Positions 1-63,434 of a DNA stretch of 63,434 bases are shown here, in pieces. The notes under the pieces were generated by a model that saw only the letters and a list, made by a program, of their open reading frames with translations, did no database searches and was not told the origin of the DNA. This DNA comes from an uncultured Candidatus Saccharibacteria bacterium (GTDB taxonomy: Bacteria > Patescibacteriota > Minisyncoccia > Minisyncoccales > JAGOPM01): positions 1 to 63,434 of the forward strand of contig CAZQSQ010000004.1 of NCBI GenBank assembly GCA_964596325.1, in the 5' to 3' direction. The number at the start of each line of letters is the position of its first letter. Positions within the stretch are counted from its first letter, which is position 1. The position numbers and the translations under genes were made by a program.

Positions 1-94
1 AGCGGAAATATTATCATCGGCGCCAAAAAAATTACCAACTTTTTCCAACTTGCCAACCCTTCACTTAAAGCTTCTGTTTTAACAACTGCCATAT

Positions 95-1696
95 TTACTT
101 GATTTTTATAACTTCTCTAATCAATTCAAACTTTTCGTTTGCATAAAAAATTGAGAATGACTCTCCTTTATTATCCATACCACCAACAAATAAAAGCCCT
201 TTATATTCTCCGCCAATTTGCTTATTATTTCGATAAAATTTAAAGGTCTTCATTTGACTTTCTTGATTATTGATCATTATTGGCTCCAACTTTGCAATTA
301 CCTTGTCGGTTACAGAATTATTTGTAATGATTCTCTCATTTTTTCCGGCAGCAGCAAATAATTTCCCGTTCTTATATATTGCCCTTGATTCCCATAGACT
401 AGAACCATCCATTGTAATAAGGTCTCCTCTATCTGTAAAATATCCCGAAGCGGTGCCGTTAGGCAATCTCTTCTCATTAAAATATGCTACCTCCTCTCCC
501 TTTCGCCTTAATGGTTGATTGCAAAAAATATTTTTACCATTAGGAGAAATATCGCATTGAAACGAATACAGCGCCTCTTTTTTTTCGTTAATTAGGGCTT
601 TTCCGTTTAATAGCACCCTCCCATCATCTATTTCTGCAATAGCATTGTTGTTGACAATTATATTAGAAAAATCATTAGCTCTCGGTATACTTTTCCCCTT
701 AAAATGTGTTATACAATTCTTGGTGCTTGCGTCGCATGACGTGTAATAAAAGGAGCCGTCATCAGAAAAGCCATATTCATCAAAAGCAGTATTATATTTT
801 GTATTTGGTAATTCTTTTCCATTTAATATTATTGCACCCAGCGATCTGTTATTATTTTTGTCTTTACCGTAAGATCGGTATGCGTAGTTCCTACCATCTG
901 GCGAAATAGCTATGTTAAGATGATGACCTTGAGAAAGTATCCTCTTCCCCACATACACGTCACCGCTATCGCTTGCGTATATTGGTCCCGCCCCTATTAT
1001 GAATCCGGTCAATTGCACTACATTGATACTTTTATATAATTTTTCTCTGTTGTAATACAGGGCGTAATTTGATCCCTCCTTTTTTAAGTAGGCATAACTA
1101 TTTAAATCTTTATCTGAAGTATAATCGGTTACATTATTAGTTACATTTATTTTGTTGCTTTCTATCCTTAGCAACATGTCGTTATCAGATGGGTAAAAAT
1201 ATGTATCTGCGGGAATATTATTCGAAAGAATGACCATCAATTTTTTCCCATCCCTACTAATTCTTAATTTACGAAATGACTTGAATAACGGTCCCTTTTG
1301 ACCATTAAACTCAAAATAGAAACTATCTTTGCTTTTTGTGTCTCGACATTTTTTTACATAATAATCGCCAACAGAACTATCAATAAGGCCCCGATCATCC
1401 TTCGTAATGATTTCGCAATTAAAATCACGGCCATTAATATAAGTCCACTTTTCATCGTAATAGCCTTCCTTTCCATGATAAGTCAAAATATATGGTATTA
1501 CTTCGCCACCCTTTCCCCCACTTAAACATAATGGTGGATCTGTCATAAAATTGTAAGCATTCTTATTCTTGAGGTTAAATAATAAATATTTTCCTGGCAT
1601 TAACCTTGTTGTTTCCTGACAAAACTTTTCCGCTTTCGAAATAAATGGGATAAAAAGTACCAATAATAACAATAAATATAATATTTTATTTTTCAT
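95..1696 (-). CDS. Secreted repeat protein, probable beta-propeller (PD40/TolB-like)
   Basis: Signal peptide (MKNKILYLLLLLVLFIPFISKA); repeated 'ISxDG' and 'lNGk' blade-like units; paralog of 1698-3269. Confidence 0.55.
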   Translation of the reverse strand: MKNKILYLLLLLVLFIPFISKAEKFCQETTRLMPGKYLLFNLKNKNAYNFMTDPPLCLSGGKGGEVIPYILTYHGKEGYYDEKWTYINGRDFNCEIITKDDRGLIDSSVGDYYVKKCRDTKSKDSFYFEFNGQKGPLFKSFRKLRISRDGKKLMVILSNNIPADTYFYPSDNDMLLRIESNKINVTNNVTDYTSDKDLNSYAYLKKEGSNYALYYNREKLYKSINVVQLTGFIIGAGPIYASDSGDVYVGKRILSQGHHLNIAISPDGRNYAYRSYGKDKNNNRSLGAIILNGKELPNTKYNTAFDEYGFSDDGSFYYTSCDASTKNCITHFKGKSIPRANDFSNIIVNNNAIAEIDDGRVLLNGKALINEKKEALYSFQCDISPNGKNIFCNQPLRRKGEEVAYFNEKRLPNGTASGYFTDRGDLITMDGSSLWESRAIYKNGKLFAAAGKNERIITNNSVTDKVIAKLEPIMINNQESQMKTFKFYRNNKQIGGEYKGLLFVGGMDNKGESFSIFYANEKFELIREVIKIK

Positions 1697-1697
1697 A

Positions 1698-3269
1698 TTA
1701 CTTGTTTATTTTAATAACATCCTTAAAAACTTTGCCTTTTTGCAAAAAGATAACTACTAAATATTTGCCATCGTCCGTCAAATTAGCCTCATTATTTTTT
1801 GGGTATATTTTACCAATCTGGGTTTTACCACTAAAGAATCTAGTTTCATCATTATTTACTGACTGCCGGCCAATTATGTACTTTGCATATGAGGAATTAG
1901 AATAAATTAATTCATTATCGTTGCTTGCGGTAACAATCAATTTACTATTTTTATATAGTCCTCTTGTACCATTTTTATTATCTGAAACAACAATGATCCC
2001 TCCATCGCTCGAAAATCCTGCCTGCCTTAAGCCTACCGGAAGTTTATTATTATTAATATATGCATTCTTGACGTCTTGAGAATAAAATGCGTCAGCAAAG
2101 TATACATTGCGGCCATCATCAGATAATTCAAAATAATATTTATTTGGCAATAGCTCAACATATATCTTACCCATTCTCGCTCCGTTGAGTATAATTTCAC
2201 TGTATTTTTCGTTTTGCACCGTCAAACCAGATACTAATAGTGCAAATCCTTTAGAATTTGCAATCACTTTTACAATGCCCTCATTACCAATTTCAACCTT
2301 TTTGCCATAACACTCAAAGTAACGCCGCCCATTCAATCGAGAAACATAACAAAATTTTCCGTTGTCGGAAAATATGAAAGGGTCAGTCTCACTATCTAAT
2401 GAACCGGTATTTTTAAGTTCTTTCCCGTCTAAAAAAATATTATTATTCCCAGGCTTTTTATCGCAATTCGGGTCCCGGTCATCTCGATACGCAATACTCT
2501 TCCAATTCGGAGAAAATACTATCACTCTGTCAAAGCAAGTATTATTATCTTGCAATGAATTGCCAATATAGAAGACATTTCCTTCGATTTTTGCCATCGT
2601 CCGATAAACCGGACCCCTGCCGGAAATAAAACCGGCAAACCCAGAAAACATTGGGAATGGTCCGTTTTTTACGCCCTTATAATTAACAAAATAATTCCCT
2701 TGCTCGAAATAAGCATAAGCGTAATCTAATAAATTAGTATCTGCCGCGAAATACCAAACGTTGCTTGCCAATACCATATTTTTATCACCTATCAAGATTA
2801 GACTGCCAAATGAATCACCATTAGTAATGATGGCCATCATCCTTTTACCGTCACCACTTATCTTAAGACCTTTGAACTCTTTGAACTCTTGGCTTCTGTG
2901 ACCATTAAAGTCAAAATAATATTTATCGCGAGAATTTTTGGCAGGACACATCTTGGCGTAATACTTTTTGTCGCGATCATACTCGTCAAAAATGGCCTTA
3001 CAGCCATCTTTTTTCCCATCAAAAAAATATCCTTCGCCATGCTCATCCTGGTTGTACCCATTCATCATGTAGGTTAACTCAAACAATCCGGAATTATTAG
3101 GTGAGAGGCACCATTCTCTCGGAATAACACTAATATTTTCACTATACTCCGCCAAGATATATCTACCTTCTCTGGGTAGCGACTTCAGTGGGCATGTTTC
3201 ATATCCATAAGCTAAAATTGGAAATAGTATCGAGAGAATGATAAATACAGATATTCTTTTTATTATCAT
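1698..3269 (-). CDS. Secreted repeat protein, probable beta-propeller (paralog of 95-1696)
   Basis: Signal peptide; YYAKMCPAKNSRDKYYFDFNGHRSQEFKEFKGLKISGDGKRMM aligns with YYVKKCRDTKSKDSFYFEFNGQKGPLFKSFRKLRISRDGKKLM of the neighbour; FSPNW/FSDNG/FSSDG repeats. Confidence 0.55.
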   Translation of the reverse strand: MIIKRISVFIILSILFPILAYGYETCPLKSLPREGRYILAEYSENISVIPREWCLSPNNSGLFELTYMMNGYNQDEHGEGYFFDGKKDGCKAIFDEYDRDKKYYAKMCPAKNSRDKYYFDFNGHRSQEFKEFKGLKISGDGKRMMAIITNGDSFGSLILIGDKNMVLASNVWYFAADTNLLDYAYAYFEQGNYFVNYKGVKNGPFPMFSGFAGFISGRGPVYRTMAKIEGNVFYIGNSLQDNNTCFDRVIVFSPNWKSIAYRDDRDPNCDKKPGNNNIFLDGKELKNTGSLDSETDPFIFSDNGKFCYVSRLNGRRYFECYGKKVEIGNEGIVKVIANSKGFALLVSGLTVQNEKYSEIILNGARMGKIYVELLPNKYYFELSDDGRNVYFADAFYSQDVKNAYINNNKLPVGLRQAGFSSDGGIIVVSDNKNGTRGLYKNSKLIVTASNDNELIYSNSSYAKYIIGRQSVNNDETRFFSGKTQIGKIYPKNNEANLTDDGKYLVVIFLQKGKVFKDVIKINK

Positions 3270-3274
3270 ATTAA

Positions 3275-4999
3275 CTATTTGATTTTCGTTTCCCTTTCTT
3301 TTTTAGCGTAATAGGTATGCAAAATCTTTTTGCGATTGGCTTCTTCTTTCAAATACCCATCATAGAGCATTTGCACATCTGGGTTTTTATGGGCCGAGCG
3401 CACCGGGCAGGTATTATCCGCCAATTTCAAAGCCTCGATCCGCGCTTTGCGGATTTTGGGGCTAACGGGCAGCGGGTTGCCTCCCCCGCCAATACAGCCG
3501 TCATGGCAGGCCATAAACTCCACGTAGTGATATAACCCGGGATTGTTTTTTATCTCCTCCAAAACCTGCACTGCGCTTTCCATGGTATTAACCGCACAGG
3601 CCCGCAGTTCAACCTTACCGGCTTTGGCCTTACAAACATAACAATTTTTAATTTTGGCGTGAGGCACGAACTTGAAATCTTTTAACTCCTTGCCGGCCAA
3701 AATCTCATAAGCGGTCCGGAAAGCTGATTCGGTCACACCTCCGGAGCGGCCATAAATTACACCCGCCCCCGACGGCCGACAAAGTTCAGAAAGCGCCTCA
3801 TCCGGGGCAATCTTGCGCAAATCAACATGATTTTTCTTAAAAACCCACGCCAATTCCCGGGTAGTCAGAACATAATCAACCGGCGCAATCCCATCAACGG
3901 CCAATTCGGGTCTTTTAATCTCATATTTTTTGGCCACACAAGGCATAACTGTAACCACGCTCACCGCCTTAGGGCTTAAACCATTTTTGGTCGCCCAATA
4001 ATTTTTCAAAAGCCCTCCCAACATTATTTGCGGACTGCGTGCACTGGTAAAATTTGGTATCCATTGTGGCGCGTAAAATTCCACCCACTTAACCCACGCC
4101 GGGCAGCAGGAGGAAAACATGGGCAAATTTTTATTTTCTTTGATGCGGCCCACCAGTTCATTAACCTCTTCGATCGTGGTCACATCCGCTCCCGAGCTTA
4201 CATCAAAAACATTTTTAATGCCCATCTTTTTTAAGCCAGAAATTATATGGCCGGTTACTAGGCTGCCATGGGGCAGATTAAAAAGTTCTCCGATAGTGGC
4301 CCTAATGGCTGGGGCAAAAGCCACCAAAACAACTTTGTCTTTTTCTTTCAAAAAATCTTCGCTGTTTTCAAATTCCCCTCCCCCTTCAATAGCGCCCACC
4401 GGGCAATGAACAATGCACTGGCCGCAATAAATGCAATCGCGTTTGCTGTCTTTAGTGGGGCAAACTTCAAAAAAATCTTCCCGCTTTTCGATATCATAAA
4501 AGCCGACCTGCTGGCGTTGGCACATTTCTACGCAATTATGGCAATCTATACACTTATCTTGGTCAAAATGGATACTGGGACCAAAATCATAAATCGTATT
4601 TTTTTTCTTGCGCAGCGGATATTTGTTTATCTTGGCCCCAAATTGCTTGGCATAATTCAATAAGACGCAACGGCCGCGCAAAATGCAATCATGGCATTCG
4701 ATTTTATGTTGGCCTAAAATCAATTCCAAATTTTGACGGCGCAAATGGTAAACTTGGGGTGTCTGGTAATGCACCACCATACCCTCTTTTGCCTCAACCG
4801 AGCAGGAAGTATGCACGCCTTTTTGCCCTTCAATTTCCACCAAACAAAGCCGGCAATTAGCCTTTACGCATAAATCATCGTGCTGGCAAAGCCCGGGAAT
4901 ATTAATGCCATTATCCCGCGCCACCTCAAAAATAGTCCGGCCGGGGGCGGTTTCGATTACTTTCTTGCCTATTGTGATTTTTATCTTGTCCTTACTCAT
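3275..4999 (-). CDS. hydA: [FeFe]-hydrogenase catalytic subunit (group A, HydA type)
   Basis: N-terminal 2Fe-2S (IPGLC..CRLC..TSC), His-ligated cluster (HKIECHDC..C), two 4Fe-4S (CIDCHNCVEMC, CIYCGQCIVHCP); H-cluster motifs FSSCCPAW, MPCVAKKYE, EFMACHDGCIGGGG. Confidence 0.93.
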   Translation of the reverse strand: MSKDKIKITIGKKVIETAPGRTIFEVARDNGINIPGLCQHDDLCVKANCRLCLVEIEGQKGVHTSCSVEAKEGMVVHYQTPQVYHLRRQNLELILGQHKIECHDCILRGRCVLLNYAKQFGAKINKYPLRKKKNTIYDFGPSIHFDQDKCIDCHNCVEMCQRQQVGFYDIEKREDFFEVCPTKDSKRDCIYCGQCIVHCPVGAIEGGGEFENSEDFLKEKDKVVLVAFAPAIRATIGELFNLPHGSLVTGHIISGLKKMGIKNVFDVSSGADVTTIEEVNELVGRIKENKNLPMFSSCCPAWVKWVEFYAPQWIPNFTSARSPQIMLGGLLKNYWATKNGLSPKAVSVVTVMPCVAKKYEIKRPELAVDGIAPVDYVLTTRELAWVFKKNHVDLRKIAPDEALSELCRPSGAGVIYGRSGGVTESAFRTAYEILAGKELKDFKFVPHAKIKNCYVCKAKAGKVELRACAVNTMESAVQVLEEIKNNPGLYHYVEFMACHDGCIGGGGNPLPVSPKIRKARIEALKLADNTCPVRSAHKNPDVQMLYDGYLKEEANRKKILHTYYAKKERETKIK

Positions 5000-7145
5000 T
5001 TATTTGTTGTTCATTCTTAGGGGCTGGCCAAATTTTGCCTAGTTCGGCGGCTGCACTTTGAATATTCCGTAAATTAATCCCATCACTGAGCTTTTCTTTA
5101 GCTACTTCCCAAACTGCCCGCCCTTTTTGTAAATTTTCCCCCAATGCATTACCCTTTAAGGCCTCTATTTTTGCCAAAAATGCGCGATATTGAGCATTTT
5201 TAGACTTGTCTTTAGATACGCTTATAGCCAAATCAATCCCAATTTTAGCCTTATCGGCGTCGCCTTCTTTTAAGAAAAAATCAGCGACTTTTTTATAAAT
5301 GTCTTCAGAAAAAATTGTTCCCGCATGTAAAACATCATCATAATATTTTTTCGCAGATGCAATATCTCCACTTTTCTCTGATGCATTGGCTGCAAGCAAT
5401 ACAGCTCTGTAATTGTCAGGGTCAGCTTCTAAAGATTTTTCCAAAATCTCTTTTGCCCTTACTGTTTGCCCAAAACTATCAGCCACTTGGGCAAAAATGG
5501 AATTGGCCTGCGGATCTTTTCCAAACTTAATTAAAGCACTATCAAGCATCTCTCTGGCCTTATCCGGACTCTCGTAGTCATTCGTGCCCACTATCAAGCG
5601 TGCGGCAAGAACAGGGTCGCTCGGGTCTGCATCCGAAGCCCTTTTTCTCAGGGCAAGAGCTCTTGTGGTATCTATGCTTAAATATTCAACAGCCACATTA
5701 TTTGCCACGGCCGCGAGCAAACTATTCTCCGCCGGAGCTACATGAAGGAATTCCTGCCCATATCGAAAACTAACACCTTGTTTGGATTTACCCGAAGCAA
5801 TATTGATAATATCCTGCAATTCTACTTTACTGCCATCGGGTTTTGTTCCAAATATTCGTCCACCACTAAGCTGAGAAGGAAGAGAAGTATCTGTATTTTC
5901 AACCAACCAAACTCGCCCCTCTTTGGTAGATATAATGGAAAGAACATGACCCGGAATATGCACGAGAGCATTATCAATTCCGGCCTCTTTCATTATTTGG
6001 CCAAAAAGTGCAGTTTTACCAAGACAATTTTGCGCCCTTAACTCACTAATTTTTTGCGGGGTATCGCTTTGGGGCTCAAAATCTAAAGTCCCGATTAATT
6101 TTTTGATATTACTCGCAAAGTCCAATTCGTCTGCGCCGGCGATATCTTCGGGAAAAGAGGACCTTTTCAAATCTTGTTTGATACGCTCGCGGAAATTTTT
6201 TACATCCACCAACTCCTCTATAGGGGCTCGGCGTTCAAAATAATATTCAAGCACATTAGCGGTTTCTGAATTATTCCCGCCAATTCCGGCCAATTCCTTT
6301 TTAAGCAACCCCTTATAGCCACCCTCTTGAATGGCTATTTCTAAATCCTGATAAGCGCGTTCCACTTCCCTGCCCAAATTACCCTGCGCCTTGGCATAAA
6401 AACGCTGCGCAACGGAGGGCGCTTCTTTCGAGTTAATTCTTTCTGAATTTTGGCGGCCGCCTTTTTCGGCCAAATGGAAATACTGTGCTAAAGTTTCCAA
6501 ACGCTTCACCTCCAAAGCCTCCTCTTGTAACTCTTTGGGCAGAACCTCAATGGCTGCTGTACGCTTTTTATAGAGATCCTCTCCGGCTAGCCATTTATCA
6601 AGATGCTTAGTTTCCTGGTCGCTTAAGGGTATCTCGGCAATAATCTTAAGCCACTCGTTATTATCTTCGGCAGAAAGCGGCCGAACCATTTCCTCCCCCA
6701 GAGCCTTCTGTCCGTATTCAAAAAACTCTTCCGCCGTCTTTTCGGCCATGCCGCGGCCATTGCCGATATTTTCCGCGCGCTTAGCGATATAAACTCCAGC
6801 ATTGCGGAAATTCTCGCCATATTCACGAACTTGTTCCTGCCACTGCTCCTGCATTTCGGGATCGCCTTCATAAACATCTAAAGCGACCTTCCCGGTAATT
6901 TTGGGCATTTCGTAAAACTTCATGTCGCGGGGCACATGCAAAACTTTTCTCTCACCCTCCAGTGAAATTGGCTGTTCCTTATATTCTTTTTCCCATTGGG
7001 CCCGCTCCAAAACATCCAGCTCCACATAGCTGTTTATCCTGCACCAATCCTCCATCAAATAGCGGGAAAATGGCTGGGATAATAATTCCCTTTCAGCCAC
7101 CTTCTCCATTCCCAAACCGATTTTTTGTTCAGGTTTTTGTTCCAT
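4992..7145 (-). CDS. Protein with a central transglutaminase/papain-like Cys-His motif and C-terminal TPR repeats
   Basis: NCLGKTALF..GHVLSII..WLVENT; TPR-like helices (A..ILEKSLEADPDNYRA, AKKYYDDVL); charged N-terminus. Confidence 0.55.
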   Translation of the reverse strand: MEQKPEQKIGLGMEKVAERELLSQPFSRYLMEDWCRINSYVELDVLERAQWEKEYKEQPISLEGERKVLHVPRDMKFYEMPKITGKVALDVYEGDPEMQEQWQEQVREYGENFRNAGVYIAKRAENIGNGRGMAEKTAEEFFEYGQKALGEEMVRPLSAEDNNEWLKIIAEIPLSDQETKHLDKWLAGEDLYKKRTAAIEVLPKELQEEALEVKRLETLAQYFHLAEKGGRQNSERINSKEAPSVAQRFYAKAQGNLGREVERAYQDLEIAIQEGGYKGLLKKELAGIGGNNSETANVLEYYFERRAPIEELVDVKNFRERIKQDLKRSSFPEDIAGADELDFASNIKKLIGTLDFEPQSDTPQKISELRAQNCLGKTALFGQIMKEAGIDNALVHIPGHVLSIISTKEGRVWLVENTDTSLPSQLSGGRIFGTKPDGSKVELQDIINIASGKSKQGVSFRYGQEFLHVAPAENSLLAAVANNVAVEYLSIDTTRALALRKRASDADPSDPVLAARLIVGTNDYESPDKAREMLDSALIKFGKDPQANSIFAQVADSFGQTVRAKEILEKSLEADPDNYRAVLLAANASEKSGDIASAKKYYDDVLHAGTIFSEDIYKKVADFFLKEGDADKAKIGIDLAISVSKDKSKNAQYRAFLAKIEALKGNALGENLQKGRAVWEVAKEKLSDGINLRNIQSAAAELGKIWPAPKNEQQINE

Positions 7146-8132
7146 TTACTTTTTCATCACCTTGCGCAATAGCCCACGGAAAGGCAAAGGCATGCCCCTG
7201 CCCAAAGGGCAGAAACTAGCTTTCTCCAAAGTGTCCAACATTTTATAAAATTCCGGATAATCAATTTTATTGCTCAAAACCATTTCCAAAATCCGGTGCG
7301 CACCCTCGCGGCAAGGCGTGCATTTATCGCAATTCTCATTGGTAAAAAACTGCGCCCATTCCTGCATCAAAAATATCGGGTCGGTCTTTTTCTTGCTGAA
7401 AACCACTATAGCCCCGGCACCTTCCACCAATTTATTGACCAATTCCTCTTTAAGATAAATTGCCCCGCTGGCCCCGCCGCCGCACTGGATAAAAAAGTCT
7501 TCATCCAACCAATTACCCGTCTGGCTTAAAATCTGTTTAATGGGCATATTCAGTTCCACTTCATAAACGCCAGGATTGGGAATATCTCCGGAAATGGTGG
7601 CAAAGCGCGTATTTTTATATTCGCCTTTGGCAATTTTGGAAACGCAATAAAATGTCTCGATATTATTTATCAAGGTTGGCTGCCCAAAAAGACCGCAAGT
7701 GGTCGGATAAGGCGGTTTAAGCCTTGGTTCTTGGAACTTGCCTTCAATAGTATTGAGCATGGCCGTCTCCTCTCCCCCGATGTAGTAACCTTCTTTGCGG
7801 AATTGCTTGATAGGCAAATTGCCAATATAGCGGTGCAGGTGTTGGGAATAGGAATGGAAGTAATCGTGGTTCAAATAAATATAAGCTTCGCTCTTGCCTA
7901 AAAATTCCAAAGCGATTTTAAGGCCGTTTATCAAATCTTCCGGATGGTTCTCGATGATGAATTTATCTTTGGCTACTTTAGGCTCGCCTTCACTGCCATT
8001 AGCGACAATATATTTATAATCAGCCTTGGCTTCTTTAACCATCTGCCATTTTTGCCAAACAGGAAAACCCGCCCCTCCCCGGCCGCGCAAATCCGCTTTC
8101 TTTAGTTTTTCAATAATTGAGCCTCCAAACAT
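7146..8132 (-). CDS. NuoF/HydB-like NADH-binding flavoprotein (minimal: FMN + SLBB + one 4Fe-4S)
   Basis: LRGRGGAGFP, NGSEGEP, YIGGEETAM, GLFGQPTLINNIET, ENCDKCTPCREG..FCPLG. Confidence 0.9.
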   Translation of the reverse strand: MFGGSIIEKLKKADLRGRGGAGFPVWQKWQMVKEAKADYKYIVANGSEGEPKVAKDKFIIENHPEDLINGLKIALEFLGKSEAYIYLNHDYFHSYSQHLHRYIGNLPIKQFRKEGYYIGGEETAMLNTIEGKFQEPRLKPPYPTTCGLFGQPTLINNIETFYCVSKIAKGEYKNTRFATISGDIPNPGVYEVELNMPIKQILSQTGNWLDEDFFIQCGGGASGAIYLKEELVNKLVEGAGAIVVFSKKKTDPIFLMQEWAQFFTNENCDKCTPCREGAHRILEMVLSNKIDYPEFYKMLDTLEKASFCPLGRGMPLPFRGLLRKVMKK

Positions 8133-8168
8133 ACAAAATAAAATGCCTGATATCTAATTATTTTCGCT

Positions 8169-8864
8169 TCATTCGCCTTCACTGATTGATTGCTCTGCCT
8201 CTTCCAGCTGCTTCTTTTTTTCTTTTTCCTCTTTTTCCTTTTTCTTCTGGAGATCACCCTCCCTGTCTTCTACCTGCTTGCCTTGCGCAATTTCTTTAGC
8301 CACAGTTTCGAACAGTTTGGCTCGCGACATTACTTGGCCTTTATAGAGCGGCGCCGTGGCATCAGCCCATTCCAAATGCCGGCTTAAAATCGGATTAATT
8401 TTACTCCTCAAATCATTATTGGTTGTCCGGCTGCCGTAATAACTGGCCACCCCCTCTTTAATCGACGAGGCGAGGTCTACCTGCCCTTCTGGGCCGCGCA
8501 CCAAGCTTGAACCGATATTGCGTGAAATTTCCCGGATAAGCTCATCATTGGGCACGAAGCTCTTGGCTTCTTCGGGTGAAGTTTTTTTGGCCTCGGCAAA
8601 AAATTCCAACATAAATTTGCGCACAGCTTTGGCCGCCTCTTTTTTGACAATGGGTGTGCCAAGCATCTCATTTCCCGGCTCTTTGGCTAGCGAATCTAAA
8701 TGGTCGGAAAAGGCCCTTTTATTCATGGACTTCATTTCAATGTAGGAAAAATCCAATTTCTCGGGCTTCTCTATTATAGCCCCATCCTCCTCAATCGCCC
8801 GGGCCGCTGGTTCCTTTTTATTAGCATTAGGTTCCATAGTTTTTCTGATTAAATTCCAAAACAC
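8169..8864 (-). CDS. Hypothetical charged protein
   Basis: 231-aa ORF co-oriented with and 36 nt upstream of the NuoF-like gene; the start may be the internal MEPNANK. Confidence 0.6.
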   Translation of the reverse strand: MFWNLIRKTMEPNANKKEPAARAIEEDGAIIEKPEKLDFSYIEMKSMNKRAFSDHLDSLAKEPGNEMLGTPIVKKEAAKAVRKFMLEFFAEAKKTSPEEAKSFVPNDELIREISRNIGSSLVRGPEGQVDLASSIKEGVASYYGSRTTNNDLRSKINPILSRHLEWADATAPLYKGQVMSRAKLFETVAKEIAQGKQVEDREGDLQKKKEKEEKEKKKQLEEAEQSISEGE

Positions 8865-8965
8865 GCAAACCTTTTGCGCTTTCCTCTAAATTATACAAAA
8901 ATTGCCCGGGCTCTGCTAATTTTTTTTCAACAGTCAACAGGCAAAAAGTTAAAAATAATATCTCA

Positions 8966-8994
8966 TTGACAAATTTATAAAAAAATATTATAAT
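8966..8994 (+). promoter_or_regulatory. Consensus sigma70 promoter
   Basis: TTGACA-N17-TATAAT followed by AAGGAGG and a TTG start at 9027. Confidence 0.8.
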
Positions 8995-9026
8995 TTTTTA
9001 CATTAAAAACTGCAAGGAGGATAAAT

Positions 9027-9872
9027 TTGATACAAGAGATAGTCGAAAAAACACTTTTAGCCGCCCAAACCAGCTTGGCAAGATTAGGGCCGAGCGGGCT
9101 AACACCCAAAGAAAAAAATCGATTCGGCGAAACATGTTTGCAGGCTGATTGGGAGTGCGAAGAAGCCGTTATCAATTGTTTGAGGCGGGAAAATTTTGCC
9201 GCCAGAATCATCAGCGAAGAACACGGCACCATTGATCTTACGCCTAATCCTTTTTATACCTGCATACTCGATGGGCTGGATGGTACGCGCCAATACCAGG
9301 CTAATCGCAAAAAAGGGATTTATGGCACCATCTTGGGCATTTTCCACGGCCTTGACCCTCACTACAATGATTACGCGGCCGGCGGAGCAATAATCCATAG
9401 CCAAAATACCCTTATTACGTATGTAAAAAACGAAGGTGTGGACGTCTGCCGTCAAATGCTTACCAAAAACCACTACAATACTCCCCCGCTTATAGTCGAT
9501 TCCCTCAGCGAGCTGGTCAGCCGACAGAGGCCAATTTTTGTCGATGAGCCATGGGAAGCCAACCAAATCGCTTTTGCCAGACCCCTCAAAAAAAGAGGAT
9601 ATACGATTAATGATCTAGGGAGCTCTACTGCTTCTTACGCAGCCATTGCCTTGGGCGAGGCTGACCTGGTGCTGGAATGCACGCGCAAAGATAATCTCGA
9701 AATCGCGGCATTCTACGGCCTTATTACCGAGCTTCAAGGCCTGATGGTTACTCTAGATGGCCAACCGCTCGGAGAACAGAAATACAAAAAGTTCGGGCAA
9801 AAAGACCACATTCCGATTATCACCTGTACCAATAAAAGCCTTTTATATGAGCTCCTTTGGGCAATCACTTAA
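9027..9872 (+). CDS. Inositol monophosphatase/FBPase-like family phosphatase
   Basis: IISEEHG, ILDGLDGT (DPxDGT variant), EIAA..VTLDG. Confidence 0.8.
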   Translation: MIQEIVEKTLLAAQTSLARLGPSGLTPKEKNRFGETCLQADWECEEAVINCLRRENFAARIISEEHGTIDLTPNPFYTCILDGLDGTRQYQANRKKGIYGTILGIFHGLDPHYNDYAAGGAIIHSQNTLITYVKNEGVDVCRQMLTKNHYNTPPLIVDSLSELVSRQRPIFVDEPWEANQIAFARPLKKRGYTINDLGSSTASYAAIALGEADLVLECTRKDNLEIAAFYGLITELQGLMVTLDGQPLGEQKYKKFGQKDHIPIITCTNKSLLYELLWAIT

Positions 9873-9895
9873 TCCACAATCACTGTGGATTTTTT
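9871..9895 (+). terminator. Intrinsic terminator
   Basis: aatccaca/tgtggatt hairpin plus T-tract. Confidence 0.6.
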
Positions 9896-9962
9896 AGTTG
9901 ACGACCTATTTTACGGTGGTAAAATAGTTTAGCTCAAGAAAAATCTTTATAAGGAGGTAAAG

Positions 9963-10583
9963 ATGGGAAGAATGCTAGATTTTGATTCCAAGAAAGTGGT
10001 CTGCTCCAAGAATGGACACGACCTGTTTGATATGATTTTCACTGATGAAAATGGCGAAAAGCTGGAATACACTGGCATAAACCAAAAGCCCTGGTCGGTA
10101 ATTTTCGCCCTCAAGGAAACACGCATTTCCCGGAGGACAGAATTCGACGTTGTGGTGGTGGAAAGCTTTGTTCCCGTGGCCCAAAAAAGGATGATGAAAT
10201 TGCCGGCCATCAGCTTTAGTTCGAAAAACCTTGGCCCAATCAAGGCCGCAGCCCAAGCCCTGAAAAAAAGAACCGGCTACGAATGCGATGAAAAAAATAT
10301 CACTCCCCTTTCCCCGGTACTTATGTCCTCGAGCCATTCCGAAACGCAAATCTACTGTTTCTTGGCCGAAAGATGTGTGAAGCGCGAAGAAATCGTCTCG
10401 GAAGCCCCCTTTTACCCTACAGTCCACTGGATGTCATTCAATTTATGGGTAGACATGATTAAATTGAACAAAATCGAAGAATCTTCTTCGATCATGGCCA
10501 CTTATCTGGCCATGGAAAACAAGCCCGAGCTTTACGAATACCGTCTTGAATACCTCAATAACAAAAAACTCATGCGAGATTAG
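9963..10583 (+). CDS. NUDIX-fold (ADP-ribose pyrophosphatase-like) protein with a degenerate Nudix box
   Basis: KLPA..AAAQALKKRTGY..SSSHSETQIYCFLAE..IEESSSIMA matches the ADPRase layout; SD AAGGAGG. Confidence 0.6.
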   Translation: MGRMLDFDSKKVVCSKNGHDLFDMIFTDENGEKLEYTGINQKPWSVIFALKETRISRRTEFDVVVVESFVPVAQKRMMKLPAISFSSKNLGPIKAAAQALKKRTGYECDEKNITPLSPVLMSSSHSETQIYCFLAERCVKREEIVSEAPFYPTVHWMSFNLWVDMIKLNKIEESSSIMATYLAMENKPELYEYRLEYLNNKKLMRD

Positions 10584-10599
10584 ATTATCATTCTCGCCC

Positions 10600-10624
10600 A
10601 GCTCCAAATAAATGGAGCTTTTTT
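10600..10624 (+). terminator. Intrinsic terminator
   Basis: agctcca/tggagct hairpin plus T-tract. Confidence 0.65.
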
Positions 10625-10632
10625 ATTGGCTA

Positions 10633-10662
10633 CCGCGTATAGCTCGCTTCGCTCGCACGCGG
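10633..10662 (-). repeat. REP-like hairpin with GAGCGAAGCGA loop
   Basis: Minus strand ccgcgt-gc-GAGCGAAGCGA-gctat-acgcgg; same GA-GC-NNN-GC-GA loop as the tRNA-associated elements. Confidence 0.55.
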
Positions 10663-10749
10663 CAAGTACGCGTTTTTTCTTGCTATTTATCTGCCTTTTG
10701 CTATAATATCTTACATCCGAGTTAGTGAATTCTAATTGTAGGGGGCGTC

Positions 10750-10853
10750 CCCCGTTAGAGTCGCTAACATAGCAACGCTTTCCTTTGTCGCACCCGAGGT
10801 ACTGGTTTGATACGACAGAGGTAAACACAGCGCCGTTAGCGACTCTAACGGGG
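10750..10853. mobile_element. MITE-like element, 104 bp, with perfect 19-bp terminal inverted repeats
   Basis: ccccgttagagtcgctaac (10750-10768) / gttagcgactctaacgggg (10835-10853), flanked by the direct repeat cgtc (10746-49, 10854-57). Confidence 0.65.
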
Positions 10854-10922
10854 CGTCGTACAGTGGTAGTACACACGTTTCGGGTGCGTGAGGTCCGAGT
10901 TCGATTCTCGGCGCCCCGACCA
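10849..10922 (+). tRNA. tRNA-Pro(CGG)
   Basis: CGGGGCG/CGCCCCG acceptor stem, GTAC D-stem, CACGT-TTCGGGT-GCGTG anticodon arm, TTCGATT T-loop, encoded CCA. Confidence 0.95.
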
Positions 10923-10924
10923 GC

Positions 10925-10952
10925 AAAACAGGCATATCAATGCCTGTTTTTG
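10925..10952 (+). terminator. Terminator after tRNA-Pro
   Basis: aaaacaggcat/atgcctgtttt inverted repeat. Confidence 0.7.
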
Positions 10953-11002
10953 TTTCCGCCTTGGCCTAGGTCAAGGCAAGTGACTAAAAAATCCAAAAGC
11001 CG

Positions 11003-11060
11003 TTGATTTTATTAGTCATTTCGTATATTGATTTTTTGGCCTTTTTGTGCTATAATATAT
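11003..11060 (+). promoter_or_regulatory. Promoter module (copy 1 of 2)
   Basis: TTGATT-N17-TATAAT; 50/58 identical to 18371-18428; followed by the palindrome attgtagtt-atc-aactacaat (11061-11081). Confidence 0.7.
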
Positions 11061-11105
11061 ATTGTAGTTATCAACTACAATTTCACAATCAAATAAGGAG
11101 GATAA

Positions 11106-11353
11106 ATGAATATGCTAAAATTTTTAGAGGAATAGCCATAGCGGCGCTCACTGGCGTACTGTTTTATAGTATTCGCTGTATTGTTTTTATCATAGCGCAC
11201 TGGTCACAATTTCCGGCACAGGAGGCGGGCAATCTCCCTTTCCTATTGTTTGGGCTAACAGTCGTTAGCATCTGCGCCATCTTAATGATCTACTTGTTTT
11301 TATACCTTGGCTTTGATGTTGAACTCATAAAGTTCAGATCAAAGAATAGCTAG
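11106..11353 (+). pseudogene. Small membrane protein gene frameshifted near its start
   Basis: The SD AAGGAGG-led ATG gives only MNMLKFLEE*; one extra A in ctaaaattttt would join it to the two-TM frame (KIFRGIAIAALTG...). Confidence 0.55.
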
Positions 11354-11388
11354 CAATATTCAGGAAAGGCATCATTAAAGGAGGAATA

Positions 11389-11817
11389 ATGAACGAAAAG
11401 CTAAAGAAAGTGATTTCCAACCCTGCACTTGTCGCAGCAGTCAGCCAGGTGATTTCTGAATTCAATTTGCAAGAAATCTCTGCCTCCCCTTCCAGCCCCA
11501 CTACCTATATTATAAAAGCAGTAATTGAGGTTGGTAAGAATGGACCTGCTCATGTATTTACAATATATGCGCAGACCAAAACCAGTAATGGCGCAATCAG
11601 ATCTCAAGCATATGCTTCTTGCACTGTAATGCAGGGCGAGCTGGAGATAAACCCAGAAGATGAAGTCCATCAAGTAACACTCGAACTTCATACAGGTCCT
11701 AAAACGGCTAACTACTGGGAAAAGCTCACCCAATATGTCTGGGATGAGATTGCCGCCAAGTACTCAAATGTCGAAGTTGTCAAAACCATTGATAAAGGTG
11801 CTGACTACGAAGCGTAA
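11389..11817 (+). CDS. Hypothetical protein
   Basis: 142-aa ORF with SD AAAGGAGG. Confidence 0.75.
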   Translation: MNEKLKKVISNPALVAAVSQVISEFNLQEISASPSSPTTYIIKAVIEVGKNGPAHVFTIYAQTKTSNGAIRSQAYASCTVMQGELEINPEDEVHQVTLELHTGPKTANYWEKLTQYVWDEIAAKYSNVEVVKTIDKGADYEA

Positions 11818-12049
11818 TTGTCCTTTATCGTTTGTCCTCTGTCCCTTATGCGCCCACAATGTGGGCGCCTTTACGTTCAGACAGTATTGGGCTAAAATGC
11901 CACAATTAGCATTATTTACAATACATTGTGGCGAAAAACGAAAGCAGAGAAAACCTAATGTTAATTTCGGCCTAAAGATAACTGGCAGTGGTTTAGCCTT
12001 TATTTTACTTATTTTTGGTCCAAATTTTTCATGGGAAAAAAGGAGGAAA

Positions 12050-12325
12050 ATGTATAATCCAAAAAATCGCGAACGACACAAATACTTGATTGTCCCTCTT
12101 GTTATCCTTGCTATTTCTTTAGCAATAAGCCTGTTTGCCAAATACAGCACAGAAATTCCGACTTGGAAAATATTCTATGTTCCGAGTGGAAATTTCTGGT
12201 ATTTGTTTTGGGTAATCGTTGGGACAATCGCTTTTTCGCTAAGTTTTGTTTCGGCCATAACCATTATTGGTTATTTGGTCTATAAACTGTCATGCTTAAT
12301 TTTTCTTAAAAAGGAAAAAAAATAA
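12050..12325 (+). CDS. Small two-TM membrane protein
   Basis: SD AAAAGGAGG before ATG 12050 (MYNPKNR...), inside track ORF 11735-12325; terminator cctcgca/tgcgagg follows. Confidence 0.65.
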   Translation: MYNPKNRERHKYLIVPLVILAISLAISLFAKYSTEIPTWKIFYVPSGNFWYLFWVIVGTIAFSLSFVSAITIIGYLVYKLSCLIFLKKEKK

Positions 12326-12522
12326 CACCCTCGCAATGCGAGGTTTTTTGTTACATGAAAAAATTGATTAAGGACAAATAGCGGACATGGCGAGCTAATT
12401 AAAATTAATAGAAGAGTAATTTTGAAAATAAATTCAAATAATTTACAAAATCATTAAATATTGTAGTAAAAATATTTAGCTTAAAAAAAACCCAAAATTT
12501 CCTATGGAACGCAGCATTCGAA

Positions 12523-12550
12523 TTGACATGGAAAATTTTACATGTATAAT
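12523..12550 (+). promoter_or_regulatory. Sigma70 promoter overlapped by a 20-bp palindrome
   Basis: TTGACA-N16-TATAAT; acatggaaaattttacatgt (12526-12545). Confidence 0.65.
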
Positions 12551-12609
12551 ATTAAGCACAAAATAGTCCTTAAAAAACCTAGAAAAACAGGACAGAAAGG
12601 AATAAGACC

Positions 12610-13245
12610 GTGATCAGAATAGCCTTTGCCGGACCGCCGTCTGTTGGTAAAACAATGCTGGCGCGCGAGCTCTCAGTAATTTTGAAAAAAATAAGCTGCT
12701 GGGCAGATATGGTTAATGAGGCGCACCGGCCTTATCTTGTCCGCAATGTTTGGCCCCAGAATAGGGACATCACTGCCGAGGACGAGTATGAAATGTTTTG
12801 CCGACAAATGGAAAACGAGCAAGACTTTGCTCAAGTCCAATCAGACTATGTTTTCCACGAAATGCCGCTTTTCCAAGATCTTATTTGGTTTCAATACAAA
12901 AAACTGGATGAAACTGCCCAAGGAAAGCCGTATTTCGACTTGATGGAGAAAGAATGCAATAGGGACACGCACAAATACGACCTCATTTTTCTTTGTAATC
13001 CAAAGAATGTCCCCAATGTCCGCCAACGAGTAAGCAATAATGATAGGGAAGTCCTCTATAAGCACATTAAACAGTATGTGGCCGATAAAAAACCATATAT
13101 TACCAATGTTTATGAGCTGAACGAAGGGGATTTTGATAAAAAGGTGAGTAGGGTGTTGGAAAAAATGGCTTTTCACTATCCGGAAGTTTCAAGCAAGCTC
13201 GCAGCTTATCGGACAAAGCATGGAAAGGTAATGGAAATTATATAA
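12610..13245 (+). CDS. P-loop nucleotide kinase-like (AAA_28 / NadR kinase-type)
   Basis: IAFAGPPSVGKTMLAREL; YDLIFLCNP..VRQR. Confidence 0.7.
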   Translation: MIRIAFAGPPSVGKTMLARELSVILKKISCWADMVNEAHRPYLVRNVWPQNRDITAEDEYEMFCRQMENEQDFAQVQSDYVFHEMPLFQDLIWFQYKKLDETAQGKPYFDLMEKECNRDTHKYDLIFLCNPKNVPNVRQRVSNNDREVLYKHIKQYVADKKPYITNVYELNEGDFDKKVSRVLEKMAFHYPEVSSKLAAYRTKHGKVMEII

Positions 13246-13255
13246 GAGGAGGAAA

Positions 13256-14320
13256 ATGGCAAAGCCATATGCTAAACCGTTTAGGGTAATCAATGCGATT
13301 ACCATTGATATTGGAGGGACAAATGTCCGCGTCAGCGCTGCAAAGTGCAACTATAATGCCAAAACTTGGAAATCACTGGCCAGAACCATAATTTTCCGAT
13401 CCCCGGCCAATCAAGAAGAATTGGAAAAACAAATAGGGGACAGCATGGTTGCAATCAGGAATGAATGCAAGGAGAAGCTCGAAGTTGTTGCGGTTTGCGC
13501 TGCCGGGATATTGGACAGTCACAAATCGACCCTGATTTCATTGTCTAATCAGCCGGGCTGGGAAAACATTAACTTTGAAGCCATCACCCAAAGGTATTGC
13601 CCAGAAATCATGGTCACGGACGGATATTTCCCATATCCAGTTTATGTAGAAAACGATGCCAAATCAGCCGCCCTTGCACAGTATTATTTTGCCAAGTATC
13701 CAAACAAGGAAAATCTCATATACCTGACATGCTCAACAGGCATGGGTGCTGGTATTATCCAAGATGGCCTGCCATTACTTGGCGGACAGGGCTTGGCGGG
13801 AGAAGTAGGGCACATGATTATGAGCACAGACCCGACCGCGCCGCTTTGCGGCTGTGGGCAACGGGGTTGCTGGGAGGCTTTTGTCGGGTTAAATAACTTT
13901 ACCCGCAATGCTAAAACTTGGTTGGATTTTATTGAATTTGACGAACCGTGGTATATGGCAGCTAAACATAGCGAGCAAGGCCTACGCGCTGAGGATATTT
14001 TCCAAGCCGCTATCAAGGACAACGATGCCTCGGCTTATTATCTGGTTAAAAACTGGGTGGAGCACACGGCTGTTGGAATAGGGAACCTGATCATGGCCTA
14101 TAATCCATCGACTATTGTCCTGGGCACGGTTGTCCAATATTGGGGAGAGCCATTACTGCGAATGATCCGCCAAGAACTGGAATATCGTTTTTGTGGCATG
14201 CCAAGACAGATAGAACATTGCCAGCTTACAGCCAATCAGCTGCCACGCCTCGAGGTCTTGGCCCCGCTAGCCGCTGCACTCCGACACCATTCTCTGATCT
14301 ATGGTTGGGAGATAAAATAA
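13256..14320 (+). CDS. ROK family sugar kinase (no HTH)
   Basis: IDIGGT, VENDA, TGMGAGII, GEVGH, CGCGQRGCWE. Confidence 0.9.
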   Translation: MAKPYAKPFRVINAITIDIGGTNVRVSAAKCNYNAKTWKSLARTIIFRSPANQEELEKQIGDSMVAIRNECKEKLEVVAVCAAGILDSHKSTLISLSNQPGWENINFEAITQRYCPEIMVTDGYFPYPVYVENDAKSAALAQYYFAKYPNKENLIYLTCSTGMGAGIIQDGLPLLGGQGLAGEVGHMIMSTDPTAPLCGCGQRGCWEAFVGLNNFTRNAKTWLDFIEFDEPWYMAAKHSEQGLRAEDIFQAAIKDNDASAYYLVKNWVEHTAVGIGNLIMAYNPSTIVLGTVVQYWGEPLLRMIRQELEYRFCGMPRQIEHCQLTANQLPRLEVLAPLAAALRHHSLIYGWEIK

Positions 14321-14353
14321 ACAAAATTAATACCCGCGCATTGCGCGGTTTTT

Positions 14354-14400
14354 TAATAGATTTTCTTAGCGAATTTTGAGCTTTAGAAAATCATGTATGC
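14354..14400 (+). repeat. Stand-alone copy of the ATTAG...TGTATGC hairpin element
   Basis: taatag-attttc-ttagc-gaattttga-gcttt-a-gaaaat-c-atgtatgc, right after the ROK terminator. Confidence 0.75.
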
Positions 14401-14439
14401 ACCGCTTACGTGTGCGCGGATGCGCACTGCGGGGCGAAT

Positions 14440-14476
14440 AAATTCAATCAATGCGAGTTCTCGAGCATTAGAATTT
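14440..14476 (+). repeat. Related hairpin (6-bp stem, 5-bp stem, GA..GA loop, bulged A)
   Basis: aaattc-aatc-aatgc-gagttctcga-gcatt-a-gaattt. Confidence 0.55.
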
Positions 14477-14626
14477 ATTAAACCTCGCCAAAGTGTAATC
14501 ACGGCGGCGGGGTAATACTTTGATTGGAAAGGGGAGATATGATTGACAAATCAAAATCATTATTGTATCGTATATATGCTTAGCAAAAAGGAGCTAGGCA
14601 AATTCATTTGCCAAAAAGGAGGCAAA

Positions 14627-15418
14627 ATGAGCATTATTAAAAATCTAATTGACCCAAAGGCAGCGCTTGAAAGGAAAAGAAGATTCTGGCAGTTTATACG
14701 CAACGCGGCAGCAATAACAACCGTTGTTGTTGGAATTATTTTTCTCGTATTGCTATTTACTTGCCCAGAATGGTTTGAGAATCTCATTTTTTCACCTAGA
14801 GCGCCTGTCCCCACGAGAGAAATAGCTTCCAATCCAGACCAGTCGCTCCGTCTGAAGCTAAACGATAGAGCCATGAACTTTATCAACAAGTATCAGGAAA
14901 AGACAGGAGAGTACTTTTGCGCAACCAGCCCTTTGCCCAAAGACTCAAACGACAAAACACTCAATGCCTTGATTGCATCTGTGGGCACTGATGTTGAAGT
15001 ACTTCGCGATTACAAAGGACCGGTTCTTCGCTCACAAAACTACCTCTACGCCTATTACAAGAAAGGCGAAACTGACCTAAGCTTCAAAATTGTCTTGCCG
15101 GCCAAAAACACCTTGCCAACAATCCTAGAAATCGTAGGCAATCTCTATAAAGAACCGGAAGTTCCAGACAAAGAGTCAATAAAAAGCTGGGAATTAACAA
15201 TGGACATTAAAATAATTAAAGTCATCGCAATTCCAGGGAATATGTATGACGAAGATAGTGTTGCCGGAAGCTTAGCAGGGAAGTTCAGGGAGCCCATTAT
15301 TTGCAGAACGCAATACAAAGGGCCAACCCCGCTTTCTGGCAACCAACTTATCTCTTACTACAAAAACGGCGATATGAGCAAAATCTATTTTATGATTTTA
15401 CAGCCTTTCGAAGTCTAA
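14627..15418 (+). CDS. Membrane-anchored protein with an internally duplicated domain
   Basis: SD AAAAGGAGG before MSIIKN; one TM; YKGPVLRSQNYLYAYYKKG vs YKGPTPLSGNQLISYYKNG. Confidence 0.7.
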   Translation: MSIIKNLIDPKAALERKRRFWQFIRNAAAITTVVVGIIFLVLLFTCPEWFENLIFSPRAPVPTREIASNPDQSLRLKLNDRAMNFINKYQEKTGEYFCATSPLPKDSNDKTLNALIASVGTDVEVLRDYKGPVLRSQNYLYAYYKKGETDLSFKIVLPAKNTLPTILEIVGNLYKEPEVPDKESIKSWELTMDIKIIKVIAIPGNMYDEDSVAGSLAGKFREPIICRTQYKGPTPLSGNQLISYYKNGDMSKIYFMILQPFEV

Positions 15419-15444
15419 AACTCAATCATCCCAAAGGAGAAAAA

Positions 15445-15624
15445 ATGGTAGAAATTGAAATATTATCAGGAAGAGACATGTCTGATCTGCGTGAAGCCAT
15501 CAAAAAGTGGCTCGGAAATAATAAAAGAGCCAAGATCATCTCACTGAGCCATTCTGAAGGAAATGATGAGTTTAGGCAGCACAGGGCAACAGCGCTCATT
15601 CTCTATAAAGAGGATGCTTTATAA
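15445..15624 (+). CDS. Small protein, Cse60/DUF2758-like
   Basis: SD AAAGGAG; MVEIEILSGRDMSDLREAIKKWL..IISLSHS..ALILYKE resembles this family by eye. Confidence 0.5.
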   Translation: MVEIEILSGRDMSDLREAIKKWLGNNKRAKIISLSHSEGNDEFRQHRATALILYKEDAL

Positions 15625-15779
15625 AAAGCGGGAAATTTGGCCGGCAGTTAATCAAGGCTAATAACCCATCATAGCTCGTAATAGTGAGTTTTGCCGCGTA
15701 ATAACACGCGGCTTTTTTCATAAAAAAATATCCGCTTTTGGCGGATAATTTTTGATTTGTAATTTGGAATTGATCCCTC

Positions 15780-17225
15780 TTATACTCTATGCTTTTTCTT
15801 AATGCTCTTGTCTGCCTGCTCATTGGCGCTATCAATGCCTTTGTTGGCCTGTGCCCGCATAGAAAGCAATTCCTTTTCCGGCATAGCCGCCAGTTCCTTG
15901 GCCATCTTCGAGAGAATCTCTTGGTCGTTTAGGGCCGGGTCGTCGATTACACGCTCTAACAATACGTCTAAAATTTGGCCAATTTTGGGCCCCGGAGCCA
16001 CACCTAAAAGCTGCATCAAATCATTACCATTGAGCTTGAGCATTTTGGGGCTAATAGGGTCTTGGGATACTTTGTCTATAATGTAGCGCAAATGGCGGAG
16101 CTTATAGGGCTCGGCCTTGGGGCAACCCGAACCAATGCGATCCGCTTGGCGCACCAGCAAAAGGTCTTCCACGTTTTGTGTGCCCACATTGCGGATGAGG
16201 CGGCGCACCGAACTTTCTGTAACTTCACCGGCGTTGTAATAGAAAAGGTGATAGCGCACTAGAGAAACAACCTTTTCCGCTTCTTTTTTGGAAAACTTTA
16301 ATCTCTCCATGATGCGTGCGGCCATGCGCCCGCCAACAACTTCGTGCCCATAAAAAGTTGAATTGATTCCTTGGCCGCGCTTGGTTTTGGGCTTGCCGAT
16401 ATCGTGCAAAAGAGAGGCCAGTTTTACCAGGGCAGGGAAGTCTTTTTTATCCGCATATTCCAAACTTTTCAGCGAATGCTCATAGACATCAAACTTGTGA
16501 TGTTTGTTTTGGCCAACCTTATAACCTTCTAAAAGTTCTGGCAAAACAATTTGCAACAAGCCGGTTTCGCGCATCAGCTCGATGCCTTTGTGGGCGCGCG
16601 GGCAGGCCACTATTTTCATCAGCTCGTCGCGCACGCGCTCGGCGGAAACATCTTTCAAATTTTTAGCCTTTTGGCAAATGGCCTCAAAAGTTTTCTCTTC
16701 CAGCCTAAAACCCAAAACCGTAGCAAAGCGCACGGCGCGCATAAGGCGCAAAGCGTCTTCTTCAAAGCGCTCTTGGGGCTCGCGCACTGCGCGTACCAGC
16801 TTGGCTTTCAAATCAATTTGGCCCTCAAAAGGATCAATAATATTTTTGGCCAAATCCAAAGCCATGGCATTGATCGTAAAATCGCGGCGGCTCAAATCCT
16901 CTTCAATGATTTTAGCCCATTCCACCTTGCCCGGGTGGCGTCTATCCTCATACATGCTTTCCGTGCGGAAGGGTGTGACCTCAATGTTCTGCAAATTGGA
17001 TATTTGGCTTCCGGTTAAAACCGTGACTGTACCAAAATCATTGGCATAAAAATTCTTAGGGAAAAACTCCTGGATTTGGGCCGGGTTAGCATCGGTGGTA
17101 ATATCCCAATCTTTGGGCTCCACACCTAAAAGCAGGTCGCGCACGCACCCGCCCACGGCATAGGCCTTAAAGCCTTTGGCCTGCAAAGTTTCCAAAATAG
17201 TTTTAACTTCTTGGGGTATATCCAT
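15780..17225 (-). CDS. cca: CCA tRNA nucleotidyltransferase with HD domain
   Basis: AVGGCVRDLLL..DWDITT, RRDFTINAM, FEEDALRLMRAVRF, LLHDIGKP; leaderless (TATAAT 7 nt before ATG). Confidence 0.92.
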   Translation of the reverse strand: MDIPQEVKTILETLQAKGFKAYAVGGCVRDLLLGVEPKDWDITTDANPAQIQEFFPKNFYANDFGTVTVLTGSQISNLQNIEVTPFRTESMYEDRRHPGKVEWAKIIEEDLSRRDFTINAMALDLAKNIIDPFEGQIDLKAKLVRAVREPQERFEEDALRLMRAVRFATVLGFRLEEKTFEAICQKAKNLKDVSAERVRDELMKIVACPRAHKGIELMRETGLLQIVLPELLEGYKVGQNKHHKFDVYEHSLKSLEYADKKDFPALVKLASLLHDIGKPKTKRGQGINSTFYGHEVVGGRMAARIMERLKFSKKEAEKVVSLVRYHLFYYNAGEVTESSVRRLIRNVGTQNVEDLLLVRQADRIGSGCPKAEPYKLRHLRYIIDKVSQDPISPKMLKLNGNDLMQLLGVAPGPKIGQILDVLLERVIDDPALNDQEILSKMAKELAAMPEKELLSMRAQANKGIDSANEQADKSIKKKHRV

Positions 17226-17262
17226 TGTTTGAATTATACAAAACTCTGACTTTTTTTATACC

Positions 17263-17291
17263 TTGACTTATCATAAAAATGATATTATAAT
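17263..17291 (+). promoter_or_regulatory. Sigma70 promoter
   Basis: TTGACT-N17-TATAAT; spacer palindrome tatcat-aaaa-atgata. Confidence 0.7.
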
Positions 17292-17359
17292 ATTAATGAA
17301 CTTTTAGCAAGCCTTTTGCTAAAAATGCTCGCGAAAAATCGAAGGAAGGAGATTATTGA

Positions 17360-18016
17360 ATGAAAAACAAAAAAGGATTATTGGCGCCAGTGATTGCCTT
17401 GGCAATCGGTTTAGGATTTTGGGGTGTTATCGGTTTGCAGTTGGTCCGAAACGGACCGGGTGCGCCTCCCCAACAAGCGATCTCGCAAATGTTTCGCCTC
17501 CATGAGGCAGCGATTAAGGAGGGCCAGAATATGTCTTTTGCCAAAAATGAACAGATACATCTGGAAACTTTTTGGCAGCCCACCCAAAATGTCGGCAGTG
17601 GGGAAGAGTGCCTCTTAGGCGCTTTTCGCATTGCCTCCAATATTACGGGCAACACCAAAATTTTGGCTCTTTGCCCTTCATTTAGCCATTTCCCGTCAGA
17701 TCTTTTCAGTGGCGTGCGTCTCTACTTTATTAATGCCCAAGGGCTGCAAATCAGCCCCGTCTATACCTTGGAGTCTTACAAATTCAGCTATGACCAAAAC
17801 AGCGGCTACAATGTCATCCTTAACGACATCAAGAACTTTGTACTCGTCGGAGGAGCTTCGGAAAGCGTAATCGGCATCTCGGGAATTTGTAAAAAAAATG
17901 CTTCAGCGGTCGATTCGATGTTGAGCATCACGCCCGGAGGCATGGACGCGCTGACGCCTGACGGAAAAATGATCACCAATGAATCCTCGGCCCACGTGCC
18001 ATTTTTTGTACGATAA
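17360..18016 (+). CDS. Hypothetical secreted or membrane-anchored protein
   Basis: N-terminal hydrophobic helix; SD GAAGGAG. Confidence 0.7.
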   Translation: MKNKKGLLAPVIALAIGLGFWGVIGLQLVRNGPGAPPQQAISQMFRLHEAAIKEGQNMSFAKNEQIHLETFWQPTQNVGSGEECLLGAFRIASNITGNTKILALCPSFSHFPSDLFSGVRLYFINAQGLQISPVYTLESYKFSYDQNSGYNVILNDIKNFVLVGGASESVIGISGICKKNASAVDSMLSITPGGMDALTPDGKMITNESSAHVPFFVR

Positions 18017-18028
18017 GAAAGGAGAAAA

Positions 18029-18220
18029 ATGCTGCGCAAAACTTTTCGCCAAAGACAAAGATTGAGTTCTGTGAGTTTTCGCCCTTTTGAACTGATAACC
18101 GAGGGGCAATACAAAACCATCTGTTGTAACCAGCGCCGAAAAAATGCCGGCAAAGACCAAAAATATCTCCCCAAAAGCCAGCCAAAAACCCGCCACTACA
18201 AGGCTGTCTATTACTGCTAA
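18029..18220 (+). CDS. Small basic hypothetical protein
   Basis: SD AAAGGAG; 63 aa; hairpin gccgcatc..gatgcggc and T-tract follow. Confidence 0.5.
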   Translation: MLRKTFRQRQRLSSVSFRPFELITEGQYKTICCNQRRKNAGKDQKYLPKSQPKTRHYKAVYYC

Positions 18221-18370
18221 AAACATAGCCGCATCAGCTAAAGCCCGATGCGGCTCTTTTTATATTCCCAGACTTAAAAATTACTTCCTTATTTCCTCAG
18301 GCCTTGGAAAGTGCCAAGGGCCCTTGCGCAAGGCGGCAGGCGGCGCTAATAAATCCAAGCCCGTTCGGGC

Positions 18371-18428
18371 TTGATTTTATTAGTAACTTCGTACATTGAT
18401 TTTTAGCCATTTTTATGGTATAATATAT
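18371..18428 (+). promoter_or_regulatory. Promoter module (copy 2 of 2)
   Basis: TTGATT-N17-TATAAT; 50/58 identical to 11003-11060. Confidence 0.7.
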
Positions 18429-18460
18429 TATGTTCTAGAAAAACTAAATAGGAGGATTAC

Positions 18461-19615
18461 ATGGCTGAAAAGACCGAAAAATTTTCACCGTTTTTTAAGA
18501 CCGCTTCCGGCTTTGCCCTTTTAGGCTTGATGCTTTATGCGCTGGTAATCATCGTCTCTGGTCTTCTCAGATCTCTTGCCACCGGCATTACGATCTTTGA
18601 AACCATCAGGGGCGACATTCTCATTGTTACGGGCCTACCCATATATTTTGCCGCCATCTTTATTATCAAGATTGTGGACAGATTTATGCCTCAGCCCATA
18701 CCAGAGCCCATCGCCAAAGTTGAGCCGGAAATTCTGGATATTCCCGAAGCCTCGTTGCTCGCGGATTTCCAGAATTATCAAAGCGACCCTGGCCCGCAAG
18801 CCAGCGCCAACACTATCCTGACTTTTCAAATCGCGCAAAGCCACATTAAAAGAATCTCCGGTCAGCTGGCCAAAGTGGCCGCCTGCACCAAGGCTAAAGA
18901 TTTGAAAAAGGAAAGGACTGTTTTGCTGGAATACGTAAACACGGCCTTTGGCGATATGCGCCAAGACCGTCCGCCACTGCAAGCCGTCGATCTCATCGAA
19001 AGGCTTTGCCACGCCTTACTCAAGCTCCCGCTGGAAGCCATCAACCGCTACAAGCATTGGCAAAATGAAAGGAATATTCTGCTCGGATTTTGCCGCCTTT
19101 ATGCCGATGACAGCGTCCGCCTCGCCAAGCTCAAAGATATCATTTCCCTTTATGAGCCCGAGGATGACATTGTCTGGATCTTGGAAGAAATCAACAGTCA
19201 TCGTTGCTTAAAAGACGAGCAGTCCGAAATTAAGGAAGTCTGGGCTACGTTTTGCAAAAACAAAAGCCGCTGCTTAGACAAACTTTGGGCTATGGAGCAG
19301 ATGCTTGATTTGCGTCGACAGCTTCTCCGCTGGCGCTACGCCAAGGATGTCCGCGATGTTCCGCCGCCTTTGGTGGCTCTTGCCGGGATAATGGAAATTG
19401 CCGGACCGCTCAACCCTAGTGATGCGGAAAGGTTCAAAACCCTTTTCAATTCACTCTTCTTCAGGCAGCCAAGCTACCAAGAAGTGGCCAAAATCACCCC
19501 GCTCATCGACATTGAAGCCCCATTAGCCGTCTGCCACAGACGCCACAAAGTTCTAAGGCATCCGCAAGACCCAATTCCTGGAAACAAGAAGAAAAAGAAA
19601 AAAGGGAAAAAGTAA
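18461..19615 (+). CDS. Hypothetical membrane protein with helical cytoplasmic domain
   Basis: SD AGGAGG; two N-terminal TMs; poly-Lys C-terminus. Confidence 0.75.
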   Translation: MAEKTEKFSPFFKTASGFALLGLMLYALVIIVSGLLRSLATGITIFETIRGDILIVTGLPIYFAAIFIIKIVDRFMPQPIPEPIAKVEPEILDIPEASLLADFQNYQSDPGPQASANTILTFQIAQSHIKRISGQLAKVAACTKAKDLKKERTVLLEYVNTAFGDMRQDRPPLQAVDLIERLCHALLKLPLEAINRYKHWQNERNILLGFCRLYADDSVRLAKLKDIISLYEPEDDIVWILEEINSHRCLKDEQSEIKEVWATFCKNKSRCLDKLWAMEQMLDLRRQLLRWRYAKDVRDVPPPLVALAGIMEIAGPLNPSDAERFKTLFNSLFFRQPSYQEVAKITPLIDIEAPLAVCHRRHKVLRHPQDPIPGNKKKKKKGKK

Positions 19616-19760
19616 ATCAGACTCAAATAATCCCCCAAATGTAACCGCAAACAAAGGCCGCCAAGGCCTAAAAAGCCCCCTCCCAAAGGGGGCTTGTTTT
19701 TTTGAAAGCTGATGGTATGTTGCATTGTGCATCTTTAATAAACAGCAAAAGGAGGCCCCG

Positions 19761-20123
19761 ATGGCCGAAGACCAAACGCAACGGCGCAAGAAAAAACTGT
19801 TGGCGGATTTCAGGCGCGCTATTGGGCGCCTGCGACGGAAACTGCGGTGGTGGTTTTTATACACTATAAAACCTTTGGGTAATGGGATGGGCTATGTCAT
19901 CGAAAAATTATTCGGAGACGATTCTCTACTTTTTCTGGCCCTGCTCACCAAGGAAGACAAACTAAGCTATGAAACCAACCGCGAAGAAATCAGAGAAAAA
20001 GCCGAGGAAGAATTGGGAAAATTTTCTCGGGAAGACGGTGTCGAAGTCTGGCAGTCAAAACGCTGCAAAGAAAATTATTTCGACCCCCACGACCATGAAA
20101 GAGGAGGGGAGTATCATGATTAA
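19761..20123 (+). CDS. Hypothetical protein
   Basis: SD AAAAGGAGG before MAEDQT. Confidence 0.65.
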   Translation: MAEDQTQRRKKKLLADFRRAIGRLRRKLRWWFLYTIKPLGNGMGYVIEKLFGDDSLLFLALLTKEDKLSYETNREEIREKAEEELGKFSREDGVEVWQSKRCKENYFDPHDHERGGEYHD

Positions 20124-20385
20124 AATAAACGGCGATAAACCCAAGCAAAAACTCCGGCAAGAATGTAAAAACGTTATAATCGGAGCTGTCGTTTTCACTA
20201 TCTTATTTCTGCTGGCGACCTGGTATCTGGTGAGCGTTACTTTGCCTGAAGAAGCAGTTGTCAGTATTATTGGCATTGTCATTTGCTTGGCCATGGTGGT
20301 AACCGTTATCCTTACCGTTATCCGGCAACTGGCAAAGCTCAAGGCAGAAGAAAAAGAGCTCCAGCAAAGCCAAATAGCGCCTTAA
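20116..20385 (+). CDS. Small two-TM membrane protein
   Basis: SD-led MIKING start overlaps the upstream stop by 8 nt. Confidence 0.65.
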   Translation: MIKINGDKPKQKLRQECKNVIIGAVVFTILFLLATWYLVSVTLPEEAVVSIIGIVICLAMVVTVILTVIRQLAKLKAEEKELQQSQIAP

Positions 20386-20494
20386 AATAAAACATTACAA
20401 ATGGGCCTTAAGCCCATTTTTGCTTACCTTGATTTTTTCGAAAATAATGATATAATATAATCGCTAAATTAAAAACTACATAAGGAGGTAGAGC

Positions 20495-21346
20495 TTGAAT
20501 AATAAAAGAAAAGTATTGATTTTTGGCGCCTCGTCAGGCTTTGGCTTAGCTATAGCCAAATTCCTTGATAAGCAAGATTATCAAGTCATCGGCACCAGCC
20601 GCAAGAAATTTTTCTGCCCCGAGCCATTCGGATTTGAAATACTAAATTGCGATATCAGCATCCCACAAACCGTGGCTTGGGCTATCAAAGAAGCGCATGA
20701 CAAACTCGGAGGGCTTGATGCCATCATCAACTGCGCCGGACATGGGCTATCAGGGGCCAGCGAAACGGCCACGCAAGAGCAAGCACAAGGACAATTTGAC
20801 GCCAATTACTTTGGCGCCGTCAATGTGCTTAATTGCGCCCTGCAACTGGCAGCTGGCCGGAAAGAACCGCCGCTCAAACTGATTCAGATTAGTTCGATTG
20901 CCGCTGCGGTGGGTGTTCCTTTCCAACCTTATTACTCTGCCAGCAAAGCCGCCATCGAAATGCATTTTGAATCGGTGGATCGCGAGCTTCTCGGCCAAGC
21001 TTTGCAGCTTGTGCTTATAGAGCCCGGGGATTTTGCAACCAATTTCACGATCAATCGGAAAAAAACAGCCTGCTTAAAAACAACCTCTCGAGACGAAGAA
21101 TCAATCCGCAACTCCTTGCGCAACCTCGCCTGTGAAAGGGCCGTAGGGGAAATGGAGCGCTCAGAAAAAAATGGTAGCAATCCGCAGGACCTCGCCAAGC
21201 TTGTCGCCCGCATTTTGCAAATGCGCCAACCAAAGCTCCGCTACCATATTGGCAAACCACTGGAAATTCTCGCCCTCTACCTTAAACCCTTGCTGCCCCA
21301 AAGCACTTTTCGCAGCCTTATCCGCGGCAATTACAAAATCAAATAG
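20495..21346 (+). CDS. SDR family oxidoreductase
   Basis: IFGASSGFG, INCAG, YSASK; promoter TTGATT-N17-TATAAT, SD and TTG start. Confidence 0.9.
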   Translation: MNNKRKVLIFGASSGFGLAIAKFLDKQDYQVIGTSRKKFFCPEPFGFEILNCDISIPQTVAWAIKEAHDKLGGLDAIINCAGHGLSGASETATQEQAQGQFDANYFGAVNVLNCALQLAAGRKEPPLKLIQISSIAAAVGVPFQPYYSASKAAIEMHFESVDRELLGQALQLVLIEPGDFATNFTINRKKTACLKTTSRDEESIRNSLRNLACERAVGEMERSEKNGSNPQDLAKLVARILQMRQPKLRYHIGKPLEILALYLKPLLPQSTFRSLIRGNYKIK

Positions 21347-21407
21347 CTTCCTTTGGAGGCTTTTTTCTTTATGGAAATTGTTTATTTAATTTGCTACCCT
21401 TACTTAT

Positions 21408-21479
21408 GCCCCTGTAGCTTAATGGATAGAGCACTGGTCTTCGGAACCAGTGATGTGGGTTCGATTCCTGCCAGGGGCA
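21408..21479 (+). tRNA. tRNA-Arg(TCG), CCA not encoded
   Basis: GCCCCTG/CAGGGGC acceptor stem; CTGGT-CTTCGGA-ACCAG anticodon arm; TTCGATT T-loop. Confidence 0.93.
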
Positions 21480-21494
21480 CTAATTAAAAATAAT

Positions 21495-21755
21495 ATGACT
21501 ACATTAACAGTAGTTAATATAAAATGCGGGGGATGCGAAAAAAGCATTGCCTCGGCCTTAGAAAAACTCGGCTGCAAAAATATTGCAGTTGACGTTGCCA
21601 AGCAACAGATCTCCTTTGAGGGAGGGGATATTGGCAAAATAAAAAAAGAATTGGCCAAAATGGGCTATCCGGAAGCCAGCAGCCCAGAGGCCAAGAGCCT
21701 CCTCAAAAAAGCCACCTCCTATGCCTCGTGCATGGTTGGCAGGTTAAAAAAATAA
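21495..21755 (+). CDS. Heavy-metal-associated (HMA/CopZ-like) protein
   Basis: NIKCGGCEKSI motif; C-terminal SYASCMVG. Confidence 0.85.
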   Translation: MTTLTVVNIKCGGCEKSIASALEKLGCKNIAVDVAKQQISFEGGDIGKIKKELAKMGYPEASSPEAKSLLKKATSYASCMVGRLKK

Positions 21756-21929
21756 ACATTTGAAAGAGCCTTTGCGGGCTCTTTTTTGTTTGCTTTGACC
21801 CTATTGACAAACAATATTTATATTACATAATGCAAATAGCGCTTACCCTGCAAGGCAGAGGAAACAACAAGCGCCACCGCGCCTACGGTCAAGCCGTAAG
21901 GTTAACAAAGCGGAGAAAGGACTTTAAAA

Positions 21930-22757
21930 ATGGCAATGAAAATTGAGGCAACGGTTGGTCTCTTACCAAAGTTGGTGGAAAATGGAAGCGGGGAAGCTAC
22001 CCGCCAAGTGCTGGAAACAATTCTCCCGATTTACAACAAATTTATACAAAGGAAACTTCATTGGTCCGATCCTGATCACAACTTCGGTGGTACCCCAGAG
22101 GCACGCATAATCATTCCTGTACCAAGAAACAGCTCCAACCCCTATGCCTATGCCATTACCGATCCTATTGGCATCCATGTTGTGGCCACCTCTTTCATTG
22201 AGGGAAACAAAAGCCACAAAAATTTCTTACTGGTTATTCCGCCACATGAAATCAAACGTTTTAACGACATTTTCTCTGAGGTCAATTTCGCCCTCGGAGA
22301 CAATGATCTTCTCGTCTGGGATAAACTCAAAGCCAACCGCGCCGAGCTGGAAAGTCTGACGCCCGACTACGAAGGCAAGCAGACCAAAAGGATGCTGGCA
22401 GAATTTGTAAAGCATTGTCAAAGATTTGGCATTTTCTCCGCTGCAGAAGCCCAAGAAAGAGAAGGGGAGTTTATCATTGCCTGTTCTCGGACCAGGGCTA
22501 AGGCCAAGGAAAATCGCGCCCGTTTCAAGGCAGATCTCGAACGTAAACGCTGTAGCCCTACGTCTCGATTCTATGATTCAAAATACTCAGATGGGACTTT
22601 TCCTGCAGCCGAAAGCAATGTAATGCAGAATTACATTGACAAGCGCTTTACCATTTACATACCAGAAAAATCCTGGCGTGGAGAAATGACGCTTTTCAAT
22701 CTCGCGAATGTGAGCATTGAAACCAAACCCGAAATCACACAGCTCTCAATTGATTAA
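21930..22757 (+). CDS. Hypothetical protein
   Basis: 275-aa ORF with its own TTGACA promoter, structured leader and terminator (aaacccgcc/ggcgggttt). Confidence 0.75.
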   Translation: MAMKIEATVGLLPKLVENGSGEATRQVLETILPIYNKFIQRKLHWSDPDHNFGGTPEARIIIPVPRNSSNPYAYAITDPIGIHVVATSFIEGNKSHKNFLLVIPPHEIKRFNDIFSEVNFALGDNDLLVWDKLKANRAELESLTPDYEGKQTKRMLAEFVKHCQRFGIFSAAEAQEREGEFIIACSRTRAKAKENRARFKADLERKRCSPTSRFYDSKYSDGTFPAAESNVMQNYIDKRFTIYIPEKSWRGEMTLFNLANVSIETKPEITQLSID

Positions 22758-22789
22758 TCACAAACCCGCCAATCGGCGGGTTTTTTATG

Positions 22790-22861
22790 TGCTCCCAGCA
22801 GGAATCGAACCTGCACCTGCAGCTTCGGAGGCCACTGTTGTATCCATTCAACTATGGGAGC
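22790..22861 (-). tRNA. tRNA-Arg(CCG), CCA not encoded
   Basis: GCTCCCA/TGGGAGC acceptor stem; GTGGC-CTCCGAA-GCTGC anticodon arm; GCAGG-TTCGATT-CCTGC T-arm. Confidence 0.92.
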
Positions 22862-22889
22862 AATACTCAATATTTGATTGTTCGATTCC

Positions 22890-23020
22890 TTTCCCAGCAG
22901 GCGCCGCCAAGGCGGCATACAAGGAATACTAAAATTCGCTGCGCTCATTTTGTATTCCTAATAATCGAACCTGCACCTGCAGCTTGCCAGGCCTCGTTGT
23001 ATCCATTCAACTATGGGAGC
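22890..23020 (-). pseudogene. Interrupted copy of tRNA-Arg(CCG): 61-nt insert after the T-loop, anticodon changed to GGC
   Basis: The 5' half, D-arm, variable loop and T-arm match the intact tRNA; insert at 22902-22962; 3' acceptor strand reads TGGGAAA. Confidence 0.85.
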
Positions 23021-23131
23021 AAAAGCATGTAAACCATATTAGCAATTTATAGCCCGGTTTCAATGCTTATTTGACATAAAAATGCTTTTGCTTAATAATG
23101 TCTCACTTAACAATTTATATAAAGGAGGTTT

Positions 23132-23269
23132 ATGGCGGAGGATAAAACAGAAAGAACCTGTTACGTGAACGATGATTGCCAGAAATGCGAGCAAAATAAA
23201 TTTTGCTCTTGGGCCTTCCGGGAGGACTTGAACATAAAGAAACTTGGTCCTAAAAGGGATGATTCTTAG
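23132..23269 (+). CDS. 45-aa four-Cys microprotein (not in the ORF track)
   Basis: TTGACA promoter at 23071; SD AAAGGAGG; MAEDKTERTCYVNDDCQKCEQNKFCSWAFREDLNIKKLGPKRDDS*. Confidence 0.65.
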   Translation: MAEDKTERTCYVNDDCQKCEQNKFCSWAFREDLNIKKLGPKRDDS

Positions 23270-23281
23270 AAAGGAGGAAAA

Positions 23282-23674
23282 ATGCCCTATATAGCAAAAA
23301 GTGTCAGGGATAAGCTCGACCCTCATATCGAAGCTATTGCCCAAGCCATCAGCGATCAAACAAAGGAGAAAAAAGACGAACTAGCTCTGGCGGGCATGGT
23401 TAACTATGTCTGCACGCGCATTTCTCTTTTAAGCTTCCAAAAAGTGCTTGGTAAATTCCGTTACAAATGGATAGCCCTATTCACGGGAATTTTTGAAAAC
23501 ATCAAACAAGAATTCCACGATAGGGTAGTTAAGCCATACGAAGCGGAAGCCAATTGGAAACATGGAGACTTGCCCGAGTTTATCCAAGCGGCAAAAGATT
23601 TGAACGAGGAAATCGAATTTTCTAGAAATTCCAAAGCCAAAACACGCCCCCACACACCCCCAAAATCGCCCTAA
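23282..23674 (+). CDS. Phage-like small helical protein (MPYI... type, DUF6899-like)
   Basis: MPYIAKSVRDKLD..GMVNYVCTRI..KQEFHDRVVKPYE..HGDL; SD AAAGGAGG. Confidence 0.55.
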   Translation: MPYIAKSVRDKLDPHIEAIAQAISDQTKEKKDELALAGMVNYVCTRISLLSFQKVLGKFRYKWIALFTGIFENIKQEFHDRVVKPYEAEANWKHGDLPEFIQAAKDLNEEIEFSRNSKAKTRPHTPPKSP

Positions 23675-23798
23675 AAAAGGGCTTTTTTCTTTAGGCATCC
23701 CTCTTGATTTATATTAAGATTTCAGTATAATATAACCAGATATTTTATAGCAAAATACCCTGATCGGCACATAGAAAAGGTTACTTAAGGAGGCATGT

Positions 23799-26700
23799 AT
23801 GAACAAGAGCAAGATTGCCGTGATTATCACAGTGATTTTTTGTTTAGCCCAAATGCTACAAGTTGCTCCAGTGCGAGCGCTTACAGTTTGCCCCAGCGGC
23901 AACTGCAGCATTTTGATCGAAGAAGTGTTGCTAAAAGTGGATGGACAAATCATTTCCGATAATGATAAGTCCACGATGATGACTAATGTTCCTTTTGAGC
24001 GAATTTTTCTCCCCGGAACGCAGATGGAAATATCCGTAAAAGCCTCTGGTCCGATTAATGATGTCGCTTATTGGTCCCTCTATTGGGGCACTAATGACAC
24101 GCCATCATTAATAAACAGCGACCGGACAATCTGCGCAAAATGCCCAGGCGAAAAATATGCTCCCGAAGGTGCACCGGTTTTTAATGTTAAATGGGTTGTC
24201 CCAAAGGATGCTAAAAAGTATTCCAAAATTTGGATTCAATCCTTTGATCAAACCGGTAAAGCCATGGGCGGAGCTAATACTCGCCCGCTAGTGCACAGTC
24301 AAACAATCATCAAACCGAGCTGCTATGTTTCAGAAATAAAAGACGTAACAGAGAGCAGTGCTACGGCCATTATTCACTTTGCAAGGCCGGGAAGCGTTTG
24401 GCCCTTAAACTCTTGGCTGGAGCTAAGAAGTGATTTGGGACAGTATTCTCCCAACCACAGTCAACCACTGGGAATGAGAATATTCCAAAATGCTCAAGAG
24501 CTTACCGAAAACCAAAATGAGTTTGCCGTTGTTTTGAAAGATCTCCTCCCTAATTCCAAATATTGGGTAAAAGCCATTGGAGCTAGCGAGGGCGGATATT
24601 GCCAGAGCAGGGAAGTGGAGCTAATTACTCTCTGCGCCTTGCCGCAGCTTAAGACTTTGCGCTGTTCTAAAATTGATTGGAGCCAAAATAGTTGGAACCA
24701 AACCGACAATTCGGCCTACTTAACTTGCGAAATAACATCATTTGGCGGCGATAGCTACATGGAAATTATGGTGCAGGGATTTAATATCAATGCACCCCAG
24801 GAGCGCTTTGGCACAGCTTGGCAACGCCTTGAATGCAGCCAATTTGACCAACTGCCAAATGAATTTACATTGCAAGCCGGCAAAGGATTTACAGCCGAAG
24901 AAGTTTATGACTTCGAATTCTTAGCGCGCAACAGCCGTGGAGAAATTGCCAGTGGCGGGCACAAATACTTTCCGCCGCCCTTTCCCGGATATAAACCGGA
25001 GATCGTTACAGGGGGAGTTAAGAAAGTAACTCCAGACTCGGCCGAGCTGGTCATTAAAGTTGTCTCCATTTCTCATCCGACAAAAATTTGGCTAGAAATC
25101 ACTGACCAAAAATTCGGAGATATATGGAACGGGAATAAATTTACTCCTGATCCCGACGCCAAATCCATACTCAGCGATTCACTGGAAGTGGATTTGCCCG
25201 GAGAATACACCATTACGGTCAAAAATCTGGAGCCAAACAGAGGTATGGAAAAACCGCCCTCTTGGATCAGAAAAGAGTATCCGCATCTCAAATACACACC
25301 GGCCTATTTATTTAAGGCGCACGCCTTAGATTTAACCACAAAAGAAACTGACAAAGGCGCGGACTGGTCAAAATTGGAAACTTATCGTACTCTCCAAAAG
25401 CCCAAAGTCACCACCAAGCAACCTATAAACATCACTTACAAAAGTGCGGATTTGGGAGCAATGGTTGATTTCTCGGGTTTTAGCAGCGAATGCGTAATTT
25501 TCTTCAAGTATTGGCAAAAAGGCAAAATGGCTACGACCATTCAAGAAACATTCCCTCGCAACCAAGTCAAAACTCGCTATGATTACGCAGATTTTGAGCT
25601 CATGGAAGCCACACGCTTTACGGCTGAAAATCTCGAGCCATACACTGTTTACTGTTACCAAGCCTATGTAACCAATGGCCTGACCAATAGCAAGGGAGAA
25701 CTGACTGAAGTACCCGCGGCCAACATTCAAGAATTCCGGACATTGTGGGGAGATAAAAATTCTATCTACGATACTCCCTTGATCCAAACAACCGGAGTTT
25801 TCCAAACCGGGCCAAATACCTTTTGCCTGCAAGGCAAACTCTTGGACTTTGGCGGTTCGGATTGGGTCGAAGTCACGATTGAATATTGGGGTTTAGACAC
25901 GCATTTTGAAGGAGAGCAATCCTTCATTTACGTAGGCTTATACCGCAAAGAAAATTGGCAAGACAAATATCCGACATTCGATGTTTACCGCAGTAATCTG
26001 GTCTTTGGAAAATCGTTTGTTTTCCGCTTCACAGCTCGCTCCAGTGCGGGCACCACCAAAGGATTTTTGATAGATTCTTCTGGGCAAAAAGTTGAGGGAG
26101 GCTTTTGGAAATTCCAAACCGACCCACTCCCCGGAGAACAAGTCAAACCGGAGATATTGCTAAAAAACATCAAAATCCTGATGCCAGACCAAACTGAAGA
26201 AAACCCCATACCTCAAGCCATCATTACTATCGATGTCCGGAATATGGGCACACCACCGCTTCCTTGGCTGGATCTCCAATACCTTTGGACGCGATACAGT
26301 GGTTCGATAATCGCAGCTTGGCCTAATACTTGGCAATACAAATCGGAAAAAATCCGAATAACTAAAGCTGGCGAATATTCCTTCCTGATAAATAAAGGCT
26401 TGGAATTTGGCCGCGCTTTCTTTATAAGCGTGAATGCGGAAAATGGAAGTATGTTAACTTGGATGGTACCGGAAAGTAAATTTTTCCCGCACTATTTCAT
26501 CATTAACCACCTTCCACCGCTTATCAAAGCCGCCAACCCTACCTTTATCAATAAACAAAATACCCTGGCTAATACCCAAGTAATACACCCGGGAACCAAC
26601 GAATGGGGAACTTTCTTTAGCTGGTTTGAAGTTGTAACTTTCCGCGGATCTGTCAATGCAATAAACAAGGAAATTACAGTCCTCCCCGATACTCTGAACC

Positions 26701-26963
26701 TGGACGATCAAAAGCTCAGCCGCACACTCTTCATGACTCCCAAAATATCCAGAAAAGGCACTAAACCGTATTCCTTCAGTATTAATGCCGATCCGGGACT
26801 CCTAAATCTACCCGATGAACAATCCGGAAATAAAACCATTTCCACTTACTATGCTTACCGCGCTTGGGCTCAAAACCAAGGCGGACAATACCATACTAGC
26901 TGGATAGTGATTACCGATGATACGTTCCAAAGGATGGATGAGATGCCATGGGAAAAACCCTAA
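23799..26963 (+). CDS. Large secreted surface protein with multiple FN3/Ig-like repeats
   Basis: Signal peptide; repeated 'VT..SA', 'L.P.T.Y...A...N' segments (e.g. NLEPYTVYCYQAYVTN). Confidence 0.7.
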   Translation: MNKSKIAVIITVIFCLAQMLQVAPVRALTVCPSGNCSILIEEVLLKVDGQIISDNDKSTMMTNVPFERIFLPGTQMEISVKASGPINDVAYWSLYWGTNDTPSLINSDRTICAKCPGEKYAPEGAPVFNVKWVVPKDAKKYSKIWIQSFDQTGKAMGGANTRPLVHSQTIIKPSCYVSEIKDVTESSATAIIHFARPGSVWPLNSWLELRSDLGQYSPNHSQPLGMRIFQNAQELTENQNEFAVVLKDLLPNSKYWVKAIGASEGGYCQSREVELITLCALPQLKTLRCSKIDWSQNSWNQTDNSAYLTCEITSFGGDSYMEIMVQGFNINAPQERFGTAWQRLECSQFDQLPNEFTLQAGKGFTAEEVYDFEFLARNSRGEIASGGHKYFPPPFPGYKPEIVTGGVKKVTPDSAELVIKVVSISHPTKIWLEITDQKFGDIWNGNKFTPDPDAKSILSDSLEVDLPGEYTITVKNLEPNRGMEKPPSWIRKEYPHLKYTPAYLFKAHALDLTTKETDKGADWSKLETYRTLQKPKVTTKQPINITYKSADLGAMVDFSGFSSECVIFFKYWQKGKMATTIQETFPRNQVKTRYDYADFELMEATRFTAENLEPYTVYCYQAYVTNGLTNSKGELTEVPAANIQEFRTLWGDKNSIYDTPLIQTTGVFQTGPNTFCLQGKLLDFGGSDWVEVTIEYWGLDTHFEGEQSFIYVGLYRKENWQDKYPTFDVYRSNLVFGKSFVFRFTARSSAGTTKGFLIDSSGQKVEGGFWKFQTDPLPGEQVKPEILLKNIKILMPDQTEENPIPQAIITIDVRNMGTPPLPWLDLQYLWTRYSGSIIAAWPNTWQYKSEKIRITKAGEYSFLINKGLEFGRAFFISVNAENGSMLTWMVPESKFFPHYFIINHLPPLIKAANPTFINKQNTLANTQVIHPGTNEWGTFFSWFEVVTFRGSVNAINKEITVLPDTLNLDDQKLSRTLFMTPKISRKGTKPYSFSINADPGLLNLPDEQSGNKTISTYYAYRAWAQNQGGQYHTSWIVITDDTFQRMDEMPWEKP

Positions 26964-27035
26964 GGCAAATATGCGAAGACTTATGTCTTCGCTTTTTTAT
27001 TTGCAGGGCAGGGGACGCATGGTATAATATTTTTA

Positions 27036-27578
27036 ATGAAAAATAAATCTGCCTGTTTCTTTGCCGCGCTTTTAGCCACCTTCTTTTTATTTTCTATAGC
27101 CTATGGAGCTACGAGCACTCCCAAAGATTTGGATTTTGATTTGCCCAAACCCTCTGCCCAAACGCCGATAGCCTGCGAAGCTTGGAAGGGCGGACTGCTG
27201 GAGGGTGTCTGCAAAGATCCCAGCAAATTGGAATTTTGCCACCTCTTTGTTTTGTTGGACAATATCATCAACTGGATAATGTTTGTGGCCATGCCCATAG
27301 CGGCTTTTCTCCTTTTGGTTTGGGGAGGGTTTAATTATATTATTTATCTGGAAAACCCGGCTAATGCCAAAAAATTCTGGGATACAGCCAAAGCTCTTCT
27401 GTGGGGTGCTATCGTTGTTTATGCCGCCTATGCCGTGGTTAACCTCTTCCTGATTATTGTCGGCGCCAAAATTTTCTCTCCGGAAGCCGGATTGGGACAA
27501 TGGTTCAAATTCCCTTGCGGAACCGGCACGCCGCCGGCGAGCACTTCCACCCCGCCGACCGGAGTCAGCGAATTCTAA
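27036..27578 (+). CDS. VirB2/TrbC-like (T4SS-type) pilin
   Basis: Signal peptide, Cys motif, two TMs (IINWIMFVAMPIAAFLLLVWGGFNYI..AKALLWGAIVVYAAYAVV); leaderless promoter. Confidence 0.75.
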   Translation: MKNKSACFFAALLATFFLFSIAYGATSTPKDLDFDLPKPSAQTPIACEAWKGGLLEGVCKDPSKLEFCHLFVLLDNIINWIMFVAMPIAAFLLLVWGGFNYIIYLENPANAKKFWDTAKALLWGAIVVYAAYAVVNLFLIIVGAKIFSPEAGLGQWFKFPCGTGTPPASTSTPPTGVSEF

Positions 27579-27681
27579 ATTCTTCGACCAATAATACATC
27601 AGCCAAAGCTTTCGCTTTGGCTTTTTGTTTAATAACGCCTTGCCAAAATATCAAAAAAATGCTATTGTCTTTTTTGTTCTA

Positions 27682-27755
27682 GCCTCCGTAGTTCAACGGT
27701 AGAACAGAGGACTCTTAATCCTTTAACGAGGGTTCGATTCCTTCCGGAGGCACCA
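27682..27755 (+). tRNA. tRNA-Lys(CTT)
   Basis: GCCTCCG/CGGAGGC acceptor stem; GAGGA-CTCTTAA-TCCTT anticodon arm; GAGGG-TTCGATT-CCTTC T-arm; CCA. Confidence 0.95.
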
Positions 27756-27803
27756 AAGCAAAAACCCGCCCTTATGGCGGGTTTTTGCTTTGCCCCGGAA
27801 GGA

Positions 27804-28212
27804 AAGAGAACGAAGTTCGATTATTAGAAACTCAAGCCGAAGAATGAGGCTTAGAGTTTCTTGTATGCCGAGTAATCTCGGCGCCTTCCGAAAATCGTAA
27901 AAAACCCGAGCAGAGGGTTCGATTTATTAGATTTTCAAAACGAGCACAGCGAGTTTTAGAAAATCTTGTATGCTGCGAAGCGGCCCTTCCGGAGAAAAAG
28001 AAGAGAACGAAGTTCGATTATTAGAAACTCAAGCCGAAGAATGAGGCTTAGAGTTTCTTGTATGCCGAGTAATCTCGGCGCCTTCCGAAAATCGTAAAAA
28101 ACCCGAGCAGAGGGTTCGATTTATTAGATTTTCTTGGCGAGCAAGGCGAGCCTTAGAAAATCATGTACCTGCCTGCCGGTAGGCAGGTGCCGGGTAATCC
28201 CGGCCCTTTCGG
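27804..28212 (+). repeat. Array of four interrupted tRNA-Lys T-arm copies (A-B-A-B), each holding a hairpin element
   Basis: Exact 133-bp direct repeat 27804-27936 / 28001-28133 (period 197); inserts at 27823-27883, 27925-27984, 28020-28080, 28122-28204. Confidence 0.9.
28167..28188. repeat. Short palindrome nested in the fourth array unit
   Basis: acctgcctgccggtaggcaggt splits the conserved TGTA|TGC. Confidence 0.75.
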
Positions 28213-28390
28213 AAAAAAGGAAAAGGCGCCAAGCGGCCCTTGCGGAAGAAGGTTAGGGCTTTGAATTTAAGACTTAGGGCTTAGCAATCCCCCTTGCAAA
28301 AGATAGAAAAATCAGGTATAATTAAATACCTTCGAAACAGCTGGAATAGGGCCTGCTCGCCCTAGGAAAGCACAAGTTTTTATAGAAAAT

Positions 28391-28654
28391 ATGCTTAAAA
28401 CAGAAAAGAAGCAAAAAATCATTAAAGGCGTTCAGACACACGATACGGATACCGGCTCGCCCGAAGTCCAAATCGCTGTTCTTACCGAACAGATAGAAAA
28501 GCTTTTGCAGCACTTGGATTCACATAAAAAAGATTTCCACTCCAAGCGCGGTCTCCTGAAGATGGTTATGAAGCGCAAAAAACTTCTAAATTATCTTAAG
28601 AGCGAAAGCGTTGAACGGTTTGAAAAGATCTCCAAAAAGATCGGCCTTAAATAA
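28391..28654 (+). CDS. rpsO: 30S ribosomal protein S15
   Basis: [31 protein letters not shown]. Confidence 0.97.
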
Positions 28655-28714
28655 AACCTTAAGCCCCGCTTAAACGCGGGGCTTGGATTTTTCAAAATGT
28701 TAACTTAAAAAATT

Positions 28715-29263
28715 ATGGATGCCAAACACAAAAACCAAAGGGTGGCGGTGTTTATAGACGTACAAAACCTCTATTATTCCGCCAAAAACCTTTTTGGCAA
28801 GAAAGTTGATTTTGGCTCAATTGTCAAAACCGCCGTGGCGGGGAGGCAATTAGTCCGCGCATTTGCCTATGTGGTACGCACCGAAGGTGGGGCTGAAAAG
28901 CCCTTCCATGAGGCGCTCCAAAAACTGGGCATTGAAATCCGCGTGCGCGACCTTCAGGAATATCCCGGAGGGCTAAAAAAAGCGGATTGGGATGTCGGCA
29001 TTACGGTGGATGCTATCCGCATCGCCAATAATGTCGATACCATCATTTTAGTCTCGGGAGATGGGGATTTTCTCCAATTAGTGGAATACCTGCAAAACCA
29101 AGGCAAACGAGTGGAAGTCATTGCCTTCGGCCGAACGGGCTCCTCCCGCCTCAAAGATATTTGCGACGACTTTACTGATTTAGAAAAAGCACAAGACAAA
29201 TATCTGCTTGATTACGAGAATGCACCCAAAGTTCCCAGACCGAAAAAATTTAGTAAACAGTAA
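28715..29263 (+). CDS. NYN domain (LabA/DUF88) protein
   Basis: VFIDVQNLYY, KADWDVGITVD, LVSGDGDF. Confidence 0.92.
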   Translation: MDAKHKNQRVAVFIDVQNLYYSAKNLFGKKVDFGSIVKTAVAGRQLVRAFAYVVRTEGGAEKPFHEALQKLGIEIRVRDLQEYPGGLKKADWDVGITVDAIRIANNVDTIILVSGDGDFLQLVEYLQNQGKRVEVIAFGRTGSSRLKDICDDFTDLEKAQDKYLLDYENAPKVPRPKKFSKQ

Positions 29264-29324
29264 AATTAATTTAGCCTCCCGGCCGGGCCGGGCAAGGCTG
29301 TCAACAAACCAAACGTAAAAATAT

Positions 29325-31553
29325 ATGTTCTACGATAAAGAATACTCAATGGATTTTGCCGGACGCCAATTAAAAGTCCGCACCAATGTAGCGCAACAGG
29401 CGCACGGCTCATGCTGGATAGAATACGGGGAAACCTCCACGATGGCGGCTTCCACAATGAGCACCAATGAAACTGTCCAAGATTTTTTTCCTCTTACTGT
29501 GGAGTATCAGGAAAGATTTTACGCCGCGGGCAAAATTTTAGGCTCGCGCTTCACCCGCCGCGAGGGCAGGGGAACCAATAAGATGATTTTGACCGGCCGC
29601 TTGATAGACCGCATTATCAGGCCGCTTTTCCCTGAGAGCTTTACCCAAGAGACCCAGGTAATTTTAACCACTCTTTCTTGGGATGCGCAGAATGCTCCGG
29701 TTTTCACCGGTGCGTTTTCTGCTTCTCTTTCTTTAGGAATTTCTAAAATTCCGTGGAATGGTCCGATTGCTTGCGTGCAAGTGGGCAATGTGGAGGGCCA
29801 ATTTATTTTGAACCCCTCTTACGAGCAATTAGAAAAATCCAATATTAAGCTGACTTTGGGCGGCTACGAAAAGAATGGCCAGCTTCTTATTAATATGATT
29901 GAATGCATCTCTGATGAAGTTTCTGAAGGGGTGGTAGCAGAAGCCTGCAAATTCGCCAACCCATATTTGAAACAGCTGATTGATTTCCAAAAACAAATAA
30001 TCACTGATTGCGGGCAGGAAAAATATATTCCCGCCAATGTTTTCCCGGAAGCGGAAATGGAACAAAAAATCCGCGAATTTTTGGGAGACAAACTTGATTC
30101 CACAATGGAATCCTTCGTGGGCAAGGAGCTGATGGCCAAACTCGAAGAATTAAAAGAGCAAGCTATCGAGGCCATGAAGCAGCAATACCCAGATAAAGAC
30201 TGTAAAAAACTTTTAACCAACTGGTTTGAACGCGAGCTAGATTACGCTTTTCATAAATTAGCTTTAGAGAAAGGTAAAAGGGCTGATGGCCGCGCCTTTG
30301 ACGAATTGCGCCAGCTCACTGCCAAAGTGGCGGTTTTACCGCGAGCCCATGGCTCGGGCTTTTTTGCCCGTGGGCAAACCCAAGCGCTTTCTATTTGCAC
30401 CTTAGGCGCTCCCGGAGACCAACAACTTTTAGAGGATATCGACTTTCAAGGCAAGAAGCGTTACATGCACCACTATAACTTCCCGCCATATTGCTCGGGC
30501 GAAGTAAAACGCTTGGGCCCGCCGGGCAGGCGTGAAATCGGCCACGGACAATTAGCGGAAAATGCTTTGATACCCTTAATCCCGGATGTGGACCAATTTC
30601 CCTATACTATCCGCGTGGTGACCGAGATACTTTCTTCTAATGGCTCTACTTCCATGGCCTCGGTTTGTGGCTCTACGCTTTCTTTAATGGATGCGGGCGT
30701 GCCGATTAAAAGACCTTGCGCGGGCATTTCTATCGGCTTAATGCATGGCTCCAAATTAGGGCCAAATTCCACTGACCAAAGATTCAAACTTTTAACTGAT
30801 ATCCAAGGCCCCGAAGACCACTATGGAGATATGGACTTCAAAGTTGCCGGCACTTCCGAGGGCATTACCGCCATCCAATTAGATGTAAAGCTTGATGGTT
30901 TAACCCAAGAGATAATTGAAGGGGCTTTAAGCGCAGCTAAGACTGCCAGAACCCAACTTCTTGGTTTAATTACCACCACTATTAGCGAACCTCGCAAAGA
31001 ACTTTCTCCTTATGCGCCGGTTATTGTCAATTTCCAGATAAATCCGGAAAAGATTGGCGAAGTTATTGGCCCGAAAGGCAAAACTATTAATGAGATTGTG
31101 GCCAAATATGAGGTAACGGTTGATATTGAAGATGACGGTAAAGTTTTTGTCACCGGTACTGACAGGGCCAAAGCCCAAGCTGCCATTGAAGCCATCAAAT
31201 CTATTGTTAAAGAATTCCAAGTAGGAGAAATTATCAAAGGCAAAGTCGTTAATATTATGGACTTTGGCGCCTTTGTGGAGCTCAGCCCTTCTACTGACGG
31301 CCTAATACACATCTCCAACTTGGCCAACCATCGGGTAGCGAAAGTGACTGATGTGGTTAAAGAAGGTGATATCGTGGATGTAAAAATCATCGGCATCGAA
31401 GATAACGGGAAAATAAAACTTTCCCTTAAAGATCTTACGCCCGGTGCGCCAGCCGAAGAAAGCGAACCCGCTCGCGAACGCGCCCCAAGGTTTAATCCTC
31501 GAGGCAGCTCTCGCGACAGGGGAGGCGACCGCCGTCACGACCGCAGACGCTAA
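29325..31553 (+). CDS. pnp: Polyribonucleotide nucleotidyltransferase
   Basis: FFPLTVEYQER, RRDIGHG-like RREIGHG, SNGSTSMAS, GDMDFKVAG, KH and S1 domains. Confidence 0.97.
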   Translation: MFYDKEYSMDFAGRQLKVRTNVAQQAHGSCWIEYGETSTMAASTMSTNETVQDFFPLTVEYQERFYAAGKILGSRFTRREGRGTNKMILTGRLIDRIIRPLFPESFTQETQVILTTLSWDAQNAPVFTGAFSASLSLGISKIPWNGPIACVQVGNVEGQFILNPSYEQLEKSNIKLTLGGYEKNGQLLINMIECISDEVSEGVVAEACKFANPYLKQLIDFQKQIITDCGQEKYIPANVFPEAEMEQKIREFLGDKLDSTMESFVGKELMAKLEELKEQAIEAMKQQYPDKDCKKLLTNWFERELDYAFHKLALEKGKRADGRAFDELRQLTAKVAVLPRAHGSGFFARGQTQALSICTLGAPGDQQLLEDIDFQGKKRYMHHYNFPPYCSGEVKRLGPPGRREIGHGQLAENALIPLIPDVDQFPYTIRVVTEILSSNGSTSMASVCGSTLSLMDAGVPIKRPCAGISIGLMHGSKLGPNSTDQRFKLLTDIQGPEDHYGDMDFKVAGTSEGITAIQLDVKLDGLTQEIIEGALSAAKTARTQLLGLITTTISEPRKELSPYAPVIVNFQINPEKIGEVIGPKGKTINEIVAKYEVTVDIEDDGKVFVTGTDRAKAQAAIEAIKSIVKEFQVGEIIKGKVVNIMDFGAFVELSPSTDGLIHISNLANHRVAKVTDVVKEGDIVDVKIIGIEDNGKIKLSLKDLTPGAPAEESEPARERAPRFNPRGSSRDRGGDRRHDRRR

Positions 31554-31670
31554 ATTGAAAACAAGTAGAAAAAAGCCCCCATACCAATAATATTGATATG
31601 GGGGCTTTTCCACTGATATTAATTCCCAAACCTTGCGCAATTTGTTAAAATATTGTTGACGTTAAAAACC

Positions 31671-33869
31671 ATGGCGCAACAATTACGCGGCCAAGATTTT
31701 ATTGTAGATACGCAGGGGCCCCAAATTAATCCCAATAATATCCGGACAATGAAAAAGGACATCGCATTGTCCAAAGGTTTGGTGCAGCCGCAAAAAGAAT
31801 TTGTTGCTCCAGAGCCGCTGCCTCAAAGGCAGCCACAACAAGCTCCCCCCAAAACAATTTCCGCTACCGCGCCCCAAAGCGAACCGCCAAAGCAAAGCGC
31901 TCCAGCGCCAGCCCAACCAGCTTCTCCCGGAGAATTCAAAATTATTACCGGAGGTTCCTCTATTAAAACCTCAGCTAAACAAACGCCCGCCACACAACCT
32001 CTAGAACAACCGCTCAAGCCCAGCAAACCCGTAAAATTAAAAGAGGGCGATGTTGTCATTTTGGAAGCTTGGGAAGTCGGAGCCGGTTCAGGAGCTATAA
32101 GTAATTATGGCCAATCCGGTTCGCCTGAAATCCCTTCAGCCGGCCAAAATGGTAATGGAAAAAATGGGGAAATGAAAACCCTTAAGGTCAATTTGGGCCT
32201 TAAAGAAAATAAGCCAGCCCAAAATGGGGCAGTTGCGACAAGCCCCATTACTCCCAATCAGAACCAAAACCGAGCCCCGATAAATCCTAGCCCTCAACCC
32301 CCAGTCCAAATCCCCGTTACCCCTAAACCTGAACCCAAACCCTTAAGCGTCCCGATAAGCAAACCAGAGATTAGCCAAGCGCAAACACCTCCCAAGCAAA
32401 TCATCCCCGCACCCAAGCCCGAAGAGCAGCTCCAAAAGGCGAAAGAAAAAGAAGAGTTCGAAAAGAAAGAACAAATTTTCGGTTTTAATCCCGAAGTCCA
32501 GCTAATGATAAAAAAGGGTGCGGCACCAGTTAAGCCCGTTGAGAAAAAAACTATCCCCCAGCCGGTAACCAAGCAAGCGGCCCCGCCTTTAATGGCCCAG
32601 ATTCCTCCGGACATGATTCCGCCTCCGCCGCCAAGCATGGCCGCCTCTAAAATGGCCAGCGCCTCCCAAGACGAGGCAAGCTTAAAGCTGCCGACACCCA
32701 AAGAAGGGGATAGACCTTCGCATTTAGAAGAATACGAACCGCAAGAATTGCCCGGCTATGAATGGATTGAGCCGGTTGATGTGCCCGGACGCAAAAAAAC
32801 ACCGCCACCTAAAGACAAATTCACGCAAGAAATAGAAAAAGTTATCAAGGCGGGCAAACAAGCTTTTGCCCAGCCAACGCCGGAAAGGCCACATCCAAAA
32901 CCGTCAGCGCAAAGCGCTCAAGCCTTGCCAAGCAAACCTCAAGCTACTCCTGAACCGGAAAAACCCAAGGATGCCAGAACGCAGCTTCGGGAAACTTTGG
33001 CGGAAATTCATAAACAAAAATCCGTACTTTCGACCGAGAAAGACGCCATCTTAAAAAATATTGATCTGCAGGCTAAAGAAATCAGAAATTCCACCCAAGC
33101 CCTCCAAAGCGGCCTCACGGAACTTTTGCGTAAAAAAGAAAATTTGGAGAACACAATTTTGGCCGATGCAATGGCACACGAATCCCAAGTTGAAGAAAAA
33201 TTGCGCCAAATAATAGCCAGTCAGCGGGCGGCCAAGGGCCTACTCCAAGAAGAAGAATTGGAACGCCAAAGGGAAGAAAAGGAAACCGAACGAAAAATGG
33301 CAGAAAAAACCCGCTGGGATATTGAAGACAAAATCCTTAAGCTCATAGACCAAATGGAGGCTAATAAGCTCCAATACCAAGCGATGCTCGCCCAAGAGGA
33401 GAGGCTGCATGAGAAAAAACTGGACATGCTCCATCGCGAAGAGACAATCGATCTGGAGGAACAAAAAATAAATTGCGAATTAGAACTCTTAGACATTGAT
33501 AGTAAGCAAAAAGATCTCTCCTCGCAATATTCCGCGCTTTTACCTGCTAAAAATATCATCAATAAATCCCTCCACGAGCTTTCCGATGAAAAGCTGGCTA
33601 TTGACCAAGAGCTAGTTTCCTTGGAGAGTAAAGAGAAGGAAGTTGAGGGGGCTGACAGGCGCAAGACCGAAGAAGCTCGCCAGAATATTGAAAATAAACG
33701 GCGGTCAGCAGCCCAAGCTTATTTGCAAAAAGTAAAAGAAAAGGACAAAATAGAACAAGAGTTAACTGCGGTTACAAAGTCAGTGCAAGAATTCTCAAGC
33801 AAGGAACAAAAACTCAAAGATAAAATCATTTCTCTTGAAAGACAAATAAAATCAAAGAGGAAAAAATAA
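31671..33869 (+). CDS. Large Pro/Gln-rich disordered protein with a C-terminal coiled coil
   Basis: Low-complexity P/Q/K N-terminal half; heptad-rich E/K/L C-terminal half. Confidence 0.75.
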   Translation: MAQQLRGQDFIVDTQGPQINPNNIRTMKKDIALSKGLVQPQKEFVAPEPLPQRQPQQAPPKTISATAPQSEPPKQSAPAPAQPASPGEFKIITGGSSIKTSAKQTPATQPLEQPLKPSKPVKLKEGDVVILEAWEVGAGSGAISNYGQSGSPEIPSAGQNGNGKNGEMKTLKVNLGLKENKPAQNGAVATSPITPNQNQNRAPINPSPQPPVQIPVTPKPEPKPLSVPISKPEISQAQTPPKQIIPAPKPEEQLQKAKEKEEFEKKEQIFGFNPEVQLMIKKGAAPVKPVEKKTIPQPVTKQAAPPLMAQIPPDMIPPPPPSMAASKMASASQDEASLKLPTPKEGDRPSHLEEYEPQELPGYEWIEPVDVPGRKKTPPPKDKFTQEIEKVIKAGKQAFAQPTPERPHPKPSAQSAQALPSKPQATPEPEKPKDARTQLRETLAEIHKQKSVLSTEKDAILKNIDLQAKEIRNSTQALQSGLTELLRKKENLENTILADAMAHESQVEEKLRQIIASQRAAKGLLQEEELERQREEKETERKMAEKTRWDIEDKILKLIDQMEANKLQYQAMLAQEERLHEKKLDMLHREETIDLEEQKINCELELLDIDSKQKDLSSQYSALLPAKNIINKSLHELSDEKLAIDQELVSLESKEKEVEGADRRKTEEARQNIENKRRSAAQAYLQKVKEKDKIEQELTAVTKSVQEFSSKEQKLKDKIISLERQIKSKRKK

Positions 33870-33878
33870 CAGAAAATT

Positions 33879-34271
33879 ATGGACAGTGAATTTTTAGCCA
33901 AACAAAAAGAAGCGCTCTTGGCGGAAAAAAAATCCTTAGAAAAGGAATTAGGAACATTTGCCCAGCCCGACGAAAAAATTAAAGGCGACTGGGACACCAA
34001 ATTCCCGGAAATGTCCGGAGGCGAGGCGGGGAATGCGGGCGAGGGGAGCCTTGATACCGAAGCCGATGAGGTGGAGGTTTATGAGGCTGATCTTTCCGTG
34101 GAGCACACTCTGGAAGACCGACTGGCCGAAACCAACAAAGCTTTGGCAAGAATGGAAAAGGGCGAGTATGGGAAATGCACTTCTTGTGGAGCACAAATCC
34201 CTAAAGAAAGACTAGAAATAAAACCTGAGGCCGAGCTTTGTATGAAATGCGAGGCCAAGGAAATTCACTAA
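33879..34271 (+). CDS. dksA: TraR/DksA C4 zinc-finger protein
   Basis: DTEAD..ALARMEKGEYGKCTSCGAQIPKERLEIKPEAELCMKC. Confidence 0.88.
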   Translation: MDSEFLAKQKEALLAEKKSLEKELGTFAQPDEKIKGDWDTKFPEMSGGEAGNAGEGSLDTEADEVEVYEADLSVEHTLEDRLAETNKALARMEKGEYGKCTSCGAQIPKERLEIKPEAELCMKCEAKEIH

Positions 34272-34280
34272 TAGGTAATT

Positions 34281-35825
34281 ATGGCTGTCAAAATCTTTTC
34301 AGCGGCAATTGTAGGTTTTGGCGGACGCATTATTGAAATTGAAGTGGAGGCCACACACGGCCTCCGCTCTTTTGATATTGTCGGCCTGCCGGATAAATCC
34401 GTGCAAGAATCCAAAGACCGCACGTGCGCGGCCATAAAAAGCTCAGGCTTTTCTCCGGCTTTTGCCCAGGCCAAAAAAGTTCTGGTCAATTTAGCACCGG
34501 CCGATCTGAAAAAGGAAGGAAGCTTTTACGATCTGCCCATCGCCTTGGGTTATTTGCTAAAAACTGAACAAATAAAATTTGATCCGCGGGGGAAAATTTT
34601 CATCGGTGAGCTTTCGCTTAATGGCGAGCTCAAACCGGCGCGGGGAGTTTTGGCTCTTTGTTTAGCTATCAGGGAAAATAAGGAGATTGCCAATATTATT
34701 GTGCCACAGGCCAATGCCCAAGAATGCGCCCTGGCCTTTTTGGATGCACCGCAAAAAATCAATATCATCCCGGTTAATAGCCTTAAACAAACCATAAACT
34801 GGCTGCAAGGCAAAGAAAAGATCGAAAATTACCAAATAGACAAAGAAATATTTTTAGGGGAGATTAATGACAAGGAGGGTATAGATATCGGCTGGATAAA
34901 AGGGCAAGAAACCGCCAAACGCGCCTTGGAAATTTGTGCCTCCGGCGGACATAATCTTTTAATGGTTGGCCCGCCAGGTGGAGGCAAAAGCCTTTTGGCC
35001 AAAGCTTTGCCCTCGATTATGCCGCCGCTGGCTATAAATGAAATGGTAGAAGTAACAAAAATTTATAGTTTGGCGGGATTGCTAACTCCAGAAAAACCAT
35101 TCATGGGCAGCCGGCCCTTCCGCTCACCTCACCATACTGCCAGCCCTTCCGCGATTGTGGGTGGGGCTGGGACGGCCAATCCGGGTGAAATTACTTTAGC
35201 TCACCGGGGCGTCTTATTTTTAGATGAATTTCCCGAATTCCACCGCGATGTTTTAGAATCTTTAAGGCAACCGATGGAAGATGGAACCATCACCATTTCG
35301 CGTGCCAAGCAGCGCGCCACTTTTCCTTGCCGCTTTACGCTCTTGGCCGCAGCCAATCCCACGCCTGGGGGATATTTTGAAAATGACGATGGACCGAACT
35401 ACACCTCGGGGCAATTAGCTAAATACAAGCGCAAACTTTCCGGCCCCATTGTGGATCGTATTGATTTGTATGTGGAATTGCCTCAAGTAAAATACGATAA
35501 CCTTATTGACCAGTCGCGCCAAGCCCAAAGCGAAAAAATAAAATTAAAAGTGTTGGAGGCCAGAAAAATCCAAGGGGCCAGATTTGCCGGGCAGGGGATT
35601 CTGCTCAATAGCGAAATGCAGGTGCCGCAAATTGAAAAATATTGCCAGTTAGATACAGCGTCCCATAATCTGGCCAGAAAATTTGTCGATTCGGGCGCGC
35701 TCTCGGCCCGCGGCTATCACCGAGTTTTGAAAGTTGCCCGCACTATTGCCGATTTGGCAGGTGAACCCGATATCAAACAAGAGCATTTAAGCGAAGCTCT
35801 GATGTTCAGACAAAAGAATAATTAA
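34281..35825 (+). CDS. comM: YifB/ComM Mg-chelatase-like AAA+ ATPase
   Basis: IVGLPDKSVQESKDR, GPPGGGKS, RSPHHTAS, GVLFLDEFPEF, LSARGYHRVLKVARTIADL. Confidence 0.93.
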   Translation: MAVKIFSAAIVGFGGRIIEIEVEATHGLRSFDIVGLPDKSVQESKDRTCAAIKSSGFSPAFAQAKKVLVNLAPADLKKEGSFYDLPIALGYLLKTEQIKFDPRGKIFIGELSLNGELKPARGVLALCLAIRENKEIANIIVPQANAQECALAFLDAPQKINIIPVNSLKQTINWLQGKEKIENYQIDKEIFLGEINDKEGIDIGWIKGQETAKRALEICASGGHNLLMVGPPGGGKSLLAKALPSIMPPLAINEMVEVTKIYSLAGLLTPEKPFMGSRPFRSPHHTASPSAIVGGAGTANPGEITLAHRGVLFLDEFPEFHRDVLESLRQPMEDGTITISRAKQRATFPCRFTLLAAANPTPGGYFENDDGPNYTSGQLAKYKRKLSGPIVDRIDLYVELPQVKYDNLIDQSRQAQSEKIKLKVLEARKIQGARFAGQGILLNSEMQVPQIEKYCQLDTASHNLARKFVDSGALSARGYHRVLKVARTIADLAGEPDIKQEHLSEALMFRQKNN

Positions 35826-35865
35826 CCAAAAACCTCCCCAATTCGGGGAGGTTTTATATTTTTGA

Positions 35866-36969
35866 TTATCGAAGCGGATTGCGCGGGGCGGCTCCGGAAA
35901 TGCTGCCAACCTCAAAGTGCACATGGCAGCCCGTGACACCTATAGTCCTGCCCGTGTTGCCGATCAAGCCAATAGTTTGACCGGTGACCACATCTTCGCC
36001 CTCTTTAACGTTTATTCTCCCCATATGGGCATAAAGGGTGGTTAAACCTGAAGGATGTTGGATTTTAACATAGCTTCCAAATCCGCCGTTATATCCGGAA
36101 GTCCGAACTTTCAGAACTTTTCCGCTAGCCGCAGCAAAAATCTGCTGACCGCAAGAGCCCATACCCGGCGCCAAGTCAACTGCATTGCGGAAGTGCAAGC
36201 CTTGCGTTTTTTTACAAACTCCTCCTACGCGCGGAATCGGGCAGATAAAATAACTATCAGGCACAATATTATCCGCATATTGGCCTTGGGCAGAATAAGT
36301 CGGAGCTTTAGAGGGCATCTTCGCATTGGGCAAAATCAAAATATCCCCCGGATAGAGCTTTTCGCTATCCAATTCATTAAAGGCAATGATATTATCCTTT
36401 CCTGACTGGTAAGTTTTGGCGATTTTATCCAAAGAGTCGCCATTTTGAACCGTATAAACCAAACCATCAACCGGCAAAATTATCAAAGACATTCCTTCCT
36501 TGACGGCACTCTTAGAGCTTAAATCATTAGCCCAATAAATGGTTTGCGGCTTAATACCGTATTTATCAGCGATAGACTGGAAGGTGTCGCCCTTTTGCAC
36601 AATATATTCCACAATTTCCTTACCGGTAATGCTTTGGGCTTCCGGCCTCTGCTCCTGGTAGTCATCTTCAATATTGGCAAAAGTTCTTATTCTGGCGTTT
36701 TCTGGAGAGCAAACCGGCGCCAAACTGTTGCCTTGGATAATGTTCTGGTCATAAACAGCCGCATCTTCGTTGCGCTGGGTGAGGTAAGGGGTCTGGCAAT
36801 CCGCGATGTTTTCCGCCTTCACGGCAAAACGGGTGGCATCCGAAGTATTGTCGGGCAGTAAAAGCAAGCCAGTGGTTATGGCCAATAGTATAGTTCCGAT
36901 GCTAAAATAAGCTTTTTTATGCACCCCCTGAAGAAAAAATTCCTTCTTTAAGTGTCGAAATCTGGACAA
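35866..36969 (-). CDS. LysM x2 + M23 peptidase
   Basis: YIVQKGDT, YTVQNGDSL, AVDLA, TLYAHM, CHVHFEV. Confidence 0.9.
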   Translation of the reverse strand: MSRFRHLKKEFFLQGVHKKAYFSIGTILLAITTGLLLLPDNTSDATRFAVKAENIADCQTPYLTQRNEDAAVYDQNIIQGNSLAPVCSPENARIRTFANIEDDYQEQRPEAQSITGKEIVEYIVQKGDTFQSIADKYGIKPQTIYWANDLSSKSAVKEGMSLIILPVDGLVYTVQNGDSLDKIAKTYQSGKDNIIAFNELDSEKLYPGDILILPNAKMPSKAPTYSAQGQYADNIVPDSYFICPIPRVGGVCKKTQGLHFRNAVDLAPGMGSCGQQIFAAASGKVLKVRTSGYNGGFGSYVKIQHPSGLTTLYAHMGRINVKEGEDVVTGQTIGLIGNTGRTIGVTGCHVHFEVGSISGAAPRNPLR

Positions 36970-37212
36970 AATAGGATTTCCAGCCCTTCTTAAGCCCTGA
37001 GTAGGCCTTCCAAGAGCCGGTTTTTTTAGGCTATTTATGATTATGGCACCCCTTCAGGGACCGGTCAAGGCATTTTGGGGCTTATTTATTTTACGGCCAT
37101 AAAACAAAAACGACCTTAAAAATTGCCATTTTAGGTGAAATTTTACACATTTTATCCACAAGCCAATAAAAACTAGTGATTTTGCCGGGCTTTTTGCTAT
37201 ACTGCCTGTATT

Positions 37213-38040
37213 ATGGAATATGACTTATTCGATCCAAACCAGATAGAACTGCTGCTCTCCAGCCATGGGTTAAAACCGGCCAAAAAATTCGGACAAAATT
37301 TTATTATGGACCCAGAGGCTGTTGGGGCCATTATTGCCAGCGCACAAATAACAAAAAAAGATACGGTTTTAGAAATCGGCCCTGGCCTGGGAACCCTAAC
37401 AGGGGCACTTTGCAAAACGGCCAAAAATGTCCTAGCTATTGAAAAAGACCCCAATATGGTGGGCATTCTGAGAAAAACCTGCGCCAAATTCAAAAATTTA
37501 CAAATTGTCCAAGCTGACGCCCTAAAATTTGATTGGACGACAATTAAGCCTCCGTATAAAATCGCCTCTAATCTGCCTTATAACGTCGCTTCTCACTTAA
37601 TCCGCCAAATCCTAGAAAGCCAAAACCGGCCGCAACTAATGGCCCTAATGGTTCAGAAAGAAGTAGGGGAGAGAATTGTCGCCCAAGCCCCGGATGCAAA
37701 CATTTTGGGCCTTTCGGTCCAAATATACGCAAATGCCTCTTTGGAACTCATCGTGCCCAGCACTGCCTTCTATCCCGAACCTAAAGTAGACAGCGCCATT
37801 GTCAGGATAGAACCAAAAAATGACGCACCGAACGCTCAAAAAACTGCCGATATTTTCCGTTTGATAAAAATTGGCTTTTCCAGTCCCAGAAAAAAACTCT
37901 CCAATAATCTCAGCACTGGCCTCAACAGGCCCAAAAATGAAATTGAAGCCCTGATGGCCAAAGAAAATATCGATCTTTTGAGCCGCCCGGAAAACCTTTC
38001 TTTGCATGACTGGGAAGTGTTAATAAAACATTTGGGATAA
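37213..38040 (+). CDS. rsmA: 16S rRNA dimethyltransferase
   Basis: KKFGQNF, VLEIGPGLG, SNLPYNV, FYPEPKVDSA. Confidence 0.96.
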   Translation: MEYDLFDPNQIELLLSSHGLKPAKKFGQNFIMDPEAVGAIIASAQITKKDTVLEIGPGLGTLTGALCKTAKNVLAIEKDPNMVGILRKTCAKFKNLQIVQADALKFDWTTIKPPYKIASNLPYNVASHLIRQILESQNRPQLMALMVQKEVGERIVAQAPDANILGLSVQIYANASLELIVPSTAFYPEPKVDSAIVRIEPKNDAPNAQKTADIFRLIKIGFSSPRKKLSNNLSTGLNRPKNEIEALMAKENIDLLSRPENLSLHDWEVLIKHLG

Positions 38041-38085
38041 GCCTTGCGCGCGTGGTAAAATAGTCGTGTAACAACAAATACGCGC

Positions 38086-40584
38086 ATGCAAAATAAATTG
38101 CGTTCTTTTTTCCAAAATTTTGGCAACTTTTTTAATCGTCAAAATGCGCTTTTGGCATTTGGTTTAGTAGCCATTCTCATTTTGCCAACCCATTTCGCCC
38201 ATGCGGGCTTGCTGGATTGGATTTTGAAAGGCGTAATTGCCGCGGTTATGTGGGTTGTAGCCCAAATAGTTTTAGGCCTTTCTCAGGCCTTATTGGGAGT
38301 TTCGGCCTCCTTGATGATGACGATTGCCGACCCTTCATTTGTTTGTGTGCGCTGGGAAGGGAATCAGTGCATGAGTTCGCGCTACACCGAAATTTCCTTT
38401 GTGCGCGACGGCATTATCTTGTGCCGCGACTTAGCGGGAATATTTCTAGTTATGGCCCTTATCAGTATTGGCATCGGTGTGGCTCTTAAATTATTAGATG
38501 CCAAGCAATCACTGACCAAATTCGCCGTTTCGGCCATTTTGGTTTTTATTACCCCAATTATTACCGGCCCTATAATTGATTTTTCCAACGTCTTCATGTT
38601 TTCTTTCTTGAAAACCGGGGCCGCTTCGGGAGTCTTGGGGCAAATTCAGCTTGTTGATGCTTTTATGGATATTTTCGGCAAATCTTGGAGCCAAGATGCT
38701 TCTTTTGCCTCATTTTTCTTAACGGTAATTTCATCGCTTTTGGCGCTTTTGGCTTTTGCGCTCTTTGCCGCCTACACAATGTTTCGAATTGCCATTTTAC
38801 TTTTGAGCCGCTATGTCGCCTTATGGCTTTTAATTATGCTGGCGCCTTTGGCCTTTGCCATGCAAGCCTTGGGGCAACTGCGAGGGCAACCCTATTTCAA
38901 ATTTTTTGAACAAATGGGTCAGTATTATGAAAGATGGTGGCGAGAATTTATCGCTTGGTGTTTTACCGGTATTAATGTTGCCTTGTTCATTTATATCGCC
39001 GGCCGGGTTTCCTTGGCTTTGGCAGGGAACGAATCAAAACTATTCAGGAGTTCACCAATTGGCGGGGAGGTTTTTTACATCATTAATATTTCGGCGGATT
39101 TCGGCAATATCATTTCCATAATCATGCCCATCCTTATCCCACTCATCATTTTGCATATGGGTTATAAACTTTCTTTGGAGTGGGGAGCTTCGGGCGCCAC
39201 TGCTGTCATCGGGGCAGCTGACGGAATGGTAAATCTTGGCAAGACCGCTTTATTGGGCGCAGGTGCTGCCGCAGGCGGCGCCGTGATGGGCAAAGCCTTG
39301 GCGAGCGGAGCAGGACAAAAAGCTTTAACTGGAATACAAGGCATGACAACGGCTACGGCCAAAGATTCTAAATTCGGCAAGTGGCTCAAAAATACCAGCC
39401 TCTCGCAATCAATTAATGCCGCGGCTTCTCGCGGCCTCGAGAAGAGCGACAAAGTCATCGGCCAAAGGCAAAAAGCCGCCGACGAAAAAATTACTCGGGC
39501 CAAAAAACTCGACGAACGCATGGAGGCTCAGGGCAGGGAAGGAAAATATATGGAAAACTTGGCAACAGTGGCGCCTATGTTTGAGCCCAATTATCAGGAA
39601 AGAGCTAAACTGATTGAATTGGCCAAGAAAGGAAAAATTCCCGGACTTAAAGACGAAGAAAAACAAAAAATCCTGGCCAATAAAAGCATCGATACCAAGA
39701 CCAGAAAGGCTATGGTGGAAGCCGACCAGTTCATTCTTAATGATAAAGTCTTGGGCGAAGAATTTCTTAATGTTTATAACACCAAGGATATTAAGGATGC
39801 CGGCAGCATTGCCATGAATGAAGCCATAAACAAAGCCGGTGTCGATTTGACTGGCGGGCAAGGCGAAAAGCGCAAGAGCCTGCTTAAAGAAATTTTCAAA
39901 TCCGCCAACTTTGGCCGCAGTTACGATTCCGAGATGACCGCTCTGGGCCTTACCGATGCCCAGCAGCAAGATATCAGGGAAGCGCGCCAGAAATTCTATG
40001 ACAAAGTCAAGGAACAGGCGGTTAAAGATGCCATCGGCTCACTCAATAAAGAAAAATTGGATAATCTTAGCCATGAGGATTTGATGAAGCCGGATTTGAT
40101 TGAAAAAATTGCCAAGTATAGCAAAGACAAAGATGTTATTATGGGCGCGGCTAAGAGAGGCGGCAGTGAGTGGTTCGAGCAATACGTGCAAGCTATTCCT
40201 CCTGACAAGATTAATAAGACCATTGGAATGTTTTCGGCTGATGATTTCAAATCAATGGGAACAAGCACCTTGTCGGCTCCCGCTACTTTGCAACCCATGA
40301 TGGCCAATATCTCTAAACCTGATGCTTTTGGCTCTTACATGTCCCAATTACCCGATGATCCGCAGATAAATCAACAGATACAGCAAATCATTAATGACCC
40401 TGTTTGGCAAACCAACGCCTTGAAAAATAATAATACCGCGGGCTTTAATTGGGCCGCAACGCTTGGCGCCAGAAACAGGCAAATCAAGCTTAATGATATT
40501 CACGGAAATCCGATTGACTTTACTTCCGATACAAAAGCCGCCAAGCAGAAGATTCAAGAATTAATTAATGCTCGCGTCCCGTAA
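38086..40584 (+). CDS. VirB6/TrbL-like polytopic membrane protein with a long charged tail
   Basis: Multiple TMs (RYVALWLLIMLAPLAF..YYERWWREFIAWCF), Gly/Ala linker, charged C-terminal half; precedes the PrgI/VirB4 genes. Confidence 0.7.
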   Translation: MQNKLRSFFQNFGNFFNRQNALLAFGLVAILILPTHFAHAGLLDWILKGVIAAVMWVVAQIVLGLSQALLGVSASLMMTIADPSFVCVRWEGNQCMSSRYTEISFVRDGIILCRDLAGIFLVMALISIGIGVALKLLDAKQSLTKFAVSAILVFITPIITGPIIDFSNVFMFSFLKTGAASGVLGQIQLVDAFMDIFGKSWSQDASFASFFLTVISSLLALLAFALFAAYTMFRIAILLLSRYVALWLLIMLAPLAFAMQALGQLRGQPYFKFFEQMGQYYERWWREFIAWCFTGINVALFIYIAGRVSLALAGNESKLFRSSPIGGEVFYIINISADFGNIISIIMPILIPLIILHMGYKLSLEWGASGATAVIGAADGMVNLGKTALLGAGAAAGGAVMGKALASGAGQKALTGIQGMTTATAKDSKFGKWLKNTSLSQSINAAASRGLEKSDKVIGQRQKAADEKITRAKKLDERMEAQGREGKYMENLATVAPMFEPNYQERAKLIELAKKGKIPGLKDEEKQKILANKSIDTKTRKAMVEADQFILNDKVLGEEFLNVYNTKDIKDAGSIAMNEAINKAGVDLTGGQGEKRKSLLKEIFKSANFGRSYDSEMTALGLTDAQQQDIREARQKFYDKVKEQAVKDAIGSLNKEKLDNLSHEDLMKPDLIEKIAKYSKDKDVIMGAAKRGGSEWFEQYVQAIPPDKINKTIGMFSADDFKSMGTSTLSAPATLQPMMANISKPDAFGSYMSQLPDDPQINQQIQQIINDPVWQTNALKNNNTAGFNWAATLGARNRQIKLNDIHGNPIDFTSDTKAAKQKIQELINARVP

Positions 40585-40588
40585 TATT

Positions 40589-41029
40589 ATGGTTAACTCT
40601 TCCGATGTTGATTTTGAAAAAATGTATAAAGCTCTGCCGCCAGACTTAAAGGAAATTTTGAATTCCTCGGAAGTCAACGATACTATAATTTCCGTTTGCG
40701 AAGGATACGGTTTTGCGGAAAAATTTGCCGAAGTTCAAAAAAATGTCGGACTGGTTTTAGCCGGAGCGCTCTCTGTGGAAGATTTCAAAAATTACATTCA
40801 GATGCTTTCCGAGCAGGGTGGGGTGGCGGCCTATAACAAAATTTATGTTGTCGCCTTTGCCCCGGTGGAGCGCTACCAAATTTTAGAGAACGGTCAAACA
40901 TTTTTTGGCAGCATGCCCGCTCCCTTACCCAAAGATACCCCCAATGAACCGCTTAAAACATCTTGGGCACCCCCGAGGCCTTCCCAAGAAGCGGGCGGAG
41001 CGGACCCTTATCGGGAAAAACCAGAATAA
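40589..41029 (+). CDS. Hypothetical protein in the T4SS-like cluster
   Basis: Helical domain (YKALPPDLKEIL..VGLVLAGAL) plus a Pro tail ending DPYREKPE. Confidence 0.7.
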   Translation: MVNSSDVDFEKMYKALPPDLKEILNSSEVNDTIISVCEGYGFAEKFAEVQKNVGLVLAGALSVEDFKNYIQMLSEQGGVAAYNKIYVVAFAPVERYQILENGQTFFGSMPAPLPKDTPNEPLKTSWAPPRPSQEAGGADPYREKPE

Positions 41030-41032
41030 TTT

Positions 41033-41428
41033 ATGGATTATCCTGTACCACAAATACAACACGAAACTAAAATTGGCGGCCTAACCTTTTCACAGCTTAT
41101 TTTTGTCGGGGGAGGGGTGGCTTTAGCTTCTATATTGTATTTTATTATTCCCCAATATTCCCACATTGTTTTTCCGATTATCGCCCTAGTAACTTTAGGT
41201 TTGGCTTTTGGCAGCGTGCACGGTATGAGCATTCCGACTTTTGTAGGCAAAACCATTTCTTATTTTTTTATCGGGCACACCTATATATGGAAGAGTAAGC
41301 GCTATGAGATATTTTCCCAGCAAAACAAATTGCCCACAGAAAAAAAAGATACCGCCATGCCCGAATTGCCCAAATCGTCTATTACTAGAAGGCAAAGCAA
41401 AATTTCGGACTTAAATAAAATGATATGA
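41033..41428 (+). CDS. PrgI/VirB3-like protein
   Basis: YPVPQ..ETKIGGLTFSQLIF, two TMs, YIWK. Confidence 0.85.
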   Translation: MDYPVPQIQHETKIGGLTFSQLIFVGGGVALASILYFIIPQYSHIVFPIIALVTLGLAFGSVHGMSIPTFVGKTISYFFIGHTYIWKSKRYEIFSQQNKLPTEKKDTAMPELPKSSITRRQSKISDLNKMI

Positions 41429-42072
41429 TTGAAAGGCCTAAAAAAAATAATACTTTAGCCGCCCAAGACTTTTTAGGGATTTTAGATATCCGCGAGAGCA
41501 CAATAATCCTAAAAGATAAAAGTCTCCGCGGGCTGCTTTATGTCACTTCCCAAAATTTCGGGCTTAAATCCAGCGAAGAACAGGACGCCATTATTTTCCA
41601 ATTTCAACAATTTCTCAATTCTTTGGATTTTCCCTGCCAAATAGTCGTGCAGTCGCGCAAGCTGAACATGCAGCGCTATTTTGATGACCTGAGGGCCTTG
41701 GAGGGGCAGCAACAAAATCCTTTGTTAAAAATCCAAATGCAGGAATACCTGAAATTTATTGAAGGCTTGGTCAAATCCGGAACGATTATGACGAAAAACT
41801 TTTTCGTCGCCGTGCCCTTTTATCTGACAGAAATATCAGGGATTTCGGTAAGCAAAAAACTTGTTAATGATTTGACTGAAGAAAATTTCCAAAGAGCTAA
41901 AAACCAGCTTTGGCAACGTTTAGAATTTGTCGCCTTGGGCCTAAAACGCTCCGGCCTGCAAGCCGCCGCCTTAAGCACTGAGGAGATAATTGATTTGCTT
42001 TGGTCACTCTATCACACTCGCGAAGCCGAACAAGGGTATTACCCAGAGCTTCCGCCAGAATTAATCAAATAA
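41425..42072 (+). CDS. VirB4/TraE N-terminal-like accessory protein
   Basis: FGLKSSEEQDAIIFQFQQFLNSLDFPCQIVVQSRKL..KNFFVAVPF. Confidence 0.8.
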   Translation: MIERPKKNNTLAAQDFLGILDIRESTIILKDKSLRGLLYVTSQNFGLKSSEEQDAIIFQFQQFLNSLDFPCQIVVQSRKLNMQRYFDDLRALEGQQQNPLLKIQMQEYLKFIEGLVKSGTIMTKNFFVAVPFYLTEISGISVSKKLVNDLTEENFQRAKNQLWQRLEFVALGLKRSGLQAAALSTEEIIDLLWSLYHTREAEQGYYPELPPELIK

Positions 42073-42076
42073 CATT

Positions 42077-43876
42077 ATGGGATTGCTCGACTTCTTAAAA
42101 AAATCCAACCAGGATTCACCCCCCGTGCCACCGGGATTCGATAATTTCCAAACCGTAACCCCGATGGACATCATCGTCCCCAACGAAATCGATGTTAAAC
42201 CGACTATGTTAAGCCTGGGCGGGAGGCTTTCGCGAACTTACTTTATTTTTTCCTACCCCCGATATCTTAATGTCGGCTGGCTTTCCCAGGTGATAAATAT
42301 GGATACGGCCTTGGACATTTCCCTCTATATCCATCCCATGGATACGGCCAATACACTTAAAGAATTACGCCGCAAAGTTACGGATATTGAAGCGGAAATG
42401 ATGGATCGCGACCAAAAAGGACTTATTCGCGACCCTGGCCTGGAAACCGCTTACAAGGATTTGGAAGCCTTGCGCACTAACCTCCAAACAGGGCAGGAGA
42501 GAATATTCAATCTGGGTCTTTATATAACGGCTTATGCCGACCAAGAAGCCGAACTCAATGAAATTGAGCTGCAGTTGCGCCAAGCCTTAGAGGCCCGCCT
42601 CAGTTACATCAAGCCGGCTTATTACGAACAAAAAGAGGGCTTCATTTCTACTTCTCCATATTGCTGGGATTTGCTGGTTAAACACAGCCCCATGAACACC
42701 CAAACTTTAGCCACGAGTTTTCCCTTTATCTCCTTTGATTTAAGTTCCAACGAGGGTATCTTATACGGCATCAATAAACACAATAATTCCTTGGTGCTTT
42801 TTGACCGCTTCGGCCTGCAAAATGCCAACGAGGTTATTTTTGCCACAGCTGGTTCAGGAAAATCATATTTTGCCAAATTAGAAATTCTACGCCACTTGAT
42901 GTTTGGTGTCGATATTATCGTTATTGATCCGGAAAACGAATATAAATTCCTCTCTGAAGCGGTTGGCGGATCATTCTTTAATATCTCCTTATCGTCACAG
43001 GATCACGTTAATCCATTCGATATCTCTTGGAGCAACCCCGACGAAAACCCCGAGGATGTTTTACGCAGCAGTATTATCAGCTTGGTCGGGCTTTTTCGGA
43101 TTATGTTGGGAGGCTTGACTCCTGAAGAAGATTCTATTATCGACCAAGCCATAACCGAAACTTACGCCGCCAAAGATATCACCACTAAAAGCGATCCGAC
43201 TCTCTGGGCGGAAAATGTGCCCACGATGAGCGATTTCGAATCAGTTCTGGAGAATATGCAGGGAGCCGAGCACCTTTTGGCCAAAATCAGAAAATATACC
43301 CAAGGAACTTTCGCCCAATTCTTTAACCAAAAAACCAATATTACCCTTGATAATAATCTGGTGGTTTTTGGTATCCGTGATATGGAAGATTCGTTGCGCC
43401 CCATCGCCATCTATATGGTGATGAAATACGTTTGGAATATGGTACGCAGCTCGCTTAAAAAAAGAATTTTGGTTATTGATGAGGCTTGGTGGCTAATGCA
43501 AAACGAAGATTCGGCCTCTTTCTTATTTGGCATCGTCAAGCGCGCGCGCAAATATTGGCTAGGGGTTTCCACTATCACCCAAGACGTTGAAGACTTTATG
43601 AAATCGGAATATGGCAAGCCGGTAGTTACTAATTCTTCAATTGTTTTTTTGATGAAGCAATCCAGCGCCACTATTGAAACTGTTCAACAAACTTTTAACC
43701 TGACAGATGGAGAAAAAATGCTCCTCTTGGAATCTCCGGTAGGAGAGGGGATATTCTTTGCAGGGCAAAAACACGTTGTTATGAGAGCAATGGCCTCTTA
43801 TGCTGAGAACCAATTCATCACCACTAGTCCCGATGAGGTTAAAAAAATCATTGCGGCCAAAAAATTTGGGGGATGA
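42077..43876 (+). CDS. virB4: VirB4/TraC-like ATPase
   Basis: YGIN..SLVLFDRF; Walker A ATAGSGKS; VIDPENEY; Walker B ILVIDEAW; GEGIFF. Confidence 0.9.
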   Translation: MGLLDFLKKSNQDSPPVPPGFDNFQTVTPMDIIVPNEIDVKPTMLSLGGRLSRTYFIFSYPRYLNVGWLSQVINMDTALDISLYIHPMDTANTLKELRRKVTDIEAEMMDRDQKGLIRDPGLETAYKDLEALRTNLQTGQERIFNLGLYITAYADQEAELNEIELQLRQALEARLSYIKPAYYEQKEGFISTSPYCWDLLVKHSPMNTQTLATSFPFISFDLSSNEGILYGINKHNNSLVLFDRFGLQNANEVIFATAGSGKSYFAKLEILRHLMFGVDIIVIDPENEYKFLSEAVGGSFFNISLSSQDHVNPFDISWSNPDENPEDVLRSSIISLVGLFRIMLGGLTPEEDSIIDQAITETYAAKDITTKSDPTLWAENVPTMSDFESVLENMQGAEHLLAKIRKYTQGTFAQFFNQKTNITLDNNLVVFGIRDMEDSLRPIAIYMVMKYVWNMVRSSLKKRILVIDEAWWLMQNEDSASFLFGIVKRARKYWLGVSTITQDVEDFMKSEYGKPVVTNSSIVFLMKQSSATIETVQQTFNLTDGEKMLLLESPVGEGIFFAGQKHVVMRAMASYAENQFITTSPDEVKKIIAAKKFGG

Positions 43877-45807
43877 AAAATCCAATAATCAAAAAACTGT
43901 TTTGGCTTTCTTGGCTAGCCGCTTTGGCGGTTATTCTTTTTCCTTGTGCGACCTTTGCCCAAGTTAAAGCAGTACCCACACCAGTCACACCGAGCAATGA
44001 AGGTATAGTTACCCCGGTTAAACCGAACAATGACTTTCGAAATTGGTGCCAAGTAAATTATCCGAATTTTAACTGCAATAGCGTTCCGGATTTGGGCCAA
44101 TATATCGCTTATTTGTATCGCTTGGCCGTTTATGCCGCCGCCATAATTGTAATTTTTATAATCGTCCGGGAAGGCTTTGCTTATTTTTTAGCCTCGGGCA
44201 ATCCCGGCAAGTCCAATGAAGCCAAAGGGAAAATTTATTCGGCTTTTTTGGGTTTGATTATCCTTTTGGCCGGTTCGTTGATCTTAAGCACCATCAGCCC
44301 GAACCTAAACTCCCTGGACTTAAATTTGAAGCCCTTGGTTTACAGTTTTAAGGCCCTACAGGGCAAAGAGCGCACTGTTACCACCCGCTATCTAGCTATC
44401 CCACTGGGGGAAATAATCACTGAAGCTTCTTTTAGTGAAAATTTCATGAAATCCATTGTCGGGACGGCTGACCAGGCAGAGAAGCTGAAAAAAAATAATA
44501 AAGAAATCCAAGCGCTGGTTGAAGAATTTTATAGCACGATGCAGGTCTGCACCTGCGGACAGTCACGCTGTTTGGATAATGTTTCTCCTTGCAGTAATGC
44601 CATTTGCACTACCGGGTCTTGCGACAAAGAAAAGCTCGCTGCGCTAAAAAGCCAAATCACGGAAAAAATTTCCACTCAAAGAGAAAATATCGCCACCGTC
44701 CGCTCGGAAATGAGAAAACAAGGCAAGGGATTTGAAACACCTAAAAGCTCGCTGCGCCAATTAAGCGCGGTTAATACCTTGCTTAATTTGACCGACGGGA
44801 TAAATGTTATCGGTTATTATGATTTTTTATCTTTGCGTGAAGATGCGGGCAAAAATATAATCATTGAATACGACACCAATCCTTTCCCGGAGTGGAAGCC
44901 GCTTTTCGACAGAAAAACTTTTGATCCGACTGTTTTTTATATCAATAAAGAAGAAGCTGAACTCGCAATCATTCAAGCCCAACATTCTATGAAAAATATG
45001 AATGTTGACCCCATTACTGATGCAGAACGCTACAGCCATGGAGCCGCTAGCGGCACAAAAGACCCCAACTTCGACCCGGGAGATGATAGCGATCAGCCTT
45101 TGCCTGAACCGCCTAGCGATACTAATAAATTACCCAGAAACTATCCTATGTGGTACCAGGGCGATGGAGCTTGGGGGAATTGCCTGCGCGGCATAGGCGG
45201 CTCGGCGCCTTTATGGAAAAGTGGCTGCGCCGACACTTCTTTGTCTATGGCTATCGGTTATTGGTATAAATACAACGCTATCACCCGCCGCAGTTGGCTC
45301 TCTTACATCCGCAAGAACCCTCCGTCTTCTAATATGGATACGGCTGGGGGGTCTTGCTTACGCCCAGAAGGTGACGCTCCAGACCCTTATCGGGTGCTTT
45401 ATTATATGAATTACTACGGGGGCAACCTCTCTGATGGAACTTGGGATGAAGAGGCTTTGGGAAATTGGCTGGAGAAAATCAATCTGACTTTACAGCCGCT
45501 CTATAGAAAGTCTTTTGATGCAATCGCGCACCAGTCTAATGATTTGGGTAAAAGCGTTTTATTGTTTTGCGATCATTTTGGTTTAGGGCGTTCATATCGC
45601 GCCAGTAAAACCCGCTGCTCTTGGGAAGGGGATTTTGCCTGCAACCACTACGTTTTAGTGACAAAAGTCGAGGGAGATAAAATGTACATCAATGACCCGG
45701 GTTTTGGGGAACCTTACCTCACAAGGGGAGAATTCTCTTATTTTTCTTGCGGCGAGGTAGTAAATGAAGATATGTCTTTTGCAGTTTATCCAATAAAATG
45801 GAAATAA
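43873..45807 (+). CDS. T4SS pilin fused to a Cys-rich helical domain and a C39-like peptidase
   Basis: YIAYLYRLAV..GFAYFLASGNPGKSNEAKGKIYSAFLGL; WYQGDGAW..SGCADTS..NHYVLV..YINDPG. Confidence 0.78.
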   Translation: MKNPIIKKLFWLSWLAALAVILFPCATFAQVKAVPTPVTPSNEGIVTPVKPNNDFRNWCQVNYPNFNCNSVPDLGQYIAYLYRLAVYAAAIIVIFIIVREGFAYFLASGNPGKSNEAKGKIYSAFLGLIILLAGSLILSTISPNLNSLDLNLKPLVYSFKALQGKERTVTTRYLAIPLGEIITEASFSENFMKSIVGTADQAEKLKKNNKEIQALVEEFYSTMQVCTCGQSRCLDNVSPCSNAICTTGSCDKEKLAALKSQITEKISTQRENIATVRSEMRKQGKGFETPKSSLRQLSAVNTLLNLTDGINVIGYYDFLSLREDAGKNIIIEYDTNPFPEWKPLFDRKTFDPTVFYINKEEAELAIIQAQHSMKNMNVDPITDAERYSHGAASGTKDPNFDPGDDSDQPLPEPPSDTNKLPRNYPMWYQGDGAWGNCLRGIGGSAPLWKSGCADTSLSMAIGYWYKYNAITRRSWLSYIRKNPPSSNMDTAGGSCLRPEGDAPDPYRVLYYMNYYGGNLSDGTWDEEALGNWLEKINLTLQPLYRKSFDAIAHQSNDLGKSVLLFCDHFGLGRSYRASKTRCSWEGDFACNHYVLVTKVEGDKMYINDPGFGEPYLTRGEFSYFSCGEVVNEDMSFAVYPIKWK

Positions 45808-46691
45808 AAATCCGCCAATTTATATTCTTCCTATTATTGATTTCACCCCTGCACATTTGTGGAGCGGCAGTTTCCGCCACTCCAGCGCCCGATGTCTCAA
45901 CGATTGTGGAATACACTTCAAGCGGAAACCAAAACGAAGCTTATTTGCGCGATGCGATCCCGATCGGAGATGCTTTTTTTCATGCAATAAGGTTTTTAAC
46001 CGATATTAGTAATGAAATTGGCGGCATGACCGACGATTCGGAGGATTATCTTAATTCTGTCCAAAATTTTCTTAAACTCTCTGATTCTTGCAACCCCTCT
46101 TCGTGTAAAGCCCGCTGCGAATTTGATTGCCCCTCGGGTGCCAACGGCCCGCAGGATTGTTATTGCAAGCCTCTGCCGCCCGAGCCTAAAACCATGTGCA
46201 ATATGGAGGCAGCCGACGAAAACTATAAGCTTCTGACGGAAAAATTTGAAGCCGCTACTCGCAGCAGCCAAAACTATCTGGACCTTATCGAAAAGGCTAA
46301 GCCGCCCACCGACGATATTGAGAGGGTTAGCGGCGCCAGCTTAAGAGATATAATTATTGCCAGCCGCTCAATAGACCCTTATCGAGCATTTTACCAAAGC
46401 TATAACCAAATATTCCGAGGTAAAATTAATACCAGTTTGCCAGTAGTTTATCCGTCAAATTATGTTGTGGAAATGGAATATATAAAAAGAAAACTTGATC
46501 TTTCCCGGTTGGGATTTTTGCGCTGTAATACCCCCACTTCCAAAGAAGAAGATGTGATAGCTATCGGGGAAGGGGATATGGAATATAAGGGCCCTCTCCG
46601 GATAGATTTTATTCTACAAAATTATGGAACACTCCCCGATGAGCCCACCAACCATTTAGATTATTTTTGTTATTCTTATCAAAATATTTAA
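45798..46691 (+). CDS. Secreted Cys-rich protein
   Basis: Signal peptide; IPIGD..SCNPSSCKARCEFDC..DCYC..MCN. Confidence 0.7.
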   Translation: MEIKIRQFIFFLLLISPLHICGAAVSATPAPDVSTIVEYTSSGNQNEAYLRDAIPIGDAFFHAIRFLTDISNEIGGMTDDSEDYLNSVQNFLKLSDSCNPSSCKARCEFDCPSGANGPQDCYCKPLPPEPKTMCNMEAADENYKLLTEKFEAATRSSQNYLDLIEKAKPPTDDIERVSGASLRDIIIASRSIDPYRAFYQSYNQIFRGKINTSLPVVYPSNYVVEMEYIKRKLDLSRLGFLRCNTPTSKEEDVIAIGEGDMEYKGPLRIDFILQNYGTLPDEPTNHLDYFCYSYQNI

Positions 46692-46695
46692 TCTT

Positions 46696-48183
46696 ATGAA
46701 AAAATCTCTTCTTTCATATCTAACGCTCTTGGCGGGATTGTGGAGCGGCACCGCCTTAGCCCAAACCGTCCGAACTTCCGGACAAATCAATTATCCGAAA
46801 ACTTTTAATGGGCTGACAATTTTCCAAGGCAACCGCGCCCCGCTATTGCCTGATTATATCCAATACATCTTTACCCTGATTATTATGGCTGCCGGATTAA
46901 TCATTCTCTGGGTGATAATTTCCTCAGGATTTGAATGGTATATTTCCGCGGGTAATGCCGGAAAGGTCAAAGAATCTAAAGATCGAATCTTTGCTGCCTT
47001 TGTCGGAGTTATTATTTTATTTTTAGCCTATTTAATCTTGCAAACCATTAACCCGGCTCTAACAACCATGAATTTAACGACATATTCAACCGGGATAAGT
47101 ATCGAGAATTCCATGCAGGATAAAATAATGGCTCCGTATTATGTGGCTGACTTAACCACTCTTGATCCGCCGGGCAATACTATCAGAATCCCCCAAGAAC
47201 GGATTACTTCGACTAAAATTTACTTTTTTACCGGGCGCAATTTTTCCGGAGAACCAACAGAAGCCGCTTATAATTGGTCGTGCCCCGCACCGAAAGCCGG
47301 AGACGAAGACCAGAAGGCGATAGAATGCACCATGCCGCTTCCCGAAGCATACAATAAAGGCTCTTTGATTACTTATGAATTAAAGCCCGGGGTTTATATT
47401 TATAAAAGAGTAGGGCAATCAAAAATAAACCAACCATCCAAGGCTGTTATACCTTTTTATATCTCTGGCGATATCGCCAATATCGAATATATGAACGATT
47501 ACAGCAATATTCCCGGGAAAATAGTCGGTTTTAGAATTTATAACGGCACCGACCCCAAACGCCGAATCGGGATTGTGGCTTGGGAAGGGAAAAACTATGA
47601 AGGCAAAGGCGTTGTTTTTGCCCCACCATATCATCAAGGCTGGTCGCCGCAGGGAACCGAAGATAATCCTTCCGGTATTGCCACATTTCCTTGGGCCGAC
47701 AGTGAAGGCAAGCAATTAGATATCAAATCAATTAAAGTTTTAGAAGTCGGCAACCGCCAGCCCGCCGACGTAGAAGTTTATTCAGAGGGAGAATACTTCC
47801 CGGACAGCCTTTGCGAATTAATCGACAAATCCAGCGAAAATGAGACTGCGATGAAACAGCAATATCTGGAAATTAACTGTTCTCCGACCAGTAATAACTT
47901 TCCCAAATCAATCAGAGTGCGGAACGGCATTGCGGTTATGATCTCCCAATTTTATAACGGCCAAGACATGTCGCTTGTTTATGGCGGTAATCCCCACATA
48001 GCCGACAAATATTATTTGGGCTTTATTAAGGGAGAAGTTTTTAAGGGTAACGACCCCAACCTAAACGACAATAGGGAGATAGGGGAGTGTGTCTGCTCCA
48101 ACCGTAATTGGTGGACCTTGGGAATCGCTTGCGCCATCTGGCAATCTTGCGGCACACATCTTATGACCTTTCCAATTCTTTAA
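46696..48183 (+). CDS. T4SS pilin fused to beta/gamma-crystallin-like repeats
   Basis: YIQYIFTL..GFEWYISAGNAGKVKESKDRIFAAFVG; YFFTGRNFSG, AWEGKNYEG. Confidence 0.7.
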   Translation: MKKSLLSYLTLLAGLWSGTALAQTVRTSGQINYPKTFNGLTIFQGNRAPLLPDYIQYIFTLIIMAAGLIILWVIISSGFEWYISAGNAGKVKESKDRIFAAFVGVIILFLAYLILQTINPALTTMNLTTYSTGISIENSMQDKIMAPYYVADLTTLDPPGNTIRIPQERITSTKIYFFTGRNFSGEPTEAAYNWSCPAPKAGDEDQKAIECTMPLPEAYNKGSLITYELKPGVYIYKRVGQSKINQPSKAVIPFYISGDIANIEYMNDYSNIPGKIVGFRIYNGTDPKRRIGIVAWEGKNYEGKGVVFAPPYHQGWSPQGTEDNPSGIATFPWADSEGKQLDIKSIKVLEVGNRQPADVEVYSEGEYFPDSLCELIDKSSENETAMKQQYLEINCSPTSNNFPKSIRVRNGIAVMISQFYNGQDMSLVYGGNPHIADKYYLGFIKGEVFKGNDPNLNDNREIGECVCSNRNWWTLGIACAIWQSCGTHLMTFPIL

Positions 48184-48222
48184 TCTAAAACCCCCGCTTA
48201 AAAGGCGGGGATTTTTTATATT

Positions 48223-48678
48223 TTATATTTTTTGAGTGGGTTTTATTATCAAGATACGCCTAGGCTCTTCTCCTTTGCTTTCACTGGCCACACCAGCGAA
48301 TTTTTTTAGCTCTGTATGGATAACCTTGCGTTCATAAGCCGAAAACCCATCTACCTCCTTAGTTAAACCGCTGCCTAAAACCTGTTGGGCATAATGCTTG
48401 GCTAGACCCTTCAAAAATTGCGCTTTCTGGCCCTTATAATCATTAACATCCAAATCAATAAAGATATTCTCGGTTGTGCGGCGGCGCGCCACTTTATTTA
48501 AGAGGGCTTGCAGGTCCATCAAAACCTCACCATTGCGCCCTATTAAAAATTTAGAGTCGGGGCTTTGCACTTTCACAAAGGCGGTTTCTTCAGGGCCAAG
48601 CTCGACATTTACCTCGCCGACAAATCCCATTTTTTCCAAAAACTCCGCTACTATCACTTTTATTTCTTCTGCTTTCAT
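48223..48678 (-). CDS. jag: Jag/EloR KH-R3H RNA-binding protein
   Basis: LIGRNGEVLMDLQ, SAYERKVIH, SKGEEPRR. Confidence 0.9.
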   Translation of the reverse strand: MKAEEIKVIVAEFLEKMGFVGEVNVELGPEETAFVKVQSPDSKFLIGRNGEVLMDLQALLNKVARRRTTENIFIDLDVNDYKGQKAQFLKGLAKHYAQQVLGSGLTKEVDGFSAYERKVIHTELKKFAGVASESKGEEPRRILIIKPTQKI

Positions 48679-48682
48679 AAAT

Positions 48683-49402
48683 TTACGACTTACTTAATAT
48701 TGTTTTTTGCACAATTAATGAAGCAACGATGGAAACGAGAAAATACAAACTCAGGGCAGAGGGGAGGCGGACCAAAATCAAGACAAAGGAAGCCATGAAA
48801 AATATATTCATATTCTTCATCATTTTTTCCTCAGGGTTTTTGGCTTTTTTGAAAACATTAACCCCAGAAACCAAGCTCATTTGAATAATTTGCAGAATGA
48901 CCACCCCTAAAGCTAGATATAAGTTTGTTTTGCTCAAATCTAAAATGCTGAGAAAATTGTAATTGATAGCGGCGGGTAATGCAACCCCGGGGTATAAAAA
49001 TGGGGTTTGGGCCCATTTTCCCGTTGCAAAATGTTGAGCAAACAGATTAAACATCTGGAATATCGCCCATAAAAACGGCAACTGGATAAAAAGCCCCGAG
49101 ATGCTGGCAAAGGGATTTAATTTCTCCTGTTGGTATAAATCCATCAAAGCTTTAGCTTGAGCCTCTTTATCATCCTTGAGCTTTCTTTGTATCTCTTCTA
49201 CCTTGGGCTGAATATCCTTCATTTTCTTCTGCTGCTTTTGGGCGCCGGTTTCAAATGGTAATAAAATAGCCTTAACGATTAAAGTAATTAAAATCACCAC
49301 GATGCCAAAATCCTTAATCGGCAAACTGTTGTATATCCAAAGAGATAAGTTAAATAATGGATAGAATAAAATTGTATTGTAGGCTTCAATAAAGATATTC
49401 AT
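48683..49402 (-). CDS. yidC: Membrane protein insertase YidC/Oxa1
   Basis: FGIVVILITLIVKAILLP, IQPKVEEIQ, FIQLPFLWAIF, PSALSLY. Confidence 0.93.
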   Translation of the reverse strand: MNIFIEAYNTILFYPLFNLSLWIYNSLPIKDFGIVVILITLIVKAILLPFETGAQKQQKKMKDIQPKVEEIQRKLKDDKEAQAKALMDLYQQEKLNPFASISGLFIQLPFLWAIFQMFNLFAQHFATGKWAQTPFLYPGVALPAAINYNFLSILDLSKTNLYLALGVVILQIIQMSLVSGVNVFKKAKNPEEKMMKNMNIFFMASFVLILVRLPSALSLYFLVSIVASLIVQKTILSKS

Positions 49403-49740
49403 TTGAGTGTTTTGATTTTAGCAAAGCAGGATTGTAAATCAATGCTTAATTGTTGATAGGTCGCCTGAGCGCAGGCGGGGAGGGCAATCACTAAAATATC
49501 CTTATGGTCAGTGAAGGTTTTGGCTTGCTTTCGGGTGATATCCCTTAAAATCCTTTTAACCTTATTACGGATTACCGCTTTTTTGGAAACCTTCAAGGAG
49601 GTAATAAAACCAAACCTGCTGTTAGGCAGGTTATTGGTTACGATTTTAATAATAAGATATTTTCCTTTTAGGGCTATTCCGGATTTAAGCACTCTGCCAA
49701 TATCTTTATTGCGCTTTAGCCGCAATGATCGTGGGAACAT
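49399..49740 (-). CDS. rnpA: RNase P protein
   Basis: RFGFITSLKVSKKAVIRNKVKR. Confidence 0.93.
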   Translation of the reverse strand: MFPRSLRLKRNKDIGRVLKSGIALKGKYLIIKIVTNNLPNSRFGFITSLKVSKKAVIRNKVKRILRDITRKQAKTFTDHKDILVIALPACAQATYQQLSIDLQSCFAKIKTLK

Positions 49741-49745
49741 AACTC

Positions 49746-49880
49746 TTAAACGGCTAAGCGCTTTCGGCCTCGGCTCCGACGGGCATTAATGAGCTTTTTA
49801 CCGCCCTTAGTCTTCATTCTTTTAAGAAAACCGTGGGTTCTAGCTCTCTTTTTCTTCTTAGGTTGGTATGTGAACGACAT
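49746..49880 (-). CDS. rpmH: 50S ribosomal protein L34
   Basis: [31 protein letters not shown] (start at 49880). Confidence 0.96.
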
Positions 49881-49959
49881 ATTTTTTACTAAACACATAG
49901 TAACAAAATTTGACTCTTTAGTCAAACTATTTTTATATTGCCAACATTCTATTAACAAC

Positions 49960-49991
49960 TTTTCCACAGGATGTTAACTTTCTGTGGAAAA
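49960..49991. promoter_or_regulatory. Inverted DnaA-box pair upstream of dnaA
   Basis: ttttccaca (49960-68) and tgtggaaaa (49983-91). Confidence 0.7.
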
Positions 49992-50029
49992 ATGTTCTGA
50001 TATTTGATTTTGTTGACATTATTTAAGGC

Positions 50030-51421
50030 ATGAATAAAATAAGAACAAGAATTGAACAACATAACAACATGACTAATGAAGAACTTTGGCAAGCTGTCCT
50101 TGCTCAAATACAATTAGCCATCACTCAGGCGCAATTTGCGACTTGGTTTACTAAGACGTCGATATTTTCCAGAACGGAAAAAGGAGTGATAGTTTCTATT
50201 CCTAATAGTTTTTCAAAGGAATGGATCCAGAATAAATATCACAAGCAAATACTTAAAATCTTAAATTCCCTCGACAATTCCATTAAAGATATTGAATATC
50301 AAGTCAACCCAATCCAGCAACCAAAACCTAAGGAAGAAGATAATTATTTGATACCAACCTCCACCGCACCTCTCTTTGACCAGATTAATGCCGATAAAGA
50401 AACAAACTTAAATCCTAAGTATAAATTCGAGAATTTCGTTGTCGGCGCTTTTAATGAATTAACTTTTGCCGCCGCTCAGGCAATCTGTAAAAATCCGGGC
50501 ACAGTTTATAACCCCTTCTTTATTTACGGGGGAACGGGCCTTGGTAAAACCCACCTCCTCCAGGCGATCGGCAATCAAGTCACTAAAGATTTTCCCTTAA
50601 AAAAGATTAAATATATCCCTTCCGAGACTTTGACGAGTGACATTATTAATTCCATTCACAACCAGACAATCGAAGAATTAAAGGCCAATTATAAGAAGGT
50701 AGATGTTTTGATTGTTGACGACATCCAATTTTTGTCCGGAAAAGAAAAAACCCAAGAGGAATTTTTTAATGTTTTTAATGCTTTATACGAAAAAAATAAG
50801 CAGATAATCCTTTCTTCTGATCGGCCCCCTAAAGCTATCGCCGCCCTCGAGGATAGGCTTCGCTCCCGCTTTGAAGGGGGAATGATTGCTGATATCGCTA
50901 TCCCAGACTTTGAGACCCGGATTGCCATCTTAATGGAAAAAGCTAATGAAAAGGGGGTAGATTTACCAAAGGATGTTTATGAATATATCGCCACAAACAT
51001 TCAGCGTAATGTGCGCGAATTAGAAGGAGCACTAAATAAAATAATCGCTAATTATAAGCTAACAGGGCAACAAATTGATTTAGAGGGTGCAAAAAAAATA
51101 CTAAAAACCATCATCTCTCCAACCTTAAAACAAAAAAATCCGGAGAGAATAGTGCAAGTTGTGGCTGAATTTTACAACTTAAAAGAAAAAGATATCTATA
51201 GTGAATCAAGAAAAAAGGAGATTGTCCGGCCACGCCAAATCGCAATGTATTTATTGAGATTGGAATTAAAAAAATCCTTCCCAGAGATAAGCCGTTTTCT
51301 AGGCGGCAAAGACCACACAACCGCTATTTATGCTTGCAAGAAGGTTGAATCCGCCATTAAGGATATTGATGGGTTTTCTGATGAGATAGATACGATAAAA
51401 CAGATGATTTATTCTTGTTGA
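50030..51421 (+). CDS. dnaA: Chromosomal replication initiator
   Basis: NPFFIYGGTGLGKTHLL, DDIQF, RLRSRFEGG, RPRQIAMYL, KDHTT; the start may be ATG 50069. Confidence 0.98.
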   Translation: MNKIRTRIEQHNNMTNEELWQAVLAQIQLAITQAQFATWFTKTSIFSRTEKGVIVSIPNSFSKEWIQNKYHKQILKILNSLDNSIKDIEYQVNPIQQPKPKEEDNYLIPTSTAPLFDQINADKETNLNPKYKFENFVVGAFNELTFAAAQAICKNPGTVYNPFFIYGGTGLGKTHLLQAIGNQVTKDFPLKKIKYIPSETLTSDIINSIHNQTIEELKANYKKVDVLIVDDIQFLSGKEKTQEEFFNVFNALYEKNKQIILSSDRPPKAIAALEDRLRSRFEGGMIADIAIPDFETRIAILMEKANEKGVDLPKDVYEYIATNIQRNVRELEGALNKIIANYKLTGQQIDLEGAKKILKTIISPTLKQKNPERIVQVVAEFYNLKEKDIYSESRKKEIVRPRQIAMYLLRLELKKSFPEISRFLGGKDHTTAIYACKKVESAIKDIDGFSDEIDTIKQMIYSC

Positions 51422-51683
51422 TTGTTGATAAGTTTGTGGATTTTTTGTTGGAATATTATTAATTTGTTTGTTGATATTGTGGTATTAAAAATGGAAGAGT
51501 AGTGAATATAAAAACAAAAAAATAATTATTAAGATTTCACTTACAGAATTAAAAGCGGGCACAGATTAATTCAGATATTTATCCACAATAAAAACCGTTG
51601 ATTTGAAAGAAAATTATTCCAAATCCGCCAATTATTCACACATATAACAACAATAATAATTTTATTAATTATATTACCCACTT
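51422..51683. other. Probable oriC
   Basis: AT-rich dnaA-dnaN spacer with ttatccaca (51579-87), ttattcaca (51632-40) and tgttgataa (51423-31); the plus strand looks C/A-rich to the left and G/T-rich to the right (by eye, not computed). Confidence 0.8.
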
Positions 51684-52802
51684 ATGAAAATTTTAATTTT
51701 GAAGGAAAATCTAAAAAAGGCACTATCTGTTGTAGAAAAGATAGTTTCTAAAAACCTTACCTTACCGATCTTAAATAACATCCTCTTAAAAACAGAAAAA
51801 AATTTTCTATGTCTAGTCAGTACTAATTTGGAAATCGGGATAAAGTATTGGGTCTTAGCTAAAATAAATGAAGAAGGGGCATTAGTGGTGCCTTCAAGGC
51901 TCTTTTCCGGATTTATTTCCACGATTAATAATGAAAAGGTTAATATCGATTCTAAAGGCAATTCAATCGATATAAAGAGTGATGATTATAAGGCGCAAAT
52001 CAAAGGGTTCGATTCTCAAGAGTTTCCCTTAATACCGGAAATCGACAATCAGGATACGATTGAAATTAATGCAAAGGAGTTTTGTGAGGCTTTAGCGCAA
52101 ATTATTAATTTTTGCTCAATAAACCAATCCCGCCCGGAGATTTCCGGCGTTTATCTTAATTTTCAAAAAGAGAAGTTGAGTTTGGTTGCGACCGATAGTT
52201 TTCGCTTGGCGGAAAAAAACATATTTATTAAAGAGGGATTCAAAAAAGATCATTCCTTTATAATCCCTCAAAAAACCGCTCAAGAGATAATAAATATATT
52301 TGCAGGGGAGGAGAGTGTGAAAATATATTTTAATACCAATCAAATTTTATTGGAATCTTATTATAAGGAAGTTAATCACCCTAAAGTCCAGTTAACCTCT
52401 ACTCTTATCCAAGGGGATTTTCCGAATTATAAAGATATTATTCCCAAACAAAACGAAACAAAAGTAATAGTGGCAACTGATGATTTTGCTAATAAATTAA
52501 AGATTGCTAGTTTGTTTTCCAATAAAACTAATGAAATTAGGGTTGATATTAATTGTGATGGTGGGATAGATATCTCTTCACAGAATACCGATATTGGTGA
52601 AAATCAGTCGCATATTCAAGCTCAGGTTGAAGGTAAAGAGCAATCGATTTGCTTTAATTATAAATATTTGACTGATGGTGTTTTAAGTCCCCAATCGAAA
52701 AGTATTATATTTGAGGTGAATGGCGATAGTGGTCCTTCAGTTATTAAATCAATCAGCGATCCTAATTACCTTTATTTGGTAATGCCTATCAAAAATACCT
52801 AA
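51684..52802 (+). CDS. dnaN: DNA polymerase III beta clamp
   Basis: LPILNNILL..STNLEIG, VATDSFRLAE, FNYKYL, YLVMPI. Confidence 0.97.
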   Translation: MKILILKENLKKALSVVEKIVSKNLTLPILNNILLKTEKNFLCLVSTNLEIGIKYWVLAKINEEGALVVPSRLFSGFISTINNEKVNIDSKGNSIDIKSDDYKAQIKGFDSQEFPLIPEIDNQDTIEINAKEFCEALAQIINFCSINQSRPEISGVYLNFQKEKLSLVATDSFRLAEKNIFIKEGFKKDHSFIIPQKTAQEIINIFAGEESVKIYFNTNQILLESYYKEVNHPKVQLTSTLIQGDFPNYKDIIPKQNETKVIVATDDFANKLKIASLFSNKTNEIRVDINCDGGIDISSQNTDIGENQSHIQAQVEGKEQSICFNYKYLTDGVLSPQSKSIIFEVNGDSGPSVIKSISDPNYLYLVMPIKNT

Positions 52803-52848
52803 GCTTAATTAGAAAGAATAAAAATACCCACTATTAGTGGGTATTTTT

Positions 52849-54771
52849 TTAAGGCTTGGTAAATTCTTTTTCGGGTGGGTATAGGTAGAGGCAATACTGC
52901 ATAATCTGATGGAAGGCCGGGCCCGCCATCGTTTCGCCAAGTTTTTTAATGGCGGCATTATTATTATTTCCCACCCAAACCCCTACGGCTGTTTTGGGGG
53001 TGTAACCGATAGTCCAACCATCCTTAAAGTCATTAGTAGTACCAGTTTTAGCCGCTACCGCGTAATTATCAAAATAAAGATTAGATCTTGGCCCAAACAT
53101 AGGCGAACGAGCGACGTTATCAGAGAGAATATTGTTAATTAGTCTGGCGTCTTTTTCACTAAGAACTCTCTTAGGGGTAAGGGAATATTTTTTAATTACT
53201 TCTCCACTAGTATTTTCTACTCTTAGTATAGGGTGGGGATCAACCTTCATTCCTTCAGTGGCAAATACCCCGAAGGCCGAAGTAATCTCTAAGGGCTTAA
53301 CTTCCCAGCCTCCAAGCACGATTGATGGCCCGTAAGGGGGTTTAAGCGTGTTTATACCCATATCCTGAGCGGTTTTGACCGAATCTTGGAGCCCAGCTAA
53401 ATACATTAGAGTTTTAACTGCGGGAATATTTAATGACATAGCTAAGGCTGAGCGGATGGTAACTGCTCCTCTAAATAAACCATCGTAATTGGTTGGGGTA
53501 TAATCTTTCCCACCCCAATTCCCAAAATTAGTCGGTTCATCCACTATTATAGTTTTATCATTGTAGCCCTTCTTAAAAGCCGTGACATAAATAAATGGCT
53601 TAAAAGTTGAACCGGGTTGCCGCCCATTACCATAAACAGTCATATTTACCTGCGGGTCAAATAAACAATTACTGGTGCAATTTTGGGGTGCTGTTTGGCC
53701 CCAATAATCCTTAGAGCCAACCATGGAAAGTATTTCCCCAGTATTCGGGTCTACTACAACTGCAGCCGCATTATAAGCATTAAATTTCTCATTATAAGTT
53801 CCTTTTTCTTTGATAATTCTTTCAACTTCCTTTTGTAAATCCCAATTTAAGGTGGTGTAAACCTTTAAGCCGTTTTCATTGATAAAATCTTCACCGTATT
53901 CATTAATAAGTAATTGTTTAACGTATAAAGAGAAGTGGGGAGCTAAAATACTGTCTTTATTTTTGATAAAACCAACAGGCTCCTTTATATATTTTTCATA
54001 TTCCTCCTTAGAGATGAATTTTTCATCCAGCATCCTCTTTAATACATAATCATTCTTTCGCTTTATTAACTCATCAACATGGGAGCCAAAGGGACTAAAA
54101 TATGAAGGCCGTTGTATTAAGGCGGCCAATAGGGCGCTCTCATTAATAGAGAGATCTTTAGCGGGTTTTCCAAAATAAACTTTAGCTGCCTGTTGAACGC
54201 CATAAATATTGCCAGAGTAGGGGACTCTATTAAGATACCATTCAAATATCTGATCTTTAGAATAGCGACGCTCTAATTGTAAAGAAAGGGTGATTTCTTT
54301 AATTTTTCTTCCGATACTTTTTTCAGTCGATAAAAAAGTAGTTCTAATTAACTGTTGGGTTAGGGTTGAACCACCCCCGCATTGGCCAAAACAAATCACC
54401 ACCCTCACTAAGCCATTAATATCTACTCCTGGGTGCTCATAAAAATGAGAGTCTTCGGTGGCTAATATGGCATTTTTTAAGTGTTGAGGCACTTGATCTA
54501 AAGTGATCAACTCCCTGTCTTCTGGGCCTAATTTATAGAGTAAAACTTTTCCAGTGCGGTCGTAAATTTCAGTGCTTTGGGTGGTTTGGATTTCGTTAAA
54601 AATTTCAGGCTGTGGTAGGTCTTTTGTGAAGTAAATCATCAATAAAACGACTCCAATTAAACCAATTAGAATCAAAATTGCCGCTGATCGCAAAATCAGC
54701 CAAATATTTTCCATAATCCACGACCACAAACGTTTAATTCCGATATATTTAGTCATTTTGACAAGTTTCAA
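52849..54771 (-). CDS. Class A penicillin-binding protein
   Basis: ATED..FYEH.G, GGSTLTQQL, QPGSTFKP, SLN, AKTGT. Confidence 0.93.
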   Translation of the reverse strand: MKLVKMTKYIGIKRLWSWIMENIWLILRSAAILILIGLIGVVLLMIYFTKDLPQPEIFNEIQTTQSTEIYDRTGKVLLYKLGPEDRELITLDQVPQHLKNAILATEDSHFYEHPGVDINGLVRVVICFGQCGGGSTLTQQLIRTTFLSTEKSIGRKIKEITLSLQLERRYSKDQIFEWYLNRVPYSGNIYGVQQAAKVYFGKPAKDLSINESALLAALIQRPSYFSPFGSHVDELIKRKNDYVLKRMLDEKFISKEEYEKYIKEPVGFIKNKDSILAPHFSLYVKQLLINEYGEDFINENGLKVYTTLNWDLQKEVERIIKEKGTYNEKFNAYNAAAVVVDPNTGEILSMVGSKDYWGQTAPQNCTSNCLFDPQVNMTVYGNGRQPGSTFKPFIYVTAFKKGYNDKTIIVDEPTNFGNWGGKDYTPTNYDGLFRGAVTIRSALAMSLNIPAVKTLMYLAGLQDSVKTAQDMGINTLKPPYGPSIVLGGWEVKPLEITSAFGVFATEGMKVDPHPILRVENTSGEVIKKYSLTPKRVLSEKDARLINNILSDNVARSPMFGPRSNLYFDNYAVAAKTGTTNDFKDGWTIGYTPKTAVGVWVGNNNNAAIKKLGETMAGPAFHQIMQYCLYLYPPEKEFTKP

Positions 54772-54799
54772 AATTTACGATTAATGATATAATAAATTT

Positions 54800-55993
54800 A
54801 TGAAAATTGCCACTGATTTAAGCAAAATTGAGGAGTTGCTGTCAAGGGGGGTGGAAGAATTGGTTGATGAAAGAAACCTTAAAGAAGCTCTTTTATCCGG
54901 TAAGCAATTGCGGGTGAAATTAGGCATTGATCCAACCGGTAAAAAAATCCACCTTGGGCGCGCCACACAATTATGGAAGTTAAAAGATTTTCAGGATTTG
55001 GGGCATAAAATTGTTTTAATTATTGGTGATTTTACCGCTACTATCGGAGATGCTTCTGATAAGGAGGCGATGCGCAAAGTTTTAAGCAAGGAAGAGGTAG
55101 AGGAAAATATGGTTGGGTATTTAGAGCAGATGGGAAAGATAATTAATTTAAGAGAGGCGGAGGTTCATTATAATAGTGAATGGCACGATAAGCTCTCCGT
55201 CCGGGAATTGATTTCTATTACCCAAAAATATACCGCCCAGCAAATGATTCAGCGTAGGAATTTCAAAGAGCGCTGGGAACAAGAAAAGCCGATCGGCTTA
55301 CATGAAATTTTTTATCCAATATTTCAAGGTTATGATTCGGTTGCTATTAAGGCTGATGTGGAGCTTGGCGGCCAGGACCAGCTTTTTAACTTGCAGGCCG
55401 GGAGATTTATACAGGAACTTTATAAACAAAAACCCCAAAATATCATGATGTTAAAAATGATTTGGGGTTTAGATGGCCGTAAAATGTCGACTTCATGGGG
55501 CAATGTTATTAATATTACCGACGAGCCCAATGATATGTTTGGCAAAATTATGTCTATGCGTGATGAATATATTATCGATTATTTTATCACCTGTACCCGC
55601 TATCCCTTGGAAAAAATAAAAGCTCTGGAGGAGGGTATAAAAAACGGCCAAAATCCCCGAGATGCCAAAGCTTTATTGGCTCAAGAGATTGTTTATTTGT
55701 ATTATGGTCAAGAAGTAGCCCTAAAAGCTTTAGGGGAGTTTGAAAATATATTCAAAAACAAAGAAATTCCCCAAGATATTCCCGAGGTGGAAGTTGCCCA
55801 AAATAAGATTAATATTGTCGATTTGATTATTTTAGCTAAATTGGCCGAATCCAAACAAGAAGCCCGACGGCTTATTGAGCAGGGAGGAGTCAGGTTAAAA
55901 TCCACAGTAATTGAAAATTATAAACAAGAGGTGGATATCGTATCCGGTGATATTTTACAGGTAGGAAAGCGCCGGTTTATAAAGATTAAGTAA
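54800..55993 (+). CDS. tyrS: Tyrosine-tRNA ligase
   Basis: GIDPTGKKIHLG, GGQDQLFN, KMSTS, C-terminal S4 domain; leaderless (TATAAT 6 nt before ATG). Confidence 0.96.
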   Translation: MKIATDLSKIEELLSRGVEELVDERNLKEALLSGKQLRVKLGIDPTGKKIHLGRATQLWKLKDFQDLGHKIVLIIGDFTATIGDASDKEAMRKVLSKEEVEENMVGYLEQMGKIINLREAEVHYNSEWHDKLSVRELISITQKYTAQQMIQRRNFKERWEQEKPIGLHEIFYPIFQGYDSVAIKADVELGGQDQLFNLQAGRFIQELYKQKPQNIMMLKMIWGLDGRKMSTSWGNVINITDEPNDMFGKIMSMRDEYIIDYFITCTRYPLEKIKALEEGIKNGQNPRDAKALLAQEIVYLYYGQEVALKALGEFENIFKNKEIPQDIPEVEVAQNKINIVDLIILAKLAESKQEARRLIEQGGVRLKSTVIENYKQEVDIVSGDILQVGKRRFIKIK

Positions 55994-56024
55994 TAAAAAA
56001 CCATCCGGCTAACCGGATGGTTTT

Positions 56025-56177
56025 TTATATGTCGTCGTCGTGGTCGTTACTATCCTCTTCCTCAGCTTCCTTCTCTTCCACTTCTTCAGAACCTTCTCCA
56101 AAATCTTCCTCAATATCTAAATCCTCCCCATCTTCTTCTGAGCCATATTCTGTGTCATCATCTTCTTCATTGGTCAT
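56025..56177 (-). CDS. 50-aa extremely acidic peptide
   Basis: MTNEEDDDTEYGSEEDGEDLDIEEDFGEGSEEVEEKEAEEEDSNDHDDDI; GGGGGA upstream; shares a bidirectional terminator with tyrS. Confidence 0.5.
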   Translation of the reverse strand: MTNEEDDDTEYGSEEDGEDLDIEEDFGEGSEEVEEKEAEEEDSNDHDDDI

Positions 56178-56300
56178 ATCCCCCCAGAAAGAGTATATTT
56201 TATTTTCTTCTTCTTGGAAAAACATATTTTTATGTATGCAAAAATATTATTTACTTATTTTTGTTATTCTTATGGGATTATAGAAATTCTAAAAGCGCTG

Positions 56301-56813
56301 TCAAGTGTTTTTTAACAGCTTCTTGAGGTTGTAAGCATTAGCCAGGCAAATCGCCGCGCATAAGGCATCGGCCGCATCATCGGGGGAGGGTATGGATTTT
56401 AAGCCTAAAGCTAATTGAGCCATCCTCTGAATTTGCTTTTTATTAGCCCGCCCATAGCCAGTTAGGGCCATTTTGACTTGGTTAGGGGTAAATTCCTCGT
56501 AAGCAATATTATAATTGGCGCAAGCTAAAAGGGTCATGCCACGGGCTTGAGCTACCGTCATAGCGGTTTTGGCATTATTTTGAAAAAAAAGTTTTTCCAC
56601 GGAGATAGCGTCCGGTTTATGTTTTTTTATTAAGTAAACCAACCCTTCATAAATTTCCTTTAAGCGTAAAGCGTGGTCGGTTTTAGCCGAAGTTAAAATT
56701 ACGCCACAATCAATGTAGCGTATTTTTTTAGGCGATTTTTTTGTTTGGGGTTCAAATTCGATTAAGCCAAACCCTGTCGTGGCGGTACCCGGGTCAATCC
56801 CAAGGATTAACAT
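56301..56813 (-). CDS. ruvC: Holliday junction resolvase
   Basis: ILGIDPG, VEKLFF, KMALTGYGRANK, DDAADAL. Confidence 0.96.
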   Translation of the reverse strand: MLILGIDPGTATTGFGLIEFEPQTKKSPKKIRYIDCGVILTSAKTDHALRLKEIYEGLVYLIKKHKPDAISVEKLFFQNNAKTAMTVAQARGMTLLACANYNIAYEEFTPNQVKMALTGYGRANKKQIQRMAQLALGLKSIPSPDDAADALCAAICLANAYNLKKLLKNT

Positions 56814-56816
56814 ATT

Positions 56817-57536
56817 TTAGAAATTGACATTAGTATAAAGTTCTTGAACGTCATCATTATCATCAAGGGCCTCAAAAAGTTTTTCCAAAGAAGCTTGTTG
56901 CTCTGGGGTAATAGTTTTTTCTTCATTAGCGACCCAAACAATTGAAAATGATTTAACTTTCAATCCGCCAGCCTCCAAAGCCTTACGCACTGTATCAATG
57001 TTTTCTGGGGAGGTATAAATTGTCATGGAGTTTTCTCCAAATTCAATATCATCAGCCCCGGCTTCAATAGCGGTCATTTCCAATTCTTCCTTTTTGGTCA
57101 AATCCGCCTCTATTTCTATCATGCCCTTTTTAGAAAATTGCCATTTTAGGGCGCCTTCACCAACCAGTTTAGCGTCAAATTTAGTAGTAATCCTTTTTAA
57201 CTCTCCTAAGGTGCGGTTTTTATTGTCAGTAATACCTTCAATCAAAATAGCTGCCTCTCCGGGCCCGATCATTTCAAATAAAAACGATTCTAAAATTTCC
57301 GCCTCTTCACCGCCACTGATTTTTTTGATAATGCGCTCAATATTATCCTTAGGCATATTATATTGGCGCGCCTTTTCTATCAGCATTCTCAACTTGGTAT
57401 TATGGTCGGGATTAGGCCCACCCTCCCGGACAGCCACACTAACTTCTCTATTTAATTTAGAAAAAATCTTGCCGCGTTTTGCGTCTTCTAAGCCTTTTTT
57501 ATGTTTTACGGTTGCCCAATGGGAATGACCTGACAT
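56817..57536 (-). CDS. yebC: YebC/PmpR family protein
   Basis: MSGHSHWATVKHKKG, TDNKNRT, LDDNDDVQELYTN. Confidence 0.95.
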   Translation of the reverse strand: MSGHSHWATVKHKKGLEDAKRGKIFSKLNREVSVAVREGGPNPDHNTKLRMLIEKARQYNMPKDNIERIIKKISGGEEAEILESFLFEMIGPGEAAILIEGITDNKNRTLGELKRITTKFDAKLVGEGALKWQFSKKGMIEIEADLTKKEELEMTAIEAGADDIEFGENSMTIYTSPENIDTVRKALEAGGLKVKSFSIVWVANEEKTITPEQQASLEKLFEALDDNDDVQELYTNVNF

Positions 57537-57587
57537 GGTATTAATAAATAATTTTCAAAATAGTTATTACAAGAAAATCGATTTTTG

Positions 57588-58598
57588 TCAAACTAAAGTT
57601 GAGCCGATTTTTTTCATTTTTAGGTATTCATAAGCTAGGCTTGTAACCTTTCTGCCCCTAGCGGTTCTTTCCAAGAATCCTAATTGCAATAAATAAGGCT
57701 CATAAATATCAATAATGCAATCCTCATCCTCGATAGTGGCGGCGGCTAAAGTTTTTAAGCCAACTGGACCGCCATCAAAAGCTTTAATGATAGTGGTGAG
57801 GATCTTTCGGTCCTCCGGCCCTAAACCGCGCGAATCTATTTCCATAAAATCAAAAACTTCTTTTACGGTTTGCGGCTCAATAATATCCAGATTGTTAACT
57901 TGGGCAAAATCTCGAACTCTTTTGAGTAAATGGTTGGCAATCCTCGGGGTAGCTCGGGAGCTTTGGGCAATAAGTTGGGCGGCTTGAGCGGTGATGGCAA
58001 TGTTAAGTATTTGGGCGGATTTTAGAATTATTTCCAATAATTCCTGCTCCGTATAGGGGTTTAATTGAAAAGTGGCTCCAAATCTTGAACGCAAAGGGGA
58101 GGAGAGATTGGCAATGCGGGTGGTTGCGGCAATGAGGGTAAATTTTGGAAGATTAATCTCCATATTTTGTGCCATTGGCCCACTGCCTACTATCAAATCA
58201 AGCTTAAAATCCTCCATAGCAGGATAAATTAATTCTTCACAGATAGTATTAAGCCTATGGATTTCATCAATGAATAAAACATCCCCCTCGCTTAAATTGC
58301 TTAAAATGCTGGCCAAGTCTCCGCTTTTACGCAGTGCTGGCCCGGAAGTCACATGGATATTGACATCGCGTTGTTTTGCGATAATATAGGAGAGCGTAGT
58401 TTTGCCTAGGCCGGGATTGCCATAAAGGAGGATGTGGTCCAAAGCTTCAGATCTCTTCTTAGAGGCCCCTATCATTATTTGTAGGGTTTTTTTAACCTTT
58501 TCTTGGCCAATATAATCACTCCAATTTTTCGGTCTTAATTGGTTATCAAGAGCAGGGAGGGCTGATATGTGGTTTTGGGTATTACTATTGACAAACAT
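57588..58598 (-). CDS. ruvB: Holliday junction helicase
   Basis: LRPKNWSDYIGQ, GNPGLGKTT, FIDEIHR, SPLRSRFG, RTARGR. Confidence 0.96.
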   Translation of the reverse strand: MFVNSNTQNHISALPALDNQLRPKNWSDYIGQEKVKKTLQIMIGASKKRSEALDHILLYGNPGLGKTTLSYIIAKQRDVNIHVTSGPALRKSGDLASILSNLSEGDVLFIDEIHRLNTICEELIYPAMEDFKLDLIVGSGPMAQNMEINLPKFTLIAATTRIANLSSPLRSRFGATFQLNPYTEQELLEIILKSAQILNIAITAQAAQLIAQSSRATPRIANHLLKRVRDFAQVNNLDIIEPQTVKEVFDFMEIDSRGLGPEDRKILTTIIKAFDGGPVGLKTLAAATIEDEDCIIDIYEPYLLQLGFLERTARGRKVTSLAYEYLKMKKIGSTLV

Positions 58599-58620
58599 TA
58601 TAATATAGGTTATAGTATGT

Positions 58621-58780
58621 CAGCAGCAAGAGAAGTGCGAAAAGTGGCTCTTGAGCTGGGGAAATAGGGATTATTCTTAGAAATGGACGTTTTGGCTTCG
58701 GCTGGAGCGCTCCTCGGAATAATTTCGAACTTTGAGCTTCAAGCTAAAGTAAATCCCCCCAGCTCAAGGGCTGTTTTTTT
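58621..58780 (+). ncRNA. Candidate structured ncRNA (6S-like long hairpin)
   Basis: TTGACA-N17-TATAGT promoter (58588-58616); 15-bp closing stem; 10-bp inner stem; cUUCGg apical loop; U-tract end; no ORF. Confidence 0.65.
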
Positions 58781-60077
58781 ATTGTCCCACAACTCTTTGC
58801 ACTTCCTCTAAAGAGGTTATACCTTCTATAACTTTTAAGATCCCGTCTTGGCGCATAGTTACTAAGCCTTTGTCTTGCGCCATTTTTTTAATTTTAATTG
58901 TAGAATTTTCCTTGACGATACAATCCTTCATTTCATTATCCAAGAAAAACATTTCATAAAGCCCGATACGGCCAACATATCCCGTGTTATTGCATTTTGG
59001 GCAGCCTACGGGGTGAGGGAGCTTTAATTCTTTGTTGAAATTTTTCGGTTCAATGTTGTGAGGTAATCCTTTTATCTCTTCCTTGAGTGCATCGTATTCT
59101 TGGGCGGAGATTTTTTGTTTTTTGGCGCAAGCTGGGCAGATTTTTCTCGCCAAGCGTTGGGCCACAACCAAATTAAGCGCTGGGGCGATGTTTTGCGGTA
59201 AGGCTCCTAAAGCCATAAGACGATTAATGGCGCCAACAGAATCATTAGTGTGTAGGGTAGCTAAAACCAAATGCCCGGTCAGGGCAGCTTGAATAGCTGT
59301 CTGGCAAGTTTCGTTGTCGCGGATTTCCCCAACCAAGATAACATCAGGGTCTTGTCGAACAATAGCCTTTAAGCCTTCGGCAAAAGAATAACCCTTTTCC
59401 AAATCTATCTGGGTTTGGGTAATATCCTCCAGGCGGTATTCGATCGGGTCTTCAATAGTGATTATTTTGACCGTGGGATCTTGGAGACGCTTCAAGATTG
59501 CATAAAGCGTGGTAGTTTTGCCCGAACCAGTTGGACCAGTGACTAAAATCAACCCATTAGGTTGGGCAATAGCCTTTTCGAAATTTTTCAAAATATCCGG
59601 GCGGATGCCCAAGTCGGTTAAATCAAGAATATTTTCAGAATTTAATATCCTAATAACAATAGAGTCTCCATAATTGGAGGGGATAAGAGAGACGCGGGCT
59701 TCAATCTGTTTTTTTCCGATGCTTATGGCGAAGCGTCCATCTTGGGGCTTATTAATTACATTGAATTTAATGCCGGAAAGAAGTTTGATGCGGGAATAAA
59801 TAGTTTTGGCCACCTCAGGGTTTATTTGGGCCGCGTCTTGAAGTAGGCCATCCACCCGAAAACGGATTTTAGAATCGGATTCTTCGGGCTCGATATGAAT
59901 GTCGGAGGCGCGCAAAGCAATAGCTGTGGCTAAAAGCGAGGCCAACAAAAGGGTGATATCGTGGCCTTTTTCCGCTTCAAAAAAATTCTTAAAATCACCA
60001 ATGCTGCTGATGACAGAAGAGAGCCGGTTAAAATAATTCTCTTCTATAATAAACTCTTCGGTGATTTTTGAATTCAT
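58779..60077 (-). CDS. GspE/PilB family assembly ATPase
   Basis: ASDIHIEP, GPTGSGKTTT, TIEDPIE, ILVGEIRD, GHLVLATLH, CPAC..CPKC. Confidence 0.92.
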   Translation of the reverse strand: MNSKITEEFIIEENYFNRLSSVISSIGDFKNFFEAEKGHDITLLLASLLATAIALRASDIHIEPEESDSKIRFRVDGLLQDAAQINPEVAKTIYSRIKLLSGIKFNVINKPQDGRFAISIGKKQIEARVSLIPSNYGDSIVIRILNSENILDLTDLGIRPDILKNFEKAIAQPNGLILVTGPTGSGKTTTLYAILKRLQDPTVKIITIEDPIEYRLEDITQTQIDLEKGYSFAEGLKAIVRQDPDVILVGEIRDNETCQTAIQAALTGHLVLATLHTNDSVGAINRLMALGALPQNIAPALNLVVAQRLARKICPACAKKQKISAQEYDALKEEIKGLPHNIEPKNFNKELKLPHPVGCPKCNNTGYVGRIGLYEMFFLDNEMKDCIVKENSTIKIKKMAQDKGLVTMRQDGILKVIEGITSLEEVQRVVGQ

Positions 60078-61162
60078 AATATATTGATAATTATTGTTTT
60101 AGCTTGGTTTTCGTCTTTGTCGCTTACACTGCAAAGCAAGACATTTCCCTTAGTCTCTCCGCCCAAAATTTGCCACGCATTTCTGATTTTTTCCGGGTTT
60201 TGGAAATAGAGAAGTATATCGAAGCTGTCTTTATTATTAGGTTTTTGCCACATTATGGCAAATCCCGGAAAATTAAACCTAGGATTTTGTTTGATTAAAG
60301 CTGCCACTTCAGCCACATTTTTTGCGCTTGAGCCAGTTGCCAAAAAGTCTTCCGCGCTTATATAAAATAAAGGAATATTTGATTTTAGGTCAATTTCCAT
60401 GCTTTGCATTGCCCGAGCCACAAATCTTGCCCTCTGGCCATGCCCCTCCGCTTGGGCCAAATTGGCAAAAGCTGGTTTAAGGGCGGGCTCTTCCTCTGGG
60501 CTGGGGGAATTTTTTTTCCCAGCCAAAAATTCCAATATCTCCAGTAACTTTTCTTGGCTGCCACCTTTTTGGGCAAAAGAAACCGCACTCTCTTTTAAGA
60601 GATTAATAGCTTTTTCATCGAGTAAAGTTTTATCTAAAAAGGAAGCAATAATGATTTGGGCCAAAGGGTTGTCTTTAAGGATGTTAACCTGCCCAAAGGT
60701 TTCGGCTTCCAGATTATTATTAATATTAATAATGGGTTTCTCGTAAAAAAGTTTGAAATTATCTTCGGCAAAATCCTCCAAGGTGGCCAAATTATCAACC
60801 CCGATTGTGATTAATAAATCAAACTCCGGCGGTTGGATTTCATTGGCCAAGGAGATATCTTCGGGAGAAATCGAACCGTTTTTATAATCAATAAAAATAT
60901 TGAGCTTATCCCTGTCTTTTTCGTAGTATATTTGGGAAATGTCGCGTCCGTTGGTATTAATAGTCAGGTGCGCCTTGCATTCCGAGGATTCCAAGGGTGG
61001 CAGGATATTTTCCTTTACGATATTTGCATTCTTACCCATATTATTTAGAATATGGGCAAGCGCTAAGGCCGCATTAAAGCTTTCCGGCTCATTAGGGTTG
61101 GCCGGAATGATTAGGATAGTCTCTGAGCGCGAGATGAGGTTTTTTATCCTCTCCTCCTGCAT
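60074..61162 (-). CDS. Degenerate DHH-phosphoesterase-like protein
   Basis: ILIIPA..AALALAHIL..GK, DLLITIG, KPIINI; the catalytic DHH is missing. Confidence 0.55.
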   Translation of the reverse strand: MQEERIKNLISRSETILIIPANPNEPESFNAALALAHILNNMGKNANIVKENILPPLESSECKAHLTINTNGRDISQIYYEKDRDKLNIFIDYKNGSISPEDISLANEIQPPEFDLLITIGVDNLATLEDFAEDNFKLFYEKPIININNNLEAETFGQVNILKDNPLAQIIIASFLDKTLLDEKAINLLKESAVSFAQKGGSQEKLLEILEFLAGKKNSPSPEEEPALKPAFANLAQAEGHGQRARFVARAMQSMEIDLKSNIPLFYISAEDFLATGSSAKNVAEVAALIKQNPRFNFPGFAIMWQKPNNKDSFDILLYFQNPEKIRNAWQILGGETKGNVLLCSVSDKDENQAKTIIINIL

Positions 61163-61178
61163 AAATCCCTGAAATTAT

Positions 61179-61658
61179 ATGGTAAAAAAGGCCAAAAGTC
61201 AATTAAAGGAAAAAAAGGAATTTTCCTCCAAATCCTTAACCCAGACTCGAAAAATAGCTGAGCGGCTGTTAAGAGAGATAATGCAAGATAAGCCGAAGGC
61301 CGGTGCATCTTGCTTAGCTCTTTTTGGGGATTTGGGTAGCGGAAAGACTACTTTTACTAAAAGTTTAGCTAAAAAATTAGGGATAAAACAAAATATAAAT
61401 AGCCCGACTTTTGTAATTTTCCGAAAATATCCAATTCCTATCAAAAAGGGCTTTTCTCATTTTTTCCATTTTGACTGTTATCGGTTAAAAACGGCCCAAG
61501 AGGCGGAGGCTTTGGGGTTTTCCGAGATAATTTCCAATCCAAGTAATTTTGTGGTTTTGGAATGGCCGGAAAATATCCAGTCATTATTGCCATCCTCCTG
61601 CCGGCAAGCCTTTTTTGAATATATTGATCCTAAAACAAGAAAGATTACCATTCATTAA
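61179..61658 (+). CDS. tsaE: t6A biosynthesis ATPase
   Basis: LFGDLGSGKTTF, SPTFVI, HFDCYRL, LEWPE. Confidence 0.95.
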   Translation: MVKKAKSQLKEKKEFSSKSLTQTRKIAERLLREIMQDKPKAGASCLALFGDLGSGKTTFTKSLAKKLGIKQNINSPTFVIFRKYPIPIKKGFSHFFHFDCYRLKTAQEAEALGFSEIISNPSNFVVLEWPENIQSLLPSSCRQAFFEYIDPKTRKITIH

Positions 61659-61659
61659 A

Positions 61660-62535
61660 ATGAAATCCGATCGTCTAATAATTTTAGATTCCAATTCTTT
61701 GGTGCACAGGAGCTATCACGCCTTGCCGCCCCTAACCTTGAGCAATGGGGAAGCGGTACAGGCGGTTTATGGTTTTATGGCAATGTTTTTGAAGGCGATT
61801 AAGGATTTAGACCCGCAATACGTTTTGGCTTGTTTTGATGTGGCGGGCAAAAATTTTCGCCACGAGGTTTATCAAGAATACAAAGCGCATCGGGCCAAAG
61901 CGCCAGATGATTTGTATTCCCAAATTCCCCACGTTCAAAAAATTTTGAAAGTATTTGGTGTGCCCATTATGGGAGTCTCGGGTTTTGAGGCAGACGATCT
62001 GATTGCCACACTGGCCGTGCAGGCGCAAGGGCAGGGGTGCGAAGTTTATATTGTCAGCGGGGACTTAGACAATACCCAATCAGTAAATGATAAAATAAAA
62101 GTTTACGGCTTGGGCGGCAAGGGCATTAAAGACACTTTGATTTATGATGCGCTAAAAGTTCGGGAGAGGTTTGGCGTTAATCCCGATCAAGTTGTCGATT
62201 ATAAGGCAATAGCCGGGGATGCTTCGGATAATATCCCCGGCGGTAAGGGCCTTGGCCCCAAGTTTGCCCAAGAGCTATTGGCGCAATATAAAGGCATTAA
62301 GGAGATATTTGCTTTAATTGAAAGCGGCGAGGCCTGGGATTTGAATCAAAAAACCAAAGATTTGCTACTCAAAAATAAAAGTTTAATCGAGCTTTCTTAT
62401 AAGCTGGCAGCTGCGCGGCTCGATGCGCCCGTTACCTTCAAAAAAGAAGAGTGCATCTGGGGGAAATTTGAAAAGGCTAAAGTTGAAGCAATATTTAAGG
62501 AGTATAAGTTTTTTAGCTTAATTAACAGGCTTTAA
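61660..62535 (+). CDS. Stand-alone 5'-3' exonuclease (PolA N-terminal/FEN type)
   Basis: ILDSNSLVHRSYHA, FEADDLIA, SGDLD, GDASDNIPG; no polymerase domain follows. Confidence 0.92.
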   Translation: MKSDRLIILDSNSLVHRSYHALPPLTLSNGEAVQAVYGFMAMFLKAIKDLDPQYVLACFDVAGKNFRHEVYQEYKAHRAKAPDDLYSQIPHVQKILKVFGVPIMGVSGFEADDLIATLAVQAQGQGCEVYIVSGDLDNTQSVNDKIKVYGLGGKGIKDTLIYDALKVRERFGVNPDQVVDYKAIAGDASDNIPGGKGLGPKFAQELLAQYKGIKEIFALIESGEAWDLNQKTKDLLLKNKSLIELSYKLAAARLDAPVTFKKEECIWGKFEKAKVEAIFKEYKFFSLINRL

Positions 62536-62581
62536 TGGTGCCAAGGGCGATAACTTATGGTAAGATTCAATCGACCACACA

Positions 62582-63434
62582 ATGCAGGTCGATTTTGAAT
62601 TAATTAATAAGTTGATAATTGGCGTTATCAATTTAGCCGGGCTCACGCTGGCGCTGGCTGTTTTTCTTTCTAATAAGAAAGAGAAAAAAAATATAGTATT
62701 CTTTTGGTGGGTAGTATCTCTTTTGCTTTGGATTGATGCGGACTTTGCTTCAGGCTTTGGCAGATATATTTTTCCTCCGGAGAATGCGGCCTTTTATTCC
62801 TTATGGGCCGGAAGAATTTGTTGGTTTTTTGTTTCAATATTTTTTATTGCGACATATTATTTCATTTCATATTTTCCCAAAGAGGGTAAGCGCAATAAGA
62901 TAGTAGATTGGTTTTATACTATAAGCTGGCTGATTTGGTTGGCAATTTCCTTAACCCCGTTAATAGTATCGGAAGTTGATATTTCTGGGCGGTTTTCCGT
63001 GCAAAAAGGCGGAATTCTTCAGATCCCGGTTTTGATTTGGGCCGCCGCTTCTTTGATATACTACTATTATGTTTTATTCAAAAAGTACCCGGAACTAGAG
63101 CGGCAAGATAAACTCAAAGTCCAATATTTTTTAATCGGCTCCGCTATCTTCGGTACGGCCGCGACAGTTTTTAATATTATCCTTCCGATTGTGGCTGGGG
63201 GTAATTATCAGAATGCTTATTATATTTATGGCGAGTATTCCAGTATTTTTTTATTGGGATTCACGGCTTTTGCCATAATCAAACAACAGCTGTTCGGTAT
63301 CAAGGTTATTTTGACCCAAGCTTTAGTGGTGGCCATCGGGCTTATTCTTTTTTTGGTGCCGTTTTTAATCAGTGAAACCGGGTGGCTAAAAATTTTGCTT
63401 TGGGCGGTATTTTTCGCCTACTGCATAATTGCTT
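62582..63434 (+). CDS. 7TM-type sensor N-terminus (HisKA_7TM-like), truncated by the window end
   Basis: Open hydrophobic frame from ATG 62582 (MQVDFELINKLIIG...) to the end; typical 'QYFLIG..IF', 'AFAIIKQQLFGIKV' segments. Confidence 0.65.
   Translation, partial: MQVDFELINKLIIGVINLAGLTLALAVFLSNKKEKKNIVFFWWVVSLLLWIDADFASGFGRYIFPPENAAFYSLWAGRICWFFVSIFFIATYYFISYFPKEGKRNKIVDWFYTISWLIWLAISLTPLIVSEVDISGRFSVQKGGILQIPVLIWAAASLIYYYYVLFKKYPELERQDKLKVQYFLIGSAIFGTAATVFNIILPIVAGGNYQNAYYIYGEYSSIFLLGFTAFAIIKQQLFGIKVILTQALVVAIGLILFLVPFLISETGWLKILLWAVFFAYCIIA

Follow-up and report, generated by a model that had tools for sequence, protein, structure and literature searches.

The window examined here, the whole of a 63,434-nucleotide stretch from a Ca. 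Paceibacterota (CPR) genome, encodes a two-protein [FeFe]-hydrogenase consisting of a short NuoF-like flavoprotein (NuoF') and HydA, a design that is common in and spread throughout the phylum Patescibacteria. In this genome a further gene (MID, the middle gene) lies between the two subunit genes. We consider it reasonably probable that the module is a minimal NADH-type hydrogenase into which MID was inserted once, to be carried since as a tolerated passenger.

Gene organization and signs of expression

The genes lie on the minus strand in one co-directional, tightly packed string, in the order 231-aa protein, NuoF', MID, HydA, two cassette genes and an ECF-S-like membrane protein. A consensus scan identified a promoter-like site upstream of the first gene (TTAGCA-18-TATAAT, 8890..8919, minus strand), which is a consensus match only (10 of 12 positions) and probably marks the start of a candidate transcription unit. 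An RNA contig from metatranscriptome run X25 covers positions 8809-8989 around this site, and small metatranscriptome contigs fall within hydA (3360-3510, 3669-3818 and 3919-4069).

The first gene (P0004, 8169..8864, minus strand) encodes a protein of 231 aa with a Lys/Glu-rich tail, for which no match was found in Pfam or NCBIfam. It is confined to the closest relatives, being kept upstream of nuoF' in L001, L002 and L012 and not in L007, and its dN/dS is 0.07-0.08. There follow, all on the minus strand, the genes for NuoF' (P0003, 7146..8132, 328 aa), MID (4992..7145, 717 aa) and HydA (P0001, 3275..4999, 574 aa), the last a catalytic subunit of M3-type group A [FeFe]-hydrogenase. The TAA of nuoF' is directly followed by the ATG of MID, with zero gap, at 7146/7145 (...AAGTAAATGGAA), and MID overlaps hydA by 8 nt (ATGAGTAA at 4992-4999, in ...AATAAATGAGTAAGG). 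The coordinates, the strand and both coupled junctions were recovered as given in the preliminary description of this DNA.

Distribution of the two-gene module

The module is not peculiar to this genome. A homologue search returned 7972 relatives of NuoF', and the pair of short NuoF and HydA occurs in 534 matching stretches among GTDB species genomes, showing that the design is phylum-wide. Our survey of loci covers the best 80 of these 534 stretches, with hydA in view in 73 of the 80. The two genes adjoin directly in 69 of those 73, with a median gap of -4 nt. A gene for an ECF-S-like membrane protein directly follows hydA in 57 of the 73 and precedes nuoF' in five. The literature that could be searched contained no description of the NuoF'+HydA design, and nothing specific on CPR [FeFe] hydrogenases, their maturases, or a hydrogenase of Ca. 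Microsyncoccus.

Probable insertion of MID into the hydrogenase operon

Among the best 80 of the 534 species loci, MID is present in the operon of its own species only; the other 79 lack it, as do 72 of the 73 with hydA in view. The MID family lies away from nuoF'/hydA in 78 of 79 metagenome loci, 70 of these 78 with 900 nt or more of flanking sequence on one side. The unlinked loci have no conserved neighbour (sampled neighbours include DnaG, FtsW, TsaE and similar). Other, unrelated inserts occupy the nuoF'-hydA junction in L033, L061 and L032. The five operon-embedded copies of MID, from five lineages, form one clade in the tree (100/99 support), pointing to one origin, with the reservation that this grouping joins long branches and such joins may be false.

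We propose that a single event in the ancestor of this small clade placed MID between nuoF' and hydA, and that purifying selection would have maintained it since, with translational coupling in the hydrogenase operon providing for its expression. The most likely reading is that MID is tolerated as a passenger and draws on expression of the operon, and that it is not a hydrogenase subunit.

The preliminary description had offered either a dedicated partner or a tolerated insertion. The insertion fits better with the unlinked family, with the 79 of the best 80 loci that do without MID and with the unrelated genes found at this junction elsewhere, yet MID is kept, and kept tightly coupled, throughout one clade. 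It is conceivable, though rather unlikely, that MID has become an accessory of the hydrogenase in this clade alone, with its TPRs binding NuoF'/HydA and its Cys-His domain processing, tethering or regulating them; it might, for instance, be a scaffold for assembly, a peptidase connected with maturation or a protein that takes over the structural part played by NuoE. In favour of this, MID lies precisely at the junction of the two subunit genes, joined to them by a zero gap or an overlap, and L001, L002 and L007 preserve this tight coupling. Every clade member seen retains MID, and the MID identity among these lineages is only 27%. A long stem branch leads to the operon-embedded clade and, together with TPRs that are degenerate in comparison with the free-standing members, suggests a change of function after capture. 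MID is also under purifying selection (dN/dS = 0.09-0.11), which is weaker than that on the hydrogenase genes. Against recruitment stand the 72 of 73 nuoF'-hydA loci (from the best 80 of 534) that lack MID, a family otherwise unlinked to hydrogenases, and the selfish or unrelated genes that occupy the same junction in other lineages. Moreover, nothing has evidently been lost from this clade's NuoF' and HydA for which MID would have to make up (all their ligands are kept and their dN/dS is 0.01-0.04). Two-sided tight translational coupling alone is not proof of functional partnership in such compact genomes.

The MID protein family

MID defines a previously unannotated family, for which a profile search identified 289 representative clusters. 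The protein has a conserved helical N-terminal region, a putative transglutaminase-like domain with Cys374-His400-Glu416, and degenerate C-terminal TPRs, the latter recognized by TPR_19 (PF14559) at 44.2 bits against a cut-off of 25. Among 55 family members, C374 and H400 are each present in 54 and D/E416 in all 55; the Cys and His are invariant in a 20-sequence alignment. The residues are ordered, with spacing C-x25-H-x15-D/E, on a helix and then beta-strands, so that the family has the ordered Cys-His-Asp triad of transglutaminase-like proteins.

The AF2 model of full-length MID has a pLDDT of 64; its helical repeats reach 80-90 and match consensus TPR proteins in Foldseek (E=9e-6). Because the full-length model gave TPR proteins only, a second model was made of residues 1-510 (pLDDT 86.5, from a 55-sequence alignment). 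Its top Foldseek matches (PNGase, LapG, TglA, PeiP, CPR-C4, menin and Rad4) are weak (E>=0.14), and the best probability, 0.98, extends over 60 columns only. Two further matches are sub-threshold: PF01841 matched P0009 alone in the MID family (E=0.075), and the INC motif of MID aligns to the PeiW nucleophile in a PDB profile (E=0.64). The top 25 entries of a Pfam tally over the 55 members are all TPR families, and the tally therefore says nothing about the catalytic domain. A further search with the family alignment was dominated by generic TPR proteins and yielded no additional true members. For the N-terminal helical region, of about 350 residues, no match was found.

We tentatively assign the domain to the transglutaminase-like fold, from the weak Foldseek matches and the sub-threshold Pfam and PDB profile matches. 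MID shares the ordered triad with PNGase, LapG (BTLCP), PeiW/PeiP and the CPR-C4 protease (7ob6), at match levels below significance. As in menin (transglutaminase-like plus TPR), a helical/TPR region follows the Cys-His domain, but the N-terminal helical region is without counterpart in transglutaminase-fold enzymes. MID is a candidate, and a likely one, for a cytoplasmic cysteine peptidase or protein-modifying enzyme whose TPRs would hold the substrate. Two other identities were considered and rejected. MID does not replace NuoE by homology, having neither a Cys cluster motif nor a thioredoxin-like domain, and it is not a mobile element, as transposase and nuclease features are absent and the family's neighbours are housekeeping genes.

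HydA

The Pfam domains of HydA are Fer2_4, NADH-G_4Fe-4S_3, two Fer4, Fe_hyd_lg_C and Fe_hyd_SSU, with Fe_hyd_lg_C (PF02906) at 249 bits against a cut-off of 22.1. The best solved match is HydA1 of T. kivui (8a6t_A, E=1e-121). All three motifs that characterize the H-domain of group A enzymes (L1 TSCCPxW, L2 MPCxxK and L3 ExMxCxxGCxxGGG, comprising four Cys ligands and the proton-path Cys) are present, as SSCCPAW (C298/C299), MPCVAKK (C354) and MACHDGCIGGGG (C498/C502). Translation and the alignment to 8a6t_A place the [2Fe-2S] ligands at C38/C49/C52/C66; further accessory-cluster ligands are H98/C102/C105/C111, and there are two CxxCxxCxxxC motifs. Every ligand is thus visible, as had been noted for the H-cluster cysteines, and by its ligands HydA is predicted to carry a complete H-cluster and four accessory clusters. 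Its score is below the curated NCBIfam lines (386.3 vs 405.95 for TIGR02512, FeFe_hydrog_A; 573.6 for NF040763, group A6, under the cut-off of 765), which places HydA as a divergent member, under both the equivalog and the subfamily lines. The dN/dS of hydA is 0.02-0.04.

NuoF' and predicted electron flow

NuoF' has the domains Complex1_51K (PF01512, 117 bits), a weak SLBB and NADH_4Fe-4S (PF10589, 48 bits). It aligns only to residues 184-546 of T. maritima HydB (TmHydB) and hence lacks the N-terminal [2Fe-2S] and C-terminal ferredoxin domains, in agreement with the preliminary description. The protein starts at position 36 of the NuoF profile and, compared with NuoF, lacks about 100 residues. 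From these features NuoF' is predicted to comprise the FMN/NADH site and one [4Fe-4S] cluster (N3-type), and to be without the NuoE-docking N-terminus. In an alignment of 20 family sequences, G17, R18, G20 and P24 of GRGGAGFP are invariant, as are N45, S47, E48, G49, E50, Y117, G120, E122 and T123 (the last three of GGEET) and the cluster cysteines C268/C271/C274/C308. The dN/dS of nuoF' is 0.01-0.03.

Bifurcating HydB subunits are characterized by A/E232, M234 and GGPSG427-431 (T. maritima numbering), and non-bifurcating ones by T/S232, K/S/A234, a Tyr at the flavin site and no GGPSG (Losey et al., 2020, PMC7311640). The Tyr/Phe criterion was read at the GxY/FxCGEET position, as the residue number in that paper did not match the PDB numbering. 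NuoF' has K55 at the position of TmHydB 234, a non-bifurcating residue, and the Tyr of non-bifurcating enzymes in its GxYxGGEET motif. GGASG replaces GGPSG, and V53, at TmHydB position 232, matches neither the A/E of bifurcating enzymes nor the T/S of non-bifurcating ones. The group A3 bifurcating signature residues (A/E232, M234, GGPSG) are thus lacking in NuoF'.

Genes for the usual partners were not identified. No ORF of at least 80 aa in the window has a NuoE-type motif (C-x4-C...C-x3-C) or a CX3CX2C motif of the radical-SAM/HydEFG type, and a reading of all window ORFs found no NuoE and no HydEFG; at the motif level, the earlier statement to this effect is upheld. None of the 1166 genes flanking the best 80 of 534 species loci has the NuoE motif, and a motif screen of the flanks of the same 80 found no CX3CX2C/radical-SAM gene. 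NuoE/HydC is also missing from the precomputed Pfam lists of L001, L002, L007, L008 and L009.

The domain content agrees with the original outline of a NuoE-free, two-subunit module of HydA and a short NuoF, encoded by a reduced CPR genome. The best reading remains the one first put forward, that NuoF'+HydA would be a non-bifurcating, NAD(H)-linked enzyme, given the lack of extra Fe-S domains, K234, the Tyr and GGASG. Because the module has no NuoE/HydC and none of the extra HydB bifurcation clusters, we expect a simple reversible NADH:H+ oxidoreductase. By homology to complex I and HydABC, NADH would reduce the FMN of NuoF', and electrons would pass from its N3-type [4Fe-4S] cluster through the NuoG-like N-terminal [2Fe-2S]/[4Fe-4S] chain of HydA to the H-cluster, where H2 would form. 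Such a reversible enzyme would be of use only where H2 pressure is low, such as near H2 consumers in sludge or digesters.

A ferredoxin-dependent enzyme, or one that bifurcates by a non-canonical route with a partner (NuoE/HydC-like or ferredoxin) encoded elsewhere, appears improbable. The best solved matches of NuoF' (7p5h_B and 9bov_B, about 1e-45), like that of HydA (8a6t_A), belong to bifurcating HydABC-type complexes, and GGASG differs from GGPSG by a single residue. However, complex I NuoF scores against NuoF' equal those of HydB, and NuoF' lacks the HydB C-terminal 2x[4Fe-4S], the N-terminal [2Fe-2S] and the N-terminal segment. The Lys at 234 and the flavin-site Tyr likewise argue against bifurcation, as do the flanks of the best 80 of 534 loci, with no NuoE-motif gene.

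The membrane protein and a variable cassette downstream of hydA

The regular third gene of the module, overlooked in the preliminary description, encodes an ECF-S-component-like membrane protein. Its first 30 codons lie at 1..92 (minus strand, translation MAVVKTEALSEGLASWKKLVIFLAPMIIFP) before it runs off the window; the translation continues in L010, giving a full length of about 169-170 aa. In its family, 38 of 55 members match PF12822 at E<=0.05 (best E=4e-7), weakly and over nearly the full length; the copy of this species itself has no match to PF12822, and the family profile matched no PDB sequence, including any solved S component. Like the S components of ECF transporters (PF12822; RibU, ThiT, BioY), the protein is small (about 170 aa) and polytopic, but the matches are weak and no EcfA/EcfT genes were seen adjoining its gene. 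It would probably import a vitamin-like cofactor or a precursor, the simplest guess being flavin for NuoF'. We give little credence to a broader combination, in which NuoF', HydA and the S-component-like importer would form a self-contained unit lacking NuoE, the H-cluster would be made without HydE/F/G, perhaps from an imported precursor, and the transglutaminase-like/TPR enzyme captured by the clade would act as an assembly or regulatory factor.

Between hydA and the membrane-protein gene lies a strain-variable cassette of 3180 bp (92..3271, minus strand), encoding two paralogous secreted proteins of 523 aa (1698-3269) and 533 aa (95-1696), both on the minus strand and probably beta-rich. 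Its GC is 0.345 vs 0.44-0.46 in the hydrogenase genes. The cassette is missing in L012/L092 and L001 and present in L002, L010 and L011; DNA runs X1 and X3 contain the deletion joint 91->3272, with the cassette removed. A look-up of the 533-aa protein matched only strain contigs of 3-4 kb.

Maturation of HydA

We regard it as very improbable that HydA goes unmatured for want of HydEFG and serves in Fe-S electron transfer or as a sensor, or is being lost: the motif screen found no maturase in the 63-kb window or the flanks of the best 80 of 534 loci, and one near-identical strain contig, in which the neighbouring membrane gene is interrupted by an in-frame stop, hints at some decay, but the H-cluster ligands and proton-path Cys are all intact, the dN/dS of hydA is as low as in core enzymes, RNA contigs lie on the gene, hundreds of tiny genomes keep the module, and activity is reported for [FeFe] hydrogenases of archaea and protists whose genomes lack maturases (PMC11216029).

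Comparison with known hydrogenases and implications

The favoured reading, a minimal NADH-type enzyme, has its closest parallels in the hydrogenases of S. wolfei and S. aciditrophicus (PMC7311640). These also combine an M3-type HydA with a NuoF-type FMN/[4Fe-4S] flavoprotein that is without the extra HydB clusters and has K234, the flavin-site Tyr and no GGPSG, and the predicted reaction would be the same (NADH + H+ <-> NAD+ + H2). In S. wolfei the NuoE-like [2Fe-2S] module is separate, and in S. aciditrophicus it is fused to HydB (residues 15-152 NuoE-like), whereas NuoF'+HydA have no NuoE-like module in the window or in the flanks of the best 80 of 534 loci. NuoF' further differs in having Val at 232 and in being about 100 residues shorter, and the module adds an S-component-like gene. 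With HydABC (T. maritima 7p5h; T. kivui 8a6t; A. woodii 7q4v) the layout of the HydA accessory clusters is shared, but there is no HydC, and NuoF' lacks the N-terminal [2Fe-2S] and C-terminal 2x[4Fe-4S] of HydB as well as GGPSG, A/E232 and M234.

The locus provides a natural experiment, in which near relatives that differ in whether a gene separates the two hydrogenase subunit genes can be compared. If active as encoded, NuoF'+HydA would be the smallest natural design for an NADH:H+ oxidoreductase, in which a NuoF-type flavoprotein would do without NuoE both for its stability and for its connection to an Fe-S chain. CPR bacteria with this enzyme would then vent fermentative NADH as H2 in one step, near H2-consuming hosts or neighbours.

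Hydrogenase subunits

The hydrogenase genes lie on the minus strand in the order nuoF' (7146-8132), a middle gene (MID, 4992-7145) and hydA (3275-4999). The nuoF' stop codon TAA is directly followed by the MID start codon ATG, and MID overlaps hydA by 8 nt (ATGAGTAA). The three coupled ORFs and both junctions are as given in the preliminary description, whose observations thus hold and whose interpretation is borne out in part. Among public records, the nearest is a 957-kb contig from a Candidatus Paceibacterota (CPR/Patescibacteria) MAG; it shares 98-99% protein identity but comes from a different strain. Near-identical DNA was found in metagenomes from biofilm, activated sludge, landfill, wastewater and digesters.

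HydA (574 aa) has an M3 layout by Pfam domains: Fer2_4, a His-ligated [4Fe-4S] domain, two ferredoxin-type [4Fe-4S] domains, the H-domain and a small-subunit-like tail. As had been claimed, all H-cluster cysteines are kept; every ligand, including those in SSCCPAW, MPCVAKK and MACHDGCIGGGG, was found in the translation and in the alignment to 8a6t_A. This top solved match (E=1e-121) comes from the T. kivui bifurcating complex (HydA1); CpI matches at E=1e-104. HydA is a divergent group A enzyme, with scores that fall short of the curated NCBIfam cut-offs (A6, 574 vs 765; TIGR02512, 386 vs 406). Short metatranscriptome contigs map to hydA at depths of 2-4, with possible DNA carry-over, and give a weak indication of its transcription.

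NuoF' (328 aa) comprises an FMN/NADH domain, a weak SLBB domain and an N3 [4Fe-4S] domain, and no others. It aligns with T. maritima HydB residues 184-546 with several loop deletions; both the domains and the alignment agree with the claim of a NuoF-like subunit lacking extra ferredoxin domains. Invariant in the family are G17, R18, G20 and P24 (GRGGAGFP), N45, S47, E48, G49 and E50, Y117, G120, E122 and T123 of GGEET, and the four N3 cysteines. Present as well is the Glu that opens GGEET, reported to govern the preference for NADH over NADPH in E. coli NuoF. The dN/dS values of nuoF' and hydA (0.01-0.04 against relatives at dS of about 1) place both genes under very strong purifying selection.

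In complex I, electrons pass from FMN to N3 (NuoF) and on to N1b, N4 and N5 (NuoG), with N1a of NuoE off the path. Because this route skips N1a and the HydA N-terminus is NuoG-like, NuoF' and HydA would by homology suffice to carry electrons all the way from NADH to the H-cluster.

Losey et al. (2020; PMC7311640) give criteria dividing bifurcating from non-bifurcating flavoprotein subunits. The lack of extra Fe-S domains, the Lys at TmHydB-234 and the Tyr at the GxY/F-x-C/G-GEET position (taken by motif position, since the residue number in PMC7311640 disagreed with PDB numbering) follow the non-bifurcating pattern, and GGASG stands where the bifurcating motif is GGPSG. These features favour the proposed two-subunit, probably non-bifurcating, NAD(H)-linked enzyme, but Val at 232 fits neither pattern. 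A NuoE-like module, either free or fused, is retained in the non-bifurcating enzymes that have been characterised (PMC7311640) but is not part of the NuoF'+HydA design.

All ORFs in the window were read and are housekeeping, type IV pilus or secretion-like, and unknown genes only. A motif screen of the ORFs in the 63-kb window found neither the radical-SAM CX3CX2C motif nor the NuoE-type Cys motif, in agreement with the description of a window without NuoE/HydC or HydEFG maturases. Archaea and some protists that lack maturases have active enzymes (PMC11216029).

Flanking genes and strain variation

A promoter-like site (8890-8919, minus strand) lies upstream of the first gene of the hydrogenase string, which encodes a 231-aa protein. 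Back-to-back with it, forming a divergent pair, is a perfect TTGACA-17-TATAAT promoter (8966-8994, plus strand) serving an inositol-monophosphatase-like gene at 9027.

Directly after hydA are two paralogous secreted-protein genes (95-1696 and 1698-3269, minus strand) in an AT-rich 3180-bp cassette (92-3271; GC 0.345 vs about 0.45). The cassette is absent from the species-representative genome (L012/L092) and from the related locus L001, and present in loci L002, L010 and L011. It is polymorphic in the DNA sequencing run X1 (depth 15.2 with, 5.6 without), and a second run, X3, has the cassette-less form. The sequence AAAATCAA(A/G)TA..ATG is common to both junctions, and the C-termini of the paralogs (...KI(N)K) resemble that of HydA (...KIK). 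Because synonymous divergence from L012 across 3275-8864 is mosaic (0.64 for the 231-aa gene, 0.40 for nuoF', 0.019 for MID and 0.096 for hydA), the sequences suggest recent between-strain recombination within the hydrogenase operon.

The middle gene

MID (717 aa) belongs to an unannotated Cys-His-Asp/TPR family. A profile of its non-TPR N-terminal 500 residues matches 289 representative clusters at E<1e-3 (124 at E<1e-30), mostly of 600-750 aa and matching end to end. (Near-)invariant are N373-C374, H400 and an acid at 416 (D in 48/55, E in 7/55), along with several N-terminal motifs such as LAGxxLY. The C-terminal TPR region is far more degenerate than in free-standing family members. MID is probably cytoplasmic because an N-terminal hydrophobic segment is lacking.

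A confident AF2 model of residues 1-510 (pLDDT 86.5, pTM 0.86), built from a 55-sequence alignment, places C374 at a helix start, followed by beta-strands bearing H400 and E416. Foldseek matches of this model in the PDB are weak throughout (E of 0.14 or more), and almost all have the transglutaminase fold (PNGase, LapG, TglA, PeiP, the CPR-C4 protease, Rad4/XPC and menin). Weak profile matches were to the PeiW nucleophile motif (E=0.64) and, for one MID relative, to PF01841 (E=0.075). It is reasonable to regard MID as a transglutaminase-like Cys-His enzyme with TPRs, an assignment at the level of fold and without a significant family match.

The preliminary description left two options for MID, a dedicated partner or a tolerated insertion, and looked to synteny. 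Relatives with 81%, 71% and 59% identity all occupy the nuoF'-MID-hydA position, as does a copy only 27% identical in the related locus L007, where NuoF' shares 62% and HydA 59% identity with its counterpart in the window. MID is clearly constrained, with a dN/dS (0.09-0.11) 3-10 times looser than that of adjacent genes. Among the best 80 of 534 species-level nuoF' loci, only that of its own species contains MID. A scan of metagenome contigs identified 79 MID-family loci (flank of at least 900 nt on one side in 70 of the 78 others, on both sides in 34), and nuoF' and hydA adjoin the gene in only one, an own-species contig. No neighbouring gene family occurs in more than five of these loci; sampled neighbours encode DnaG, FtsW/RodA, TsaE, a methyltransferase, an ATP-grasp protein, PP2C and a transposase fragment.

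The nuoF'/hydA junction is tolerant of insertions. At other loci, unrelated inserts occur there: a 124-aa gene in L033 (6874-7248), a 97-aa gene in L061 (5868-6161) and a 3.7-kb segment with opposite-strand genes in L032 (7210-10899). Read by eye rather than by family search, the L033 insert resembles four-helix-bundle proteins of the rRNA-intervening-sequence type and the L061 insert a GIY-YIG nuclease. In the family tree, the five embedded MID copies cluster together (100/99), but their branches are long and long-branch attraction is possible. The most plausible account of MID is that a free-standing member of its family entered a permissive operon junction once, in this lineage, and was then retained for a long time. 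Recruitment of MID as an accessory of the hydrogenase, beside which it is kept in close relatives and L007, is unlikely given how seldom the family is linked to these genes.

Distribution of the module

The module occurs across the phylum. Short NuoF' has thousands of same-length relatives, and the 534 matching stretches are from GTDB species genomes. Of the 80 best-matching stretches, 73 contain hydA, and in 69 it adjoins nuoF' (median gap -4 nt, 51 overlaps). None of the 1166 genes flanking these 80 loci carries the NuoE-type motif, and the single CX3CX2C match is a secreted Cys-rich protein. In three species representatives (L031, L067 and L079), short nuoF' occurs without hydA although 4 kb or more is available downstream, and NuoF' may also serve other partners.

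The module has a third gene, for a polytopic membrane protein of roughly 170 aa, which follows hydA in 57 of the 73 loci with hydA and precedes nuoF' in 5. PF12822 (ECF-transporter S component) is matched by 38/55 members of this family (best E=4e-7); a profile search matched none of the solved S components. In the window, this ECF-S-like gene, overlooked previously, begins at 92 on the minus strand and runs off the left edge. In the copy of the near-identical strain contig L010 (3548-3890), codon 85 is an in-frame stop (LP*IIVSN vs LPYIIVSN in relatives). Either this reflects an error in sequencing or assembly, or the gene is a pseudogene in that strain.

No paper describing a NuoE-less NuoF/HydA enzyme in CPR was found in the literature searched. 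The hydrogenase module is a variant of known enzymes that is widespread and still uncharacterised. The nuoF'-hydA-membrane gene triad also occurs in Candidatus Microsyncoccus archaeolyticus PMX.50 (L015, 7998-11195). Because this CPR bacterium has been studied together with methanogenic archaea, it could provide an experimental handle on the module.

Follow-up and report, generated by a model that had tools for sequence, protein, structure and literature searches.

We found that a short non-coding repeat in a 63,434-nt stretch of DNA (the window) behaves as a mobile or recombining element rather than as a tRNA intron. Five inserts each lie between base 60 of the T-loop and base 61 of the T-stem; a tRNA-Arg-like copy holds one of them, and T-arm fragments of tRNA-Lys hold the other four. 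A covariance model finds two further copies in the window at 14354-14533, a sixth that is canonical and a seventh that is degenerate. The explanation that we tentatively prefer, and that could well be correct, is a lineage-restricted, non-autonomous hairpin element that spreads by DNA-level copying into T-arm-like sites. The features concerned, in window coordinates, are:

14354..14436, plus strand: sixth, canonical element copy, B subfamily
14437..14533, plus strand: degenerate seventh unit, abutting the sixth copy
22789..22861, minus strand: intact tRNA-Arg(CCG), called by ARAGORN and Rfam, downstream of the interrupted copy
22890..23020, minus strand: interrupted tRNA-Arg-like pseudogene
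22902..22962, minus strand: element copy 'Arg', 61 nt, between T60 and C61 of the tRNA-Arg-like copy
27682..27755, plus strand: intact tRNA-Lys(CTT), called by ARAGORN and Rfam
27804..28215, plus strand: four-unit array A-B-A-B'
27823..27883, plus strand: first Lys-A element copy, stems AAACTC/GAGTTT and AAGCC/GGCTT
27925..27984, plus strand: Lys-B element copy, stems ATTTTC/GAAAAT and AAAAC/GTTTT
28020..28080, plus strand: second Lys-A element copy, identical to the first
28122..28204, plus strand: Lys-B' element copy, with the base motif variant CATGTA
28222..28248, plus strand: degenerate remnant of a unit 3' end, a hairpin-2-like sequence followed by CCTTGCGGAAG

All five T-loop inserts reported by an earlier, sequence-only reading of this DNA were recovered at their positions. 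Each is flanked by TTCGATT on the 5' side and by the 3' T-stem strand (CCTGC or CCTTC) on the other, and the T-loop and 3' stem are unbroken on either side, with no target duplication. Insertion at 60/61 is orientation-specific and exact in two different tRNA backgrounds, and the association with this position is real and far beyond chance. The motif ATTAG-N25-50-TGTATGC was observed four times against 0.2 expected, and none of 100 shuffles reached four; the fifth copy (28122-28204) carries the variant CATGTACC. The elements are 60-85 nt long and non-coding, and the units contain no ORF. The ends define two subtypes, one base apart on either side: the Arg copy and both Lys-A copies read ATTAG...GGCG, the Lys-B copies T-ATTAG...GGC.

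Every copy folds into a long hairpin and a GC hairpin, with z-scores of -3.5 to -5.9. Hairpin 1 is AT-rich, with ~13 paired positions, a fixed foot (TAWTAG...CWTGTA) that pairs over only 2-3 bp, a small internal loop of about 1-3 nt per arm, an invariant bulged A among its invariant unpaired bases, and a variable terminal loop of the form GA-N5-7-GA. Hairpin 2 is GC-rich, has 5-6 bp and is unrelated in sequence to hairpin 1. RNAalifold, to which no fold was supplied, recovered the two-hairpin fold, with compensatory changes in 14 of 24 pairs. Across 13 distinct sequences 90.5% of the cells are paired, with both-side changes in 11 of 16 pairs; none of 500 shuffles attained the score observed, and slid controls were 28-53% paired. 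The common layout and covarying stems proposed earlier therefore hold, as does the description of a discrete structured non-coding repeat family. GC-GNA-GC loops are present as claimed but are not conserved between copies, whose loops differ (GCGCAGC, GCACAGC, GCAAGGC, AGAAT, ATTTT, ATGAAGT). A match to an Rfam family was to count against the earlier reading. At gathering score Rfam 15 returned four tRNAs only and no match to the element, and at E up to 5 nothing overlapped the core of any element over 22700-28400.

The strong covariation of both hairpins, the invariance of the unpaired bases and a U-G pair conserved at the foot of hairpin 1 speak for a structured non-coding RNA module, such as one that binds a protein or serves as a scaffold. 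Insertion after base 60 would spare the T-loop fold, so that a stable tRNA-like carrier would make this position a favoured one. We consider such a module unlikely. The 141 variable stem cells include 130 Watson-Crick pairs, 4 C-A pairs and no G-T (G-U in RNA), which is not the pattern of an RNA helix evolving via wobble intermediates, and an Rfam match is absent even at E = 5.

On the opposite strand the four C-A pairs, against zero G-T, would be G-T wobbles. This favours a second alternative, which we likewise hold to be unlikely: that the element is the folded recombination site, integron attC-like or hairpin attP-like, of tiny cassettes integrating at tRNA genes. The unit would consist of the tRNA 3' strand, a linker, the T-arm 5' half and the element, and would recombine with a tRNA gene within CCTTCCGG(AG). 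Extruded hairpins would unite the two T-arm halves and so mimic the target, and new units would enter beside the tRNA, older ones being pushed outward. The 'decoy att module' suggested by the sequence-only reading is also a live rival. Integron attC sites are 57-141 bp long and have an R box with a conserved RYYYAAC / GTTRRRY core and AAC triplet (PMC5027507). The element is of similar size, keeps structure over sequence, and has an extrahelical base placed asymmetrically, an internal loop close to the foot and a terminal loop that varies, the bulge and the terminal loop being attC feature classes (PMC5027507); its arrays share one orientation and vary between strains in content, mostly at one end. 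It differs in its foot, which reads TAWTAG / CWTGTA on the top strand and TACAWG / CTAWTA on the bottom strand, with no AAC/GTT core on either, and whose 2-3 bp are too short for an attC-type recombinase binding box. An attC hairpin has extrahelical bases, an unpaired central spacer of 5-6 nt per arm and a variable terminal structure; the bulged A, small internal loop and terminal loop of the element differ from this pattern in number and spacing. Furthermore, the 'cassettes' are gene-free, are anchored at a tRNA T-arm rather than at attI, and have no integrase nearby.

At the Lys locus a 17-bp terminator hairpin (27754-27792) stands behind the intact tRNA, a module that varies among strains of identical S15 protein; the array comes next. 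Each unit is a 27-nt 3' fragment of tRNA-Lys (about positions 44-70) with the element at 60/61. Since a 197-nt tandem duplication lies inside the array, the four copies do not represent four independent events. Hairpin 2 occupies 27867-27882 in the first Lys-A copy and reads GCTGC GAA GCGGC in Lys-B, which scores 75.8 bits. In Lys-B' a nested palindrome (28167-28188) separates hairpin 1 from hairpin 2 (28189-28204); the same hairpin 1 is found in the sister genome L008 without the palindrome and with the Lys-A hairpin 2. The remnant beyond the array forms an 89% direct repeat with 27975-27993. The tRNA pieces that carry elements are non-functional. T-arm stems around some copies are unpaired, yet both hairpins are still 90% paired, so selection acts on the element rather than on the tRNA that hosts it; failure to maintain the T-stem also speaks against the RNA module. 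Every T-arm fragment seen carries an element. This favours the cassette site, and it would also fit T-arm halves and element together forming one recombination unit.

The Arg copy consists, in order, of ATTAG, hairpin 1, CTTGTA-T, hairpin 2 (GCCGCC TT GGCGGC) and G, and scores 71.9 bits with model R1 (fold z = -3.6). Its orthologue in L008 has a compensatory G-C to A-T change and another hairpin 2. The 5' part of the host (positions 1-60, 22963-23020) and the 3' part (CCTGCTGGGAAA, 22890-22901) are direct repeats of the intact gene with 90% and 100% identity, respectively, and the interrupted and intact copies show concerted evolution. The anticodon loop of the pseudogene is CTGGCAA, its last two acceptor pairs are broken, and as it stands it is called neither by ARAGORN nor by Rfam. 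Together with a tRNA host the element is predicted to form a three-way junction of T-stem, hairpin 1 and hairpin 2.

The exact, identical position in two tRNA backgrounds is what a tiny tRNA intron, removed from the transcript to give working tRNAs, would also display, and with the insert removed the Arg-like copy of the window is called 'tRNA-Ala(GGC)' by ARAGORN. Nevertheless, an intron is very improbable, and this reading is largely refuted. The L008 version minus its insert is not recognized as a tRNA, the GGC anticodon does not match the identity elements of its host, and the acceptor stem is defective. The Lys hosts are fragments and not genes, and intact copies of both tRNAs adjoin the inserts. 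At 60-85 nt the element is far smaller than group I or II introns, whose ribozyme cores (P1-P9 or domains I-VI) exceed 200 nt, and the Rfam search gave no such match. Mobile non-canonical tRNA introns are known from Archaea (PMC4090602, PMC4033280), and disruption of tRNAs by mobile elements has been described (PMC3293823). Those cases resemble the present one in that similar short inserts occupy one identical position outside the anticodon of different tRNAs, populations are heterogeneous at tRNA loci, and tRNA fragments lie nearby. The element differs from the archaeal introns in its bacterial host, in the absence of a bulge-helix-bulge (3-4-3) from its predicted fold, in residing in fragments or pseudogenes with intact genes alongside, and in occupying one locus without any tRNA. 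With hosts that are fragmentary or defective and no bulge-helix-bulge motif in the fold, the intron-like option of the earlier reading is not borne out.

A promoter-like site (23063-23036) lies upstream of the Arg pair and a terminator-like site (22762-22783) after it, so the interrupted and intact copies probably form one transcription unit, as judged from these flanking sites. Since the Arg element copy sits between the promoter-like site and tRNA-Arg, it is probably transcribed with the tRNA. This copy has been kept in two strains with a core divergence of about 12%, compared with a far more diverged spacer. Its placement and retention are in favour of the RNA module. So is the fact that every copy runs sense to local transcription, which leaves room for an RNA-level role or an RNA intermediate. 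On the other hand, strong terminators precede the copies at two of the three loci, where no promoter belongs to the copies themselves, and a search for per-unit promoters found none.

The third locus, 14354-14533, has no tRNA sequence around it. The sixth copy, which the sequence-only reading did not list, starts in the T-run of the terminator of a ROK gene (hairpin 14334-14348), and its 5' boundary, T-AWTAG directly after GCGCGG-TTTTT, is as in the T-loop insertions. Its hairpin 2 holds a nested hairpin (14412-14427), and it scores 51.6 bits with model R1 and 62.6 bits with R2. In the variable part it is 68-76% identical to the Lys-B family, compared with 38-53% for the Arg, L023 and Lys-A cores; by sequence similarity, related cores therefore occur at unlinked loci, the 14354 copy sharing a subfamily with the Lys-B copies. 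The seventh unit has a hairpin (14437-14479) of the form AATAAATTC / AATGC-GA..GA-GCATT / bulged A / GAATTTATT, followed by a GC-rich tail, and is nearest to Lys-A. It scores 14.7 bits in the window, where it is less well preserved than in other strains, whose versions reach 27-39 bits. Because these two copies lack a tRNA, T-loops are a preferred context and not the sole one; the left flank in the window is GATT in five copies and TTTT in one. Exclusive targeting of T-loops, as first proposed, fails with one locus in three not being a T-loop. The claim that intact tRNAs are always next door is true of the Arg and Lys inserts, but the sixth and seventh copies adjoin no tRNA. The units at this locus also lack T-arm halves and CCTTCCGG, which counts against the cassette site.

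The element was found in a few related Parcubacteria only, and comparison among them supported differences in presence and copy number between near-identical strains. Strains with identical S15 protein have 0 to 4 whole units in the Lys array, and the spacer between the pilin gene and rpsO measures 315, 576, 585, 616, 717 or 813 nt depending on the strain. The 180-nt block at 14354-14533 is missing from a sister genome; in L050 and L051 the same terminator is followed by a 14-nt filler of unrelated bases. Such turnover is a further point against the RNA module. A relative with a 90% identical S15 has a single unit whose stems are wholly different yet perfectly paired. The copies are also mosaic, with hairpin 1, hairpin 2 and flanks combined differently among them: one hairpin 1 occurs with varied flanks and varied hairpin 2 sequences, and one flank type hosts unrelated cores.

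At the Lys locus the strain differences are mostly tRNA-proximal, affecting the terminator module and the first unit, as the cassette site would have it. The last unit of L017 ends with CCTTCCGGAGG-AAGG, which is the tRNA 3' end at the empty site of L012, and tRNA-Lys of L017 itself has another 3' end and terminator than that of L012. This is the classic attL/attR arrangement and, like a tRNA-Lys 5'-side replacement scar in L025, favours the cassette site. Some tyrosine integrases are known to use the T-loop as their crossover segment. The likeness to attL/attR scars extends to the order of an intact tRNA followed by displaced 3' fragments, the outermost of which carries the empty-site 3' end. 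However, every duplicated tRNA fragment here is interrupted by a conserved structured insert, and the Lys 'island' is only 260-500 nt of non-coding DNA with no integrase or cargo. A displaced tRNA 3' part with its original downstream flank was seen at the Lys locus (L012, L017 and the window). The Arg locus does not show this: its intact gene has the interrupted copy on the upstream side, the reverse of what a 3'-half crossover predicts.

It is also conceivable, although distinctly improbable, that the inserts are passive scars, fragments of foreign DNA left by homology-anchored illegitimate recombination at conserved tRNA genes. A hairpin would by chance have become linked to a T-loop once and then spread by gene conversion. 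The loci are indeed recombination hot spots, with tRNA modules inverted between relatives and terminator alleles that do not follow S15 similarity, and the concerted evolution of the tRNA-Arg copies fits the same picture. Uptake-related genes, for a ComM-like protein and pilins, are also present and count on this side. Passive scarring does not account for two hairpins kept despite complete turnover of stem sequence, or for an identical boundary at a site without tRNA homology.

Under the preferred explanation, copying would take place at the DNA level, always in the same orientation, and would leave no target duplication; the enzyme would presumably be encoded elsewhere in the genome. The preferred target would be a GC-rich stem strand with a T-rich run behind it that ends in TT, the T-arm of tRNA genes (GGTTCGATT|CC) being the favoured site and a terminator T-run a secondary one. 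Since a working tRNA would be damaged by an insertion, copies would survive only in spare tRNA pieces, such as the duplicated tRNA-Arg and the 3' tRNA-Lys fragments left by recombination at tRNA genes. Resident units would be gained and lost by unequal recombination and modules swapped by gene conversion, giving rise to strain-variable arrays. With three known loci only, the target rule would rest on very few events. The 14354 site counts against targeted insertion in that it is not clean, a sister genome having 14 unrelated bases there. The great difference in stem sequence between copies of one genome is unusual for recently amplified miniature transposons.

Like REP/BIME sequences, REPINs and miniature transposons, the element is short, non-coding and intergenic, and often lies just behind terminators; as with REP/BIME it is clustered and strain-variable. 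GTAG is the 5' foot of classical REPs, and TAG is found in the element. A REP is an imperfect palindrome with fixed 5'-foot bases, and the element correspondingly has (T)AWTAG before a bulged palindrome. It differs from REPs in forming direct arrays rather than inverted pairs (seven copies in 63 kb), in having two unlike hairpins per unit, with stems unrelated between copies of one genome, in its exact tie to T-loop position 60/61, and in that no RAYT-type gene was seen in the window. As in IS200/IS605 elements of the PATE type, the target is not duplicated, the orientation towards a short target is fixed, either end has a hairpin, and the length is near the minimum for such ends. Those elements have a similar subterminal pair of hairpins and one fixed short target, whereas the hairpins here are unrelated to each other and the left flank varies. 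Orientation is not tied to replication either: the GC-skew minimum is at dnaA, near 50 kb, and both strands of a single replichore carry copies. An HUH/Y1 or REP-type mechanism, which the sequence-only reading had in view, would be a weak candidate, given the two unlike hairpins, this strand distribution and GNA mini-hairpin loops that are not conserved. In the comparisons made, the element did not qualify as an integron attC site, an IS200/IS605 derivative, an archaeal-type tRNA intron or a group I intron, and its fit to REPs was mixed.

The sequence-only reading was right that the window holds no cognate enzyme. Neither the 63-kb window nor the related contigs seen encode a recombinase, transposase, HUH nuclease or reverse transcriptase. 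An integrase domain was found neither in the window ORFs nor in the contig gene tables, which weighs against the cassette site, and no Y1 transposase domain, RAYT-type gene or TnpA gene was found in the window. A 275-aa strain-variable gene beside the Arg module was considered as the cognate enzyme and rejected; Pfam and NCBIfam contain nothing that matches it, a search of 1.84 billion representatives brought up no homologue beyond its own cluster, and its structure model (pLDDT 31) is unusable. An undescribed site-specific recombination system of Parcubacteria is a rather unlikely possibility. It would use a structure-recognized two-hairpin DNA site, oriented insertion at the T-arm loop-stem junction and integron-like arrays of gene-free micro-cassettes beside tRNA genes, with an enzyme of unexpected type encoded elsewhere.

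Public collections were scanned with a strict, T-loop-independent pattern, and viral contigs also with looser patterns. Matches numbered 3 in species-representative genomes, 4 in JGI metagenome contigs, and 0 and then 10 in viral contigs; in all of them the stems were unpaired and the model score was ≤22 bits. These collections, which failed to yield even the JGI and NCBI contigs of the window itself, evidently do not contain this lineage, so the counts have no bearing on rarity. A BLAST search of the array against phage and plasmid records gave no match, and a literature search for a T-loop-targeting bacterial element or a Parcubacteria repeat found nothing relevant. Nor does the element fit the consensus sequences of self-cleaving ribozymes, the K-turn, group II domain V/VI or box C/D, none of which was hit in Rfam. 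An S15 operator mimic, suggested by the array upstream of rpsO, was rejected on two grounds: rpsO has no connection with the other loci, and its promoter begins only downstream of the array.

Parcubacteria have tiny genomes and few recognized mobile elements. Repeated landing at one nucleotide position of the tRNA T-arm would constitute a new targeting rule, and the element may point to an unrecognized hairpin-dependent recombinase or nuclease; if it acts as RNA instead, it would be a new tRNA-scaffolded motif. The carrier arrays turn over between otherwise near-identical strains and could serve as a fine-scale strain marker. The tRNA loci here gain and lose flanking modules (promoters, terminators and fragments), which matters for the annotation of tRNA pseudogenes in metagenome-assembled genomes. 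All seven copies in the 63 kb are intergenic, and within arrays they are in direct orientation.

Four tRNA genes were identified in the window with both ARAGORN and Rfam:

10849, tRNA-Pro(CGG)
21408, tRNA-Arg(TCG)
22789-22861, minus strand, tRNA-Arg(CCG)
27682-27755, tRNA-Lys(CTT)

tRNA-Arg(CCG) is preceded on its own strand by a second, tRNA-Arg-like copy, which shares direct repeats of 90% and 100% identity with the intact gene and is interrupted by 61 nt (22902-22962) between T60 and C61. The Lys array (27804-28215), located 3' of tRNA-Lys and its 17-bp terminator and including a 197-nt tandem duplication, has four units, each a tRNA-Lys 3' fragment (approximately positions 44-70) with a 60-83-nt insert at the same position as in the Arg-like copy. 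Re-reading of the sequence confirmed the coordinates and layout that a sequence-only reading had assigned to these five inserts. GGTTCGATT is found without an insert in all three working tRNAs that carry it, and also within two coding genes. The suggestion in the sequence-only reading that the inserts are intron-like did not hold. The hosts are fragments or a pseudogene with intact genes adjoining, the host in the sister genome L008 is not tRNA-like once the insert is removed, and the predicted fold contains no bulge-helix-bulge motif; a tRNA intron was rejected.

With a covariance model built on the 49-nt element core, six copies in the window scored at least 51 bits, and with filters off no other match exceeded 15 bits. 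Two units go beyond those of the sequence-only reading. The sixth copy (14354-14436) begins within the T-run of a ROK-gene terminator and is directly abutted by a degenerate seventh unit (14437-14479), which retains the inner architecture with a different foot and is less decayed in other strains (27-39 bits). Since no tRNA sequence surrounds these two units (14354-14479), the proposed targeting of T-loops stands as a preference, seen at two of three loci, but not as an obligation. The element has no Rfam match.

The element motif occurs 4 times versus 0.2 expected. Every copy folds into one long and one GC hairpin (z-scores, -3.5 to -5.9), and RNAalifold independently arrived at the same structure, with compensatory changes in 14 of 24 pairs. 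In 13 distinct sequences drawn from several strains, pairing covers 90.5% of cells and both sides have changed in 11 of 16 pairs; none of 500 shuffles equalled the observed score, and sliding the partner strand as a control left only 28-53% pairing. Hairpin 1 has fixed bases at its foot (TAWTAG and CWTGTA), a 5-7-nt loop flanked by GA...GA and a bulged A on the 3' side between its two stems. Its foot is followed by one U and then by hairpin 2 (GYCGNN / NNCGRC, loop often TAAT), a type of hairpin not found in the window outside element copies. Two copies contain perfect GC-rich palindromes of about 16-22 nt (28167-28188 and 14412-14427), one between hairpins 1 and 2 and the other within hairpin 2. 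These are missing in otherwise matching copies of other strains, which suggests that small hairpins were inserted secondarily or expanded. Purine-rich tails, GGAA(A/G)GG...GAGAAC, lie after or between units at all three loci (22886-22901, 27795-27816 and 14520-14533) and may be either a component of the unit or mere low-complexity sequence; at the Lys locus, CCGGAAGG of the tail is, in addition, complementary to the 3' strand of the tRNA, CCTTCCGG.

All copies are sense to local transcription, and the Arg copy has a promoter-like site on one side and tRNA-Arg on the other. Both facts were counted in favour of a structured-RNA role, which we consider unlikely. Counted for the DNA level were the highly labile copy number, the location of the remaining copies, which at both other loci follow strong terminators and lack their own promoters, and the composition of the variable stems, with 130 Watson-Crick cells, 4 C-A, 7 T-T and 0 G-T. 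This pattern, unlike the usual RNA-helix signature, weakly hints, given the small numbers, that the folding strand is the complementary one. Copies occur on both strands of a single replichore, with the GC-skew minimum at dnaA near 50 kb.

Large public pattern scans gave only chance matches and did not return contigs that protein look-ups subsequently recovered; they carry no information on distribution. Informative relatives were found by look-ups with neighbouring proteins. Strains with identical S15 differ in the spacer that separates the pilin gene from rpsO, which measures 315, 576, 585, 616, 717 or 813 nt. In the strain with the 315-nt spacer (L012) the array is absent and tRNA-Lys ends in ...CCTTCCGGAGG-AAGG. 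In another strain (L017) this sequence forms the end of the last unit, and the tRNA itself has a different 3' end and terminator, a layout such as integration would leave. Distal units are common to strains; terminator modules and first units vary. A relative with 90% identical S15 carries the tRNA-Lys module inverted and with one unit, whose entirely new stems (AACCGC/GCGGTT and ACAAT/ATTGT) pair perfectly, and syntenic loci examined in relatives at 75-81% S15 identity held no element copies. In the array-free strain (L012:2559-2874) the tRNA-Lys(CTT) 3' end is CGGAGG-A, giving a G1-A72 mismatch, versus CGGAGGC in array strains; either the tRNA is repaired by a 3' end from the array, or deletion between the 11-nt repeats produced the empty form.

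In the main rival explanation, the element serves micro-cassettes anchored at tRNA genes as a folded site of recombination, and crossover takes place in CCTTCCGG. This would account for the att-like ends and for the occupation of every T-arm fragment; however, it fails for the units at 14354-14533 and for the copy order at the Arg locus, and we give it a low probability.

Cores and flanks were found in different combinations. In the window, one hairpin 1 (ATTTTC-TTGGC...) is accompanied by its own hairpin 2 and lies in a B-type flank; in L008 it is combined with the Lys-A hairpin 2 and an A-type flank. Three unrelated cores occur in the A-type flank, and the hairpin 2 of the Arg element differs between two strains. 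Related cores lie at unlinked loci, since by variable-part identity the 14354 copy groups with the Lys-B family and the abutting unit is nearest to Lys-A. T-stem pairing is lost around several copies (in part for the A-type flank, wholly for L008_2) while the element helices are retained. The element is thus distinct, as a unit, from the tRNA sequence around it.

The sister genome L008/L050 (Candidatus Paceibacterota, 957-kb contig) departs from the window at all three loci. It retains the interrupted Arg-like copy, with the entire promoter-to-terminator module inverted relative to its neighbours; in its orthologous Arg element one G-C pair has become A-T by compensatory change, and hairpin 2 differs. 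The Arg pseudo-copy and the intact gene have strain-specific substitutions in common, which indicates that the two evolve in concert. The 14354-14533 block is missing, and 14 unrelated bases follow the same terminator. Among close relatives, entire tRNA modules, each comprising promoter, tRNA, terminator and attached elements, lie inverted versus flanking genes at the Arg and Lys loci (window 22760-23075 versus L008:4600-4935; window 27600-28250 versus L023:5038-5425 and L027:9764-10001), with no flanking inverted repeats evident. The terminator hairpins of tRNA-Lys and tRNA-Arg (27754-27792 and 22757-22788) differ from those of L008, L011, L017 and L023 by many compensatory changes, and because the distribution of terminator alleles departs from S15 similarity, recombination between lineages at these loci is suggested. 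In the relative with 90% identical S15 (L025:342-832; compare L023:5038-5425), a second copy of the first 18 nt of tRNA-Lys (GCCTCCGTAGTTCAACGG) precedes the gene; the approximately 85 nt separating the two copies hold an inverted repeat and a promoter-like sequence. This duplication mirrors, on the 5' side, the replacement scars of the 3' side.

We tentatively favour a non-autonomous hairpin element that is restricted to one lineage and copied as DNA. It would insert in one fixed orientation, without target duplication, at T-arm-like targets (a GC-rich strand with GG at its end, followed by a T-rich run that closes with TT) and would persist only at dispensable ones; unequal recombination and gene conversion would then enlarge, shrink and reshuffle the arrays. 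The tRNA fragments are best explained as products of recombination at tRNA genes, which in L025 left the 5'-side scar as well. That the element is itself a passive scar is improbable. All of these mechanisms are proposals. Rfam and literature searches found no description of such an element. The nearest known are REP-type palindromic repeats, attC sites, integrase scars at tRNA genes and archaeal mobile non-canonical tRNA introns (PMC4090602, PMC3293823), but it lacks at least one defining feature of each. It belongs among small structured intergenic repeat elements, set apart by its unusual, precise association with the tRNA T-arm, and its known distribution is narrow.

With attC sites the element shares a common logic of conserved structure, variable sequence and asymmetric bulge, but the defining core is absent (PMC5027507). 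IS200/IS605-like ends were rejected since the two hairpins are dissimilar. In agreement with the sequence-only reading, which saw no cognate enzyme, neither the window nor the neighbouring contigs examined encode a recombinase, transposase, HUH nuclease or reverse transcriptase. A 275-aa ORF beside the tRNA-Arg module (21930-22757, plus strand) was rejected as an enzyme candidate: it is an orphan with no Pfam/NCBIfam match, no homologues among 1.84 billion representatives other than members of its own cluster, and an unusable AlphaFold model (pLDDT 31). It is present in the window's species and absent in the sister genome. The 180-aa gene upstream of tRNA-Lys (27036-27578) is a pilin-like gene in relatives, and a cluster at 40568-48183 encodes a PrgI-like protein, a TraG/VirB4-like ATPase and several type IV secretion pilin-domain proteins. 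In the region 49400-51421, dnaA (50030-51421) is preceded by yidC, a jag-like gene and a small ORF and followed by dnaN. This is likely the replication origin because the cumulative GC-skew minimum falls there; to its left, the majority of genes are directed towards it.

Follow-up and report, generated by a model that had tools for sequence, protein, structure and literature searches.

A putative small insertion element with two hairpins within tRNA-derived repeats at the tRNA-Lys locus of a Paceibacterota bacterium

The inserts that interrupt a tandem array of tRNA-Lys fragments in the 63,434-nt stretch of DNA analysed here (the window) are variants of one conserved, structured element, and the same insert is found at the identical position, nt 60/61, of a spare tRNA-Arg copy and directly behind an ordinary terminator. 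Because the insert is also present at these two further sites, it behaves as an insertion element would. We read it, tentatively and with slightly less than even probability, as a lineage-restricted, non-coding, structure-dependent insertion element, the array having arisen from local duplication and recombination. A model of its first hairpin (R1) located six copies at three loci within the 63 kb, and these loci, as examined here, belong to one narrow lineage.

Anatomy of the three loci

Behind tRNA-Lys(CTT) and its terminator lie four units in the order A-B-A-B', followed by a truncated fifth tail. Each unit consists of a piece of the tRNA-Lys T-stem and T-loop, a 60–83-nt insert with two hairpins, and tRNA nt 61 to approximately 70. 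The features of the locus, by window position, are as follows.

27640..27668, + strand: promoter-like site of tRNA-Lys (TTGCCA, 17 nt, TATTGT), from promoter prediction
27682..27755, + strand: intact tRNA-Lys(CTT) with the CCA encoded (tRNA model, 71.5 bits)
27732..27811, no strand: long palindrome with arms of ~39 nt (inverted repeats of 17 nt, 100%, and 10 nt, 100%)
27754-27792: perfect 17-bp terminator hairpin after tRNA-Lys (inverted repeat of 17 nt, 100%)
27812..27890, + strand: unit 1 (A), comprising GAAGTTCGATT (27812-27822), a 61-nt element (27823-27883) and CCTTCCG (tRNA nt 61-67; 27884-27890); R1 match at 27824-27867, 57.8 bits
27913..27994, + strand: unit 2 (B), comprising GAGGGTTCGATT (tRNA nt 49-60; 27913-27924), a 60-nt element (27925-27984) and CCTTCCGGAG (tRNA nt 61-70; 27985-27994); direct repeats of tRNA-Lys, R1 match at 27927-27972, 70.1 bits
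28009..28087, + strand: unit 3 (A), equal to unit 1 at an offset of 197; R1 match at 28021-28064
28110..28214, + strand: unit 4 (B'), comprising GAGGGTTCGATT (28110-28121), an 83-nt element (28122-28204) with an extra hairpin (28167-28188), and CCTTTCGGAA (28205-28214); R1 match at 28124-28169, 66 bits
28231..28252 (about), + strand: fifth unit, 5'-truncated (AAGCGGCCCTTGCGGAAGAAGG), a direct repeat of the B-unit end
28294..28322, + strand: predicted rpsO promoter (TTGCAA, 17 nt, TATAAT), which bounds the array; RNA contigs begin at 28341-28351

The first-pass annotation had described interrupted 3' parts of tRNA-Lys behind the terminator, and this description holds: the 12-nt and 10-nt flanks of the B units reproduce tRNA-Lys nt 49-60 and 61-70 without a mismatch. 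Its degenerate fifth tail is also real, being a remnant whose homologue in two related loci (L009 and L003) is the distal tRNA fragment next to unique sequence, and the identity that it noted between units 1 and 3 extends over 79 nt without a difference. Its statement that units 2 and 4 differ only within the hairpins was correct for the middle stem of hairpin 1 and for hairpin 2, but one base of the 3' tRNA-derived flank differs as well. Tandem Repeats Finder (TRF) reported a period of 197 with 1.8 copies and 94% matches across the array, and 133 nt are repeated exactly (27804-27936 and 28001-28133). The motif GTTCGATT occurs 13 times in the window, compared with 4.1 expected; its other sites, at 20892, 52007 and 60869, each lie inside coding sequence and are chance occurrences.

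In the long palindrome, the left arm is formed by tRNA nt 53-73 and the left arm of the terminator, and the right arm by the right arm of the terminator and an inverted, uninterrupted tRNA 3' end (CCCCGGAAGGAAAGAGAAC, 27793-27811). Three related loci (L009, L002 and L056) have the same palindrome design with different terminator sequences at its centre. The junction GAAC-GAA-GTTC is a second, small palindrome centre. Unit 1 is predicted to fold as a four-way junction, closed by the pairing of CGGAAGG (27796-27802) with CCTTCCG.

The two other loci have the following features.

14356..14518, + strand: ~163-nt block directly after the T-run of the terminator of a ROK gene; R1 match of 57.3 bits, this copy having belonged to the R1 training set
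22789..22861, - strand: intact tRNA-Arg(CCG), from tRNA searches
22892..23020, - strand: tRNA-Arg(CCG) pseudo-copy with nt 1-60 and 61-70 and an altered anticodon arm; R1 match at 22916-22961, 54.6 bits, E 4e-11, this copy having been absent from the R1 training set

The tRNA-Arg pseudo-copy contains, between nt 60 and 61, the element in a 61-nt version (22902-22962). A 30-nt linker (22862-22891), which holds an antisense T-loop piece (GGAATCGAAC), divides it from the intact gene. The pseudo-copy is transcriptionally upstream of the intact tRNA-Arg and behind the promoter of the locus (TTGAAA, 23058-23063, read by eye), and its transcription is therefore expected. In a more distant relative whose S15 is 90% identical (L101), the same promoter stands directly before the intact tRNA-Arg, and there is no pseudo-copy. 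The altered anticodon arm is retained in both our species and its sister species, even though the remainder of the two tRNA-Arg copies evolves in concert. The element of the sister species carries the Lys-B' hairpin GCCGGGTAATCCCGGC and matches R1 at 40.7 bits versus 54.6, with GAG changed to AAG and one C.A mismatch; such decay would fit weak constraint on an old copy.

At the ROK terminator, the junction reads GCGCGG TTTTTTA–element. The block begins with a full element (hairpin 1 at 14356-14399, then nested GC hairpins) and continues with a degenerate unit that resembles a T-arm (GCGAG TTCTCGAGC ATTAGAATTTATTAAAC CTCGC), after which comes a truncated GC hairpin. The right end is thus a truncated unit, more suggestive of a copied stretch of the array than of the precise end of a transposon. 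The sister species (L107, L109) has a clean empty site here, with flanks alignable on both sides. The first-pass annotation had proposed successive insertion, which is supported by the same insert at nt 60/61 of the tRNA-Arg pseudo-copy and behind a terminator, together with the empty sites in relatives; each empty site, at the ROK and Arg loci alike, could nevertheless be a deletion.

Structure, variation and expression

The element is non-coding and approximately 60 nt long, reaching 83 nt in the one unit with an extra hairpin. It runs from 5' (T)ATTAGA through a 13-bp hairpin, which has a C-GA-R...Y-GA-G apex and a bulged A, and a TGTAT joint to one or two GC-rich hairpins. Its ends are ATTAGA... 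and ...GGCG, flanked by GATT and CCTTC, and the flanks track the local tRNA: GAGGG TTCGATT–element–CCTTC CGGAG at the Lys locus, and GCAGG TTCGATT–element–CCTGC TGGGA at the Arg locus. All copies have the same orientation and directly follow, on the 3' side, a short stem and G-TT...TT; in tRNA material this site is nt 60 of the T-loop, and at a terminator it is the T-run. Relative to dnaA, copies occur on both replication strands, as counted over three loci only. When the junctions at the Lys, Arg and ROK sites were compared, the element had neither terminal inverted repeats nor a target-site duplication.

In hairpin 1, 11 of the 14 pairs have double-sided changes and 89.7% of cells are paired, with zero G-U among 122 paired cells. 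Its covariation score was 0.533, compared with 0.203 for shuffled controls (0/500) and 0.05-0.18 for slid ones. Hairpin 2 also occurs in compensatory variants (GCCGAG/CTCGGC, GTCGGG/CCCGAC, GCCGGG/CCCGGC and GCCGCG/CGCGGC). Compensatory pairing beyond the controls marks the insert as a structured nucleic-acid element. The predicted fold of unit A is a closed four-way junction with a 7-bp closing stem and three hairpins (-42 kcal/mol), the z-score of the whole-array fold is -8.9, and the 5' strand of the closing stem occurs in other lineages as the compatible variants TGGAAGG, CTCCGAAAGG and TCCGGAAGG.

The array varies between closely related genomes in presence or absence and in copy number. 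Between near-identical flanks, intergenic distances of 812, 716, 680, 615, 584, 575 and 314 nt occur, and the units are arranged as A-B-A-B', B-A-B', B-A-B''', A-B', A-B'' or a chimera plus C, or are absent. The form without an array is L003, and a further relative (L060) has tRNA-Lys and the terminator with nothing more. The tRNA-proximal part, including the terminator cassette, is the most variable, with at least three distinct cassettes between identical flanks, and tRNA modules stand inverted between lineages. Units are also mosaic: unit 1 of L002 joins an A 5' flank, a B' hairpin 1, an A hairpin 2 and a B 3' flank. The repeat itself is supported by read data, because the 133-nt unitig has a depth of 42 in DNA run X2, approximately twice the 21-22 of its flanks, the unitig of the B-to-A junction was found in four runs, and related variants of the array agree across independent assemblies (JGI, ENA, NCBI and Logan). 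An assembly artefact, with a collapsed or chimeric repeat, thus has a negligible probability, even though repeats are often mis-joined in short-read metagenome assemblies and the Logan unitigs end at the repeat borders. From these unitigs and assemblies, the array is neither invariant nor a collapsed repeat, the two outcomes against which the first-pass annotation had cautioned. Because 133 nt are identical and relatives have A-B', B-A-B' or no array, the sequences support the reading of A-B-A-B' as a recent tandem duplication, in line with the amplification that it had proposed.

The array sits between the 17-bp terminator and the rpsO promoter, and no promoter was predicted for it. No RNA contig covered the units in four metatranscriptomes containing rpsO mRNA, where other mRNAs of the organism were detected as well; coverage was very low and the tRNAs were equally unseen, so this silence leaves room for small structured RNAs. 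Searches with the families of Rfam 15, among them tRNA-like Y RNA, ribozymes and S15 leaders, returned true tRNAs only (cmscan, with E up to 10 for 27400-28500 and up to 1 for 22700-23100), the best signals over the units being weak and sub-threshold (E 2.7-4.4, far under the gathering score), and neither ARAGORN nor the tRNA model called a tRNA on the element-split copies. Pfam searches of 40 ORFs of the window detected no integrase, transposase, recombinase, resolvase or reverse transcriptase, and the precomputed Pfam lists of the fetched related neighbourhoods contained no match to Phage_integrase, recombinase or resolvase. A scan of a genome collection with TAGAYTTTCN{12,30}AGAAAATCWTRTA, a pattern over-specific to B-type stems, found only a locus of the sister species (L021) and 43 chance inverted repeats. 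In metagenomes, a pattern with the gap set at 35-55, versus 30-32 in the element, gave 19 matches, all due to chance and mostly in coding DNA; the pattern with the correct gap length is GTTCGATTN{0,1}ATTAGN{30,40}TGTATG. Three patterns gave only chance matches in viral contigs, and a blastn search of A+B against phages and plasmids matched nothing. In the literature, we found nothing specific on T-loop insertions in CPR tRNAs or on comparable arrays.

Possible origins of the element and the array

The element may act as a selfish or neutral insertion element. It would occupy only redundant tRNA material, namely the partial 3' copies of tRNA-Lys and the spare tRNA-Arg copy, because an insertion into a sole functional gene would be lost. 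Local recombination, acting on the direct repeats of tRNA origin, would then have built the tRNA-Lys array and would steadily remodel it, through tandem duplication (giving A-B-A-B'), deletion (giving A-B' or no array), exchange of modules between units and between loci, and duplication of the tRNA 3' end around the terminator, by fold-back or in inverted form. We infer the putative mobility of the element as such, and the hairpins may have been retained through their recognition by a putative mobilising machinery. The position of the element within the tRNA transcription unit at the Arg locus counts against an insertion element, as do the failure to detect a mobilising enzyme among 40 window ORFs, the lack of terminal inverted repeats and of a target-site duplication, and the truncated right end of the ROK block. 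A functional RNA would likewise fit the tandem-GA apex, the conservation of unpaired nucleotides and the retained altered anticodon arm. In a stronger form, to which we assign a low probability, an active strand-specific mobile element would home to nt 60/61 of tRNAs, the T-loop/T-stem junction, and to the 3' ends of terminators, possibly through an RNA or single-stranded intermediate, and copy part of the tRNA along; its cloverleaf-shaped units are perhaps made as RNAs, and it would correspond, in bacteria, to mobile tRNA introns or to SINE-like elements derived from tRNAs. Such copying would account for the 5'-truncated tRNA heads, the fixed 3' limit near nt 70 and the A/G-rich tails.

The units could instead be a functional tRNA-linked structured RNA, in which T-arm mimics or cloverleaf-shaped units are co-transcribed (from the 5' leader at the Arg locus and by terminator read-through at the Lys locus) and freed by tRNA-processing enzymes, possibly as a decoy, a sponge or a protein-binding RNA. 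A T-loop can be structurally tolerant of insertions after nt 58-60, and strong covariation beside constant single-stranded TTAGA and TGTAT, the bulged A and the tandem-GA apex is what such an RNA would show, as are the four-way junction and array z-score given above, the compatible closing-stem variants, the position of the Arg pseudo-copy between a promoter and an intact tRNA, and an altered anticodon arm conserved in both species despite concerted evolution. However, we consider this explanation unlikely: the Lys array follows a 17-bp terminator and precedes the rpsO promoter, and none is predicted for the array itself, no contig covered it in the four metatranscriptomes with rpsO mRNA, no Rfam family matched, and G-U pairs are absent from the 122 paired cells. 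Units are also freely gained and lost, one assembly having none, and in the sister species the Arg element has partly decayed and the terminator-site copy is missing. The suggestion in the first-pass annotation that the array is processed into tRNA-like small RNAs likewise fared poorly against the strong terminator, the lack of a predicted promoter and the lack of a metatranscriptome contig (where the tRNA was also unseen), and its other suggestion, an acquisition record, does not agree with inserts that are variants of one conserved structured element rather than captured foreign sequence.

Local DNA rearrangement without any mobile element, by template switching at the quasi-palindromic T-arm and terminator, unequal crossing-over, and ectopic gene conversion spreading the hairpin, is in our estimate quite improbable. 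It would suit the palindrome with ~39-nt arms (tRNA nt 53-73, terminator, inverted copy) around different terminators, the second palindrome centre at GAAC-GAA-GTTC, the antisense T-loop piece in the Arg linker and the tRNA modules inverted between lineages, and mosaic units with concerted evolution indicate active recombination; yet it leaves unexplained an unrelated 61-nt structured sequence at nt 60/61 of two tRNAs and after a T-run, and covarying stems beside constant unpaired motifs. Relics of integrase-mediated integration, with the T-loop or 3' end as attB and the units as eroded tandem att fragments, also appear very unlikely. In their favour, tRNA genes are classical integration sites at which partial tRNA copies are left as direct repeats (PMC9897764, citing Williams 2002), and a tRNA-proximal part that is the most variable, with at least three terminator cassettes, is expected if incoming DNA brings a new tRNA 3' end. 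Against this, the tRNA-derived repeats are split at nt 60/61 by the element rather than forming contiguous att cores, the fragments stop at nt 67-71, short of the tRNA 3' end, the units are ~100 nt without cargo, and searches of 40 window ORFs and of the fetched neighbourhoods found no integrase. Moreover, the Arg partial copy contains the 5' 60 nt, beside the resident promoter, and the element is present at a non-tRNA site too.

The host, an uncultured member of the Paceibacterota, belongs to the CPR/Patescibacteria, whose small genomes are considered poor in mobile DNA. If an insertion element is the correct explanation, a structured mini-element that recurs at one exact position of the tRNA T-arm and drives the variation of the array would represent a new way of generating genome plasticity in CPR. 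If the element is mobile, its target rule (a stem, then G-TT...TT) and conserved hairpin would imply a structure-specific insertion machinery not yet described; if it is transcribed, it would represent a new tRNA-linked RNA class. The array is hypervariable, lies beside the essential operon rpsO-pnp, and is potentially a fine-scale strain marker. For annotation, it is a warning that such tRNA-like fragments are neither tRNA genes nor simple att scars.

Comparison with known systems

Several known systems were rejected. A retron would have a reverse transcriptase, integron attC sites would have R boxes and cassettes, and a TIGR/CRISPR-like guide array would have an associated gene, none of which is present, the inserts moreover being one conserved element; an autoregulatory S15 leader does not agree with an array upstream of the rpsO promoter or with the element at unrelated loci. 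As in attL/attR tRNA fragments, the locus varies between strains and has partial tRNA copies, in direct repeat, beside the intact gene (PMC9897764), but here an insert of 60-83 nt separates nt 60 from nt 61 and the copies end at nt 67-71 instead of forming a contiguous att core, the ~100-nt units have neither cargo nor an integrase, some copies are inverted, and the element occurs away from tRNAs as well.

Mobile archaeal tRNA introns occupy non-canonical positions, including the T-loop. They resemble the present case in that different tRNA genes share a related short sequence at equivalent positions; however, the host here is bacterial, no bulge-helix-bulge (BHB) motif can be drawn at the element junctions, and the carriers are truncated, non-functional pseudo-copies whose acceptor 3' strand ends at nt 67-71. 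A tRNA intron, whether archaeal BHB or bacterial group I, was therefore rejected: the carriers have no acceptor nt 71-76, the Lys units also have no nt 1-48, and there is no complementary junction helix.

REP/BIME clusters, MITEs and Rickettsia palindromic elements, which insert into RNA genes, are small palindromic or non-autonomous repeats. Like them, the element is a short, non-coding, hairpin-forming intergenic repeat, such repeats often lying behind terminators, with alternating unit types in tandem, compensatory stems and a strain-variable copy number. Unlike them, it has no terminal inverted repeats, target-site duplication or REP-type GTAG motif, and the few copies known so far have one orientation, with a precise position in the tRNA T-arm. 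MITEs require both terminal inverted repeats and a target-site duplication, and the element, having neither, is not a member. REP/BIME systems have many dispersed intergenic copies per genome and an associated RAYT transposase; within the 63-kb window, R1 located six copies at three loci, and the Pfam searches detected no Y1 transposase. Miniature derivatives of the IS200/IS605 type have no inverted terminal repeats and no target duplication, with hairpins near both ends. The element shares these absences, the hairpins near the ends and a single orientation 3' of a short T-rich target, but its two hairpins are unlike each other, no TnpA/TnpB gene was seen, and at the three loci its copies are not confined to one replication strand with respect to dnaA.

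Group IIC introns insert strand-specifically just downstream of a terminator-like stem and T run or of other inverted repeats (PMC1702495). The element is not such an intron, being 60-83 nt long and starting with (T)ATTAGA, with no 5' GUGYG, domain V/VI, reverse transcriptase ORF or Rfam intron match (E up to 10). Nevertheless, its site is of this kind, a stem-loop followed by T's: at the ROK terminator it is exactly this, and in the T-loop the stem is followed by GTTCGATT and then the element. Overall, the element behaves like a new small insertion element rather than like a known RNA gene.

The structured insert of the tRNA-Lys array

The first-pass annotation had described a repeat array of interrupted tRNA-Lys 3' ends behind the tRNA terminator, and this was borne out by ARAGORN, the Rfam tRNA model, and Tandem Repeats Finder (period 197 nt, 1.8 copies, 94% matches). 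Units 1 and 3 are, as it had claimed, identical in sequence, lying within an exact repeat (27804–27936 and 28001–28133, no differences), and its "fifth tail" exists as a 5'-truncated unit. The array follows two features:

27682–27755, tRNA-Lys(CTT) (ARAGORN and Rfam tRNA model)
27754–27792, terminator 3' of tRNA-Lys, a perfect 17-bp hairpin with a T-run

Each unit consists of a copy of the 5' strand of the tRNA-Lys T-stem with the T-loop (GAGGGTTCGATT, tRNA nt 49–60, in B units; GAAGTTCGATT in A units), an insert of 60–83 nt, and the tRNA from nt 61 onwards (CCTTCCG, CCTTCCGGAG, or CCTTTCGGAA), behind which lies an A/G-rich linker. The unit of interest is the insert rather than the tRNA fragment. 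All inserts follow a common plan. They open at the 5' end with (T)ATTAGA; next come hairpin 1 (13 bp, with a bulged A and the apex C-GA-R-N3-5-Y-GA-G), TGTAT, and either one or two GC-rich hairpins. From nine copies (alignment A2), a covariance model of hairpin 1 (R1) was built, and covariation statistics were computed on ten distinct recovered copies (A3). In the latter, 89.7% of cells were paired, 11 of the 14 pairs showed double-sided changes, and there were no G-U pairs; the covariation score was 0.533, compared with 0.203 in shuffles (reached in 0 of 500) and 0.05–0.18 with slid partners. By eye, several of the mismatches read as C.A on this strand. Compensatory changes between lineages occur in hairpin 2 as well. 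The inserts matched no Rfam family and represent a single conserved, structured element.

In four lineages, tRNA nt 53–73 and the terminator form a palindrome (arms of ~39 nt) whose far arm repeats the tRNA 3' end in inverted form and without interruption; this design recurs despite differing terminator sequences. The inverted copy provides the 5' strand of a 7–10-bp stem closing unit A, which is predicted to form a four-way junction.

Copies at tRNA-Arg(CCG) and a ROK-gene terminator

A search with R1, filters off, returned a match outside its training set (22916–22961, minus strand, 54.6 bits) within a spare, split copy of tRNA-Arg(CCG):

22892–23020, minus strand, tRNA-Arg(CCG) pseudo-copy split by the element

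The minus strand reads, in order, a promoter-like site identified by eye (TTGAAA...TAATAT), nt 1–60 of a tRNA-Arg(CCG) copy, ending GCAGGTTCGATT, a 61-nt element, CCTGCTGGGA (nt 61–70), a 30-nt linker with an antisense T-loop piece (GGAATCGAAC), and the intact tRNA-Arg(CCG) with its terminator. In the pseudo-copy the anticodon arm is altered and the acceptor truncated, and the element occupies the same tRNA position (nt 60/61) as in the Lys units.

The contigs L002 and L104 ("Candidatus Paceibacterota bacterium," JBAZJI010000001.1) are best treated as a sister species, because they are only ~90–93% identical to the window in the two coding genes compared. The sister species also has the pseudo-copy and element, but there the module is inverted as a whole, hairpin 1 has partly decayed (40.7 bits), and a Lys B' unit hairpin stands in place of hairpin 2. 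Lineage-specific substitutions common to the pseudo and intact tRNA-Arg indicate that the two evolve in concert. In the more distant relative L101 (S15 90% identical), the pseudo-copy is missing and the homologous promoter stands immediately in front of the intact tRNA-Arg. Between related lineages, each of the two tRNA modules is inverted as a single block: Arg with its pseudo-copy (window 22789–23063 versus L104:4690–4932) and Lys with its units (window 27682–28250 versus L056:1870–2115). A 275-aa gene convergent with tRNA-Arg(CCG) (21930–22757) has no Pfam match; the sister species (L104) lacks it, and only two homologues turned up among 5.8 billion proteins.

A third site lies at 14356, directly behind the T-run of a ROK-gene terminator, with no tRNA. 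In the sister species, both flanks align but ~163 nt are missing (GCGCGGTTTTTTTA running into TCCC...). Besides one complete element, this block contains a degenerate T-arm-like unit that retains part of an element, as well as a GC hairpin that is truncated; it looks like a piece of an array. At all sites, the element is 3' of a short stem and G-TT...TT, in every case in the orientation of the tRNA or terminator.

Array variation and surroundings

The first-pass annotation had allowed that the repeat might be an assembly artefact or the array invariant across strains, and neither agrees with the data. The 133-nt repeated unitig had a depth of 42 against 21–22 in its flanks (DNA run X2), and the B-to-A junction unitig was present in four runs; an artefact is extremely improbable. 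Among contigs encoding an identical S15 or an identical upstream 180-aa protein, whose flanks are nearly identical, the interval from tRNA-Lys to rpsO was 812, 716, 680, 615, 584, 575, or 314 nt, and unit order differed among close relatives:

Unit order behind tRNA-Lys in the window and related contigs
Window and L001: A-B-A-B'
L005 and L006: A-B'
L004: B-A-B', different terminator in front
L067: B-A-B'''
L009 and L010: A-B'', third terminator in front
L002: one chimeric and one degenerate unit
L003: no array

In L003 (ENA k127_321057, 2663–2760), tRNA-Lys is joined at CCTTCCGGAGG directly to the distal fragment AAGGTATAGGC, thereby losing C72, A73, and any CCA or terminator, with a resulting G1.A72 mismatch; either a crippled tRNA-Lys(CTT) is tolerated in that strain or the contig is chimeric. 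In L101, tRNA-Lys is inverted, and behind it come a terminator, a single A unit that has undergone many compensatory changes, and the truncated start of a B unit; the still more distant L060 has only tRNA-Lys and its terminator. The contig of another relative (L061:1–74, S15 86% identical) stops 2 nt past the tRNA-Lys 3' end, a break that would fit a repeat array beyond it.

The encoded CCA of tRNA-Lys (GCACCAAAGC, window 27753–27760) occurs only with the window-type terminator cassette, the others (L002, L004, L009) reading GCACATA... or GCACAATAA...; the 3' trailer, including CCA, is exchanged together with the cassette. The L004 cassette (2460–2500, CAATAATAAAAGACCCGC...) resembles that behind tRNA-Arg(CCG) in L101 (1–35, CCAATAATAAAAGAGCCGG...), perhaps because both belong to a repeated terminator family, or because simple hairpins with A/T flanks have converged.

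Only two promoter-like sites were predicted in the Lys region, those of tRNA-Lys and rpsO. In the four metatranscriptomes searched, rpsO RNA contigs began at 28341–28351, just 3' of the predicted promoter, and no RNA contigs covered the array, the Arg leader, or the tRNAs themselves, at low coverage. In three metatranscriptomes, the start of the rpsO mRNA contigs (window 28341–28654) is ~20–30 nt past the predicted −10 box. In every relative seen, rpsO and pnp are separated by an NYN-domain gene. Further features of the window are:

3275–8132, [FeFe]-hydrogenase large-subunit-like and NuoF-like genes adjoining a TPR protein gene
27036–27578 and 41033–48183 (type IV secretion-like genes, 41–48 kb), several genes with weak pilin, PrgI, and TraG/VirB4-like matches, among them the 180-aa gene just upstream of tRNA-Lys
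49400–52802, minus-strand yidC and KH/R3H (jag-like) genes, followed by plus-strand dnaA and dnaN (50–52.8 kb)

The replication origin is probably near 49.7–50 kb, ~22 kb from the array.

A proposed insertion element and its alternatives

We tentatively favor a lineage-restricted non-coding insertion element; the Lys array would then have been remodeled by duplication, deletion, and inversion, all local, and by gene conversion. This reading fits best because the stems covary while the unpaired motifs stay constant, the exact same position is used in two different tRNAs and a terminator as well, presence or absence varies at all three loci (whether through gain or through loss), copies exchange modules, and an older copy is in decay.

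A functional tRNA-linked RNA is unlikely: the Arg copy lies within a transcription unit and the altered anticodon arm of the pseudo-copy is conserved, but the Lys array is preceded by a terminator, shows no expression in the data available, and can be dispensed with. Purely local rearrangement, which would dispense with an insertion element, is decidedly unlikely. More doubtful still are relics of integrase att sites, whose defining features were looked for and were absent; Pfam scans of 40 window ORFs found no integrase, transposase, or reverse transcriptase.

The literature searched contained no account of an element of this kind, nor was the element found outside this Paceibacterota lineage in wider sequence scans of limited reach, one of them run with an ill-set pattern. 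The array is similar to tRNA fragments at integration sites (PMC9897764) and to MITE-like repeats, yet lacks the defining properties of either system. The element is like group IIC introns (PMC1702495) in its choice of site, yet failed the defining intron tests. The array is also similar to REP/BIME repeats.
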